NCBI RefSeq assembly: GCF_024521635.1
Contig: NW_026250449.1
Span: forward strand, 62,001-121,505
Length of the DNA stretch: 59,505 nucleotides
Direction: 5' to 3'
Origin: Tricharina praecox
Lineage: Eukaryota
Made by a program: the position numbers and the translations under genes. This document shows, piece by piece, positions 1-59,505 of the stretch. The notes under the pieces are model-generated. The model had not been told where the DNA came from. It did no database searches and saw only the letters and a list, made by a program, of their open reading frames with translations. The number at the start of each line of letters is the position of its first letter. Positions within the stretch are counted from its first letter, which is position 1.

Positions 1-46
1 CTACCATTCATCCACAAATTGTACTGTGCTTACGTGTATTTCTTAG

Positions 47-3000
47 CGAGTTGATAGATGCCAATGCACACCTAAACCTTCAGGACATATCGGGGTTTTC
101 ACCGATGCACTTTGCGGTGCAGCAGAAGCTGTCCGACGGTCGAACTTTACTCGCAAGAGAAGCAGATGTTGAGACTTGCGCACGAGACGGCACTTATCCG
201 CTACACTGGGCAACGAAAAGCGAAGATCGATGGGTGGAGGAGTTGCTGAAACATAAAGCACGGGTTGAGGTCCGCGACAACACCAAACGAACGCCGCTCC
301 ATTGGGCAGCTTTGGGGGGAAAAAAGGACGCCGTTGTTCGATTGCTGCTGGCTGGTGCTTCACCGAAAGCACAGGATGAACAGCAAATGACACCTCTGCA
401 TCTCGCGGCCATTGCCGGTGACTGTGACTGCATCGAATCATTATCCGAAGGTTCCGACGTGGAGGCGAAGGAAAAAAGTCAGAGAACACCACTCATGCTG
501 GCTGTATTGAACGACAATGAAAACGATGGCGCCGTGGAACTTCTCCTGAAGAAGAAGAAAGCTAACATAAAGGCCACGGACGCCGATGGTAGGACTGCCC
601 TCCATCTCGCAGCCTGGAAGGGCCACAATTCACGGGTGGCACTTCTACTCAACGCCCTGCAGAGCCAAGGGAGCGCCGGTAAAGAGGAGGCGCAAGAGGA
701 AACAACCGAAACCCGCAGGATGACCCCACTCCACATCGCGGCGTCTCGTGGCCACAAATCCACAGTAAAACTGCTGTTGGATAGAAAAGCGAACAGCCAA
801 GCAAAGGATAGCGGGGGAAACACAGCTTTATCTATTGCGCTATCGGAAGGACACTCAACGGTGGCAAGGGTGTTGCTGGACGCGATTTTCGGCATTCCCG
901 GCAGGGACGAAGATTTACCGCCCCCATTTGGTTCGGAGACATTTCACCTACCAGAGGTCGCTAATGGCCCACTGCTAAGTGCTGACATGTTGCGGAGCTA
1001 CAACATCGACATCTTGGCCAAGAACCATGACGGCCAGACGGCACTCCATCTAGCGTCCGCCTGCGGGCAGAAAGGAGTTGTAGCTACGTTACTGGACTGT
1101 GGGGTAGATCAGAACGAAACGGATTCTCAAGGGCGAACAGCGTTACATCTAGCAACGTTGAAAGGCCGCGAAGAGGTCGTTAAACTGTTACTTGAACAAG
1201 GAGCCAACTTGTATGGCGTGGATACGCACGGGGAAACGGCGCTCCACATTGCGAGCGAGTGCGGACACGTCCCCATCGTACAGCTGCTCCTCGAGAAGGA
1301 TCAACTAGAGGCGGATAAACTAGAGGCGGATAAACTAGAGGCGGATACGGGAAGAAGTCCGCCGAAAAACCGTGTCTCGTTTATCGACATCCAGAATTCC
1401 AGCGGGTCGACGGCCTTGCACCTAGCTGTCCGGACCGGAAACGAAGAGCTTACAAAGCTTCTACTGGATTGGAAAGCCTCGGCCACAATCTCGAACGGTT
1501 CGGGAAACACCCCACTACTTATTGTCATCAAGCACACCATTAATGATGTTCCCTTGGTCAAAATATTGCTTGAAACCGGCAAAGCGAACACAGAAGCGAA
1601 AGATGGAGACGGATACACGGCACTTCACCACGCCATACGCATCAAAAACATGGATATCTTCAACCTCCTCATCTCGAACGGTGCCGACGTGAACGTCCTG
1701 GACAGGTCACGAAATTCGATGTTGCACTTCGCAGTTCAGCGATCCTTTCTAGACGCTGTTAAACCACTTATAGACTCCCGGGTAAGTATTACTTCGCGGA
1801 ACGAAGCCGGCGAAACAGCTCTACATCTCGCCGTCGAGGGATCCGATGCAGCCATCCTCACCGCCTTACTCGAAGCGGCACCCTGTGCCTCCAGCGAATG
1901 CAATCATGACCAATTCTGTGCAATACCCAGCGTTGATGGAAGCACGCCCATGCATTACGCCTTTAATCAAGATTTCTGGTCTCCAACCATAGCCAGGCTT
2001 CTCATTGCGCACGGTTCCCCTCTCGAACTCGAAAACCAGTTTGGAAAGACACCAATTGACTATTTAATGAAACAGGATCCAGCAATTTTGGTCGAAGCCA
2101 TGACTGTGATGCTTGAGGTAGACGGCACAGCGGCAACAGTTCTACGTCTAGCTTCTGCTACTGGTATAGATACGATGGTCGCAAGAGCATTATCGAAAGA
2201 TGCGTCGATCATCAGCAGCCCAGACAGGCGCGGCAACACTCCTCTGCACTATGCGCTGACGAACGACCGCCACACAACATCTATCAGATTAAAAGTTGAG
2301 CACCAAGCCGCAGTGGACAAGCCAAACAACAATGGAGTCACACCGCTACACGTTGCGTGCGATCGAGGGTGCGGTGAATGTATCAAGGAGCTACTTGATT
2401 CTAAAGCTCAAGCAGATGCCAAGGACAAATCCGGAAGAACACCTCTTTTCATGGCGTTAACTCAAGGCTTTCGAAATATGAGAGATGGAGCGATCGAGGA
2501 GCTTGTGAAGTTATTCTTGGAACACAAAGTCGATATCTCCGCGATAGACAATCACGGTTGGTCAACACGCGACCAAGCCCAGAACCGTGTCCCGGGGCTT
2601 CGCCTGGAGCCCACGGTCGACTCTGCCGTATCGCCTCAAACACCGAGCACTTGGAGCACAGAATACAGTCACCCTAATCTGCGAGTGGAAGTCATTGGCC
2701 CTGAGATCAACCTGTCAATTGAACCTCAGAATCCCCAAACGTTCAGCTGCGTTGCATGTCGAGCCGATCATCCATTTCCGCCCCAATTCTCCTCAGTTCC
2801 GGTGGACGGCGATTCTTCGGAAAACCGTCAGTATTCTAATGCCCCAGCGTACTTCGAAATAAGCGTGGTTCGTATCAGTGGTGACGGGTAGGTTGGTCGG
2901 TACCTAGTGCGCCACAAAAGATCGAGGCTAACAGGCTCAGTCTCGTTGGTATAGGACTCTGCCACACGCCATTCCCGTGTTTCACAATGATGCCTGGTTG

Positions 3001-3772
3001 GTTCCGCGATTCGTGGGGATACCATGGCGATGGAGGTCGTTTTTTTTTAAAGTCGGGGTCTCCTGAAGAGCCACCTGTAGTCTGCAGACTGAAGTATGGT
3101 ATTGGTGACACGGTGGGCTGTGGTGTGGATGAAGAAGGAAATCTATTCTTTACCAGGAATGGTGAACATCTAGGTAAGCTCGCTAGTAACTGGGATTTCC
3201 TGTCGGTTTCGATCTGCATACACTGACCGTGTTTCTATGTAGGTATTGCGAAACGTGGAATGACCGGCCAATTATTTCCGCTTGTCGGTATAACAGCGCG
3301 TGGCGGCCAAATCACGGCGAACTTTGGAGCAAAACCATTCAGATACACACCAGACACCACGGGTGGAGAGAAGGCAGAAAAGTTGAGGGATACGGTGCTG
3401 AAGGAGGCAACTACCGAAGACATACAAACGCTACCCACTCAAGACGGGAGCCAGTCCGGGGGTGGTTTCCGGCCGATAGAAAGTCCCACCGACAAAAACG
3501 TCCTAGTCCTTTCGGCGAATGCTCCTACTGTCGGCCGGTCGGACCCTGAGCGAAACTCCGAGACCAAAGGTGATGGAGGTCGCAATGGTTTGGACGTCGC
3601 TGACGGTATTGCAGAAGAACCTGCAAATACCCCGGGCCAGGAAGACGACTTCGCCGAAAACGAACAGCCGAAGCTTTCTTCCAACACTATCAGCCGTCCA
3701 TCCCCTGTTGGAGGCTCGCCTGAGCAGGATACGCCAGAGGTTGCAGGTGCTGACAGTGGAGGAAGTACATAG
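47..3772 (+). CDS. Ankyrin-repeat protein with C-terminal SPRY domain, 5'-partial; exons 47-2887, 2941-3173, 3243-3772
   Basis: About 20 TPLH/TALH ankyrin repeats in ORF 51-2891. Introns GTAGGT..GCTAAC..CAG (2888-2940) and GTAAGC..CTGAC..TAG (3174-3242) join in frame to YFEISV..VGIG..MPGWFRDSWGYHGDGG..GDTVGCG..FFTRNG..LFPLVG..ANFGAKPF, the SPRY signature. An acceptor TAG at 44-46 shows the gene starts upstream of the window. Confidence 0.88.
1303..1348 (+). repeat. 15-bp coding tandem repeat x3 (LEADK) inside the ankyrin-SPRY gene
   Basis: AACTAGAGGCGGATA repeated three times. Confidence 0.9.
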
Positions 3773-4558
3773 TGTATTGATCTCCGTTCCTTGATTGCAT
3801 TTTTGTTTCTTATATTTCAGTCTTTTTTGCGGTTGATTATTTCTAATGTATACGCTCACCCACTTTTATCGGTCATGTATGTAGGAATCTTTCTTAGCGG
3901 GGATCCTCAAGTTTTTGCTTTCGCTCGTCTCTTTCTATTGTTATCGTAAGCACCTGGTATTCAAGACGTAGCTCAGAATGGAATTTATGCGCCGCCGGAA
4001 GTCCTCTAAAATTCGCCTAGGTATCTCCTCATGAACTCGCCGTTTGTTTCCCGCAAGCCAATGCCACACTAATTGGAGGAACGGTGGCGCTTTGAGACAC
4101 ATCTCTTTGCCACAGTGACCAAGAAGATGTCGGCACGTCTGTTGTGTCTTGTCTACCAGCATAATCCGAGGAACTTTACGTACTCTACTCATGTAGGATA
4201 GAGATGGTGGATAACATCAAGGCGATTGATAAGATACAATAAGATAAGAGTGTGATGAGGCTCGTCTGATCAGCCGGATCGAGTGGTTCCGAACCGAATG
4301 GTAAGACACCGACGCTACGCATCTTTAGGTTAGGTAGATACCTAACTACTCCAGGTAACCGGTATGGACAGTTGCAGCGGAGGAACCATGTAAGATGAAA
4401 CCCCGAAGTTGTATAGGCACTCTAGCACCTCATCTTCTCAATGTATCATCCTTTTTGTTTTCATCGTTCCCGTTCCCGTTTACCGGGCTACGTCAATTCT
4501 GGAAAGTGCCTACCTCCCGAAGTTACATCAGAGTACCTTCATAAGTGCCTATCTAGGT

Positions 4559-5993
4559 CCCTAGGGTACAAGCAATGCGTCAAATACGCATTGCGGGCAA
4601 ATGCGTTTTTCGATGCATTTTTCGATGCGTTTTTCGATGCGTTTTTCGATGCGTCTGCAATGCGTCTGCAATACGTCTGCAATGCGTTTTGCAATGCGTT
4701 GGGTTGTAAAACACGTTCTTTTAGGTAATTTGCAGTGCTATCAAATGCGTTATATACATGAATCTGTGGTACCTACTATGCGCCTTGTCCTCCTAAGGAT
4801 CCCTTCCTACAGTTGCCTCGCTGCATATCACACTCCCACCGCCACTGGCCCACTGGTAGCAGACCCTCCCCGCCATGGATACCCCACTCCCATCGCCGCG
4901 GATACTACATTCCCGTGCCTGGCTTCCTCGCTGTCCTCGCCGCTGTTCTTGGTGTCCTGTGCTCGCAGTCAGCCAAGTTGGTCTTCCCACACTCATTCTG
5001 ATCCCGCCGGGGATACTACACAACTCCATCTAGCCGCGGATTGTACATTGTTGTAGCGGAGTGGTGATGGAGCTGTAGGCGAAAGGAGGATCTGTCAGCG
5101 AGAGGAAACGAATGTGGTAGTAGTGAACATCAACTTTGGTGGGCATTTCGGGGTCGGCCAAATGAGGAGAGGGGGACTTAGGCTGGCACCCACTGGTTTT
5201 CTTCTTCTTTCTTGATCATCATCTATCGAATAGACGGTTAACCTCCCAACTCCGCTCTCTCCTCTGTGTGTGCTCCCATCCTCGCCACGCCGGTCGACCT
5301 GGAGAAGATTGGCACAATATTGAGAGTGTGTACAAAAGTACACGTTGTGACAACGAGTTTAACTTCTTGGTGGCGAGGCCATAAACCTAGGTGACGAGGC
5401 CACAAACTTAGCCATGGTGGCCTACCGCCGCCGGTATTCACCATAAGAGCCTCACCGGTAGTGGATGTGGTGAAGATGATGGTGATGAGAGAGAGAGCAG
5501 AGCACGGTGGCAGTATACCTAGACAGGAGTACTGTAACATCACCGTGATGCGCATTACGAAGGCCAGCATCATCGCACTGTCAACATGAACTTCAGCAGA
5601 CTGTCGAGGTCGGGTTTTTATTCGAGGCTGGCGGGCTTACTTAGTCATTCTTACTCGGTGACTGGAGTCATTCCTGATTATTGACTAGAGTCATTCCTTT
5701 AATTACTAGGGTAATTCCCTAACTGTGTGGATTGATTGACTCTTCCAATGCTTCCCGGATGACACTTGTACGTAATAAAGACAAATACAACAACTTTCCT
5801 TCTCAACTACTCCCCATCTACATATCTTTAAAGTTTAGAGCACACCTGAGAATAAAGCTTGGCAGAATTCACGCATTTTTTGGGCAATAACGCGATTTTC
5901 ACGGTGGGTATCTGTCACTAAAACTGTGCAACGCATTTTACGACATTTCGGGTGCGTTAAACGCGTGATCAACGCATTGCTCGTACCCTAGGG
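4559..5993. mobile_element. Non-autonomous TIR DNA transposon (about 1.43 kb)
   Basis: 22-bp inverted termini CCCTAGGGTACAAGCAATGCGT (4559-4580) and ACGCATTGCTCGTACCCTAGGG (5972-5993), one mismatch. GGT flanks both sides. Subterminal tandem repeats (GCGTTTTTCGAT)x4 and GCGTCTGCAAT-like units at about 4601-4700. No transposase ORF. Confidence 0.7.
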
Positions 5994-6438
5994 GGTAGAA
6001 CATATCGAGGGGAGATTTACTCGTAGCTGGCGTTATCGCTCTGGAAAACTCCTGCAGGATTTACTCATCGGTTGCTGCTTCAACCATCTCACGCCAGACG
6101 ATGACGAATAGAGTAGGTACCAACTACTTCGATCGGATGTCGACGTTTCTGGAAGCCAGATCGCACACGTATAAACAGAGCAGAACTAAAGGGAGCAGGT
6201 GTTGTAGGTTTATCAAGGCAACGGAGATGTATGAATTTGATTGTTGGTTATGTTATGGTATGGGAAGAAGAGCTATAAAACTTTAATCTACCTAGACGGT
6301 GGGAGGTATGTACATAGGCGGACGAGCGCAACAGCGAGAGTACCAACCTAGTGGTCAGGCCCCACAGTTGCTGCTACGGACAATCGGAGGATGAGGAAGA
6401 AGAACTGTCTTCCAGGGTGTCCAGGAACTCACCTTCCG

Positions 6439-9400
6439 TCACGTATCCCCCATCCTCAGTAGCGAGCCGTTGCGCCCTCCAGTCATTCGCAATGGCCATG
6501 ACGTCGGCTCCCTAGTCGAGCAGCAGCCGCGCCAATTTTCGGTCTCCTCGCTCCGAGGCGTAGTGTAGTGGCGTACATCCGTCGTTGTCGGCGGCCAAGA
6601 CATCGGCTCCCTGGTCGAGCAGCCGCCATGCCGTCGCTCTGTGTCCTCCATGTTATTCCCGGGAGGCTACGTGCAGCGGCGTCGCCCCGTCATTATTGGC
6701 AGCCGAGATATCGGCTCCCAGGTCGATTAGGACCCGCACTATGCAATCGTCTCCTCACATAGAGGTGACGTGCAGCGACGTACTCCCGTCGTTGGCAATG
6801 GCCAGAATTTCGGCTCCCCCATCGATCAACAACCGCGCCATCCCCGGGTTTCCTGCATTCGAAACGCTGTGCAGCGGCGTCCACCGGTCGTTAGCAATGG
6901 CCATGATGTCGGCTCCCCGGTCGATCAGCAGCCGCGCCGTCCCTTCGTGTCCTCTCTCGGAGGCCATGTGAAGCGGCGTTGCCCCGTCGTTGGTGGCGGC
7001 CGCGATCTCGGCTCCTAGGTCGATCAACAGCAGAGCTATCGCCTCGTCACCTCCCTACGAGGCGAAGTGCAGCGCCGTCCTCCCCTTGTTATCGGCGGCC
7101 AAGACTTCGGCTCCCCGGTCGATCAGCAGCCGCACCGTCGCCGCCGGTCCTTTCTGTGAGGAGAGGTGCAGTAGGGTCCTTCCTTCGTGGTTTGCGGCCG
7201 TGAAATCGGCTCCCCGGTCGACCAGCAGCCGCGCCATGTTTCTGTGTCCTGCCGCCGTGGCGTCGTACAGCGCCATCCTCCCGCTGTTATCGGTTGCCAA
7301 GATGCCGGCTCCCCGGTCGATTAGCAGCAGCGCGATCGCCTCGTGTTCTCTCGCCGACGCGCGGTGCAGTGGCGTAAATCCTTCCTTGTCGGCGGCCAAG
7401 ACGTCGGCTCGCCGGTCAATCAGCAGCCGCGCCGTTTCTTCGTGTCCTCTCTCCGAGGCGCAATGCAGTGGTGTCGGTCTCCGCTCATCGGTGGTCGTGA
7501 CGTCGGCTCCCAGGTCGATCAGCAGCCTAGCAATCTCTAGATCTCCAAATCCGCACGCACACCGAAGTAACTCGCTCATGTAGGTCTTGTCTAAACTGAA
7601 GGGGATGAACTCGAATGTGCTTCGAAACTTCTTTGTTAACCCAGACCCACTGACGGCAGAGCGTTCGAAGTTTTCGTTTTGCTTCTGCACAGCGAGGACT
7701 CTACGCCAAAACACGTCGGCGTCATTGTAGCCGATGTTAGAATATACCGTCGTGCGACAATGTTGCAGCCATCGGGAATGATTCGTCACGGATGTGAATG
7801 CCGCCCAGAGGCCATCCAGAATCCGACAGGCTTCCGCATCATCGTCGTAACGCGACATGGGCCACGGCCAAAACACCGTCGCGTACATCAATAGGTTGCG
7901 GTCGCGGTACAGTCTTGGGTCGGTCACTGAGTTATCATAATCATTCCAAGCGGTTGGCGTGCACAGTAGTGAAAGGCAGAATTTCGATTTTTCTGTGTAG
8001 GAATCGACCTTGGACAGCCGGGTCTCCAGGAATTCATCCGCCGAAAAGTGTGCAAAACGTAAAACGTCGAAATGTTCGTCCAAAATCAGAAGATTTTGGC
8101 AAGCCTTCAACAGGTCGTTCGCCTTTACCGTAGGGTCGTGGAAGAATTCGTCCGAGCCGCCAAGCTTGACCGTGCTCGCAGCAAGTAGTGCTCTCGAATT
8201 CAGCGGTTCGTAAGAACATTTGATCCACTGGAACGCGTTTAGTGCTAGCTGAGGGGTGCTGCCTTTCTGTTCCGCGATACGGTCATAGATTTGGTCGTAT
8301 GCGAGTGACAGGGTGTCCGGAAGGACACTGTACGTCACATCGTTCTGGGTGGGCATATTGCAGAGTAAGGTGATGTGAAGTGCGGCGAGTTGGAACCTGG
8401 CAGTTACCCGTCAACATTTGATATCCTTCGATTCCCGAAGTGGTGAGGGTCAGCCTACATTCCGTTGGATTGCTTGCGGAGGGTGCCGCATATTTTAGCT
8501 TTGAGGTCATCCGGCACATCACCATGAAGCAGTTGGCCATCATCGATGACGCTCTGAACCTTGCTTTGCACGAAGTGGTTGATGTCGCCTTCCTTGTCTT
8601 CGGGTCGCAATTCGATCCTCGGAAACTTCTCAAATTGCAGGAGAATGTCGGGGTCCATTCGAGTAGTCGCGAAGATTCTGACGAGATTCTGAGATCTCTC
8701 CATAACTAGGCACAGCGACTCCAGCAAAGCTATCCGCATCCGGTGTTCGACTTCATCCAGCGCATCAATGCATATTGTCGTCTGTGGATAAATATCCGTG
8801 AGCCGAACAAGGAGCTTCTGGCTTTCGGCAAGGCTCGGGGGTGAATACACATTACCCCTTTGTCGTTAGGCTTCGTATAGATCAATGACTGGCTTCAGGA
8901 GCTCTTCGGATCCAACCTGAGCAAGCTGCAGGATGAGCGTTTTCAGAATGCTCTCGGGATTTCGCCGGTCTTCCTCGGCGCGATTGCAATAGAAGTACGC
9001 GAACCCCTCGGTTGTCGGATTGGAAAGGAAAGAGTCGACAAAAGTCGATGCGACGTATGTTTTGCCGGCTCCAGCTAGTCGACCGCGCGGCCCAGTCAGA
9101 CGAAAACTCGATCGTTCCCAGAAAGGAGTCATATCGAAACTTACAGGCTCCGTGTAGCAGTAAAAGCTTCGAGGCACTCGATGATCTCCATTCGCAGTAT
9201 TCGTGCCTGCCAAACAGCCATTCGCAGGGGTTCTTTAGACGTCCTTCGCTTATGCGCTTATGATGCTGCGTGTAAGGGATTTCTGATATCCAGCTGAGGA
9301 TCCCCGTCCTCGTGTACGATGACTATGGAACACGGTGAGTAAACCGACAGCGAGAAGACTTTGCGCGTGAACTTTCATACTCCATAGTTTTTTTCGCCGT

Positions 9401-10728
9401 ACGTCCTTGATCAGAGGCTGAAAACTTGCATTTGCAGCCCCGATACTGTCCAGGTGCGTCTGAATCGCCTGCGATCCCGTCCGTGTAGCTGCACAGCTTT
9501 AGCAATGCACTTTCGCGTGGTAGCGGTAGTCGCATGATAGAGTACATTGATTTTCGGCGGTATCAGCCTAATAACCAACCGTTTTCTCCAATTCCGCTAC
9601 CTCCTTGAAATCTTTCCCGTTGTGTATACCGCGTCGATGGGGTTATCTGAGATGGAGTTAGCGGTGGGATATCCGAGCCTAACTAGTCCGACGATAATGC
9701 GCACCTTTCGATCTCTGTATGGCTTTCGCGAAGAACCTCAAGATTGCTGTGTAAAGCCGCGATATGGATTTCTCCAGATTTTTGGAAGCCGCCGTTGCGT
9801 CACCGAGGTGCAGATGTTCGAGCACAGCGCAGCGATCTACGATGCCGGCAATCTTCTCAATTCCAAGTAGTATCGCATCCAATGTTCCCAGCCTGTCCAA
9901 ACAGATCTATGGCCATCAGCATTAGCTGCAGTTCGGCTTCAATCGCAGGACGGAGCCACTCTCTGGCACCACCACCACAACCACCACTGTGATTCGGAAA
10001 TGGCCAAGCGCGACACGATGAAAGAAAAAAGAAAGCTCGGCCTGACCTGCAGAAGAAAACGAAACCCCCCCCCCCATGGTAGCGTCGGATGCCGCGAATC
10101 GTATTGCATCATCATATCGGCTATCTGCTTGAACCTGTCTGCCCATCGTAGGATTTTCATCGCGATATATCTCATCACCAGTTGCTCGCCATCGAGTAGC
10201 ATCTTCCAGTCCTTTCGTTTATGCGTTTTCATGACTCCTTCGATTAGGTCTTCCACGTCGGACACAACCTGGCGGGTGTCCATCGCGACGTCGATACCTG
10301 CAAGCAGTGTCTGCTCTTCCGAAGAGACCTCGGTGAAGGCCCTTCTCCACAGAGACTGACCGTCGGTACTCCCGGCAGTAGCCGTCGAAACAGGTTGTCC
10401 GTACCCTTCGTTCTGCACCTGGATGCGAATCGCAGCGTCTCCTGTCGTCGGAGCAGACGTCAGCACAGGCGGATCGGATCCGACAGCGACATCCCTAGCT
10501 GCACCGTGGAGTGGAGTATTCAGCGACGATGTTTTCGGTATCGACTGCTGCGGTGTGCGCGTGCTGGGAGCTCCAGTGGCTAAGGGCACTATCGTTTCAC
10601 AGGGAGACTGGATCTGCGGCTGAGGTTTGTGTCGCTAACCTGCCGCCACTGCCTAATTGTAGGGGGCTAGCCGTCTCCTGGCGCGACGGCTTTGGGCTTT
10701 CCAGCTCACTGCGCGTTTCTGGAGCCAT
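6439..10728 (-). pseudogene. NLR-1: NACHT_N-NACHT-winged helix-ankyrin NLR pseudogene
   Basis: Colinear with NLR-2: LWRRAF..KILRWADRFKQIAD..YDSRHPTLPW, Walker A AGAGKT, Walker B ICIDALDE, LALNAFQWI, ankyrin repeats, same intron positions. Broken by a stop/frameshift near 10595, a frameshift near 9600, TAA plus frameshift at about 8866, TAG at 7055, and decayed terminal repeats. Confidence 0.88.
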
Positions 10729-11911
10729 GGCGTCTCGGGGTGATCGGCAGCTCGGTACGTAGCCTGTTCCTCGGGGGTGCGGATAATCGCGATCGTCTGT
10801 CGAGTCGAACGGTCGGCACTCGGGCTATATGCAATGACGCGGGGGAAATGAAAGAATGGGCAAGTAGATGTGGATGGCGAGCGAGGGTCGCACTGCTCTA
10901 CTATATACGTTCGTTGCTATCGACGTTTCGCGATGAGGACGAGAATTGAGGGGTTGGGATGCCCCGCGTGCGTCAGTAGTTCTCGGTGGCTAAGAATAAA
11001 GAGGGCACCAAACATTTAACAGGGTCGCAAACGGACCAGGTACCCATCATAAGACTTGAATGGAACAGAGCAGCCGAAGACTGTTCATCTTTGAGTAGTC
11101 ACATTGGCCCTTGTTTCTCAACTGTGGCTGAACAATTGCGTGGGACTGGTGGTCTATGATCGTGGGTAACCATCATAATCCCGTATGAAATCAAGAAAAG
11201 TTGGCGTGTTTCATCACTTGAACTGTGTACATACTGGTAGCAATACCACCTTTAGGTACGCCGGTGGTGGATACGCAAGGAATATGAGGAGAATGAAGAG
11301 GTTGAGGTTCTACTCAAACTACATCTCAGAGCACCATCTCATCGCTGCTCCGCTCCTCCAAGGCTAACCCAATGACCTCTAGCGTACTTCGTCCCCATTG
11401 GATGTCATCCGATCCGGCTATCTTATCCATAACCACTTCAGATCTATCCTATCAGATCTGAGCACATCTGATCTTATCTTATCTTTTGCATCCCTTGCAG
11501 GAACCGATCCCAAGCCGACACAACCACGCCCGGTCGCGAGATTTCAACCGAAGACACGCGCAGCCATGGCTTACTACACCACTAATCACACGGATTGATG
11601 CCCGAGTCGCTGGAAGCTACGCATATCGAGCAATTAGAATTGGTATATATGGAGTATACCGCCTGGATTACTGTACACTGCGTCCTTGAGAAAATCACAT
11701 CGGTAGTTGAGCACGATATCATCGCAGACCAGATAGATAGAAGCCTCCCACAGGGTAAACCAATACGTTGGAACTATTATGACAACGGATGATAGTGTAA
11801 GAGGGGAAATGGAAGGAAAGAACGTAAATGTTGGACCTCCAGTACCCGGCTGATATTCGCACGAATTTAGACGTTTCGGGAACCCGTCTCGCATACATGA
11901 AGAAATACGAA

Positions 11912-14900
11912 TTAGAGAGGGGAGGGCTGGGCGGGTAAGGCGACATGTAAGTACCTAGCCGCGTAGGCTTCGAGAAGATGGATCACCACCTCGTGTCGGG
12001 ACTCCCACGCGAGATTCACCGGCATCATCCCATATGCATCAGTGGTGAATAATTCCGCCCCACGGTCGACCAGCAATCGTACCACGACCGCGTGTCCCTC
12101 CTCCGAGGCGAGGTGCAGCGGTGTCCTTCCACGTGCGTCGACGGGGGCGACGTCGGCTCCCATGTCGATCAGCTTCTGTGCCACAAGCCCGTGCCCTCCC
12201 CCCGAGGCGAAGTGCAGCGCCGTCCGGCCGTATCTGTCGGTCGTGGAGAGGTCCACCCCCGAGTCGACCAGCATCAGTGCCAAAGCCTCGTAATTCCACT
12301 GCAAGGCGAGTTGCAGCGGCGTCGTAAGGGAGTCGTCGACGGGCAAGACGTTAGCTCCCCGGTCGACCAGCAGCTGGACCACCGCCTCGTGCTGCGCGGC
12401 CCAGGCGAGGTGCAGTGGCGTCCTCCCGGCTTCGTCGGGGGTGGAGAAGTCGGCTCCCTGGTCGAGCAGTAGAACTGCCACGGCCCCGTGCCCCCGTTGC
12501 GCGGCGAGATGAAGCGGCATCATCCCGTCGGCGTTGACGGGGGAGACGTCCGCTCCCCAGTCAATCAGCATCCGTACCAAGGCCTCCTGCCCTTCCTGCG
12601 AGGCGAGATGCATTGGTGTCATCCCGTCCGCGTCAGAAATGGAGGCGTCGGCTCCTCGGTCGACCAGTAGCTGTGCCACGGCCTTGCGCCCCCACTGCGA
12701 CGCGAAGTGAAGCGGCGTCATCCCGTTTACATTCTTGGTGGAGAGGTCAGCTCCCCGCTCGAGCATTAGTCGTGCAACAGCCTCGTGCCCTCCCTGCGAG
12801 GCGAGGTGAAGCGGCGTCATCTTGTATCCGTTCTCTGTGTAGACGCCGGCTCCCCGGTCGAGCAGCCGCCGTACCACAGCCTCGTGCCCTCCTCGCGCGG
12901 CTAGTTGAAGCGGCGTTATCCCGCGTGCGTTAACGGGGGAGACGTCGGCGCCCCGGTCGATCAACAACAGCGCCACAGCCTCGTGTCCCCCCTCCAGGGT
13001 GAGCTGTAGCAAAGTCATCAGGTCTCTGATGCGAACCAAGACGTTGGCTCCTACGTCCAGTAGTAACTGGACAATATCCAACTCTCCAAACGTGCATGCG
13101 CGGACCAACAAACTGTCGATACAGGCGGAGTCGACAGAACTGGAATCGAATACGGTTGCAAACTTTCGCGCCAAACCAAACACGCAGACCGATGAAAGGA
13201 TGTCGCGGCCTTCCTGTTGCAGAGCGTACGACCGATACCAAAACTTGTCTTCAGTGAACGCCACGGTATCGACATGGCCGAAATGATAGTCGAGCCATCG
13301 ATGGTAGTGACTCCCCGATAGGAATGTATCCCAGAGGCCTGTCAAGATGTCACAGTTTCCGTCGTCGCAACGAGAGAAGTGCCACGGCCAAAATACCGCC
13401 GCGTACAACAACAGGTGCCGCTCGCTGTAACTTGTTCGTTTAGTATCCATTTCGATGTCATATTCATCCCAAGAACCGGGAGTGCACAGCAAGGAAAGGC
13501 AAACTCTGGCGATTTCGGAATGCGAGTCGGCCTGCAGGAGCTGGGTCTCGAAATATTCGTCGACAGAAAGATGTGCGAAGCGGAACACGTCCAGACCTTC
13601 GTCCAGAATCAGGAGATTTTGACACGCCTTCAACACGTCATTCACCTGTATCTTGTCATGGGAGAATTCTCCCGAGCTGTCAAGTTCCACTGTGACCGCA
13701 TCGAGTAAGGTTTCGGATGCCAACGGTTCGTACGAACACTGGATCCACCGGAACGCGTTGAGCGCAAGTCGGGGTGCGCTTCCTTTTTGGCTCAGTATCC
13801 GCTTGTATATTTCACCGTATGCAGCTGTCAGGGTCTCCGGAAGAACCTTGAGGCTGTTTATTACGTCTTTTCGCGTGGTCATATCGCAGAGAAATGTAAC
13901 CTGAAGAGCGGCTAGTTGGAACCTAGCGTCGCACCCTCAGTTAATACGCTCATCCCAATTCAAGTGGTCACGGTTTGCTTACATTCCCTTGGATCGCTCG
14001 CAAAGGACGTCGCATATCTCGGCGTTGAGCGCGCGGTCGACAACACCATCGAGCAGCAGTCCGTCATCGATTGTGCCCCGAACCTTCGTTTCCACGAACC
14101 GGTTGATGTCGCCGACATTGTCATCAGGTTGCAAGTCGATCCTTGGAAACATCTCAAGCTGCCGGAGGATGTCGATGTCCATTCGGGTGGTGGCGAAAAT
14201 CTTGACTCGGTTCTTGGATGTTTCAACAACATATTTGAGCGACTTTAGCAACTGTATTCGGGTTTCGTTTTCCACTTCATCCAACGCATCGATGCAAATC
14301 GTCGTCTGCGGATATATATCTGTGAGTTGCACGAGGAGCTCCTGGCTTTCTGTCAAGGTCAGATGCGAGGACTTTTGCCCTCTTTTTTCCCGTGCCTCGT
14401 AGATGCAGACGAGCGGCATTAAGAGTTTGTCATCGTCGGACTCGGTCTGGGCCAGCTGCTGGATAAGCGTATTCAAGATGCTCTCGGGCTGCCGGCGATT
14501 TTCCTCAGCTCGGTTACAGTAAAAGTACGCCAATTTCTCTGCATTCGGACTTGAAAGGAACGAGTCAATAACCCTCGATGCGATGAATGTTTTGCCGGCT
14601 CCAGCTGGAAGGAATGGGAAAACATTAAAATCTATTTCGGCGAAAGAGGTCTATGCAGACTTACGGATTCCCCTCAACAGCAACAATTTCGAAGCGCTCG
14701 ATGATCTCCAATTGTGGTACTCCGTCTTCTTAAAGAGCCACTCGCCAGTTCCTTTTAGACGTACTTCACTAATTCGCTTGTGGTGGTTCGTGTACGGGAT
14801 TTTTGATATCCATTCCAGGATATCGGACCTCCTAGACCCTAGATTAAGTGTGAGTGTTCCAACACCGGATATTTTTTAAAAGGGGGTGCAAGTGAGCTTT

Positions 14901-16322
14901 CGTACCTTCTAATCTTTGTTGTATCCCATCGATCTGAGGACTAAGACGTGACGTCAAAATATTGATATCGTCCAGTAGCGTTCGAAGGCTTTCGAAGCCT
15001 GCCCGTGTACCTAGGTGGAGTCAACACTGCACGAAGTTCCGCTATACGGCCGCAAGGTACATTGAGCTTCAGCGACAGCAGCATCCCGTTCGACCGTTTC
15101 CTCCAAGCTAGTGACATCCTCGAAGTACTCGACAATCTCTCCCGTTGTGAATACCGCCTCTACGCGGGTATCTGTGGAAGGATTAGCAGGGAACGCTTTG
15201 TCCGACGAGGAATACTCAACTTTCGATCTCTGGATAGCTTTTGCAAGGAACTTTAAGATCGCCACGTAAAGAGCAAGCATTGATAGCTCCAGGTTTTTCG
15301 ATGCCCGGGTCGCTTCGGTAAAATAGAGAAGCTCGTAGATCGCGCACCGATGGATGAGGTAGGCAGTCTTCTCGAGTCCAACCAAGATGGCGTCCACTGT
15401 TTCCTGTTTATCCAGCAAGAGCTGTGGAGCAGCATCGTCAGCCGGTTGGGTAATTTTTTTCCGAATCGGTGCGGAAGCTTAGTTATACCTTCAGCAAAAA
15501 CCGAAATCCCGCCCATGGCAGCGCAGAATGTCCAGGATCATACTGAACGATAATGTCGCCGATCTCCTTGAACCTGTTCACCCAGCGCAGGATTTTCATG
15601 CCAACATCTCGCATCACGATTTCGTCCCCCTTGAATCGAATCTTCCAATGCTTTCCCTTATTTCCGTCCACAATTCCTTCCGTTATGTTCCTCAAGGAGG
15701 ATGCGAAATCACGGGTGTCCGTCTCGATAGCAAGCCCCGCAAGGGTTTCGCGCTCCGAAGCGGACAGCGCGTTGCCTCTATAGGCCCGGCTCCACAGGTG
15801 CGGACCTCTAGCCTTAGTATTATCCGCCGTTGCTGCAGTCTTCGTCGTCACCGTACCATCCGCGGTCGCTGTAGTATCTGTCGTCGTCACCGTATCGTCC
15901 GTGATCGATGTAGTATCCGTCGTCGTCACCGTATAATACACTGTCGCTATACCATCCATCGCCGTCACCGTATTATCCGCTATCGCACTCGCAGATGTTC
16001 CCACCACATTACTCGTTGGATTCGATTCGGTGGCTGCATCCTGGGTTTCCGCGGCGTGTGGGGATCCTACCGTCGATTCTAGTGATTTAGTAGAATGTTG
16101 TATTACGGGTGAAGAGCCACTTGGGACTGATGAGGCGATCGCTTCGCCGGAACTACCCGCGGCACTAAGCACCGAGGTGGGGGGTAGATTTGCCTTTCGA
16201 TCACGTATACGCGATCCGACGGTAGTCGTTGAAGGCGAGCCAGTGTAAATTTGGGTCCGTGATTTTGCTCGGCCAAAGTAAGCAAGCAAACGATCTCGTT
16301 TCTTGGGCTTCTCGTCGGACAT
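11912..16322 (-). CDS. NLR-2: NACHT_N-type helical domain, NACHT, winged helix, about 12 ankyrin repeats (about 1352 aa); exons 16322-15489, 15421-15220, 15171-15061, 15010-14906, 14838-14665, 14604-13983, 13922-11912
   Basis: Exons sum to 4059 nt and read open from MSDEKPKKRDR. KILRWVNRFKEIGDIIVQYDPGHSALPWAGFRFLL is the NACHT_N-like motif; LLLRGIPGAGKT is Walker A; ICIDALDE is Walker B; TPLHLAS repeats follow. Intron 2 donor is non-canonical (see findings). Confidence 0.9.
15815..15985 (-). repeat. 39-bp coding tandem repeat (13-aa Thr-rich unit, about 4 copies) in the NLR-2 N-terminal region
   Basis: CGTCACCGTA recurs at 15846, 15885, 15924 and 15963; protein unit TVTTTDTTxxxDx. Confidence 0.85.
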
Positions 16323-16519
16323 CTTGATATGATCGGGTGCTCTGTGCGTGAGGAAGTACCTATTCTGCCTCGCTGGCAAACGTAGGTCGGCAGGATTGTC
16401 TCTGTGCCGAACGGTCACTATTAGTCGGTCGGGTCGTTGAAATAAGTACAGTTCTGTTAACAAATCGCGTGGGTGGTCCTGACGCGACTTCATAAAACGT
16501 GGAAAGCGGGGTCGAGTGC

Positions 16520-16880
16520 GGCTGATTCTCTTGGCTACGAAAATAACATCTAGCAGGCTGCGGGCGCAGCAGCACGTCTCACGTTGACTAATCCAGGATT
16601 CCATAGCCCTTCTGAGTATCACGACTCACGAGCCACTTTTGGTGGTACTGAGAGGCCCATAAACGGGATGAGACAAAAATGGTGATGGATGGAAAATCGA
16701 GGTCTATGAGGAAGATGGACAGCAGAAAGCAAGACAAAAGAGCAACAACGAACACAGGTGGCAGTTCAACGTTTACAGACCGCATCGGGTGTGGTCTGGG
16801 TCTCACCTCCAGAACAAATACCTAGGTCCCACCAAGGTCTTTGCTCCCAAATTCAAGGTCTTAACACGGTCTGCTCTCTT
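16520..16880. repeat. Diverged inverted repeat, copy 1, upstream of NLR-2
   Basis: Blocks GAGGTCTATGA, AGAAAGCAAGA, CAGTTCAAxGTTTA, GCATCGGG, GGGTCTCACCTCCA and CAAGGTCT occur in the same order in the reverse complement of about 22730-23100. Confidence 0.7.
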
Positions 16881-18037
16881 CGGAGCTTCCCGATGGCACC
16901 AAGCCGCCTCGGCACAACGATCAGCCTATCTAACCGAGCACGCTTTGCGACCAAGATTCCCCGGATCGCTGCCGCGATTCTTGCGTATCGATGAGGCGTC
17001 ATTCCTGTCTCTACACCCCGCTTATCCATAATGACGGACGTCGCCACTATTATGCAAGTCGGATCCCAGCCCGTCGTGAGTCCCGACCTCTGCCCCAGCT
17101 GTTCCGCCCGGCCCAAGTAACGCGACGCCCTCTCTGGATTGGTCCCATCCACGGGGCGTCGCGACGGACGTTATCCTTCGTGGTCGTATGGAGAGGCTGG
17201 TGATGCATCGGAACCGGAATTCGTGTTACGGACGCAGGCGAGACTGGAGCTGCGAGACTGGCTAGTACCTACCGGGATCCGATCGCCGGGCGGCAAATGG
17301 TGAAAATTCCGATATTTACGAGTCGTGAGGTCTCCTGTCGACGTCGCGATTGAAACGGTCCGCCGCAGAAGTCGTCTTTACAATAGGTACTGTAGTCTGT
17401 GGCAATCCTGAGAATCGCTGGTTTATTAATAGGTAGTTAGATATGCGATTCGTGTCGCGTAGCCCACGGATATCTCTGGCAAGCGCCAATTCGCATGCTC
17501 ATGCAAAACGCGGCCGTAGGGTACGAATATCTGTGCGGGATCATGGCGCTGTACCGTGCTGACTTGGTCCTGCGCGCATAGTTGATGGCCGAGTAGTGTA
17601 GCAATACGCTATTTGTCGGAGGTAGACGTTCGGGGATGGCTGATGTCGGTTGGAGCATCAAAGTCTCGGAGAACCGGATCCGAGGTCTCGGAGCACCCGC
17701 AAGTGGATACAACCGGCCGACGGATCGGTAATTTGTCTGATTCCGGTTTCCATGGCCGAGCTAGGTAGCTACGATGGCATACTGTACGGAGACGTGATAT
17801 AAGGAAGGCATACCGCCGAAGAAACCGTGTCGCAGCGATAGTATTATCAGTATCTATCTCGCTACATTCAACACCATTATCTCGCCACGCCATCGTTGTC
17901 ACCGCTGACGGCCCGAGCACTCTCTGCCATCACCACCATCTCCTCCGCCGCCATCACCTCCCATACTACCATCATCCCACCTACCATTTTCATCTCCATC
18001 ATCGCCATTCCCATCGCCATTCCCACGAACGTCCTCA

Positions 18038-18364
18038 ATGACGGCACACAGCCATTCCCAGAACAACACACAAACAGCCGCCCCGGAGCGTACTCACAAA
18101 CACGGCAAGTGTCAGCAGGATGCCGCGACCGAAACAGGCCGACGTTTCGCAGAAATCCTCCATGGAGCTATTCGCCCACCCTCAAGCTATGAAACAGAGG
18201 TGCGCTACAACAGCCTCGGCAGCATCAGCCGCGACCGTGCCGCGGAGGCTCGAAAAATTACTAGTGCTTGGTATTGCGCCCGGTGTGGCTTCGGTCCGCT
18301 GAACTCTAATATCGACGCCGCGTGCCCGAACTGTGGGTGGTATCCGGGGCAGCGCCGCGGTTAG
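18038..18364 (+). CDS. Small hypothetical protein with C-terminal CxxC..CxxC zinc ribbon (108 aa)
   Basis: WYCARCGFGPLNSNIDAACPNCG motif; CA-rich leader upstream. Confidence 0.5.
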   Translation: MTAHSHSQNNTQTAAPERTHKHGKCQQDAATETGRRFAEILHGAIRPPSSYETEVRYNSLGSISRDRAAEARKITSAWYCARCGFGPLNSNIDAACPNCGWYPGQRRG

Positions 18365-20463
18365 TATAGTGTGATGTTATGTTTGGGAGGCGTGAGGTTC
18401 CGGGGGATTGGTCCGCCGTGCCCGCGGATGGGCGTCAGGTGGGGGGCGGTATGGGACGCGTGAGAGATAAACTTGGGTAGCGGTGGTAGTGTGGGCGTGG
18501 GATGGATATCGATGGTGGGGCGGTGCTGCTGGGGTAGAAAAGACGGTCGTGAAATGTGATTGTGCAGGATACCTTGGTATTTTACGGGGACGGATAATGT
18601 TTTGAGAGCGAATCCCGCAGGGAATGGATATTGGTCACCAGTAGGTGGTGAAGTATCATGTTTTCGAGTTGCCAAATTTTCAATGTTGCGTCAAATCCAT
18701 CGGCACGAGTGACAACTACGATTCGAGGGAATCCACTAGCAACCGACCAACCGGAATGTCTGTACAGCAGAGTGATATCCTGTGTCAAGACATTTAGTCG
18801 CTCGCGCGAACGGGTTTCTGTGACTGAAATTGCAGGCTCTATAGATTCTAACCAACGAGCGGCGGATTTGCCAAATACCTCGGATAAGTGAGTCGCCAGC
18901 TTTAACCTCTCACTTTCATCACTAAAGCTCCTCGGTATGCTCGACATATTTCGCGCAGTCTGGTACTAGCATATTCCAGATGTTTGATATCTTCGCAAGA
19001 CAAGATAGGAGAAGTGGCAAGCCGGGTCGCTGGATTCGAACGTTGTAGGAAGCGGAGGAAGCGATAGAAGATGGCTCCTCGAAGTTGAATACAACCTCAA
19101 CGTCTCCATCATCCGTCATATTCGCCTTTCCCTTGTAGCAACACCTTCTCACCGACCGTGGGCACCCACTATACGAACAGGCGACCATTCCCTCATCAGC
19201 GAGTCAAAACACTTCCCTCTCTACCCGTCGGCCTCTGGTGATTGCTTCTTTGAAGGGTTCGCTTAACTACCCATTAGACACCAGATATTGCCGATACCAT
19301 TCACGCCAACGCGAATCGGTAACTGCCGGCGAGGAATGCAGAAGCTAGAGACAAGGGACTGGAAGTCTGGAAGTGGTGGCATCTGCATAATCTCGTATCG
19401 TCTCGGGTATTCCCGCCGGGTGGCGGATTTGACGGCGTGCAGTGTTCCAACTTCCTAGGCCCGGGTGAAGCCTATCCAAACCTATGGATGCTGGGAATGC
19501 ATGGTCTGCTCACCGCAGAGTACTCATTTCCCTGTTGCCTAAGCCCATTGGGCCGTGGCCAAGATTGCTTGCTCGCTTAACGAATCAGTTCACCAGTTTT
19601 TTCTACAAACGAGTCATGTGTTTTGTTTTGTTAGGCCGCCGCAACGCTGCTGTGATTTTCTCTCCACAGCTGTCACCCACGGGCCACGGCTTGCATGGCT
19701 CTGACGCCTGGCATCAATCGGCTGCGCGCCCGAGCCCCGCCAGGCGCTCACCCGACCCGAAACTCCTACTTCTCGGTTCTCCCGCGATGTGAACCTTGGC
19801 TTTGGATACGGTCGATCATCGGATAGCGGTAAATACGTGCCTCCTGTAGCTTGCAGGCAGGTGACGGGTATAAATTGACGTCAAGTCGCTAATATCAGCC
19901 AATGGGCAGCTTGTATGATGTACCAAGATATCTCATCGTAGGAAGCAAATCAGACCACTACCTGATAGTCACCAGAGCTCCCGCTTCCGTCCATTCTCTT
20001 TCAGAAGTTGGTAACTCCAGCATTCCGGCGATGTTGGAATACGATTTATTGCGCAAACGTCGATCCGCCGCTTGCCGGGAACCATTCCTCGGCTAAAGTG
20101 TGCAGGTGTAGGATTACTGCGGCATTCCCGTGGTCATGCACGACGACCGTATATGAGGAACATAGCCGACTGCGGACAGCGCCAGAGATAATCACCAGCC
20201 ACAGAACTATCCGCAGCAGTATCTGTGGATCAGCCCGAGCGGCGTCGCATCTCGAAATCTCGCCAGTCCTTGGCGCGCGGAACGGTGTGGTCGTGCGCGT
20301 GCCCGATTCGTCGCAATTGGCGAGCACATGCGCTAATATAATCATGCATTCCGCATGCAATCGAGCCCGGAGACGGAAACCGAAGCCAGACATCGGAATG
20401 CAGTGATAATTTTGTGCCCGCCGTTTGCGGCCGCGGGTTAGTTCGCTCGACAACTGTCTTGTG

Positions 20464-21247
20464 ATGAAAAGTCCAAGCCCGGCCGACTGTGGGGAGGTAA
20501 ATAAGCTGGCCGTGTCGTCACCGGTATTTACTATTCCCCCAGACAACCAGCTAAACATCGCTCCCTCCGCTCTGTCGAAGCGCAAAGAAAAGAAAACACC
20601 TGTTGCCCCCGAATATCGTCACCTATCCTACCCCCACGTAAAAATCAACCGGTACTTCGCTGTCTGTCCCGTCCCTCTGCGCGAGCATGATCGCTGACGT
20701 CATCCACAGGACCATTCTGGCCTCGCCATGGGCGCAAGCCCGCGCCTCCATTGTCGTTCGCAGCAGCACCTTTCCGATGCGCAAGTCCGTGTCGTCGGAC
20801 GGGCTCAACGACAAGACGCGCGAGGAGCTGACTTCCATCTGGCGCGACGGCCTCTCCTCGCAGCGCGCGGCAGTCGAGCAGCTGCGCCGGACGATCTGCG
20901 AGATGCTGCAGACGTCGGGCAAGACCGACGACGAGATGGCGCAGGGCGTCCGCGCCGCCACCGCCGCGCTCAATGCTGGCGCCGCGCAGGTCGCCGATGA
21001 GACTACCGCGAAGGCGTTTGAGTATATTGAGGGCATGAAGGGAGATCAGGAGGAGAGGGACCGTTCTGCGGCACACTGCGCCGCGATGTCGAAGATGCTG
21101 GCGGAGGCCCTCAGCCCGGCTGTCGATGCGATCTTTGATGGTGTTGCGCAGATCGCGGAGATGCTCGGTAAGGTGTGGGCGATGAGTAAGCGCATCGATA
21201 CGGAGATTGGCAGTTCTTACGATGCGACGCTGGAACGGATGAAGTAG
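20464..21247 (+). CDS. All-helical hypothetical protein; exons 20464-20651 and 20710-21247 (241 aa), alternative start 20777 (156 aa)
   Basis: Strong GC3 codon bias over 20777-21247. Intron GTACTT..GCTGAC..CAG (20652-20709) contains the ORF-track ATG at 20687 and joins the upstream ORF in frame. Ala/Glu/Met-rich amphipathic helices. Confidence 0.7.
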
Positions 21248-22619
21248 TCTTGTATGCTTTTGTTCGGTTGAGAGTTCCGGCATGGCGTACATATTATTTC
21301 GAATATCTTCTTCGTTTCAGTCATGATGTGGTCGGTCGTGATGTGGCGTCTGTATGGGTGAGTTTGACGTGAGCCTTTGACGAACGGTAGTGTCGACACC
21401 GAGGTGTGATCTCCGTGCTGAGTAGTCCAAAACCGAGTGGACGTTTCCGTGAACCAGGGTCGACCGACATCTGCCCGCAACACGCCATGCTTGACTTTAA
21501 CCAGCCTCCAGCCCCAATCCATCATACCGTCGCGACTCCTATACCGCGGGTTCGATATGTATCAGAGCGTGACTTGAGTAGAAGCATCAACAGCGATCTT
21601 TTGCGATCGATTTCCTATGTAAAAATTACGATCTGTGATTCTACGGGCGACCTCGTGCTTTGGGTTCCGGTGAGCACCGCGTCTATGTAGGCCAGCCATT
21701 TCGCTGCGTGTGAAGACCGAAAGTCTTTGAAGAGAGTCGAGGCGAAGGGGTCGTTCATTAGCAAGGGGCCTGGTGAGTGTAAGTCTGGAGAAAGGGGGAG
21801 CAGTAGTCGACTAGGTAGCAGGGCGGCAAAGCGGGCGAATGTTCATTTCGACTGGCTAGCTGGGAGGCACGGGTATCGGATGCAAGCACGAAGGCGGTAA
21901 TACTCTTACTCGCTGCTATGGCTGGGAGTCTGAGCCCGCTGTACTGGTAGGTACATGCCAGGGCGTCCACATAGGAGGTGTTTATCGGATGTTCCGCGAC
22001 GTTTCTAGGGTGGCGTTCCACCGGTGTCACTCGCTACGAGTGACATCACAGGCAGGCTCGCCGCCAGTGAGAAGCCTGAGCTCAACAATGACTCTCAAAG
22101 GCGATTCACTTCCGTGAGCGGCTAACCTTTCACGTGACTAGCCTCTGCTTAGCGCATTCTAATGTTGGGACTTGGAACAGGCACCCACTCAAAGCGCGAT
22201 GGACTCGACGTAACAAGTGGGACCTCCCTGCCCTTTGCCGTGCACAACTCAACGCCAAGTCGCGGGCGTCGACGGCTTACGGGCGGGCCATCTTGGATGA
22301 TGGTATGTAGGACTTCACGGGAGGACGCGTGATGGCACGCGTGGGGTTGGGTGTGACATGACCCGTGTTGTTGTGCTCTGTGGTCACGGGTATATATTAT
22401 GACCTATTTCGCGTTGCGGTACGCTACCAACTCGTGCGCGGTAGCACTGGCGGGGAGCGGCGCAGGCATCGCACGAGGTTCGGCCGGGATCGCCACCCAC
22501 GCTACCTATACGGCAGGCCTTGCGGACGATGCGAATGATCGCACCTGTAGCACCGATCCTACAGCCATCGAGAGGCCTGGAGGACGAGGCCAGTTATCAT
22601 CGTTGGTGATCACCGGAGA

Positions 22620-23100
22620 GAGGAGACTTCGCTGACACTTTGTGTTTGAGAGTGGGGACGTTGGTGAGACCAGGCGACTTTGTCGAGACTTTGCGGTTGA
22701 GAGAGGAGACCTTGTTGGGACCAGGCGAGACTGTGCTCAGACTTTGCGTTTTAGAGGAGAGACCTTGTTGGGAGCTGACCGGACCAATCTTTTGTGGAGG
22801 TGAGACCCGACGCTGGCCCGATGCAGTCGTTAAACATTGAACTGTTTTTGCTATCATTATTTCTGTTCTTCTTCTCCTTCTTGCTTTCTTCTCGTCATGA
22901 TCATCATAGACCTCACGAATAATTGATCAACCCTTTTTGTTTTATCCCCTTCTTGGGTCTCTCACCATTCAATGCCAACTTCCAACACGACGGGATATCG
23001 CGAGCACTGCTTGGGGAATCAAGCCCCAAACCTACCAGTAGTAGCTCGCTACTGCACCCGCACTGCAAGAGCCTTTAATTCCACCTCCGAGTCACATCCA
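22620..23100. repeat. Diverged inverted repeat, copy 2, upstream of NLR-3, with about three degenerate 50-bp subrepeats at 22620-22775
   Basis: Reverse-complement similarity to 16520-16880; repeated ACTTTGyG..GAGA..GACCTTGTTGGGA units. Confidence 0.65.
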
Positions 23101-23671
23101 TCCCACAAACCTCACAGATTCGGGTTTCTCCGCCACGAAGGTTCGGCGATCAAGAAACGCGTCGCTGCTCGCGGTGCTCGCGACGAATAAGCGCAACACT
23201 CTGCACACATGGCGGTAGGATATGGTGAGGGGACTACTACTAACAGTTCTCGCTAACTGGTTGCTGTCACCTCAGCCGCAGGATTGCTGGGGGGCAGTAG
23301 TTCCTGGCCAATGAAGGACTCGACCGGCAGGCACTTTTCACGCTCATGCATGCACCTATTGTATGTCGATGCCGTTGAGCTGAGGTAACCATCTCATGCG
23401 GGGACAAAGCGGGGTACGTGAATCATATGATATATCTATACCGTACGTTCGCCTCACACGCAGTGTACAGTCGTGCGATATTTTCGACGGATCCTGACAG
23501 CTATCGATCGCGGAAACCGGCCGCCGAGTGGTGCATGCCGATAACTCTTCCCCGAGCGCCTTGCACCTCGATTGACGTTCTCATCCATAGTAGCGGCAGC
23601 AGGGCCCACACCTAAGGAAAGGATCGAACACAAAAACGAACTGTCACCCGGAAGCTGCCACGAGCGACAAC

Positions 23672-26600
23672 ATGAATACCGACGCGCACCGAGTCTACCA
23701 CGACACGACCCATTTCGAGTTTGCGGGAGGCGAGTTCCACGGCGGACAGACGTTTATCTCTGGCTCGCAAGTCTCCCTCGTCGCGGCGATCTTTCAGTCG
23801 CATATCTAGTGTGGCTAACCGGAAATCTCGGCAGGTCCAAAAGTGAGTCTCGACTCACCGTGTTTGTTCAAACTCCCACTCAATGTATTATGTAACCAGG
23901 AGCCAGGTCGTCCGAGATCTTGGAATGGATATCTACGATCCCCTACACGAGCCACCACAGGCGGATCAGTGAGCGGCGGCTGCAAGGAACAGGCGACTGG
24001 ATCTTTCGGAAGGCGGAGTACTGCACGTGGAAGTCTTCGGGCGTTTCCATGTTGTTGCTGTTGCGAGGGATCCGTATGTCGCACACTGCATGCATAGCTC
24101 CGAGTCTGACCGGTTCGACCAGCGGGCGCCGGCAAAACGTTTCTTGCGTCACGGGTCATCGACTCTTTCCTTGCGAATCCGATTCCCAACTCGAAATTGG
24201 CGTTCTTTTATTGCGACCAAGGAGAAGATAATCGACGCGATCCCGAGATGATCATGCGCACACTGGTTCAGCAGCTCGCCTTGGCTCGGTCGGAGAATAT
24301 CGAGCTCTTAAAGCCGGCTATCGCCATCTACGAAGACCGAGAAAAGAAAGGGCAGAGATCCTCACAGCTGAGTCTAACCGAGAGCCAGCAGCTGCTTATC
24401 GACCTCATCAACATGTACTCGCAGCAAACGATAATCATTTGCATCGATGCGTTGGATGAAGTCGATAGTGCGATACGGATACAACTTCTGAGCTCACTGA
24501 AGCATGTGATGGAAGGATCGAAGAATCCCGTCAAAATCTTTGCCACAACTCGAATGGACTTCGACATTCTGCGGCAGTTTGAGATGTTTCCCCGGATCGA
24601 GTTGCACCCTGACGACAATATCGACGACATCAGCCGATTCGTCAAAACGGAGGTTCGGAACAATATCGGTAAGAGACTGCTGCTCGATGGCGTTGTCGAC
24701 GGCGGGCTCAAAGACGATATTTGCAACGTCCTCTGCCACCGATCCAAGGGAATGTAAGTATATTCGATCTCCCGAAACGCGTGTCTGACAGTTCGATAAA
24801 GGTTCCAACTCGCGGCGCTGCAAATCGATTTCCTTAGCGAGATGACCACCCAGGATGACGTGAGACGCGGTCTAAGGGCGCTACCAGACACACTAGCCCA
24901 GGCCTACGACGCGATCTACAAGCGAATTCTCCGGCAGAAAGGAAACGCGCCGCAACTAGCACTCAACGCCTTCCGGTGGATCCAATGTTCCAACGAGCCG
25001 CTGCGATCGGAAACGTTGCTAGACGCGATCGCGATCCAGATCGGTGGTCCGGAAGAACCGTTTCACAAGGACACGCCGATGAAGGCGAACGAACTGCTCA
25101 AGGCGTGCCAGAACCTCCTCATTCTGGACGAGCGTCTGAACGTGTTTCGCTTCGCACACCTCTCCGTCGACGAGTACCTGGAGACAAAACTGTGCAGGGG
25201 CGAGTGCCACACCGAGATCGCGAAGGTCTGCCTTTCGCTGCTGTGCACCTCGTGGGACGACTACGACACGGCGCTTCAAACGCAGGAAGGGGATTACAGC
25301 GATCGCCACCTCCTGCTGTACGCGGCGGTATTCTGGCCGTGGCACCTCTCCCGTGCGGATGACCGCTGCGACATTCTGCATGCCTCCTGGGCAAACTTCG
25401 TTTCCGACGGCAATCACGAGCGATGGTTCTTTTACCACTACCGGTACGTGCGAACGCGGTTCCCGAAAGACATGTATTGGCGAAGATCCGAGGCGCTGCA
25501 GGACGACCGAAACATTCTATGTACAGTCTGCATTTTTGACCTGGGGCGGTATTTTAGAGTCACCCCCGAGTTCCGAAAGAAGGCACGCATAGGCCGGCTA
25601 CGAGCCAGGTTCGGTTCGCGACAGACGTTCACCGCGGTTTTCGGGTCCAGGTCGGCGGAGGGCGCCCGTGTGGACAGGCTGCTTCTGTGCGCGGCTCGGT
25701 TCGGAGATCCCGATATCGCCGGTAAACTCCTCGACGTTGGTGCGAATATTGCGGCCGTCGATAAAGGCAACTGGACATCGCTACATCTGGCATTCAAGGA
25801 AGGGCATGAGGCCGTTGCGCGACTATTGATTGACCGCGGGGCCGACATATCGACTGTCGGTGGTTACTCCGGGCGGACGCCGCTGCAGCTGGCGGCGCTA
25901 GGCGGGTACGAGGCTGTCGCACGAGTGCTGCTCGACCGTGGAGCCGACGTCTCGCTCGCCGACAGTGCTGGGAATACACCGCTGCACATCGCGTTGGAGA
26001 CCGGACATGACGCAGTGGCCGTACTGCTCCTCGGGCGGGGGGCTGATGTCTCAACCGTGGGCGGTCATTCCGGGAAGACGCCGCTGCAGCTGGCCGCGAA
26101 AGGAGGCTATTTCACGGTCGTCCGGCTGCTCGTCGAGCGGGGCGCAGACGTCTCGGTTGCGGACGCTGATGGGAGTACGCCGCTGCACATCGCCTTGCTG
26201 AGAAGACACGAAACGGTTGCCCTACTGCTCATCGATCGGGGAGCCAATATCACAACCGCGGGCGGCTACTGCGGGCGGACGCCGCTGCAGCTGGCCTCAC
26301 AGGGTGGATTCGAAAGAGTAGTGCAGCTGCTCAACGATCGGGGCGCCGATGTCTCGACCACCGCTGGTTATTCTGAACGCACGCCTCTGCAGCTGGCCAC
26401 ACAGGGAGGGTATGCGACAGTGGCACGGCTGCTCATCGATCGTGGAGCAAACGTATCGGCTGCCGACGGTGATGGAAACACCCCGCTACACATCGCCTTG
26501 CAGGGGGGCCATGATGGTTTGGCCCTACTACTCCTCGATCATGGCGCTGACATCTCGGCCATCGGCGGCTATTCCAGGCGAACGCCGCTACAGCTTGCCT

Positions 26601-28363
26601 CTCAGGGGGGTTACATGACGGTCGTCCAGCTACTCGTTGAACGGGGAGCCGATGTTTCAACCGGCGGGGGTTATTGCGGACAGACGCCGCTGCAGCTAGC
26701 CGCGCAAGGAGGGCACGAGGTGGTTGCGTGGCTGCTCATCAATGAAGGGGCCGATGTCTCAGCTGCCGACCGCTATGGATGGACGGCGCTGCACCAGGCA
26801 TCGCAGGGAGGATATGAGGCCGTAGCGCATTTGCTCATCGACTGCGGAGCCGATGTCTCACCTCTCAATGGTGACGGGAACACACCACTGCACATCGTGC
26901 TGCAAAGAGAACACGAGATGGTAGACCTGCCACTAGCCATCGACCAGCAAGCTGATAGGTCGACCGCGGGCGGTTATTCCAGGCAGACGCCGGTGCGGCC
27001 GCCCTCACACGCAGGATACGAGGTGGTAGCACGGCTACTCGTCGACCGGGGATCCGACGTCTTGGCTGCCGACAGTTACGGTAAGACGCCTCTGCAACAA
27101 GCATCATGGAGAGGGTACGAGGCGGTGGTGCAGATGGTCGTCGATCGAGGAGCGGACGTCTCGGCTGCCGACAGTGACGGGAATACGCCACTCCACCTTG
27201 CCTTCCAGGGGGGGCACGAGTCGGTGGCGTTGCTGCTCATCGAACGGGGAGCTGATGTCTCGATCGCCTGCGGTTCTTCCAGGAAGACGCCGCTGCAGCT
27301 AGCCTCGCAGCGGGGGCACGATGTGGCGGCTCAGATGCTCATCGACCGGGGAGCGGACATCATGACGGCACAGGGCTATTCCGGGCTGACGCCACTGCAG
27401 CTAGCGGCAAGGGGAGGACACGTGTCGGTCGCCCGGCTGCTCATCGATCACGGAGCGGACGTCTTGGCTACAGACGCCGGTGGGAAAACGCCGCTGCACA
27501 TCGCATTACAGGGAGGGCACGAAGCGGTAGCCCGGCTACTCGTTGATTGGGGTGCTGATGTCGCGATCGCCGACAGTCATGGGAATACCCCGCTCCACAT
27601 GGCTTTGCAGGAAAGGCAGTGCGGGGTGGCCGTGTTGCTGATCGAGCGGGGAGCTGACGTATCGATTGCCGGCGGCGATTCAGGGCTCACGCCGCTGCAG
27701 CTCGCCTCGACGCGAGGCTACGAGGCGCTGGTCGGGCTACTCATGGACCGGGGAGCTGATGTCTTGGTTGCCGACAGCGAAGGGAAAACGCCGCTCCACA
27801 TGGCCTTGGACGGCGGGTACAAGGCGGTCGCCTGGCTGCTGATCCATCGGGGAGCCGCCGTCTCGGCCGCCGACGGGACTGGGACCACACCGCTGCACTT
27901 GGCTCTGCATGGAGGACACAAGGCGGTGGCTAGGTTGCTGATCGATCGGGGAGCCGCTGTGTCGGCCGCAGACTGCAACGGAACGACGCCGCTGCACGTC
28001 GCCTCGCTCAGAGGACATGAGGTAGTGGCAGGACTCCTCCTCGACCGTGGAGCCGCCGCCTCGGCCGTCGACCATGTAGGCGGAACTGCTCTCCATCTGG
28101 CCTCGGGGGCAGGCTACGAATCGGTTGCACGGCTACTGATCGACCGTGGTGCCGATATCTCGGCTGCAAACAGATATGGGAAGACACCTCTCCACCTCGC
28201 CGTAGAGGGCGCGCACACTGGTACTATCATGCTACTACTCGAGCGGGGAGCCAACCCTTCCGCCGGCGACCGCGAGGGGAAAACGCCGCTAGATTCTATT
28301 GTGCCAAGACGGTACAAGTTGATCGCCCGCCTGCTGTTCCATCTAAACGGCTCGGTGATTTAG
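23672..28363 (+). CDS. NLR-3: N-terminal amyloid-like motif, NACHT, winged helix, about 26 ankyrin repeats (about 1489 aa); exons 23672-23766, 23835-23842, 23900-24073, 24123-24753, 24802-28363
   Basis: Exons sum to 4470 nt and read open: MNTDAHRVYHDTTHFEFAGGEFHGGQTFISGSSKRARSSEILEWISTIPY..LLLRGIPGAGKT..ICIDALDE..LALNAFRWI..ankyrins. Intron 1 GCAAGT..GCTAAC..CAG; intron 2 GTGAGT..CAG; intron 3 GTATGT..CTGAC..CAG; intron 4 GTAAGT..CTGAC..AAG. The 174-nt pre-P-loop exon has the same length as in NLR-2. Confidence 0.88.
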
Positions 28364-29154
28364 AATGCCACCTCATTTTCTCCCTCTCTTTTTTCCATCA
28401 CCTTTCGGTTAACATCTATGCGCGTTCGCGCCTCTAATCGTGAACATGTGGAGAATCACTAGACATACCATGGGCTGACACGTTTTGCATGCGGTTCGGA
28501 TATTCTGGGTTTTCATTTCATCCCTCTTCTGCTATTGCCACCAACTCTTTCATTGTTCACTACCGGCCCCCGTGCAAGTACTTGCCATCCGGGCCGCCCA
28601 TACTCCAGTGCCAGATATTTCCGATGAGCGCATGCCGTGCCATCTCGAGCCCACCACAGCTTATAGGTTGTAGTGTACAGCACGCTGCACAATAGCGTGT
28701 CTCACTAAATCCCTCAACTCTACCGCCAGAGATGTCAGATGCCGCCCTGTGCTTTTGCGGTGAAATCGGTGATAGGGTAGAACTCTGAATACACATACCT
28801 CACGACACCTCACAGCAGTCTAGCCCTGCGTCGCCCATTATTGGCCATTAAAGCGGGGTAGCTTTCGGTAGCAGTATACCCATTGTGGCAATAGTGGGAA
28901 CCACCGCGGCCATCGTAGCGGGGTAGCTCCCATATTACCCCTCATTGCAAACGGTGTGTCGTCCATTGGTTGGCTGCGTTTCAAGATTCAGGCCAGAACG
29001 CGCCCTGCCTAGAAGCACAATGCATGCACGTCCCAGAATACGACCAGCTGGATGCGACTCCGCAACGCAGACCCTCCAAGGCTCGCATATGGTAACATAC
29101 CAACAGGTGTACGCCTGAATCGTCAGGTCCCTCCTCAGCTGCACGGAGAAGCCT

Positions 29155-29338
29155 TATAACCCCAGCACACGTCCCCTCTGCGGACTCCCGCTCGTCACCC
29201 AACTGCACCCGCTTCACTACCAAACCTCACCCGCTCCATCACCACCGCACAGCACCCCAGACCCACAGGTATCCCCCAACCCGCACTCCACACCCAGCCT
29301 CCCACCCTTCGCCACTCCTAACACCACCCAGCTCACAG
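29155..29338 (+). promoter_or_regulatory. TATA box and 5'-UTR intron of the 77-aa microprotein gene
   Basis: TATAA at 29155; ATG-free C-rich leader; donor GTATCC at 29269; branch CTAAC at 29318; acceptor CAG ending at 29331 or 29338. Confidence 0.6.
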
Positions 29339-29342
29339 CACC

Positions 29343-29576
29343 ATGTCCACCGAGCAAGCCACCAACCTCACCACGCAGGAAAGCGTACCTGTCAGCACCC
29401 CTACCGAGGGGAACAAGAACACGATCTCAGTGGGCCGCGACATGACGAACCGCGACTTCGTCACCGGCGCCAAAAACAGCCACAACTCCACGAATAACAG
29501 CCGCACCTACAACGGCGGATCGAAGCATAACGAGTTCAATGGCGGGACTTTCAATGGTGGGCAGAACTGGTCGTGA
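29343..29576 (+). CDS. 77-aa N/G/T-rich microprotein with C-terminal amyloid-signalling-like motif matching the NLR-3 N-terminus
   Basis: Good start context CACCATGT; GC3-biased codons; C-terminus RTYNGGSKHNEFNGGTFNGGQNWS aligns with NLR-3 RVYHDTTHFEFAGGEFHGGQTF. Confidence 0.8.
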   Translation: MSTEQATNLTTQESVPVSTPTEGNKNTISVGRDMTNRDFVTGAKNSHNSTNNSRTYNGGSKHNEFNGGTFNGGQNWS

Positions 29577-30629
29577 TTGTTGGCGTAAGTAGAGTAAACT
29601 CTGTCAGCGCTCGGGAAAGGCGGCGGCTGATTCGGGCGGCACTGCAGGGGGGGGCGTGCGTGTCCGGGGTGGTGAAACGCCAGCCCGAGCTTCACGTGAT
29701 GAAGGCGATCGTGTCGAGTATCGGGATTTTTATGTAGACGATGAATATACTGCTCGTTGACCAGCTACCTTTGTCCGCAGATGACTGTGATAAAGTTGTG
29801 TTATCTGAAGAGTTCGTCGGTGATGATACCGGTACCGTCATACATACAAGCAATAGTCCACCCCCGGTAGTACTATGAAGCACATAGCCCCGGTAGTGTC
29901 ACCTAGACCACAGTGTGTCAGGTCTTCTGTTTGTGTCCGGAAGAGTTGCGCAGTCGCGTGCTCGCTCCACCATAAGTAATAACGGTCTCGGATTCTCTGC
30001 TCCTCGCCAGTGGTTGACCGCACGTGCTCGGAGGCCGCCATGGGTGCCCTGGACTCTTAGCCGAGCTAGCCGCGAACTTGACGGTGGAGGTGGTCGGAGA
30101 CTAGGAGGCGGTATAGCCGCAGCCGTTGCAGGCTCGCTGCTCGCTCCGTACCGCGTCAGTCTACACCTTAACCAGTGCTACCCCCAGTGCGAAACCACAC
30201 CGCCACTCAGGCAGAGAGCGAATACCTGTACTCTACAGACAAACGACGAGAAGTATTTTGTAGATAACTATATCGCTCACCTGTGAGCAAGGCTGCTCTT
30301 TCCCAGCGTGCGCTAAGCGTGTACTGGGCGCAGCACTGCGAGATCCACAAACAGTCACTCGTTCGTCGTGTCGATGCCACAGCTTTTGATGGCGATTAAG
30401 GCGTCATAACCTACTTGGCGGGTAGGCAAATACCTTATAGGTGTCGGAGAGAATCGGTAATGGTCAGGGGTGGTGCGATGAATGGGTGGTGTAGAGTAGA
30501 GTTGGACGGAACTTCCTAGATCTAGGATGGATTGGATGGATTGGATACATACGAGGTTGCTTGAAACCATTTGTTTATGTGTGCAATAGAAATAAAATGC
30601 ACCACCCCCAACCCCCGAGCCCCACACCC

Positions 30630-30935
30630 CTAGTTCACGCTTCCCGTGGCCTCGCCGTCGTCGCTGTTGTGATTCTCCTTACGTTCCTCGACGTCTTTCT
30701 CATCCTCGTCCTCTTCCTCCTCCTTCTCCTCCTCGTTCGTAATTTCGAAATTGTCCACCTGCCCGTGCTCGTCGGCGGCGATGCCGTTGTCGAAGCTGGA
30801 CGTCAACTCAGCGAAGAATGCCAGGATATCGAGTAAGCTGCTCTCGAGGCTGACGTTGTTGCCGGTAGTGGGCGCGGGAGTCGAAGTGATAGTGGTAGTG
30901 GTTGTAGTAGTTGTAGTGGTGGTAGCTGGTGCCAT
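30630..30935 (-). CDS. Small acidic low-complexity protein (101 aa): poly-Thr, one amphipathic helix, Glu/Asp tail
   Basis: ATG-initiated ORF. The poly-Thr run uses mixed codons, so it is not a pure microsatellite. A CT tract lies upstream on the coding strand. Confidence 0.5.
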   Translation of the reverse strand: MAPATTTTTTTTTTTITSTPAPTTGNNVSLESSLLDILAFFAELTSSFDNGIAADEHGQVDNFEITNEEEKEEEEDEDEKDVEERKENHNSDDGEATGSVN

Positions 30936-31024
30936 TATTGATATTTGAGTCGTAGGGGGTGCGTTTTCACCGCTGTTTTCGTTTTTTGCGGAGGGTCATT
31001 GTCCGACTGATGATGTGGCAGAAA

Positions 31025-31027
<3 letters not shown>

Positions 31028-31081
<54 letters not shown>
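31028..31081. repeat. (GA)27 microsatellite
   Basis: Perfect dinucleotide run. Confidence 0.97.
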
Positions 31082-31084
<3 letters not shown>

Positions 31085-32711
31085 CTATGAGGAGACGCTA
31101 CGTGGGTTAAAAAACACAGAACACAATCCGTACTGGAGCTGAATCGCCGTTGAAAGTCGTGATTGAGGCTGGTCGCTGCCGTCGAGGCATATGGTGATGC
31201 TCGCTATCGAGTCATGGCCTGTGAAGCGCCACCCGAGAAGGTGGTGAATCGTCCGTCCGGATGCCATGCCCCTTACCCATGTGCCCATTGATCTCGCAAA
31301 TATAACCCTGCCGGCGGCGTACTGACACCGGCATATAAAAATGCAGATATCATATATGTTGTTGCGTGAATGGCCTCGTAACTGCAGATCGCCCACTGAT
31401 GTGCAGCGGAGGACTCGATACCAGAGGCCGCGAAACCTGTACATAAGCCTCCGGTTCGTGCATGAAACCCATCAACTCATTTTCTAGCGCCGCGCCGCAA
31501 CGATTCGGTACTTGGTATGCCAACTACCTTTACCAAATCAAGATCCCGCGTAGGCGCCAGACAGCTATGTATCATCGAGTGCTAACTAGTATCTAGAACC
31601 AATCGGTGGCACCGATAACCGAACCAACGTTGACTCGCCTCGCTTATCGGGCATGGGTTAGGAGGTACTAGTATGTAGCTGTAGGCGGACTTGAGCAATA
31701 AGCCGTGCAAGTGACTAGCCGGCAGGCAAGCTGGAAAATGAGCTATGAAAACGTCTCCGGGTTCGGTGATACGCAGAGGGACATGCGATGAGCAAAGGTG
31801 TAGAATGCCCGCTGTGGAGCTAACAAAGGTACCCGGTAGTTACCCTCGTACGCGATGCGCTCACCAGCCACAGCAAAGCTACTGACAAAAATCGGTAGTG
31901 CATATTGCGCGTCGACGCAACGGAGACAATGTAACTTGACAGAGAGTGGTGTATAAACGAATGCGCCCCGAAATATTGTAGCATTATCATCGCTCGTCAC
32001 AGAGAACATATTTGCGCCTCATAATTGCGGAATGGTCAATTTGTTTCTAGTTGCACGTGGTGGATAGCGTAGACTAGATGAGTGGAGTTTGCGCTTGAGA
32101 AATAAAAGCTACTGAGTCGCTATGGGCGCACCTAGTGGCTGGTCGTTAAAATGAATTGACTCGTCACTAAAATGGATTGACTCATCATTGAATACCAACC
32201 AAACTTTTGTTCTCAACCGGTGGATCACATAACCCACGGAAAAATCGGTGTAAAAGTTACAAAGCAGTACCTCAGCGAGCTTCGGTGCTTCAATACAATA
32301 GAAAAACATTCTCTTTCTCTGTGTCGAACTCTCGTTGCCCAGTCGACTACATATCTCCAAATAATTTAGTTTTGTACGCAACGTTACTGTGGCGGTGCAG
32401 CGGGCATCGCGTACCTACTACCGACGAGGGTACCGGGTATCTTTTTAGCTCCACAGCGGGCATTCTATATCTTTTCTCGACAAGCGATATAGGTACGCGC
32501 AATGGCGACGTCTAATAAGACAGCGTAAATGATCTAGTGGAACGCGTACGATCCCGAGCGGACATTGATTGCCCGCGAATGGAACCATTTTGGTCTTGGA
32601 ATGGATTGTGTTCGGGTGTTGGGGCCGGTCGATGGTTTCCACAGCGCGACGCCGGGATTCCGCCAATCCTCCTTGGGGGAAGGGAAGGTATCTTGAACCT
32701 TCACACGGCTG

Positions 32712-33090
32712 CAGTGTTCTGCATAGACCAGACCGGTCGGCCGACCGGTCTAAGTGGGTCTGCCAAGACGCCGACCAGACCTTCGATTTTCCAGTCGAGA
32801 TAAAATGAAGCAGACCAGACCGTGGCTTTGGTCGGTCGGGATATCAGTGGACCGACCAGACAGCACTCGGCTAGGTCAGCCTAGGTTGGCCGACATCGGG
32901 TTAACTGTTAACTCTACAATCAGCCGCAAAGTTTCCTTAGTTTCCGGCGGTAGTCAGAGCATTGCCGACGTCAAATGTCGTTTCTTAGCCAGACAGTCTT
33001 CTCCCGAACTATGCGTGATCGGTCGGGATATATCCCGACCCGACCAGACCATACCCAAATTTGGTCGGGACTGGCTTATGTAGAACATTT
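32712..33090. mobile_element. Decayed MITE with hAT-like CAGTGTTCT termini
   Basis: Left end CAGTGTTCTGCATAGACCAG; right end CTGGCTTATGTAGAACATTT is an imperfect inverse. Many internal CCAGACC/CCGACC/GGTCGG motifs. No TSD seen. Confidence 0.6.
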
Positions 33091-34906
33091 AACTAAAAAG
33101 AAGCATACGTCCTTGATGCCAACCATGGTGTTACTATGCACATACTGAGATATCTGCGTGTGCATAGGCCGATATTCACGCGAACGATCGAGATGCGCGC
33201 ATCGCTCGTTGTGAGCCAATACGTGTAGTCGTCATGTATACAAGCAGAACTATTAAAGGCCATAAACTCGGCGACTGGTGCGGTGCGTGGCCGCGAGGGG
33301 AGTGCGGCGCCGAGCTCTTTGCCGAAACACCATGTGGGAGGGGGAAAGGTGGGTAAATTTTCATAATCCAGATGGACTCCCTACGTGCAATACTGAACGA
33401 AAATAAACAAACAAGTACAGTCGGTAAGGTCACGTGTTTCTTGGCTGTGAAAGGTGCTGGCTATATACGTTTTATCAAGATCTCCTTTCAGCCAAAGTAG
33501 CTCACACAAAAACAATTTCGTGGTTGAGAGCCTACACCCTGTCCGGGCAGGTTGCTTGGCTTTTTGCACTCTTCGGCTGAGGTTCGATTTATGGCTGCCG
33601 TTTCTTCTTTTTCGGTTTACTATGTACCCACCCTCACCCTCCGCAAAAACATATCCGCAGCGACCTGTTGGTGCGCTTATTTGCTTAGTGAATTTGTGTC
33701 TCTCTGCTTCTCAAGCTCTTCCTCCGACCCTTCCCATCCGGCCACCTATTCCGCGGCGACCCGCGTTCCAAAACCTCTCTCCGACCGCCTCTACCAGCGG
33801 ATCGTGAGACAGTGACATCCCCGTAGCGGTCTGCGGCGCAGCGATAGGCGTGCTCAGCATGCTCTCGATGGTATTGAGACGCGCCATTGCAAGGGCGCAC
33901 GCATCGTATACCACGTGCCACCCGGTCTTCTCGTCCACACTCTAGCTAGGGTTTTAAGTCGGTGGCGTATAAACTGCTGACGCGCTGTCGTCGGCGGCCG
34001 TGCATTCTTCCCGCCGTATCATTGTGAGTCATCGTTGTTTCAAGTTGTGTTCTGGCGCAACATCCATTTTATCTGTGAGGAGGGCACCCATGTCTGGTAG
34101 TCCCTGTTGCTGTACTTGCAGTGTTAACGAAGGAGATAGGTAGGTAGGGGTCACGCGTTGCCTTAGAATTTCCAATAATTGACACTGGATTCACCATTCA
34201 TCAACTTTTTTATTTTGTCGCGGCCAGCGATTTGTTACCCAGCTGGCAGGATGGTTAGCTTCTCGTAGTAGTTGGGCCGGTAATTGGCGGGGTGGGTGTT
34301 CATGCTCCGGGAAAACATTCCGATTAGCTGGATGATGGCCATACCGAGTGTATCACTCGCCCTAGCACCGTTGACTGTTCATAGAAATTTGATGGATGGA
34401 TTTGCATCGGCCATACCAGCCAGCTATTAGTGGTTGGCCGATTCAATCTGAGCAGCACCTACTAATACCGAACGCGACCGGAATGGCGCCCCTGATACCA
34501 CCAAGCGGGCGATTAACCTAACCTAGTGCCGAGTAGTGTACAGCTGTGCGAGATGCGGCGTACGCCAGGTGATAGGCAGAATGTTCGTGGTCACCTCTAC
34601 CGGTCGAAGCACAAAGCGAGGCCTGCTCTGGATGGAGGATAGGTTGTAATCGATACCAATTTATTCACTCGAAGTCACTCTGCGCAAGTCACGCGGCGCA
34701 AAACGTCTCCTTCACTACTTTTATAACTCCTCATAAATGCAGTCCGTGCGCCTTCCACCCAAAACGCTATGCCTCCACCAGATTCACTCTCAAGATAGGA
34801 AAAAGAAACAAATCAATCAACCAAAACAATCGAATCGACGAGTTCCGCATCCAATCGCCGGAGTCAATAGCAGCGGCGGCTAGCTGATCTCCGAGACCGA
34901 AGACAT

Positions 34907-35356
34907 CTAATCGCTGCTCTCAGCCGACTCTGCGACAAGATCGTCGGTGACAAGAACGTCGGCGACGCGCTTCGAGAAGTTCTCGCAGCAGAAGTTGCAG
35001 TCGTTGTCCCCGAAGCAATCGAAGCACTCGTTGTGCTCCCTGCAGCCGTAGTTGCAGGGCCTGTAGTTCCTGTAGCAGCAGTTGTCGCGGCAGCCATCGC
35101 GGCAGCCCTGGAAGCAGGGACGGTACTGCTCGTTGTCGCAGCAGAATTGGTTGCCGAACTCGCCGCGGCAGGGGTCGTTGTACTGGTCGCGGTTGCGGTA
35201 GCACGGGCGTTGCTGGTAGCACGGCTGCGCCTGGTAGTAGCGCGGTCCGTTACAACCGAAGCCGACACCGTTGCCGGGGGCGGCGATGGGAGCGGCGTTG
35301 GCAAAGCCGAAGGCGGCGACGATACCGACGATGCTGAGGATGGTGGAGGCGTGCAT
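34907..35356 (-). CDS. Small secreted cysteine-rich protein precursor (149 aa, 18 Cys)
   Basis: Signal peptide MHASTILSIVGIVAAFGFANA-AP; Cys-rich core; KR site followed by an acidic tail; very high GC3; TATA-like ATAAATA at about 35505 and AATAAA at about 34660 on the minus strand. Confidence 0.88.
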   Translation of the reverse strand: MHASTILSIVGIVAAFGFANAAPIAAPGNGVGFGCNGPRYYQAQPCYQQRPCYRNRDQYNDPCRGEFGNQFCCDNEQYRPCFQGCRDGCRDNCCYRNYRPCNYGCREHNECFDCFGDNDCNFCCENFSKRVADVLVTDDLVAESAESSD

Positions 35357-36730
35357 GTTGCTGGTTGGGGGTTGGTTGGTTGGTTTGGGTGGAAAGAGTG
35401 TGGAAAGTTCGAAAGAGTGAAAGGATGCGTGAATGAGTATGAATGAACGAGTAGATGAGTGAATGAGTTGATGCTGCTGAGATTGGAGGCCGGATTCCGT
35501 CGGTATTTATGTGAGCAGTGGTCCTCTAGGGAAACTAGGAGTCGACGCCCCGAAGGTTCATCACGCTCGTGAAGCTGGGGTTTCCGTCTTCCACAACCCA
35601 GAAACCTACATTACCGCTCTCAAAGTCCCTCCACCGTTGGTTAACCTACCTACGGTTCACTGCTATGTAAAGGACCACACGCCAAAGCTTGAGTTTGGAG
35701 GATACCTCTCACCAACCTAGGTAGTGCGGTTGCGAAAGACAGTTTTGAGAAGGAGGGTTATCCGGTCAGAGGATATTCTTCCGCGCTTTCTTTGCAAGGC
35801 GACCGCTCTGTAGCACTTGTAGATGGAGTCTAAGGTTCGTTAGCCAATGTTGAGGGCATTGCCTAATCCGTGCCCAGATTTTCGTGCATCGTCAACCAGT
35901 GTAATAATCCGCCTTCGCCCATCCCGAGTAGGTTCTCTATGGCTGTCCGCTGTCGGAAGATTCCCCACAGTGTCCGTTTGGTTCAATGGTCTCCGATAAC
36001 GCACGAAACTCTCACCTGACGGATGGAGATGGCGCGGCGGGGCGGTAACGATGTGGATAGAGTTCGACAATTCTCCGCCACTCCAGCTGAGCGTACACGG
36101 GAAGTCCCATCTCCAAAGCTTAAATACCCTTCCACCATAGAGTGCGCTGCTGTACAGGCATGTTGGACATTTGGATTCCAGTACGAGCAGACACTGACCC
36201 ATATTTAGCCATGCGAGCCTTGTTCTCACGGCATCTCTACCCCTCGTCTTCCCTGGAGGCTGTACTAGGTAAAGGTGCAATTTTGAGCTTGTATGTGTGG
36301 GAGGTATGTCATTCCGAGGAACCGTTCGAAAAACTTGCTCTATCAGCCGAAAAAAACGCTGCCGTTGGACTGCTGCTGCGAGATTTGGACGTAGGTTTCC
36401 AGGTACCGACATTGGGACGTCTCACCAAGTGCGGGGAGCGGAAGAGAGCGAGGGAGGGAGGGAGGGAGGGCACTAGGCTGAATGCGTATCTGTGATGGGA
36501 GGTGACATGTGACTGATCTCTGTCGTCACGTGGGATGTGGCCTCGTGACGACAGCCTCGGCTGTAAGGTTGTAGCCTCGGCTCTTAAAGCTGGATGACTT
36601 GGCGTCTTGGTAAGACGACCACGTCGAGAGCTGGGACGAGAGCTTTCTTCTCTCTCTTCTGTTCATCACTTTGCTTCTTCTTCTTCTTTCTGTTGATTGA
36701 GAAGGGCTCTACCAGCAGCACTTACGTAAT

Positions 36731-37651
36731 ATGCCTATTCCCGTTCTGCGCGGTATTCGATACGGCCTGGACACGCATCAGCAAGCTCGTAATGCGATTG
36801 TTGTTCGGCTCTTAGAGATGGCAGAGTTGATTCAAGAACTTGAGTTGGCGTACGCTTGCACTTCAATGGAGTCCATGTGTCGGGTCGTCTGGATAGCCAC
36901 ACTGTGTAAAAGTAAAGTTCATATGGAGATGATACGGATAATGTGTAATAACATCACCGACATCGGCTTCCCATTCGTTAAAACCGATTTCGATTTCTTC
37001 AGCACCTATCTTTCTAGGATTGCTACCTACTACCCCGCACGTGGTACATTTCACACGCTGGGGCCGAAATTCAACCTCTTCACCGGTAAAAGGGTCGTCA
37101 TTACGGCTATTGATTCCCTCCAGCAAGAGACGACAGTTGATCCCTCCTCGTCCCAGGTTAGTACATTTGATGTCTTTAAGAGTGCGCTCCTATCCGCCGA
37201 CGACCTTGCGAAGTTCCATGGCCGACACAGCAAACGCCTGGAAAACGAATATACCCGACGTCGTGAGAACCTGGAAATCCGCGAACATTGCGAAATGCGG
37301 CTATTATGCTTCCACGAAGAGAACCCCGACATGAAGCCTCTTCAAAACTACCTTGGCATCTCCGAGCACTCGTGCTTCAACTGCGACTTTGTCCTTCGGC
37401 TTCTCCAAGATGATGGATACCTCTGTCCGTTTGTCGTCTCGCAACCGGGCCGGAAGAAGAGACAGAAACCTGCGAGCCCGGCGGTCTACAACGTCGTACC
37501 GGGCTACCATACTAGAAAGGTATCCGCCGACTGGAAGTTCCCCGCGATCGACTACGGCAACGCGAAAGGCGCGGTGGCGAATAATGCTCGACTGCGACGT
37601 ATAGAAGCGCAAGCCCGCTTACCTACTGCACTAGTAGGGGTAGGTGTTTGA
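36731..37651 (+). CDS. OTT_1508-like nucleic-acid/nucleotide deaminase domain protein (306 aa, possibly 5'-truncated)
   Basis: HCEMRLL..YLGISEHSCFNC..GYH..KVSADWKFP follows the HxE..YxGxSKxxCxxC..H.K...W..P pattern of this family. Confidence 0.7.
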   Translation: MPIPVLRGIRYGLDTHQQARNAIVVRLLEMAELIQELELAYACTSMESMCRVVWIATLCKSKVHMEMIRIMCNNITDIGFPFVKTDFDFFSTYLSRIATYYPARGTFHTLGPKFNLFTGKRVVITAIDSLQQETTVDPSSSQVSTFDVFKSALLSADDLAKFHGRHSKRLENEYTRRRENLEIREHCEMRLLCFHEENPDMKPLQNYLGISEHSCFNCDFVLRLLQDDGYLCPFVVSQPGRKKRQKPASPAVYNVVPGYHTRKVSADWKFPAIDYGNAKGAVANNARLRRIEAQARLPTALVGVGV

Positions 37652-38829
37652 ACGAACGGAGCTCACCGGGAGTGGATCTCAGGTTTGTGGATTCGAGGAA
37701 CGGCTAGATGGTGTTCGCAAAAGACGGAGGGTGAGATGAAGCAGCAAAGACGAGTGGTGCCGATGCTATAGTAGCTATACAGGCGGTCTTCAATGGTTGC
37801 CCAGGCCGCGAGGTGAGCCGCCGGGCTGTTTGACTCGGATTGATCCCGCTGCACACGCTTCAAGGTCAAGTCAAGTACGGAAACGAAAGTGGTTAGGGGT
37901 TTAGAGCAGGCTGAAGAACGCGCGAGAGGGCGGGGAACACAGGAAGACAATGATGGCGATGGGGAGGGCTGAACACCACCGGTATGTCAGCCTTGGCGCA
38001 GCAGGGGTGGCCTCCTCGCTGCCAATGCATGTGATCGGTTCAACACCTGCCTCGCTGTATGGTATAGTACATACCGGCGGGAAGCCACCCGCACCGGTTG
38101 CACAAAGAGAGCGAACCATACGACCGCCTCATGACGGAAACTGGCGGCTGTTAATCCCCCTCGACCGTTCTTTACCACCGTGGTAACAGCGACGCAATCA
38201 GCAGTCTTCCCCGGCAGCCTCCTCCCGGGACGGAAAAAAGGCGACTGCAGTCGTCACATAAGGCTAGTACAAATACCTTGAGGCGACACGAATCACAAGA
38301 AAGAAAGCTCCGCGGCGTATTATGCTGGTAGTGGTAGAGGGAAGTATGAGTTTAGTAGGCGCACTGGATGAAGATGGGGAAAACGTAGGACTATAAAGAC
38401 TTGATCATTATCTCTTCTACAGCGGCAGTAGGTCCTCTATGTACCTGTCCCACGTAAATGGCCTCCCGGCTCGCCTAGCAGGCAGACTACTCGTAGGCCC
38501 CACCACGCTCGGGGCACCAAACATGATGCGAATGCCTGATGTCTGCACGGCTAAGATCCGGCACCAGGAGTCCTCCGGCGCCCTAGGTGTCGTCCGGAGC
38601 CATCGGACGTCTAGATTCGATAGAACATGACGACGCGGTGTCTCTGCCACTACAGGACAGCGATGCTATCGCGGGATTGCTAGGCCTCGACGGCGACGGG
38701 CTTTCGTGTTCGCTGGTCCTGGACGAAGATAGAGTCGCGGCATCGCTTGCACTAGACGACATTCAACACATGCTCATGCTGGGAAAGGTTTTCATTGTAA
38801 TGTTTGGTGTGGTAAGTGCTGAAAGGAGT

Positions 38830-38981
38830 GGTACGTTTTTTCACCATGCCGGACTGCAGTCAAACCCCGTCCGGCAAATTGGCGGACGTGATGGACCAGT
38901 TTCATCCCGTCGTCCAAGACAAATCCGACGGGACCGTACTGATCCGGTGCAGTCCGTCCGGACTCTGGAGAAAACTCTCTG
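38830..38981 (-). mobile_element. MITE/hAT-like end fragment
   Basis: Reverse complement reads GAGTTTTCTCCAGAGTCCGGACGGACTG, similar to the CAGTGTTCTCCATAGTCCAG end at 40743; GGAC/GTCC subterminal motifs. Confidence 0.4.
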
Positions 38982-39799
38982 TCCATTTCTGAGGCGAGTG
39001 CGTGAACTGACTTCAAGCCGGAGGACTGAGGTTTTTCATTCAACGCCGGTGGGCAGCGTTCCTCAACTGCCACGGGCACTGGAAAGGTGTTTTCTTTTGT
39101 GCTGTATTTTTTTTGTTTGTGAGACTTAGGAGGTGCGTCATGATAGCTGGTAGGTTATTAGGAAGAAAACGGGAGGACGCGTCTAGTGAGGTTCACACCG
39201 CCTACGGAAGGAATCCCTTATTCACCAATTCGCAAATCCTGCAAATTGGCTCTGCAGGTTACAGCGGTTGTATCTGCCGTGAGTGATTCATTGGGCGACC
39301 GGCGATAAACCGTGTTTGCCATATGGGCGGTGGGCTCGTATGTGACTCGCGAACGTATTTTTCTTTATCCGTCACACGACTGCAGGCTCCCGAGGTTGCC
39401 CCCGCTCAACTGATACACAGACATGGGAGCTATGTACCTTCGAACATATTTTGCTATCCGAATACGGCAAATCCGCCGTTGAAACAACTACTCCGTTCAC
39501 GATGGCCGCGAATCTCCTCCCCCGCTTCGCCGGCGACACTCTCGATGGCCACGCTGGTATACCACTCCGACAGCTCCGGATATTGTCAACTTTCTTGCGC
39601 CGTACACTGGTTCGCGGAGAGATCGGAAAACATCAGCTTTCCGTCGGCGGTCTCAGAGGAATCGCGGACGTTATCCGTCACTGCCCTCCGGTGGTATGCT
39701 CCCCTCCGTACCCAGTTCAAGAACCAAGATACATACATCTTTCATCGGGAGGTTTGCGGTGAAGCTCATGTGCCGCACAGCGTTCTTTCTGGCCAAAAA

Positions 39800-40479
39800 A
39801 CTCAGAGAGAACAACATCCCACATCAGCGCGTGCTTCGCCGCCTATCCCGACTTCGACTACGGCCCAGGCCAGCCTGCCGCCGACGAGTACCAGCGCCTT
39901 CACGTGCACCTCCTCAAAACAGGCCAGTCCTGGCGATTCAAGGCGGGTTCGGATAGCACTGGCAAGAATGCGATAATACAGGCAACCCAATCCTGAATGC
40001 CTTCCGAGCCGCTTTCCAGGCCAACTTCAATGCGCTGTCTGGCATCGGCGGCAGCGCTAGCAGGAGATTGCTGTGCGAGGTTATCGGTTGCAAACCGCGG
40101 GAGCTGAAGCAAAGTGTATGCCATATATCTGCATTCCTTGACAACTACCACAGGTGTATGTACATCTCAGCTGAAAGTACCCATAGATGGTGCATGTCAA
40201 TATTTGCGACGGCTACGATGTCGGTGTGGGAACTACAGAAGCGCCAGTGCAGCGCTTTCTAAGTTTTGCAAAATTGGCGGAGGACGCGAAACTCCGGCGC
40301 AGGATTATCCAAAGGACAATGCAACCGGCGCTTTGGCGCTCGTGTTGCGGCACAGGCATCAGCCCGGTATAGAAGACGCTTTGGGGATCGGTTCAGGCGA
40401 GAAATTGGGCGCTGTTTTGAGGCAAATCCAAGCGAGGGTGGTGCAAGAAAAGGGGAGCTGCGGAGGGATTGAAGACTAG
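39800..40479 (+). pseudogene. Frameshifted relic of a conserved fungal hypothetical protein
   Basis: Ordered motifs across frames: FAAYPDFDYGPGQPAADEYQRL, FRAAFQANFN, LLCEVIG, VHVNICD, VQRFLSFAKL, YPKDNATGALALVLR. They resemble a fungal family recalled from memory and not verified. Confidence 0.4.
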
Positions 40480-40742
40480 CCAGCGTAATAGATGTCCTGA
40501 TAATCAAGTCTAGATACTACAAATCAACATGGTCGTCGTGTTCCACTCGTAGCCATGTTCTCAGGAAACCTTCACTGCGTGCTTGGAGGCAAATGACCAA
40601 CTCCCGCTGATAGCACGTTTGTGAACAGCGTTCACGAGATGTTCATTAGGAATGACCAGATATGTAGGGAGAACGAGGAGTGACTTCGAATTCGCGCGAT
40701 TTATTTGTATCCCAGTGCGACGACAATTGTCCTAGTAGGTAC

Positions 40743-40850
40743 CAGTGTTCTCCATAGTCCAGCCCGTCCGTCCTGGGCCTCGGACCGGACTGGACTGTAT
40801 CTCGGTAGTCAGTCCGGGAGCGGTGTTCGGACCGACTAGTCCGAATCCAG
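40743..40850 (+). mobile_element. MITE/hAT-like left end fragment
   Basis: CAGTGTTCTCCATAGTCCAG followed by GGACCG/GGACTG/AGTCCG subterminal motifs; related to the element at 32712. Confidence 0.5.
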
Positions 40851-41149
40851 CCGAGTGGCGGAAGTGCCCTGCCACAGGCCTACAAAGTCATCTCGCTGGT
40901 AGGTAGCGGTGCCTTCGCACAGTCCTGCAACCTCGTACTGTACCCCTCGTCCTGGCGCCCGCCCGGCGGCGGCAGTCACCTCCCACAGTCCTGCGTCCTT
41001 GTAGTCCCAGCCTGACGTCTCGCTCGGCGGTGGGAGTGACCTGCCACACTGCTGCGACCTCGTACTTCACTCATCGTCTCGCCCGGTGGTAACGGTGCCC
41101 TGAAACACTGCTCTGACCTGGTACTCCGCCCATATAGTCCAGCAGGCCC

Positions 41150-41630
41150 AAAAATAGCCATATCGCAATGCGTTTTCACCTGTTTATCTCGACTAGACAC
41201 TAGCTAGCATCCCCACGATGTTTTTATTCATATCAACGTCTCGCTCTCTAGATCTGACGCAGTTTACTGGTCGCCCGTGGATGATTTGGTTGCTCAACAG
41301 TGGTGCTCTACGGCCGTGCAGGACCCACAACTGCTATTCGGTAGTCGGTTTTCACCAATTTCTCTCGGTTGGATACTCACAGGCATCACCAAGGTGTGTT
41401 AATACCAACCGCCGTCTCGTTCTGTAAGTCTGACGCAGTCTACTGCGCAGGCGATCTGGTTGCTTTGCAGCGTAGACAGAACCAAAAACTGCCATATCGC
41501 AGTTGGTTTTCACCTGTTTCTCTCGACCAGACACTCGTTGGGATCCTCAAGGTGCGGACATCCCACTTGACGTCTTAATACATGGGTCTGTCGCAGTGTA
41601 CTGGCTGGCTGTGGGGGATCTGTTGCTGAG
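41150..41630. repeat. Degenerate direct repeats
   Basis: GCCATATCGCA..GTTTTCACCTGTTT.TCTCGAC.AGACACT at about 41157 and 41491; TCTGaCGCAGT.TACTG at about 41253, 41429 and 41587. Confidence 0.6.
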
Positions 41631-41748
41631 CGTGAGATATATGGTGACCACTCATTAGGGTGATGGTTCATGATGCCAGGTGGACAGCTTGATACTTTGT
41701 GATGTAGGATTATCACTAAATATGTTATGAAGGAGTATAATACAACTC

Positions 41749-42592
41749 TGTGACACCCCAATAGACTCTCGCGTCGTCAGAGCCAGATCGGTGAGTTCCG
41801 GAAGGGATTAGAATACAGGAAAAGATAGTTATAGCATTGAGACCAGTTAGGCAGAAGTGAGCAAACAGGATCTGTATATCACACGCCAATTGACTGTGGG
41901 CAAGTTACAGCAAGAGCAGTCCGTTTGGAAGTGCTCAGAACACAGAAATAGATAGTTATAGCATAGAGACGAGTTAGGCAGGAGTGCGCAAACGGGATCC
42001 AGAGTCCAGACAGGGTTCGGCAATACGGGCGATGCATGGTAAAGCTTGATACAGCTGAGACGGCCTGAGCAGGTGCATGATGGAACCCTGTAGAAAGAAA
42101 GCTGATCATGAAACCTGTTATCATGTGGGATTACCAATGTATCGACAAATGGAAGACTGTAGAGCCGGGCCGGTTATCAGTGCGGACATGAAGATGTGTA
42201 CTGCTTACTCTGAGCTACCCTCGGGTAGGAAGTGGTAAGCACGTCTTGTCTAGTTGGAAACAGCTATCACTGCGACAGCTTACGGCGACTCTATGGCCTA
42301 GACTTTGGGGGTGACTCTTGGTAACGCTTATGTCAGAACATGACTCAAAGGGCGTTTGCAACGGAGTTCCCCACAACAGAGTTTTCTGATCACGCGTTTA
42401 GGTGTACGGGTAGACTATATAGTCAAGGGACTACCGTCACGGAAAACTCAACACCAGCACAACCAGAACACTGAATACTACCGCCTTTACCCCTTAACAT
42501 TATTCCGCTGCGAATTATTCAAATCCCTGACTTTTATTCTATACTCGATATTTATCAAGACTCCAACGTCCTGGAACTGTTTCAGTCTCACA
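41749..42592 (+). mobile_element. LTR, family A/B (TGTGACACCCC...CAGTCTCACA), followed by a decayed gag-like ORF
   Basis: TG..CA ends; homologous to 44058-44317 and to the reverse complement of 43079-43768 and 53914-54603. Confidence 0.75.
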
Positions 42593-42641
42593 CTATAATC
42601 CTACGAGTTATAAGTTACCGATTTTAAAAAAAGAAATTAGT

Positions 42642-44050
42642 ATGCCATCCTCCAAGGTCAAGATGCTTCGCCTTGAATACCCACATACACCAGGCGCAGT
42701 GCTCTCAACCACAAACACGGCTGGCGCAACATTCGAAATTGCAAACACATTCCCTGGTTGCAAATGATACTGCCACAATACCACCTTGCGCACCGCCACC
42801 TCCGCCAGATGTACTCCACATGCGATCCGGTGTTCACCCGCAACGACAGCCAGATGCAAGAAATCGAACGCAACCACGACCAGCTATGCGAGGCCATGAA
42901 GCATCTTCACATACAACACACGGCAAAAAACAAAGCCGCTACTGAGTGGCTCCCCACAGAACTCCCAAACGCCGCTTATGCCTTCCAAGCCTTGAACAGC
43001 GACGTGTGGGCAGTAATTATGGAGCGTTGCATGAAGGACGAGATCAGCCAACAGAACACCAGTATAGCCCACGCCCGGTGTGAGACTGGAACGAGTTTGC
43101 GTTGCCGGAGTATATGGTAGTATCGAGTGTAGAATAAAAGTCAGGGATTTCGATAATTCACAACGGAATAATCTTAAGGGTGTTTCTTTGATGGTTTGTT
43201 CGGTGCGATGATTGTAGTTTGGTTCGGTTGCCCGCTCGGTTCGGCTTATAGTCGTTCTGATCCGCAGCACGTGATTACTCTAGAGTGCGGCCTAACGTAG
43301 CTGCGTTGCTTCCTTTGCGTCGGAGTTCCGCGGCCTAGCCTTGAGTCGTCGTCAGCTCTCTTCGGATAGTCTTCCCGACTAGGCAGGTGGTAAACACCAC
43401 ACGCCCAAGATAGATCCGAGTTTCCGAGCAATTATCTCCCTCATGCGCCGGCAGAGTTCTTCGCGCGAAGTTGTCTGCCCCCATCGGTCGATGTTCGATT
43501 CTCTCGCCATAACAGTTTTTCCCTGGATCGGAGTTACTACTACGGGGCCCTATGAACGGAGATCTCAAAGTCCTCTAGACTGTTATCCCGATCTCCCGCA
43601 TCTCCGATCACTGTCTAGGCTCTGGAATCTGTTTGCTCCCTCCTTCCTATCTTGTCCTTGATCGCTTCTAACTATCCATTCGGCTCGCAACTCTATTCTA
43701 ATCACCCAAACTATCTAATCACATCTCTTGCGACCGTCGTGACCTTCGATACCTATCGGGGTGTCACACCCGGCTCCAAAGCGCGATTATCTTCCTCCAA
43801 ACCGTTCGGACCGAGCAGAGAAAGGCCAAGGAAAATTACAATTGCAGCATCTAAGTATGTGCGGAATAGCCGGTGAGAAGGTGCGACGAACTGCACAAGC
43901 AACAGTGAGAATTGAAGAGATTTGTGAAGGAAAAGGGAAAAGCATTGATGCAGGTGGAGATCCATGCAGGAAAACAGAAGGAGAAGGTTGCGGAATGGGC
44001 CCGCAGAGGCGCAGGAAAAAGATAAACATCTGAAGAATCGCGCGCATCGA
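42642..44050 (+). pseudogene. Decayed coiled-coil (gag-like) ORF interrupted by a solo LTR
   Basis: Helical ORF ..SIAHAR resumes as LQSAIIFLQ.. after the insertion; several stops; lies directly after an LTR. Confidence 0.45.
43079..43768 (-). mobile_element. Solo LTR (690 bp, family A/B) with CCCGG target-site duplication
   Basis: TGTGAGAC..GTGTCACA ends, CCCGG on both flanks, highly similar to 53914-54603. Confidence 0.92.
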
Positions 44051-44057
44051 CTGCTGG

Positions 44058-44317
44058 TGTGACACCCCAATAGACTCTCGGGCACTCAGAGGAAGAGCGG
44101 AACGTTCGGAAGTGATCGGGACAAAGGAGTAGATAGTCATAGTATAGAGACGAGTTAGGCAGGAGTGAGCAAGCAGGATCCAGAGTCTAGACAGCGTTTG
44201 GCGATACAGGTGATGCGCAGTAAAGTCTGATGAGGTAGAGACTGCCTGAGGCAGTGCATCATCGAACCCCGTAGGAAAGAACGCCGATCATGGAACCTGT
44301 TATGACAGGAGATTACT
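44058..44317 (+). mobile_element. Truncated LTR, family A/B
   Basis: Starts TGTGACACCCCAATAGACTCTCG as at 41749; cut by a family C LTR fragment at 44318-44483. Confidence 0.75.
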
Positions 44318-44607
44318 GGCACGGCTTGCGACGAAATGACAAAGGGAGGGTCGGCGCAAGAATCGGGAGAGTTGGGAGGCAGTGCACAGGCAGTGCACCG
44401 GCAGTGCAAGGATGAGTAGCAGAGGATTGGGGGCTGTGTGCAGGGAGCAGAAATAGCGCAGTAATGAGTCCCAGGGGATTGGGTGTAACAGCACGGTCGG
44501 GCAAGGCTCCAGGTAGCGAAGTCAGGCGGGGAATTGGGTGCTGGGTTTGGCAGAGGCAAGAGAGGCTCAGAGGACAAGGTAAGGCAGGGCTCAGTGCAGA
44601 CGGCAAC

Positions 44608-45166
44608 TGTAACGGCACGGTCGGGCAAGGCTCCAGGTAGCGGAGCCGGGCTGAGGATCGGGTTCTGGGTTCGGTAGAGGCAAGACGGGTTCAGGGGACA
44701 AGGTGAGGCAGGGCTCAGTGCAGACGGCAACTGAGAACAGAGGCAGGGACAAGGACTACGGCGCAGACGGCAGCCGAGGCAAGGACAGAGGTAACAGTGA
44801 TTGAATTAACAAGTTGTTGCGTGAAGAACTAAATACAGAGGGGCAACGGCCCGTTTATATAGAAAATCCTCCACTTCTTCCCGCAACCTGACAATGACCG
44901 TGGGCGTGTGCCAGACCCTGAGAAATCCACCTTGCCAGTACCCCACTTCCGTGACTCATACCCTGCGCAGCCGCACTACCCCTGCTTCCTGCACACAGCC
45001 CCAATCTCCTGCGACTCATTGCTGCGCTATCCCTGCTCCCTGCACACAGCCCCAAATCCTCTGCGACTCATCCTTGCACTGCCGGTGCACTGCCTCTGCA
45101 CTGCCCCCCAACTCTCCCAATCCTTGTGCCGACCCTCCCTTCGTCATTCCATCGCGAGCCGTGACA
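44608..45166 (-). mobile_element. Solo LTR, family C (559 bp), GCAAC TSD, inserted into another family C LTR
   Basis: TGTAAC..GTGACA ends, GCAAC on both flanks. Confidence 0.92.
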
Positions 45167-46392
45167 GCAACTAAGGACGGAGGCAGGGACAAGGACTACA
45201 GCGCGGACGGCAGCCAAGGCAAGGACAGAGGTAACAGTGATTGAATTAACAAGTTGTTGCGTGAAGAAGTAATTACAGAGGGGCGCCGGCCCGTTTATAT
45301 AGGAAATCCTCCACTTCTTCCCGCAACCTGACAATGACCGTGGGAATGTGCCTGACCCTGAGAAATCCTCCTCGCCGGTACCCCGCTCCAGTGACTCACA
45401 ACCTGCACTGCCGCGCTACCCCTGCTACCAACACCCAGCCGTAATTCCTCCGGCTCATTCCTGCATTGCCGCCCGCGCAGCCCCTTGCACTGCCCCCGCG
45501 CTGCTTTCCCGCCCCTGTTCCGACTCTTCCTCGAACGTTCCGGCGCGAGCCGTGACAGGAGCCCCTCCTAAGGCTCGAGTTCCCACGAGAGTAAATTGGA
45601 GTGGTCCAGGCTTCATTTGGTACCGTTGGTGGAAGTCGTCCACTACCTGTACGTCCACAAGGTTCTCCTCAGGTTCCCACGTCGGAGCTGCGAAACCCCT
45701 CCACTTGACTAGGTACTGGAGTCTTCCCCTCAGCGTCTGCTGTCCAGCACTTTCTCCACCTCCAATTCATCTTGGCCGTTCACGATTACCGGCAACGGTG
45801 GTGGCAGGATCTGGCTGGTGAGGGTGGGTGACGTCTTGTCGGTGTTCATCCAGTGACTCGCTGTAGATAAAGACGTGATGTAGGAAGGCAGTACAGAAGA
45901 CGTCCAGGAACAACCGTAAAACGTCGTTGATCAGGGCTTGGAATTCAGCTGGCGCATTGTTAGCCCGAAAGTCATTACCAATAATCCGAAAAGTCCGTAG
46001 CGGGTCCGGAAAGCCATTTTCCATTCCTCCCCTTCTGCCATTCGTACCAGGTTGTAAGCACCGCGGATATCCACTGTTGTAAAATACTTTGCATCGGACA
46101 GTCGCATCAAGGTTTCCTGGAGCAGAAGAAGTGGGTAGCAATTCTTGATTGTTCCTTCTTTCAGGCCTCAATAGTCCACACACAGTCGCAAGGAGCCGTC
46201 CGGTTTTTTGACAAACAGGATCGGTGATGCCCCTGGTGATGAGGACGCACAGATGAATTCCTTGCTCAGATTGTCGTCAAGCCGTTCCTTGAGGGCGATC
46301 AGCTCGGTTTTCGAGAGCGAATAGAGGGGTCCGTAAGGGGGCACAAATCCTGCCTTTAGTGGGATCTTGTAATCGTATTGCGGATGGGGTGG

Positions 46393-46902
46393 TATAACGG
46401 CACAGCCGGGCAAGGCTCCAGGTAGCGAAGCCGGGCTGGGGATCCGGTTCTGCCTTCGGTAGAGGCAAGACGGGTTCAGAGGACAGGGTAAGGCAGGGCT
46501 CAGTGCAGACGGCAACTAAGGACGGAGGCAGGGACAAGGACTACAGCGCGGACGGCAGCCGAGGCAAGGACAGAGGTAACAGTGATTGAATTAACAAGTT
46601 GTTGCGTGAAGAACTAATTACAGAGGGGCGCCGGCCCGTTTATATAGGAAATCCTCCACTTCTTCCCGCAACCTGACAATGACCGTGGGCATGTGTTAGA
46701 CCCAGAGAAATTCTCCTCGCTGATACCCCGCTCCAGTGAGTCACAGCCTGCACTGCCGCGCTACCCCTGCTACCAACACACAGCCCCAATTCCCCCGACT
46801 CATTCTTGCATTGCCGCCCGCGCAGCCCCTTGCACTGCCCCCGCGCTGCCTTCCGATCCCTGTTCCGACTCTTCTGAGGATGTGCCGTCGCGAGCCGTGA
46901 CA
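46393..46902 (-). mobile_element. Solo LTR, family C (510 bp), GGTGG TSD, inserted into a pol remnant
   Basis: TATAACGGCAC..GTGACA ends, GGTGG on both flanks, splits [16 protein letters not shown]. Confidence 0.9.
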
Positions 46903-47539
46903 GGTGGTAGGTTCTGTGCCAAACTTTCAGAGAAGAGGTGGAGAAATACGTGGTATTTGGGGGAAATATGGGCAGTTGGGCAATGTTTTTCTTCAGATAG
47001 AACTTCATTGATCTCCGTCAGGGTCGTGGCAAAGATGGTGAACTTCTCCTTTTCAGCCATCTGCTGGAAAGGCTTCATTCGAAGAACTGAGATTCTGACC
47101 ATGGGTTTTCTCTGGTTAGCATCCTGCTGGTGTTCTTTGATATGAGGAGACGTAATGCATCGGGCCGCGATGTCACCGGCCCCCGCGCTTACCGCTGGCT
47201 TCTCCAGAGCTACGTTTGGTGCGAGAGCGTAGGGTAGTTCTGGTTCGTCCGTGGTGATACTGTGGGCTACTGTAGGTACCGTATTGCAGTGTACAGTGCA
47301 ATATTGGAAACCAAACTCCCGTTGGTAAGAAGTCGGACCCCCAAGCTGGGCCGGCTTCAACCCGGGTGCCGTACCATCTCCCTCTCCGATGCTTCCGTCC
47401 CGAAGTGTTCGGAGTTCTATCTAGTCTATATACGGTGAATGCAGTCCTCCAACCCCCGCATCCTATTATCGCTCGACTCAAGAGAAAAACCCAGTGAGAA
47501 AAAACTCTTAGTCTTCTGTGAGCCGATAGTCCCTCGGTG

Positions 47540-48058
47540 CGTCCGGATTCTTGCAGTGGAATTCTCACAGTTTCTCCCGACCACCTACTGAAACGTTGTT
47601 GAAAGGCTCATGAGTCCAATCCCGTTTGTTGGGGTATTTGAGCCATTTCACAATGTAGAGTACGCGCCGTCCTTTCTTGGTGCTACTCATAACCTCCTCG
47701 ATATCGTATTCCTCATTGCTGTCGACGTCATCCGCTTCCCGGACTATTTTGCACGGGCCGGGAGATCTCGGTTGCCTGCTCGGTATGGATTGACAAGGGA
47801 CACATGGAAGACATTATGTATTCTCCGTTTCCGAAGTAGCGTGAGCTTGACGGCGAGGGGGGAAACGAACCTCTTGATTTGGAACGGGCCATGACTTTTG
47901 TGGTCCAGTTTCCTCGAGGGGCGGCGAGTTTGGATGTTCCGTCCGCTGAGCATTACCAGGTCTCCTACCTGATAAGCGGGGGCCTCTTGGCGACGTTGGT
48001 AGGCGTAGCGGCGCATGCATTCCTGTGTTTGCTCAAGGGACTTGATGGTCTCTGTCAC
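47540..48058 (-). mobile_element. Integrase C-terminus and chromodomain remnant of a different Gypsy family
   Basis: APAYQVGDLVMLSGRNIQTRRPSRKLDHKSHGPF..IHNVFHVSL, then EYDIEEVMS..VLYIVKW..WTHEP. Confidence 0.8.
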
Positions 48059-48911
48059 AGTTCAGAATCTTGGCCTTAAGTAGCTACTGGGATGATAGCC
48101 GTCAGCCATCAAAATACCTTTTGGTCAAGTGGTATAGTACTTTCCCAGTGTACTTGATTACAGTACTGTCTTGGCTCGCGACGGAATGACGAAGCGAGGG
48201 TGGGCACAAGGATCGGGAGAGTTGGGGGGCAGTGCAGAGGCAGTGCACCGGCAGTGCAAGGATGAATCGCAGAGGATTGGGGGCTGTGTGCAGGGAGCAG
48301 GGATAGCGCAGTAATGAGCCGTAGGAGATTGGGGCTGTGTGCAGGAAGCAGGGGTAGTGCGGCTGCGCAGGGTATGAGTCACGGAAGTGGGGTACTGGCA
48401 AGGTGGATTTCTCAGGGTCTGGCACACGCCCACGGTCATTGTCAGGTTGCGGGAAGAAGTGGAGGATTTTCTATATAAACGGGCCGTTGCCCCTCTGTAT
48501 TTAGTTCTTCACGCAACAACTTGTTAATTCAACCACTGTTACCTCTGTCCTTGCTTCAGCTGCCGTCTGCGCCGTAGTCTTTGTCCCTGCCTCTGTTCTC
48601 AATTGCCGTCTGCACTGAGCCCTGCGTCACCTTGTCCCCTGAACCCGTCCTGCCTCTGCTGGACCCAGAACCCGATCACCAGCCCGACTTCGCTACCTGG
48701 AGCCTTGCCCGACCCTGTCGTTACACTTTGTTGCGTCCCCTATCTCTCCACCTAGCGAACTACCATCGCCACCAACACTCAGGTACCCGACGTCACCCAG
48801 CGGGACAAAGTACCACTGGCACCTCCCTTCTACCGAGAAATTCCTGCTGCCATCTATAAACAAGTCGAAATCATTGTCAATCATGATGCAGCCGCCGATG
48901 ATGCAACTCTG

Positions 48912-49962
48912 ATGGGGTTGTACAAAGGATTCAAAATCCTCGCCCGCGCAATCAACCTATCCCCAATAGCCGTACCGACCTGGCGATTCGACGATCTCGA
49001 AGAAAAACTTGCTGACGCTCGCCGCATCGCCAACCGCCTCGCCACCGTCGAAACCCAACCTCAAAGCTGCGCTGAGCGTGTCCCAGAACCAGCCATGTTT
49101 AACGGAACACGCGAGAAACTGGAAGGATTCGTTGCGCAACTTCGACTCGAGCTGTACAGCGACCCAGCCCGTTTCCCAACTCCAGCACTCCGAATGGCCT
49201 ATGCCTTCAACCGCTTGGAAGGCCGCGCCCAAGCCCAGAACCTGCCGTACATCGAAAATCACAACATCACCCTCACCTACGCTGATGCAATCATCACACT
49301 CCTGAACAACGCATTTGGTGACCCTGACCCAGCGGCCACCGCTCGAGCCAAGCTACACCACCTGAAACAAGGCAATAAGGAGTCCACCTCCTACTTTGCG
49401 CAATTCCAGATGCTTGTCTCCAAGCTCAATTGGGACAAGCATGCGAAGCTTGACGCGCTGCGAGAAGGAGTATCCATCGAACTCCACCGGCAACTTGTCA
49501 GCCGTACTCAGGGCCTCAACTACGATGAGTTTGTGGCCACTCTGTCAACGCCTTGACTCCGAGCTGCGTGCCCTCCAACTTCGTGAGGGACGCTGCACCA
49601 CCAACCCCCCTCGGCAGAGTAGCGCCCCACACCCCACGGCGCCGGCCAGGCGCACCACCCACAACACCATGCCCGCGACGACCACTGCCACAGGAATGGC
49701 CCCCAGAGCCATGGACTTGAGAGCCAACAGCTGCAGGATCCCAGACCAAGACCGTGCTGCCCGGCTCCGCGAAGGCCGCTGTCTGTACTGTGGGGGAAGT
49801 GGCCACATGGCCAGGCACTGTCCCAACAAGAACCGAAATCTGTTCCGAGCAGCCGTTGCCCGGCTGGAGTCAGCCCAGCCCACCAACACCACCCCGGCTG
49901 ACACCTATCACACCTGCAACCAGGATTGTGGCGGGACCATCCAGCAGTCGGGAAAAGCCTAG
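48912..49962 (+). pseudogene. gag: gag (capsid plus CCHC zinc knuckle), frameshifted near 49545
   Basis: PEPAMFNGTREKLEGFVAQL..AFGDPD..LKQG; CLYCGGSGHMARHCP. Confidence 0.88.
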
Positions 49963-50053
49963 ACCAACAACCGCTTGATGGCACTGTTGTTGGACGTACC
50001 CAAGATAAGTCTTTGTCTCCTATGTCCCCTATTTTTCGTTTTCTAGTCTCTCG

Positions 50054-53000
50054 GTGTCAGGAATGATTGTGGAAGAATCATCAATGGAAGGAAAACATCA
50101 TGTTGTATTGTGTAACCTTTCGTTTGGTGACAAAACGATTGCCACGCATGCGCTGATCGATTGTGGGGCAACCGGAATTGCATTTGTAGACACAGACTTC
50201 GCCGGCCATCACCACCTACCCCTCGTACCCCTGAAATCCCCGCGAAGTCTCGAAGTCATCGATGGCCGTCCCATCGAGTCAGGCGACATCACACATGTTG
50301 CCACCACCACCCTGTCCATACAGGAACACCACGAAGAAATCTCTATGTTTGTCACCAAACTAGGCCACTATCCCGTTGTACTCGGAATTCCCTGGATGGA
50401 CCTCCACGATGTGGCCATCCGGTTCAGCTCCCGAACCCTCACCTTTGGCTCCCAATACTGTACAGCCAACTGCAATGCGGTGCCCTGAGTTGCACATGGA
50501 ATCACCACCAACCCTCCTGACGTATCTACCTATGCTCTCTTGCAAAAGCAGCTCAGCAAGAGCCAGCGGTAAGCGCGGGGGCTGGCGACATCGTGGCCCG
50601 CTACATTACGTCTCCCCCAAGGAAGAATCACCAAGAATGCACTAACCTTTTGAGGCAAAGCACAGTCAGAATCTCAGCCTTACAGATGGAGTCATTCCAA
50701 GAACTGGTCAACAAGGAAAGCCTCACGATTTTCAACACCACGCTTGCCGAGGTCAACGGCGCACTGGAAGGAAACAAGGACCCCACGGCACATATCCCTC
50801 ACGAATACCACGAGTTCCTACCGCTGTTCTCTGAAGCCCTTGCCCAGAACTTGCCTCCGCACCGACACTACGGCCATAAGATTCCACTCAAGGAGGGATT
50901 TACACCCCCATACGGACAACTGTACTCACTTTCGAAAACGGAGCTTGTCGCACTGAAGGAATGCCTTGACGACAACCTCAGCAAAGGTTTCGTCCGTGCC
51001 TCTTCCTCTCCAGCAGCATTGCCAATCCTGTCTGTCAAGAAATCGGACGGCTCCCTACGCCTGTGTGTGGATTACAAGGGCCTGAACGAAGGAACAATCA
51101 AGAACAGGTACCCACTCCCCTTCTCCAAGAAACTCGGATGCGGCTATCCGGGGCAAAATACTTCACCACCCTGGATATCCGCGGTGCCTACAACCTTGTG
51201 GGGATGGCGGAAGTAGAAGAGTGGAAAACTGCCTTCCGGACACGCTATGGGCTCTTCGAATCCCTCGTCATGCCCTTCGGTCTCACCAACGCCCCTGCCG
51301 ACTTCCGAGCTCTGATTCACGATGTGCTACGCCCGTTCCTCGACCACTTCTGTACCGCATTCATCGATGACGTCTTCATTTACAGCGGATCCTTAGATGA
51401 ACACCGGAAACATGTCAGGAAAGTACTTCAGACCTTATCAGCAGCCGGTCTACATCTCAAGCCCGAAAAATGTCATTTCCACCAGACGGAAGTCAAGTAT
51501 TTGGGACTGATCATTACAACAAACGGGATCAAGATGGACTCAGCGAAAGTTTCCTGCATACTGGAATGGGAGGAGCCGAGTACCGTCACCGATGTGCAAT
51601 TCTTTCTGGGATTTGCAAACTTCTATCGGCGATTCATGCATGACTATTCCAAGGTGGTATCCCCATTGACAGCATTGACCAAGAAGGAGGATGGAAAGTA
51701 TGTTCCCTTCGTGTGGGGACCGGAACAGCAGAAAGGATTCGACGAATTAAAAACAGCATTCACCTCGGCCCCGATCCTCCGGCACTTTGAATACGATCGG
51801 CAGATAGTAGTGGAAACTGACGCCCCCGACTACGTCTCTGCCGGAGTCCTATCTCAGTACGGCGACGAGGGAATCTTGCACCCAGTGGCATTCTATTCCA
51901 AGAAACACTCCCCGGCAGAATGCAACTACGAGATCTATGACAAAGAACTCCTTGCAATCATCCGCGCCTTTGAGGAGTGGAGACCACATCTGGAGGGTGC
52001 TCCTCACCCCATCCAAGTCCTAAGCGGCCACAAGAATCTGGAGTATTTCATGACAACGAAACTACTCAACCGACAACAAGCGCGATGGTCAGAGTTCCTT
52101 TCCCGTTTCCATTTCAAGATTGTCTACCGACCAGGCAAAGCAGGAGGAAAACCGGAAGCACTGACCAGGAGGTCAGGAGACCTCCTTAAAGAAGGGGATG
52201 AAAGACTGCTTGCCAACCAGCAGGCAGTCTTGAAACCGGACAACCTACCGGAAGAGCTTCGGTTGGCAGCAAACAACACATCCGGACAAGACCGTCCCCT
52301 CTTCACGTCACTGATAACAGAAGGCTACGACATAGACCCCGTCCCTAATCGAATCCTCAAGCTACTCCGAAATGGTACACGCCACTCGAAGGAGATCTCC
52401 TTGGCCGAATGCCGCGGAGTCAACGGGCAACTGATCTACAGAGACGGCCTCTATGTTCCAGAGTACGACCGACTCCGACTACGACTGATCCAGGACCACC
52501 ATGACCCACCGACCATGGGGCACCCAGGGCGCGCGAAAACCCTGGAACTACTTGCTCGGAGGTACTACTGGCCACAGATGCGAAAGAAAGTTGACCAGTT
52601 TGTCCGAAACTGCCACACCTGCCGGCGAACCAAGGCCACATGGCACGCACCCTATGGTTTCCTGCGCCCCCTCCCAGTACCCGAGAAGCCATGGCAACAC
52701 ATCTCAGTCGACTTTGTCACTGGCTTACCAGCCTCAAAGGGGTTTGACGCCATCTGTGTTTTTGTTGACCGACTGACCAAGCAACGCCATCTCCTACCAT
52801 GTACCACGACCATCACCTCGGAAGGACTGGCCGAGCTGTTCTGCGACCGGATCTTCAGGTACCACGGGTTGCCAGAAACCATTATCTCGGATAGGGGTCA
52901 CCAGTTTGCCTCGGGATTCTGGAAACACCTATGCTCATGCCTCAAGATCGAGCCACGCCTGTCGACTGCCTTCCACCCCCAGACCGACGGCCAAACCGAA

Positions 53001-53797
53001 CGGATGAACGCCGTCAGGGAACAGCACCTCCGCGCGTACGTCAGCTACCTCCAGGATGACTGGGGCGACTACCTGTTCTTGGCCGTATTCGCTGGCAAAA
53101 ACCAGGTCTCCGACACGGCTACCCTGTCCCCATTCTTCGCTAACCCAGGATACCACCCACGGTGTGACTTTGAGCTGGATATCCGTGTCGACACCAAGGA
53201 GGAACATCAAGCTCAGAGTGCAGCGAAACGGTTGCATCAAATTCACGATGTCGCCCGCAGCCAAATGCGGGATACCCAGGCACGGCAACAGGACGACTCC
53301 GACCGACACCGAACCCCTGCGCCAGCCTTCCAACCAGGCGATATGGTATGGGTGGATGGTTGGAACTGGCGCACAGAGAGACCCAGTCGCAAGCTGGAAA
53401 ACAAACACCATGGTGCCTACCGTGTAATTCGGACAATCGAAACCCACGCCTACGAATTAGACATCCCAAACACCATTCAGAAGCACCGAACATTTCCTGT
53501 ATTCCTCTTTCATGCCTCTGCTGATGATCCCTTCACTGGACAAATTCCACCGCCACCACTTCCAGTAATTGTGGACGACCAAGAAGAATGGGCGGTTGAA
53601 GAGGTCCTCGACAGCCGGAATCTCAGGGGCAAACTCCAGTACCTGGTGAAATGGAGAGGCTACGCAGCACCAACATGGGAACCAGAGGAGAACCTTACCG
53701 AGGTAGAAGCTGTGGACGACTTCCATCGACGATACCCCATGCAGCCTGGACCAGTCGAACTTGCTCTCGTGGGAACTCGAGCCATAGGAGGGACTAC
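50054..53797 (+). pseudogene. pol: pol polyprotein (protease, RT, RNase H, integrase, chromodomain) with a stop at 50486 and frameshifts including one near 51120
   Basis: ALIDCGATG; LRLCVDY; MPFGLTNAPA; FIDDVFIYS; VETDAPDY; HHCC zinc finger; SVDFVTGLP, ISDRG, GQTER; EWAVEEVLDSR..YLVKWRGY..TWEP. Confidence 0.93.
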
Positions 53798-53913
53798 TGT
53801 TACGGCGCGTGAGGCAATGACGAAGGGAGGGTCAGCACAAGGATCGGGAGAGTTGGGGGGCAGTGCAGAGGCAGTGCACCCGCAGTGCAAGGATGAGCCG
53901 CAGAGGATTGGGG

Positions 53914-54603
53914 TGTGAGACTGGAACGAGCTTGCGTCGTCGGAGTCTATGGTAATATCGAATATAGAATAAAAGTCAGGGATTTCGATAATCCACAACG
54001 GAATAATCTTAAGGGTGTTTCTTCGATGGTTTGTTCGGTGCGATGATTGTAGTTTGGTTCGGTTGCCCGCTCGGTTCGGCTTATAGTCGTTCCGATCCTC
54101 AGCACGTGATATCTATAGAGTACGGCCTAACGTAGCTCCGTTGCTTCCTTTGCATCGGAGTTCCTCGGCCTAGCCTCAAGTCCTCGTCAGCTCTCCTCGG
54201 ATAGTCTTCTCGACTAGGCAGGTGGTAAACAGCACGCGCCCAAGATAGATCGGAGTTTCTGAGCAATTATCTCCCTCATGCGCAGGCAGAGTTCTTCGCT
54301 CGAAGTTGTCTGCCCCCATCAGTCGATGTTCAATTCTCTCATCATAACAGTTTTTCCCTGGATCGGAGTTCCTACTGCGGGGCCCTATGAACGCAGATCT
54401 CAAAGTCCTCTGGACTGTTATCCCGATCTCCCGCATCTCCGATCACTGTCTAGACTCTGGAATCTGTTTGCTCCCTCCTTCCTATCTTGTCCTCGATCGC
54501 TTCTAACTGTCCTTTCGGCTCGCAATTCTATTTTGATCACCTGAACTATCTAATCACATCTCTTGCGACCGTCGTGACCTCCGATACCTATCGCGGTGTC
54601 ACA
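53914..54603 (-). mobile_element. Solo LTR, family A/B (690 bp), inserted in the 3' LTR of the chromovirus
   Basis: TGTGAGAC..GTGTCACA ends; flanks TGGGG and TGAGG; the host LTR resumes after it. Confidence 0.92.
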
Positions 54604-55059
54604 TGAGGGCTGTGTGCAGGGAGCAGGGATAGCGCAGCAATGAGTCGTAGGGGATTGGGGCTGTGTGCAGGAAGCAGGGGCCGTGCGGCTGCGCAGCGTA
54701 TGAGTCACAGAAGTGGGGGTACTGGCAAAGTTGATTTCTCAGCGTCTGGCACACGCCCATGGTCATTGTCAGGTTGCGGGAAGAAGTGGAGGATTTTCTA
54801 TATAAAAGGGCCGTTGCCCCTCTGTATTTAGTTCTTCACGCAACAACTTGTTAATTCAACCACTGTTACCTCTGTCCTTGCCTAGGCTGCTGTCTGCGCC
54901 GTAGTCCTTGTCTCTGCCTCTGTTCTCAGTTGCCGTCTGCATTGAGCCCTGCCTCACCTTGTCCCCTGAACCCGTCTCGCCTCTGCAGAACCCAGAACCC
55001 AGAACCCGATCCTCAGCCCGACTACGCTACCTGGAGCCTTGCCCGACCGTGCCGTTACA

Positions 55060-55110
55060 ATCACATCACTTGCGACCGTCGTGACCTGCGATACCTATCG
55101 GGGAGTCACA
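55060..55110 (-). mobile_element. Terminal fragment of a family A/B LTR
   Basis: ATCACATC.CTTGCGACCGTCGTGACC..GATACCTATCGGGG.GTCACA matches 43718-43768. Confidence 0.8.
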
Positions 55111-55759
55111 CTTCGCCAGCGACAGAGCCGCCATCCTTCCCATCATCAACGGGGGCAGCAACGTCTCCATCGACATTGTTCCCATCACCACAGCCGCCAT
55201 CCTCCCTAGCTTCACCAGCGACATCGTCAACGACGAGGGACACTGCATGGACATCAGTAAAATCCCCAAGGGTGAAAAACAATATACATACTGGCATCAA
55301 TAGTCTGCTGAATGGTCTGGTGCAGCTTGAGCTAACTGTGGACAGAGTCGATAAGATGGCACATAATACTGTCATGGCCGTCTTTCGTTCTGATTCGCCC
55401 AGCGTGCAACTTCGGGACGAGTGCCGCTCTCCTTCTCCAAGTCTTCTATCTCAGCAGAGGAGGATGCCGTTTGCCGGTTCGTCTTCCGCCACTCTGCCAC
55501 TTCTTTTTCTGATGCGCATTAGATAAGATCGGTTTCTATTAGTCAAGGAAAGAAAACTCGCCCATATTGTGCGCCATTTGTCTCGTAGACGACCCAGCTT
55601 TGTCTTCTAACACCACCTTTAATACAACAGCTCCAATCACCAATGTAACGACAAAAGAGCAACAAAGTAATATATAAGCTAGGGTGGAAGAGTAGATCTT
55701 CTGGATGGGGGATACCAAAAACAAACACGCGGGGACAAGTCCTTATCACGTCTTCTGAA

Positions 55760-56400
55760 GCTGTTTTCCGGTTTCTGCGACCTGCGATCGCCCCTCCCCT
55801 CCCCCCTCCCCCTCCTCCCCGCTCTTCTGGGAGTTCAGAACGGTTCACCGCGCAGGTGCGAAACCGGTATCTGGCTGCCTGTCTTCTGAGCCCGGCTCTC
55901 CCAGTGCAGGGGGTTCTGAACACTCACTGCACAGGTGCAGGAGTTTACATATCTGTGCTATTCGGCTTCTCTATCTTCCAGCCCCGCTCTTCTGGGGGTT
56001 CAGAACAGTTCACCGCGCAGGTGCAGGGATTTGCATATCTAGCGCAAACCAGTCCAGCCCCGCTCTTCTATCCGCAGGTATGCACGGTTATTGCAAGCCT
56101 GGGGGCCAGACTGCAGAAAGCGGGGCCATGAGATAGGATTCAAACCTTGCACCTGGGTGCTGCGCATGTCCAATATCCGGCCATTTGCACTGGGCGCTGC
56201 GCATGGCCATTCTTAATCCCCCACAGCAGGGGTCAGACGACAGCAACCGGAAAACAAGGAAAAGTAGAAAACAGTACTCAAAAAACTGCAGCTGTGCGAT
56301 CCCTTGCCATGTTCGGGGAGCAGGGCTCAGACGACAGGTTTCAGAAGGCGGATGGCAGATCGCAGCAATCGTAAAACAAAGAAAAGTAGAAAACAGGTTA
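55760..56400. repeat. Cluster of short direct and inverted repeats, possibly a DNA-transposon end
   Basis: CCCCGCTCTTCTGGG.GTTCAGAAC.GTTCACCGCGCAGGTGC at about 55817 and 55982; AAAACAA.GAAAAGTAGAAAACAG at about 56251 and 56373; inverted CTGTTTTCCGGTT at 55761. Confidence 0.55.
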
Positions 56401-56600
56401 CGTGTGGAGGCTGGGTGCAAGGATTTGCAGAGACCAGCCGTGCAGCCAGCGTTTACAGCGCGTGGGAGGGGCGTTCAAATAGAGCCGCTCCCGCCGCCCT
56501 TGGAGAGCATACACTGCAGTACATCTCACATCCTACATCACATCCTACAGCCCTAAGCCAGAGTCAAATAACCGATAAAACATCTATCAGACCCTACAAC

Positions 56601-57371
56601 ATGGCCGTGACACACTCTTCGACATCTTCTTCGTCTCCTGTTACCCCTCCAATGACGCCAAAATAAAAACCCACGGGAGCTCGAACGACCGGCTCGGCGC
56701 ATTCCATCCCGCCCAGCGCCCACCCCGGTCCTGCTCCAACGACTACCACATCCCCCGCCGATTCTGGTTCCGCTCCGACGATCAAACCCGGTCCCGCTCC
56801 AACAACTACCGCATCCACCGCCGATTCCGATCGAGCTCAAACGACTGCCACACCCGCTACCACCGCTGACCCTGATTCCGCCCCCAAAATGCCACAAGCA
56901 TCGTCGATAGCGTTTTGCATACTGGTAATTATCGGAATCCTGATGATGATCTGGCGTTATTCATCATCTTCACCATCTTCACCATTTCGAGATTTCTCTG
57001 GTTCTTCCGTCTATAGAGCACCCAGGCCAACAATGGGAGCATATCCCAGGCGTTCCGGCCAGACAATCAACCTTCCACCGGCCACTCTTTGCACCCCCCT
57101 CCATACCCAGCTGTTCCTATGGGTCATGTCACTTATCCTACCCTACTTTGTGGCATGGCTGTTTAACCGGGCACCCAAAATGTACGTTGTGGACCCTTTG
57201 ATATTTCACATTATCAGGGGAATTTTTCTTCATTTCACTTTCCATGAACTAACTTGTTTCGCCACGGTCACTTGTACTGCAAATGAAGTTAGTACACCGG
57301 AACTACCTCTTGTCACGGATGTCGTCTGTGTATTCTTCCCGTTCTGGGAGGTTTTGTTGAGAGGCAGCTGA
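56601..57371 (+). pseudogene. Ser/Thr/Pro-rich putative membrane protein with one in-frame TAA (56664)
   Basis: ATG 56601 is in frame with ORF 56889-57371; PGPAPTTT repeats followed by hydrophobic segments. Confidence 0.3.
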
Positions 57372-57456
57372 GGGGCGGTAGAAGAGAGGAAGCCGCGGCG
57401 GATTATGCGGGGGTTTCATGGATTAGGTGGGGTGGCGAGTCTGGGATAGCGGCGGC

Positions 57457-57500
57457 ATGGGGGATGGGGGGATGGGGGGATGGGGGGATGGGGGGATGGG
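57457..57500. repeat. (ATGGGGGG)n G-rich minisatellite
   Basis: Five G5-6 runs separated by AT. Confidence 0.9.
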
Positions 57501-59150
57501 AGGGCTTTGTTTATTGTTTATTGATTCAGAGTCGGGGATAGCGGCGGCGTGGGTGATGGGGTGATTGTAGCATATTGCAAGGAGTCAGGAAAATACAGAT
57601 ATATTTGACGGCCCATACTCGTCTCTCTTCATCCAGCCTATCCATTGTCAACTACTTTTCAACGCTCAACCTTCTATCCCATTAAGTTGTCATACTTGTC
57701 CCCGGCAATAAAGCACCCGAGCCCCCTCCTACGATGTTTGTTGACCCAGCCGAGCTCCCTCCTACGATGTTTGTTCACCCACCTGAACCTTCCATCATAC
57801 TGATGGGGTTCCACATCCTTTTATTGATCCTTGGAGGGACACTATGTTTCTGGAGGCAACATACCGTGGCGACAACTCGAGCCATCATTCGTGAATTGCA
57901 AGCTGAACGCTCGCTGGAGCCATGTGAGCGATGTTCGCATCACGGTCCAAAAGCAAAGGAGGACGAGGACGATGAGCGATATTGGCACCAATCCCACCCA
58001 CCCTCCTCCCAATACAGATCGCGGCCGGCGCGAAACGATTAGGACGATGACAATGACAATGACAATCGTCGACGAAGTTCCACGTCTGGGAGCGCACAGC
58101 GAAACAACAACCATAGTCCGCACCCATTGCAGAGCACACCTCGCGAAGGCTCGTATTTCCAATCAGTACAATCATCTTCACCCCGAAGTATTAACTTCAG
58201 CGAGCTTTTCTGCGATGGACACCCCACATGCCCCCCAAGAGCCGGTGCTCGACTTGTATCACGGCAGGTTGTCGCCGATTTTCACACCTCACAGGCATAC
58301 GCAGATACAGACGCAGAATTCAATTATGGCTCCTTCCTGCCACGCTGAAATCCCAGACCCCAAGAGTATGGAGACACCGCGGATGGAGACCAAGCGGAGA
58401 CGTTCGGGCCAGGGCCGGCGGGCACGGAGACGGCGATGCAGCCGGATAATAGGAAGCTTTGGAGGACTGGAAAGCTGTGGAGGACCATCCGCACTGGTAT
58501 CGAAAACTCATGCAACACGGAGGACACCCTCACCTTGATCAAGTATTGTGTCCATCTCCGGGTGCTGAACCGGCTTCTGGCTATGGATGCCGATTTGGCT
58601 TTATTTGCACAAGCTATTGTGTTCCATTCCATACGCGGTTCCACCACTTCCAACTTCCTTCTGGTGTGCGTCGAAATTTACCTATTCATTTTTCCCTGGC
58701 CGCCGCCAGTATTGGTCTTGTTGCACTCGGTTTTGGTTGTATCCCTTTGTTTCCCCGTCACTTGGTTCAATTCTTTACGCCTCAGCCCGTCGGCGATATC
58801 GTCGTACCCCTACGATTCGGAGATACAACCACCCCCTTCTCCGTATAGGAGATAGGGCGAGTGGGGGGCCAGAACGAGGACGGGCATGTGGACGGGCATG
58901 TGGATGAGGATGAGGACGATGTTCGGGGAGGGAGAGGGCCCCAGGCTTCAAGAACTTTTAGCATATCCCTGCCATTCAAAGGCCCATTTTTTTTCGATTG
59001 GGTTTTAGGGATGTGCCGGTAACCGCGATGTGTCTCATGCACGGTCTCCGCTATCTCTTTCATTTCAAAATACATACCGGCCTTGTTGTACTAACTTAAT
59101 GCAATGCTCGCGGCTTCGTCTCGGTCAGTTTCGAGCGCTATCATCAGTGA

Positions 59151-59505
59151 TGTAACAGTTGTTCAACCAACAAGTTGTTGGGTGAGGGACCAACTACAGA
59201 CAGGCCACGACAGTTTATATAGGAAATCCTCCAATTGTTCCCGCAACCTAACAATTGCCATGGGCGTGTGCCAGACCATGAGAATTCCACCTTGTCAGTA
59301 CCCCGCTTTGGTGACTGATACCCTCGACAGCCGCGCTACCCTGCGTCTGTGACTCATACCCTGCGCAGCCGCGCTAACTCTGCTTGGAGCACACAGCCGA
59401 AATCCGCCGCTGCTCATCCTTGCGTTGCCGATGCACCCGTGTCACAGCCCGCGGCGCAATGACAACGGAAGGGCAGTTTCAAGGATCAAAATAGTTGGCA
59501 TGCAG
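59151..59505. mobile_element. Diverged family C LTR fragment (minus) and the start of another LTR at 59440 (plus)
   Basis: TTTATATAGGAAATCCTCCA..TTCCCGCAACCT.ACAAT..CC.TGGGCGTGTGCCAGACC matches about 44854-44917; TGTCACAGCCCGCGGCGCAATGAC resembles the LTR start. Confidence 0.75.

What the first reader, a model, noticed from the sequence alone, without database searches (positions are those of the whole stretch)
23672..29576. Candidate amyloid-signalling pair: NLR with an N-terminal motif next to an effector-less 77-aa microprotein carrying the same motif
Seen: NLR-3 has no N-terminal domain, only MNTDAHRVYHDTTHFEFAGGEFHGGQTFISG, which the ORF track misses because exon 1 is 95 nt. A gene 979 bp past its stop ends in RTYNGGSKHNEFNGGTFNGGQNWS. 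The shared core is HxEFxGGxFxGGQx[FW] (23711-23755 and 29526-29570), 9 of 15 identical, with an upstream RxY as well. Five of the conserved codons differ at the third position (TTT/TTC, GGA/GGC, GGC/GGG, GGC/GGT, GGA/GGG), which points to protein-level constraint, not recent DNA copying. Established: fungal NLRs such as NWD2 and PNT1 use an N-terminal amyloid motif to template a C-terminal motif on an adjacent effector (HET-S, HELLP; sigma motif in the Ses system). Inference: this is such a pair, but the partner lacks any HeLo, HeLo-like, hydrolase or PNP_UDP domain. It may act as an adaptor, amplifier or decoy. The motif is only loosely reminiscent of the sigma/PP end segment and may be a new class.
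Basis: partly seen in the sequence, partly recalled or inferred. Interest (0 to 1): 0.92.

Follow-up and report, generated by a model that had tools for sequence, protein, structure and literature searches.

The report
NLR and microprotein share amyloid-like motif
A fungal immune-type receptor and a tiny, separately transcribed neighbouring protein carry the same short glycine/phenylalanine motif at the ends where known fungal "prion-like" signalling pairs carry theirs, but the partner has no killing domain, so this looks like a new and unusual version of that signalling system.

Summary
The window is from Tricharina praecox. Transcript contigs from two runs join the 95-nt first exon, through a GC-AG intron and an 8-nt mini-exon, to the NACHT and ankyrin exons. 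The receptor therefore starts MNTDAHRVYHDTTHFEFAGGEFHGGQTF. The 77-aa gene, 979 bp downstream, has its own TATA box, a leader with no ATG, and untranslated introns before its ATG and after its stop. It is not the last exon of a longer gene.

F.GG.F.GGQ occurs only at these two places in all six frames. The alignment score was reached by 0 of 20,000 shuffles of the microprotein and 3 of 20,000 shuffles of the N-terminus. One metagenome relative keeps SKHNEFNGGTFNGGQ with 7 synonymous and 0 amino-acid changes.

The motif matches no Pfam model and fails the PUASM pattern. The microprotein has no detectable domain and is predicted disordered.

Best reading, about 0.55: an amyloid-type templating pair with a new motif and a partner that has no effector domain. 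Amyloid formation, conservation on the receptor side and the output are untested.

The parts
23494..29190 (+). Extent of the receptor (NLR-3) transcript contig: leader, five exons and at least about 814 nt after the stop
   Evidence: table 8: X1 record 1 (5,475 nt) covers 23494-23767, 23900-24073, 24123-24753 and 24802-29190. X2 record 6 covers the same exons and ends at 29177.
23535..23615 (+). Upstream ORF (26 codons plus stop) in the receptor's leader, out of frame with the main ORF
23672..23766 (+). Exon 1 coding part (95 nt): MNTDAHRVYHDTTHFEFAGGEFHGGQTFISG. It is followed by a GC-AG intron (23767-23834, donor GCAAGT).
   Evidence: (joint 23767 to 23900 with TCCAAAA between).
23690..23755 (+). 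Receptor-side motif, residues R7 to F28: RVYHDTTHFEFAGGEFHGGQTF
23835..23842 (+). 8-nt mini-exon GTCCAAAA, followed by intron 23843-23899 (GTGAGT..CAG)
   Evidence: tables 5 and 5c. The deposited protein reads ...FISGSSKRARSSEILEW.
23900..24753 (+). Exons 3 and 4 (23900-24073 and 24123-24753), carrying the pre-NACHT region and the NACHT/NPHP3_N NTPase domain. Intron 24074-24122 lies between them.
   Evidence: NPHP3_N 7e-24; NPHP3_N 1e-33 at residues 64-236 of P0002.
24802..28363 (+). Last coding exon, after intron 24754-24801: winged-helix-like middle part and a long ankyrin-repeat array, ending in the stop
   Evidence: Ank_2 3.4e-184, 17 stretches; whole protein 1,489 aa.
29078..29170 (+). 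Promoter of the microprotein gene: the box AAGGCTCGCATAT and a TATA region, both conserved in the related contig L001
   Evidence: (L001 206-231 matches 29078-29103; L001 331-370 matches 29132-29170 at 82.5%).
29208..29753 (+). Microprotein transcript as seen in contigs. It has a 5'UTR intron at 29269-29331 and a 3'UTR intron at 29585-29647, both GT..AG.
   Evidence: joints 29265/29329 (cut +3) and 29584/29648; adaptor letters directly before 29208; X3 contig 29214-29637; no ATG in the 72-nt spliced leader.
29343..29576 (+). Microprotein coding sequence, 77 aa plus stop. N/T/S/G-rich, no domain, predicted disordered.
29502..29570 (+). Partner-side motif, residues R54 to W76: RTYNGGSKHNEFNGGTFNGGQNW, one residue from the C-terminus

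Best explanation
This is a two-gene, NLR-type amyloid-templating module with a motif of a new sequence class: R-x-Y-x(4-5)-H-x-E-F-x-G-G-x-F-x-G-G-Q-x-[FW].

Proposed mechanism (inferred):
1. The NACHT-ankyrin receptor oligomerises when its ankyrin array meets its cue.
2. This brings several copies of its 28-residue N-terminal motif together.
3. The motifs fold into a stacked beta-arch nucleus, with short strands around the aromatic residues and turns at the GG pairs.
4. That nucleus templates the nearly identical C-terminal motif of the neighbouring 77-aa protein.
5. The microprotein is disordered and apparently abundant, so it polymerises.
6. It carries no killing or enzymatic domain, so the polymer itself is the output. 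It would act as an amplifier or scaffold, possibly passing the fold on to unlinked proteins with the same motif.

Shown: both gene models, both transcripts, the motif match and its significance, the absence of a detectable domain, and purifying selection on the partner's motif.

Inferred: binding, amyloid fold, direction of templating, and output.
For: - **Architecture.** The receptor has a short N-terminus with no Pfam domain before NPHP3_N/NACHT at residue 64. The motif lies at residues 7-28. The same motif lies one residue from the C-terminus of the next gene on the same strand, 979 bp away.
- **Significance.** 0 of 20,000 shuffles of the microprotein and 3 of 20,000 shuffles of the N-terminus reach the observed score. 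It is the best of 1,826 window ORFs apart from the receptor's own exon.
- **Expression and gene models.** Transcript contigs of two runs splice exon 1 in frame to the NACHT exons. The microprotein has its own start and untranslated introns. A soil metatranscriptome from a third study holds its spliced mRNA at 99% identity or more.
- **Constraint on the partner motif.** In the metagenome relative L001, the 15 codons S60-Q74 show 7 synonymous and 0 non-synonymous differences (pS 0.78, pN 0). The chance of that if the seven changes fell at random over sites is 1.3e-5. Residues 1-53 keep only 14 of 53 identities.
- **Old divergence between the two sides.** Receptor versus partner core has pS 0.88 and pN 0.32, so it is not a recent DNA copy.
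- **Domain swap.** Paralogous and orthologous receptors carry long N-terminal domains up to the same point (...SRRSDILEWIS versus ...ARSSEILEWIS). The motif exon therefore replaced an effector-type domain, as in known motif-bearing NLRs.
- **Why it was not catalogued.** The published survey screened only neighbours of 200-400 aa, so a 77-aa partner could not have been found. It lists several receptor-side motifs with no partner.
Against: - There is only one receptor with the motif. 0 of 15 homologous receptors (Tricharina, Pyronema, Wilcoxina, Terfezia, Trichophaea, Morchella) carry any of six motif patterns. A word search with the N-terminus found only the receptor itself, 1 of 1 candidates.
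- The one related locus, L001, has just 460 nt upstream of the small gene and no receptor in the 2.5 kb downstream. Adjacency is therefore seen in one genome only.
- The partner has no effector domain, so no known execution step follows.
- The very high contig depth over the microprotein (contig depth is a poor measure of expression) is unusual for a death-pathway component. It fits an abundant protein with a job of its own.
- No amyloid predictor or experiment was available.
- The motif matches none of the validated families.
Confidence: 0.55

Rival explanations
1. The motif is shared by descent or by convergence, and there is no signalling. The microprotein is an abundant, disordered N/G/T/S-rich protein with its own function, for instance a stress or hydration protein or a self-assembling material, whose C-terminal GGxF repeats are conserved for that function. 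The receptor's first exon is a captured or convergent copy and does not communicate with it.
For: - The microprotein is an orphan: only itself at E up to 0.001 among 1.84 billion representatives, and 1 of 1 candidates in the word search.
- Contig depth over it is very high (with the tool's caveat).
- It has its own conserved promoter.
- The relative L001 carries extra GGNTF repeats and an N-rich tract, as low-complexity proteins do.
- The motif is absent from 0 of 15 homologous receptors.
Against: - The match is at exactly the two termini used by known pairs, and in adjacent same-strand genes.
- With synonymous sites saturated (pS 0.88), the receptor side still keeps 9 of 15 core residues, including every G, F and Q of the pattern, plus the upstream R-x-Y.
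- Composition-preserving shuffles do not reproduce the score.
Confidence: 0.25
2. The two motifs do interact, but the microprotein is a brake rather than a relay. It would be an abundant motif-only decoy or cap that occupies the receptor's N-terminal motifs, or caps nascent fibrils. That would prevent spurious activation and set a threshold, much as motif-only viral proteins are thought to jam RHIM signalling. The real effector, if any, is encoded elsewhere.
For: - The partner has no effector domain.
- It appears to be in large excess over the receptor in transcript contigs (caveat as above).
- No third carrier of the motif exists within the 59.5-kb window.
Against: No unlinked effector with the motif is known. 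I could not scan the genome, and I did not search for longer proteins carrying the microprotein's motif. A cap would be expected to differ from the receptor motif at the growing face, and nothing here tests that.
Confidence: 0.15
3. Chance resemblance of two glycine-rich low-complexity stretches.
For: Both peptides are short and rich in G, N, F and H. The repeat unit x-F-x-G-G occurs twice in each, which inflates the apparent identity.
Against: - 0 of 20,000 shuffles, even when only the last 30 residues are shuffled.
- Only these two hits of six patterns in about 119,000 six-frame residues.
- The terminal positions and the adjacency add to this.
- The partner motif is under strong purifying selection.
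Confidence: 0.04

Closest known systems
NWD2 / HET-S of Podospora anserina (HRAM, the HET-s-related amyloid motif)
   Same: A NACHT-type receptor with a short N-terminal motif sits next to a gene whose product carries the matching motif at its C-terminus. The receptor-side motif is a single copy.
   Different: HET-S has a HeLo pore-forming domain and two 21-aa repeats, whereas the partner here is 77 aa with no domain. The motif sequence is unrelated: no Pfam match at E up to 10. The repeats are ankyrin, not WD.
PUASM pairs (NACHT receptor / PNP_UDP effector; Wojciechowski et al. 2022, PMC9815663; sections read)
   Same: A Pezizomycotina receptor/neighbour pair with an F-, G- and Q-containing motif of about 22 residues bounded by aromatic residues. 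PUASM was discovered by the same N-terminus/C-terminus neighbour logic.
   Different: The published pattern FxGxGxQxxGxGxF is not met by any of the three peptides. PUASM is tied to PNP_UDP effectors, and here there is none.
Sigma motif cluster het-eN / SesA / SesB of Nectria haematococca, and PP motif cluster PNT1 / HELLP / SBP of Chaetomium globosum (PMC5485727, passages read)
   Same: N/Q/G-rich motifs shared between a receptor N-terminus and the C-termini of neighbours. The sigma motif is built of repeated sub-motifs, as the x-F-x-G-G units are here.
   Different: In those clusters one receptor serves two effectors with HeLo-like and lipase domains. No match here to the Pfam profiles used for sigma, PP and HET-s (one search names them, one search gives the result). 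The G-h-Q-h-G and N-x-G-x-Q-x-G patterns are absent.
Partner-less receptor-side motifs NLR19 and NLR34 of Tuber NACHT-ankyrin receptors (PMC9815663, Table 1)
   Same: Pezizomycete NACHT-ankyrin receptors with short N-termini that carry amyloid-like motifs. No effector partner is known for them. These genes also have mini-exons.
   Different: I could not read the NLR19 and NLR34 profiles or logos (the .hmm.fa and .pdf supplements are not held), so identity with them is untested. Five pentapeptide words of the present motif are absent from the supplements that could be searched. T. praecox is not in their tables.

Membership tests
Fungal NLR-associated amyloid signalling pair (generic architecture) | NACHT or NB-ARC receptor with repeats and a short N-terminus that carries the motif | tested here: met
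   NPHP3_N/NACHT at residues 64-236, ankyrin array, no domain in residues 1-63, motif at 7-28. Exon 1 is spliced in frame.
Fungal NLR-associated amyloid signalling pair (generic architecture) | The same motif at the C-terminus of a protein encoded by a neighbouring gene | tested here: met
   Motif at residues 54-76 of 77, gene 979 bp downstream on the same strand. 9 of 15 core identities. 0 of 20,000 shuffles of the microprotein reach the score.
Fungal NLR-associated amyloid signalling pair (generic architecture) | The partner carries a cell-death or enzymatic effector domain (HeLo, HeLo-like, SesB lipase, PNP_UDP) | tested here: not met
   No Pfam family at E up to 10. AlphaFold2 mean pLDDT 48.9 with no secondary structure. 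The transcript has no further coding exon.
Fungal NLR-associated amyloid signalling pair (generic architecture) | The receptor/partner motif pairing recurs and co-varies in other genomes | tested here: inconclusive
   The partner motif is conserved in one metagenome relative, but that contig is too short to show a receptor. 0 of 15 homologous receptors carry the motif.
Fungal NLR-associated amyloid signalling pair (generic architecture) | The motif forms amyloid, propagates as a prion and cross-seeds between receptor and partner | not testable with these tools
   Needs ThT, EM or FTIR and in vivo fusion assays.
Sigma, PP and HET-s/HRAM motif families | Match to the Pfam profiles NACHT_sigma, Ses_B and HET-s (named as the field's profiles in PMC8086366) | tested here: not met
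   0 families at E up to 10 for the 31-aa receptor peptide and for the 77-aa protein. Caveat: HMMER's filters drop most matches above E of about 0.1. That this Pfam copy holds these three profiles is recalled, not checked by a call.
PUASM | Pattern FxGxGxQxxGxGxF and association with PNP_UDP | tested here: not met
   The pattern is absent from all three peptides. No PNP_UDP match in the 18 long ORFs of the window that were scanned.
NLR19 / NLR34 motifs of Tuber receptors | Match to the published profile HMMs (S7 Data of PMC9815663) | not tested
   The profile, FASTA and PDF supplements cannot be read here. Only indirect evidence: five motif pentapeptides are absent from the searchable supplements.

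The most novel reading that the evidence does not exclude
The 'effector' of this receptor is nothing but an amyloid-forming microprotein. Receptor-nucleated polymerisation of an abundant, disordered 77-aa protein would itself be the output, for example a speck, a gel or a plug that seals off a hyphal compartment. More generally, unannotated microproteins below the 200-aa cut-off of published screens would be the missing partners of the receptor-side amyloid motifs that currently have none (the Tuber NLR19 and NLR34 motifs and the large Agaricomycete group).
Probability: 0.15. Interest if true: 0.9.

Novelty: new variant of a known kind. Interest (0 to 1): 0.72.

Why it matters
All validated fungal and bacterial amyloid-signalling pairs link a receptor to a protein with a killing or enzymatic domain. 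A transcribed, selectively constrained partner that consists of little more than the motif would add a new role to the scheme: adaptor, amplifier, brake, or a polymer that is itself the effector.

It would also add a new motif class from Pezizomycetes, a group with many NACHT-ankyrin receptors and no known partners.

There is a practical blind spot as well. The main published survey screened only annotated neighbours of 200-400 aa. This microprotein is in the protein collection only through a run assembly, not through the deposited genome annotation.

The peptides are short enough for direct synthesis and for the established Podospora prion assays, so the idea can be tested right away.

Tried and rejected
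- **Whole-genome access.** None is held for this window. I could not scan T. praecox for further carriers of the motif.
- **Complex prediction.** I submitted two copies of receptor residues 1-40 with two copies of microprotein residues 41-77. The result was 'no answer' (score 0.01, mark 0.34). This says nothing either way.
- **Other look-ups on the microprotein.** ESM Atlas gave a best score of 0.86, below the level that means anything, with unnamed plant clusters. PDB sequence search gave one chance-level row at E 6.3. Pfam on the peptides and on L001's ORFs gave nothing usable.
- **Homologue searches.** The microprotein at near length found only itself, 1 of 1 candidates. The HMMER scan of 1.84 billion representatives found only itself at E up to 0.001. 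A motif-only match of 15-25 residues could not reach that threshold, and indeed the receptor itself was not reported. The receptor N-terminus against longer proteins found only itself. All three word searches were then spent, so the microprotein was never searched against longer proteins. C-terminal carriers with effector domains elsewhere remain possible.
- **Earlier notes of this scan.** None for this genome or these sequences. A word search returned only bacterial and phage cases.
- **Supplements of PMC9815663.** No Tricharina entries. None of five motif pentapeptides. The Tuber cluster alignment could not be reached through its representative's accession. The profile, FASTA and PDF files are not readable, so NLR19 and NLR34 stay uncompared.
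- **Run X4.** It held nothing of the stretch. This is no evidence of absence.
- **'Last exon of a longer effector gene'.** Rejected. The spliced leader has no ATG, the stop lies 8 nt before the only downstream intron, and no donor upstream of the stop is used in any contig.
- **Recent DNA duplication.** Rejected. Only 4 of 15 core codons are identical and pS is 0.88.

Full report
**Source and setting.** The receptor's N-terminus retrieves a single database protein: 'hypothetical protein BZA05DRAFT_360374, partial [Tricharina praecox]' (P0002, 669 aa, NCBI/UniRef). T. praecox is a member of Pezizomycetes, Pyronemataceae. The window holds three NACHT(NPHP3_N)-ankyrin receptors: 3-2891 on the + strand, about 11912-16625 on the - strand, and 23672-28363 on the + strand. 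It also holds a Ty3-type retroelement at 48756-53918.

**The observation.**
- Residues H14-F28 of the receptor (23711-23755) and H62-W76 of the small protein (29526-29570) are identical at 9 of 15 positions.
- Of the 15 codons, 4 are identical, 5 are synonymous but different, and 6 differ in amino acid.
- An R-x-Y lies upstream in both, offset by one residue.
- F.GG.F.GGQ and five looser patterns occur at these two places only in the six-frame translation of the 59,505 bases.
- A BLOSUM62 local alignment scores 55. That score was reached by 0 of 20,000 shuffles of the microprotein, 0 of 20,000 shuffles of its last 30 residues only, 0 of 20,000 shuffles of both, and 3 of 20,000 shuffles of the N-terminus.
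- Among 1,826 stop-to-stop ORFs of at least 20 aa, it ranks first after the receptor's own exon. The next score is 35.

**Receptor gene model.** Runs X1 and X2 are listed as 'RNA?', but their contigs skip introns, so they behave as transcript assemblies. They come from two studies. Each holds one contig of about 5.5 kb with this structure:
- leader from at least 23494;
- exon 1 to 23766;
- GC-AG intron 23767-23834 (donor GCAAGT);
- 8-nt mini-exon 23835-23842, seen as the letters TCCAAAA between the two sides of the joint;
- GT-AG intron 23843-23899;
- exon 23900-24073;
- intron 24074-24122;
- exon 24123-24753;
- intron 24754-24801;
- one uninterrupted piece from 24802 to 29190 (X1) or 29177 (X2).

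Joined by these coordinates, the coding sequence is 4,470 nt with one ORF of 1,489 aa. Its first 517 residues equal the deposited model P0002. P0002 starts MNTDAHRVYHDTTHFEFAGGEFHGGQTFISGSSKRARSSEILEW. The leader holds one out-of-frame upstream ORF at 23535-23615. Pfam finds nothing in residues 1-63. NPHP3_N/NACHT begins at residue 64.

**Microprotein gene model.**
- Contigs begin around 29208-29241. Sequencing-adaptor letters lie directly before 29208 in one record (table 7). That is about 50 nt downstream of a TATA region.
- A 63-nt GT-AG intron (29269-29331) lies in the leader. It is spliced in seven X1 contigs and in the X3 contig.
- The 72-nt spliced leader has no ATG, so ATG 29343 is the first one.
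- The stop is at 29574-29576.
- A second 63-nt GT-AG intron (29585-29647) starts 8 nt after the stop. It is spliced in X1 and X2 and retained in X3.
- No joint uses a donor upstream of the stop.

The product is therefore the 77-aa protein. It is not the tail of a longer one. X3 is a soil metatranscriptome from a third study. It holds a 362-nt contig of this mRNA at 99% identity or more.

Summed contig depth over the small gene is far above that of the receptor. In X1 it reaches 336,068 against 152.5. In X2 it reaches 3,093 against 236. The tool warns that contig depth cannot rank genes, so I take this only as a hint of high, condition-dependent expression.

**What the microprotein is.**
- It is 60% N, Q, S, T and G, and 17% hydrophobic or aromatic.
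- It has no Pfam family even at E up to 10.
- AlphaFold2, with a two-row alignment, gives mean pLDDT 48.9 and no secondary structure.
- It has no sequence relative at E up to 0.001 among 1.84 billion representatives, and none at similar length by word search.
- It is in the protein collection only through a run assembly (source 'Logan'), not through NCBI or UniRef. It therefore appears to be unannotated in the deposited genome.

**One relative.** A scan of JGI metagenome contigs found one locus, L001 (3,358 nt), out of 240 pattern matches.
- Its ORF 461-787 ends ...RRNYSGNSKHNEFNGGTFNGGQSF followed by the stop.
- The loci are collinear. A box AAGGCTCGCATAT, the TATA region (82.5% over 40 nt), the C-terminal coding part (72.6% over 106 nt) and a GTAAGT donor just after the stop all line up.
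- L001's ORF has no in-frame ATG. A predicted 45-nt intron (429-473, GT..CTAAC..CAG) would join an A to TG and create an in-frame ATG (read). This is an inference and no transcript was seen.
- In the 15 codons S60-Q74 there are 7 synonymous and 0 non-synonymous differences: pS 0.78 and pN 0. The chance that all seven fall on synonymous sites, if spread by site number, is 1.3e-5.
- Residues 1-53 keep 14 of 53 identities. Residues 54-77 keep 18 of 24.

The motif is therefore the constrained part of the protein. L001 also carries two GGNTF units and an N-rich tract further upstream. The contig has only 460 nt upstream of the gene, and the receptor in T. praecox ends 979 bp upstream. L001's 2.5 kb downstream holds no recognisable domain. 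It cannot show whether a receptor is adjacent.

**The receptor side.** A search with residues 1-130 found 16 proteins at E up to 0.001 among 79 candidates. One of the 16 is the query itself.
- None of the other 15 carries any of the six motif patterns.
- Their Walker A motifs lie at residues 115-431, behind long N-terminal regions. These regions carry Pfam PF17100, PF24809, PF17111 or PF22939 as precomputed.
- Homology to NLR-3 starts at the same point...SRRSDILEWIS in the window's own paralogue...ARSSEILEWIS in NLR-3. That is where exon 3 of NLR-3 begins.

The short motif-bearing exon plus the mini-exon thus stand where relatives have an N-terminal domain. This is the usual relation between 'all-in-one' and motif-bearing fungal NLRs (established knowledge; PMC5485727, passages read). 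Receptor versus partner core has pS 0.88 and pN 0.32. The two copies are old, yet every G, F and Q of the pattern is kept.

**Comparison with known motifs.** The field's Pfam profiles for sigma, PP and HET-s are NACHT_sigma, Ses_B and HET-S (PMC8086366).
- Neither peptide matches any Pfam model at E up to 10. The caveat is that HMMER's filters drop most weak matches.
- The PUASM pattern FxGxGxQxxGxGxF (PMC9815663) is absent from all three peptides.
- The G-h-Q-h-G pattern and the PP and RHIM cores as I recall them are also absent.
- The motif shares the general make-up of such motifs: about 22 residues, aromatic or hydrophobic positions alternating with G, N and Q, and terminal placement.
- The Tuber-specific motifs NLR19 and NLR34 are the nearest taxonomic neighbours (27 and 28 aa; 53 and 29 receptors; no neighbour or effector partner found). 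I could not read their profiles.
- Five pentapeptide words of the present motif do not occur in the searchable supplements. T. praecox is not in their tables.
- That survey confined neighbours to 200-400 aa, so it could not have found a 77-aa partner.

**Mechanism.** The best-supported reading (0.55) is an NLR-type templating pair. Receptor oligomerisation clusters the N-terminal motifs. These nucleate the fold and pass it to the microprotein's C-terminal motif. Because the partner has no domain, the polymer itself would be the output or a relay.

The rivals are:
- a shared motif without signalling, where the microprotein is an abundant low-complexity protein with its own function (0.25);
- a brake or decoy (0.15);
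- chance (0.04).

The structure-based complex test gave no answer and counts for nothing.

**What stays open.**
- amyloid formation and cross-seeding;
- whether any other genome has the pair;
- whether unlinked effector-domain proteins of T. praecox end in the motif. No genome was available, and I made no 'longer' search with the microprotein;
- the output of the system.

**Verdict.** The finding is real, significant and transcript-supported. It fits the architecture of amyloid signalling except for the missing effector domain, and its motif matches no family I could test. It is a new variant of a known kind, resting on one pair plus one partner orthologue.

Noticed in passing
window 23767-23899: The receptor's first intron uses a GC donor (GCAAGT). 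It is followed by an 8-nt mini-exon (23835-23842) that sets the frame. Pezizomycete NACHT-ankyrin genes of Tuber are reported to have 3-bp mini-exons (PMC9815663, passage).
   Followed up: partly
window 28364-29190: Receptor transcript contigs of both runs continue about 814-827 nt past the stop, across the microprotein's TATA region, and end 18-31 nt before the microprotein contigs begin. This could be a long 3'UTR, read-through, or transcriptional coupling or interference between the two genes. Contigs cannot tell these apart.
   Followed up: no
window 25447-25560 (approximate) and the protein model P0002: The deposited model is partial (669 aa). It departs from the transcript-derived protein after residue 517, apparently by a predicted intron that the transcript contigs do not show. 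The full protein is 1,489 aa.
   Followed up: partly
window 26156-28175: Low-depth RNA contigs join distant ankyrin repeats (26156 to 27922, 27171 to 28175, 27364 to 28139). These are either repeat-collapse artefacts of assembly or repeat-number variants of the ankyrin array.
   Followed up: no
L001 421-480: The related small gene has no in-frame ATG in genomic DNA. A predicted 45-nt intron would join A|TG and create the start codon by splicing. In T. praecox the equivalent intron ends 11 nt before an intact ATG.
   Followed up: partly
L001 200-320 and window 29078-29103: The box AAGGCTC(G/A)CATAT, with a following ...TGCTTGCGCTGCAG stretch, is present twice in tandem upstream of the L001 gene. 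The core box is present once upstream of the T. praecox gene. It is a candidate shared regulatory element.
   Followed up: no
window 11912-16625 (- strand): The paralogous receptor NLR-2 (P0003, 65% identical to NLR-3 in the pre-NACHT region) keeps a long N-terminal domain. A Thr/Asp-rich low-complexity tract lies further upstream in the same ORF.
   Followed up: no
window 36701-37651 (+) and 48756-53918 (+): An ORF with a borderline OTT_1508-like deaminase match (27.0 bits, cut-off 27), and a Ty3/gypsy-type retroelement with gag, RT, RNase H, integrase and chromodomain.
   Followed up: no
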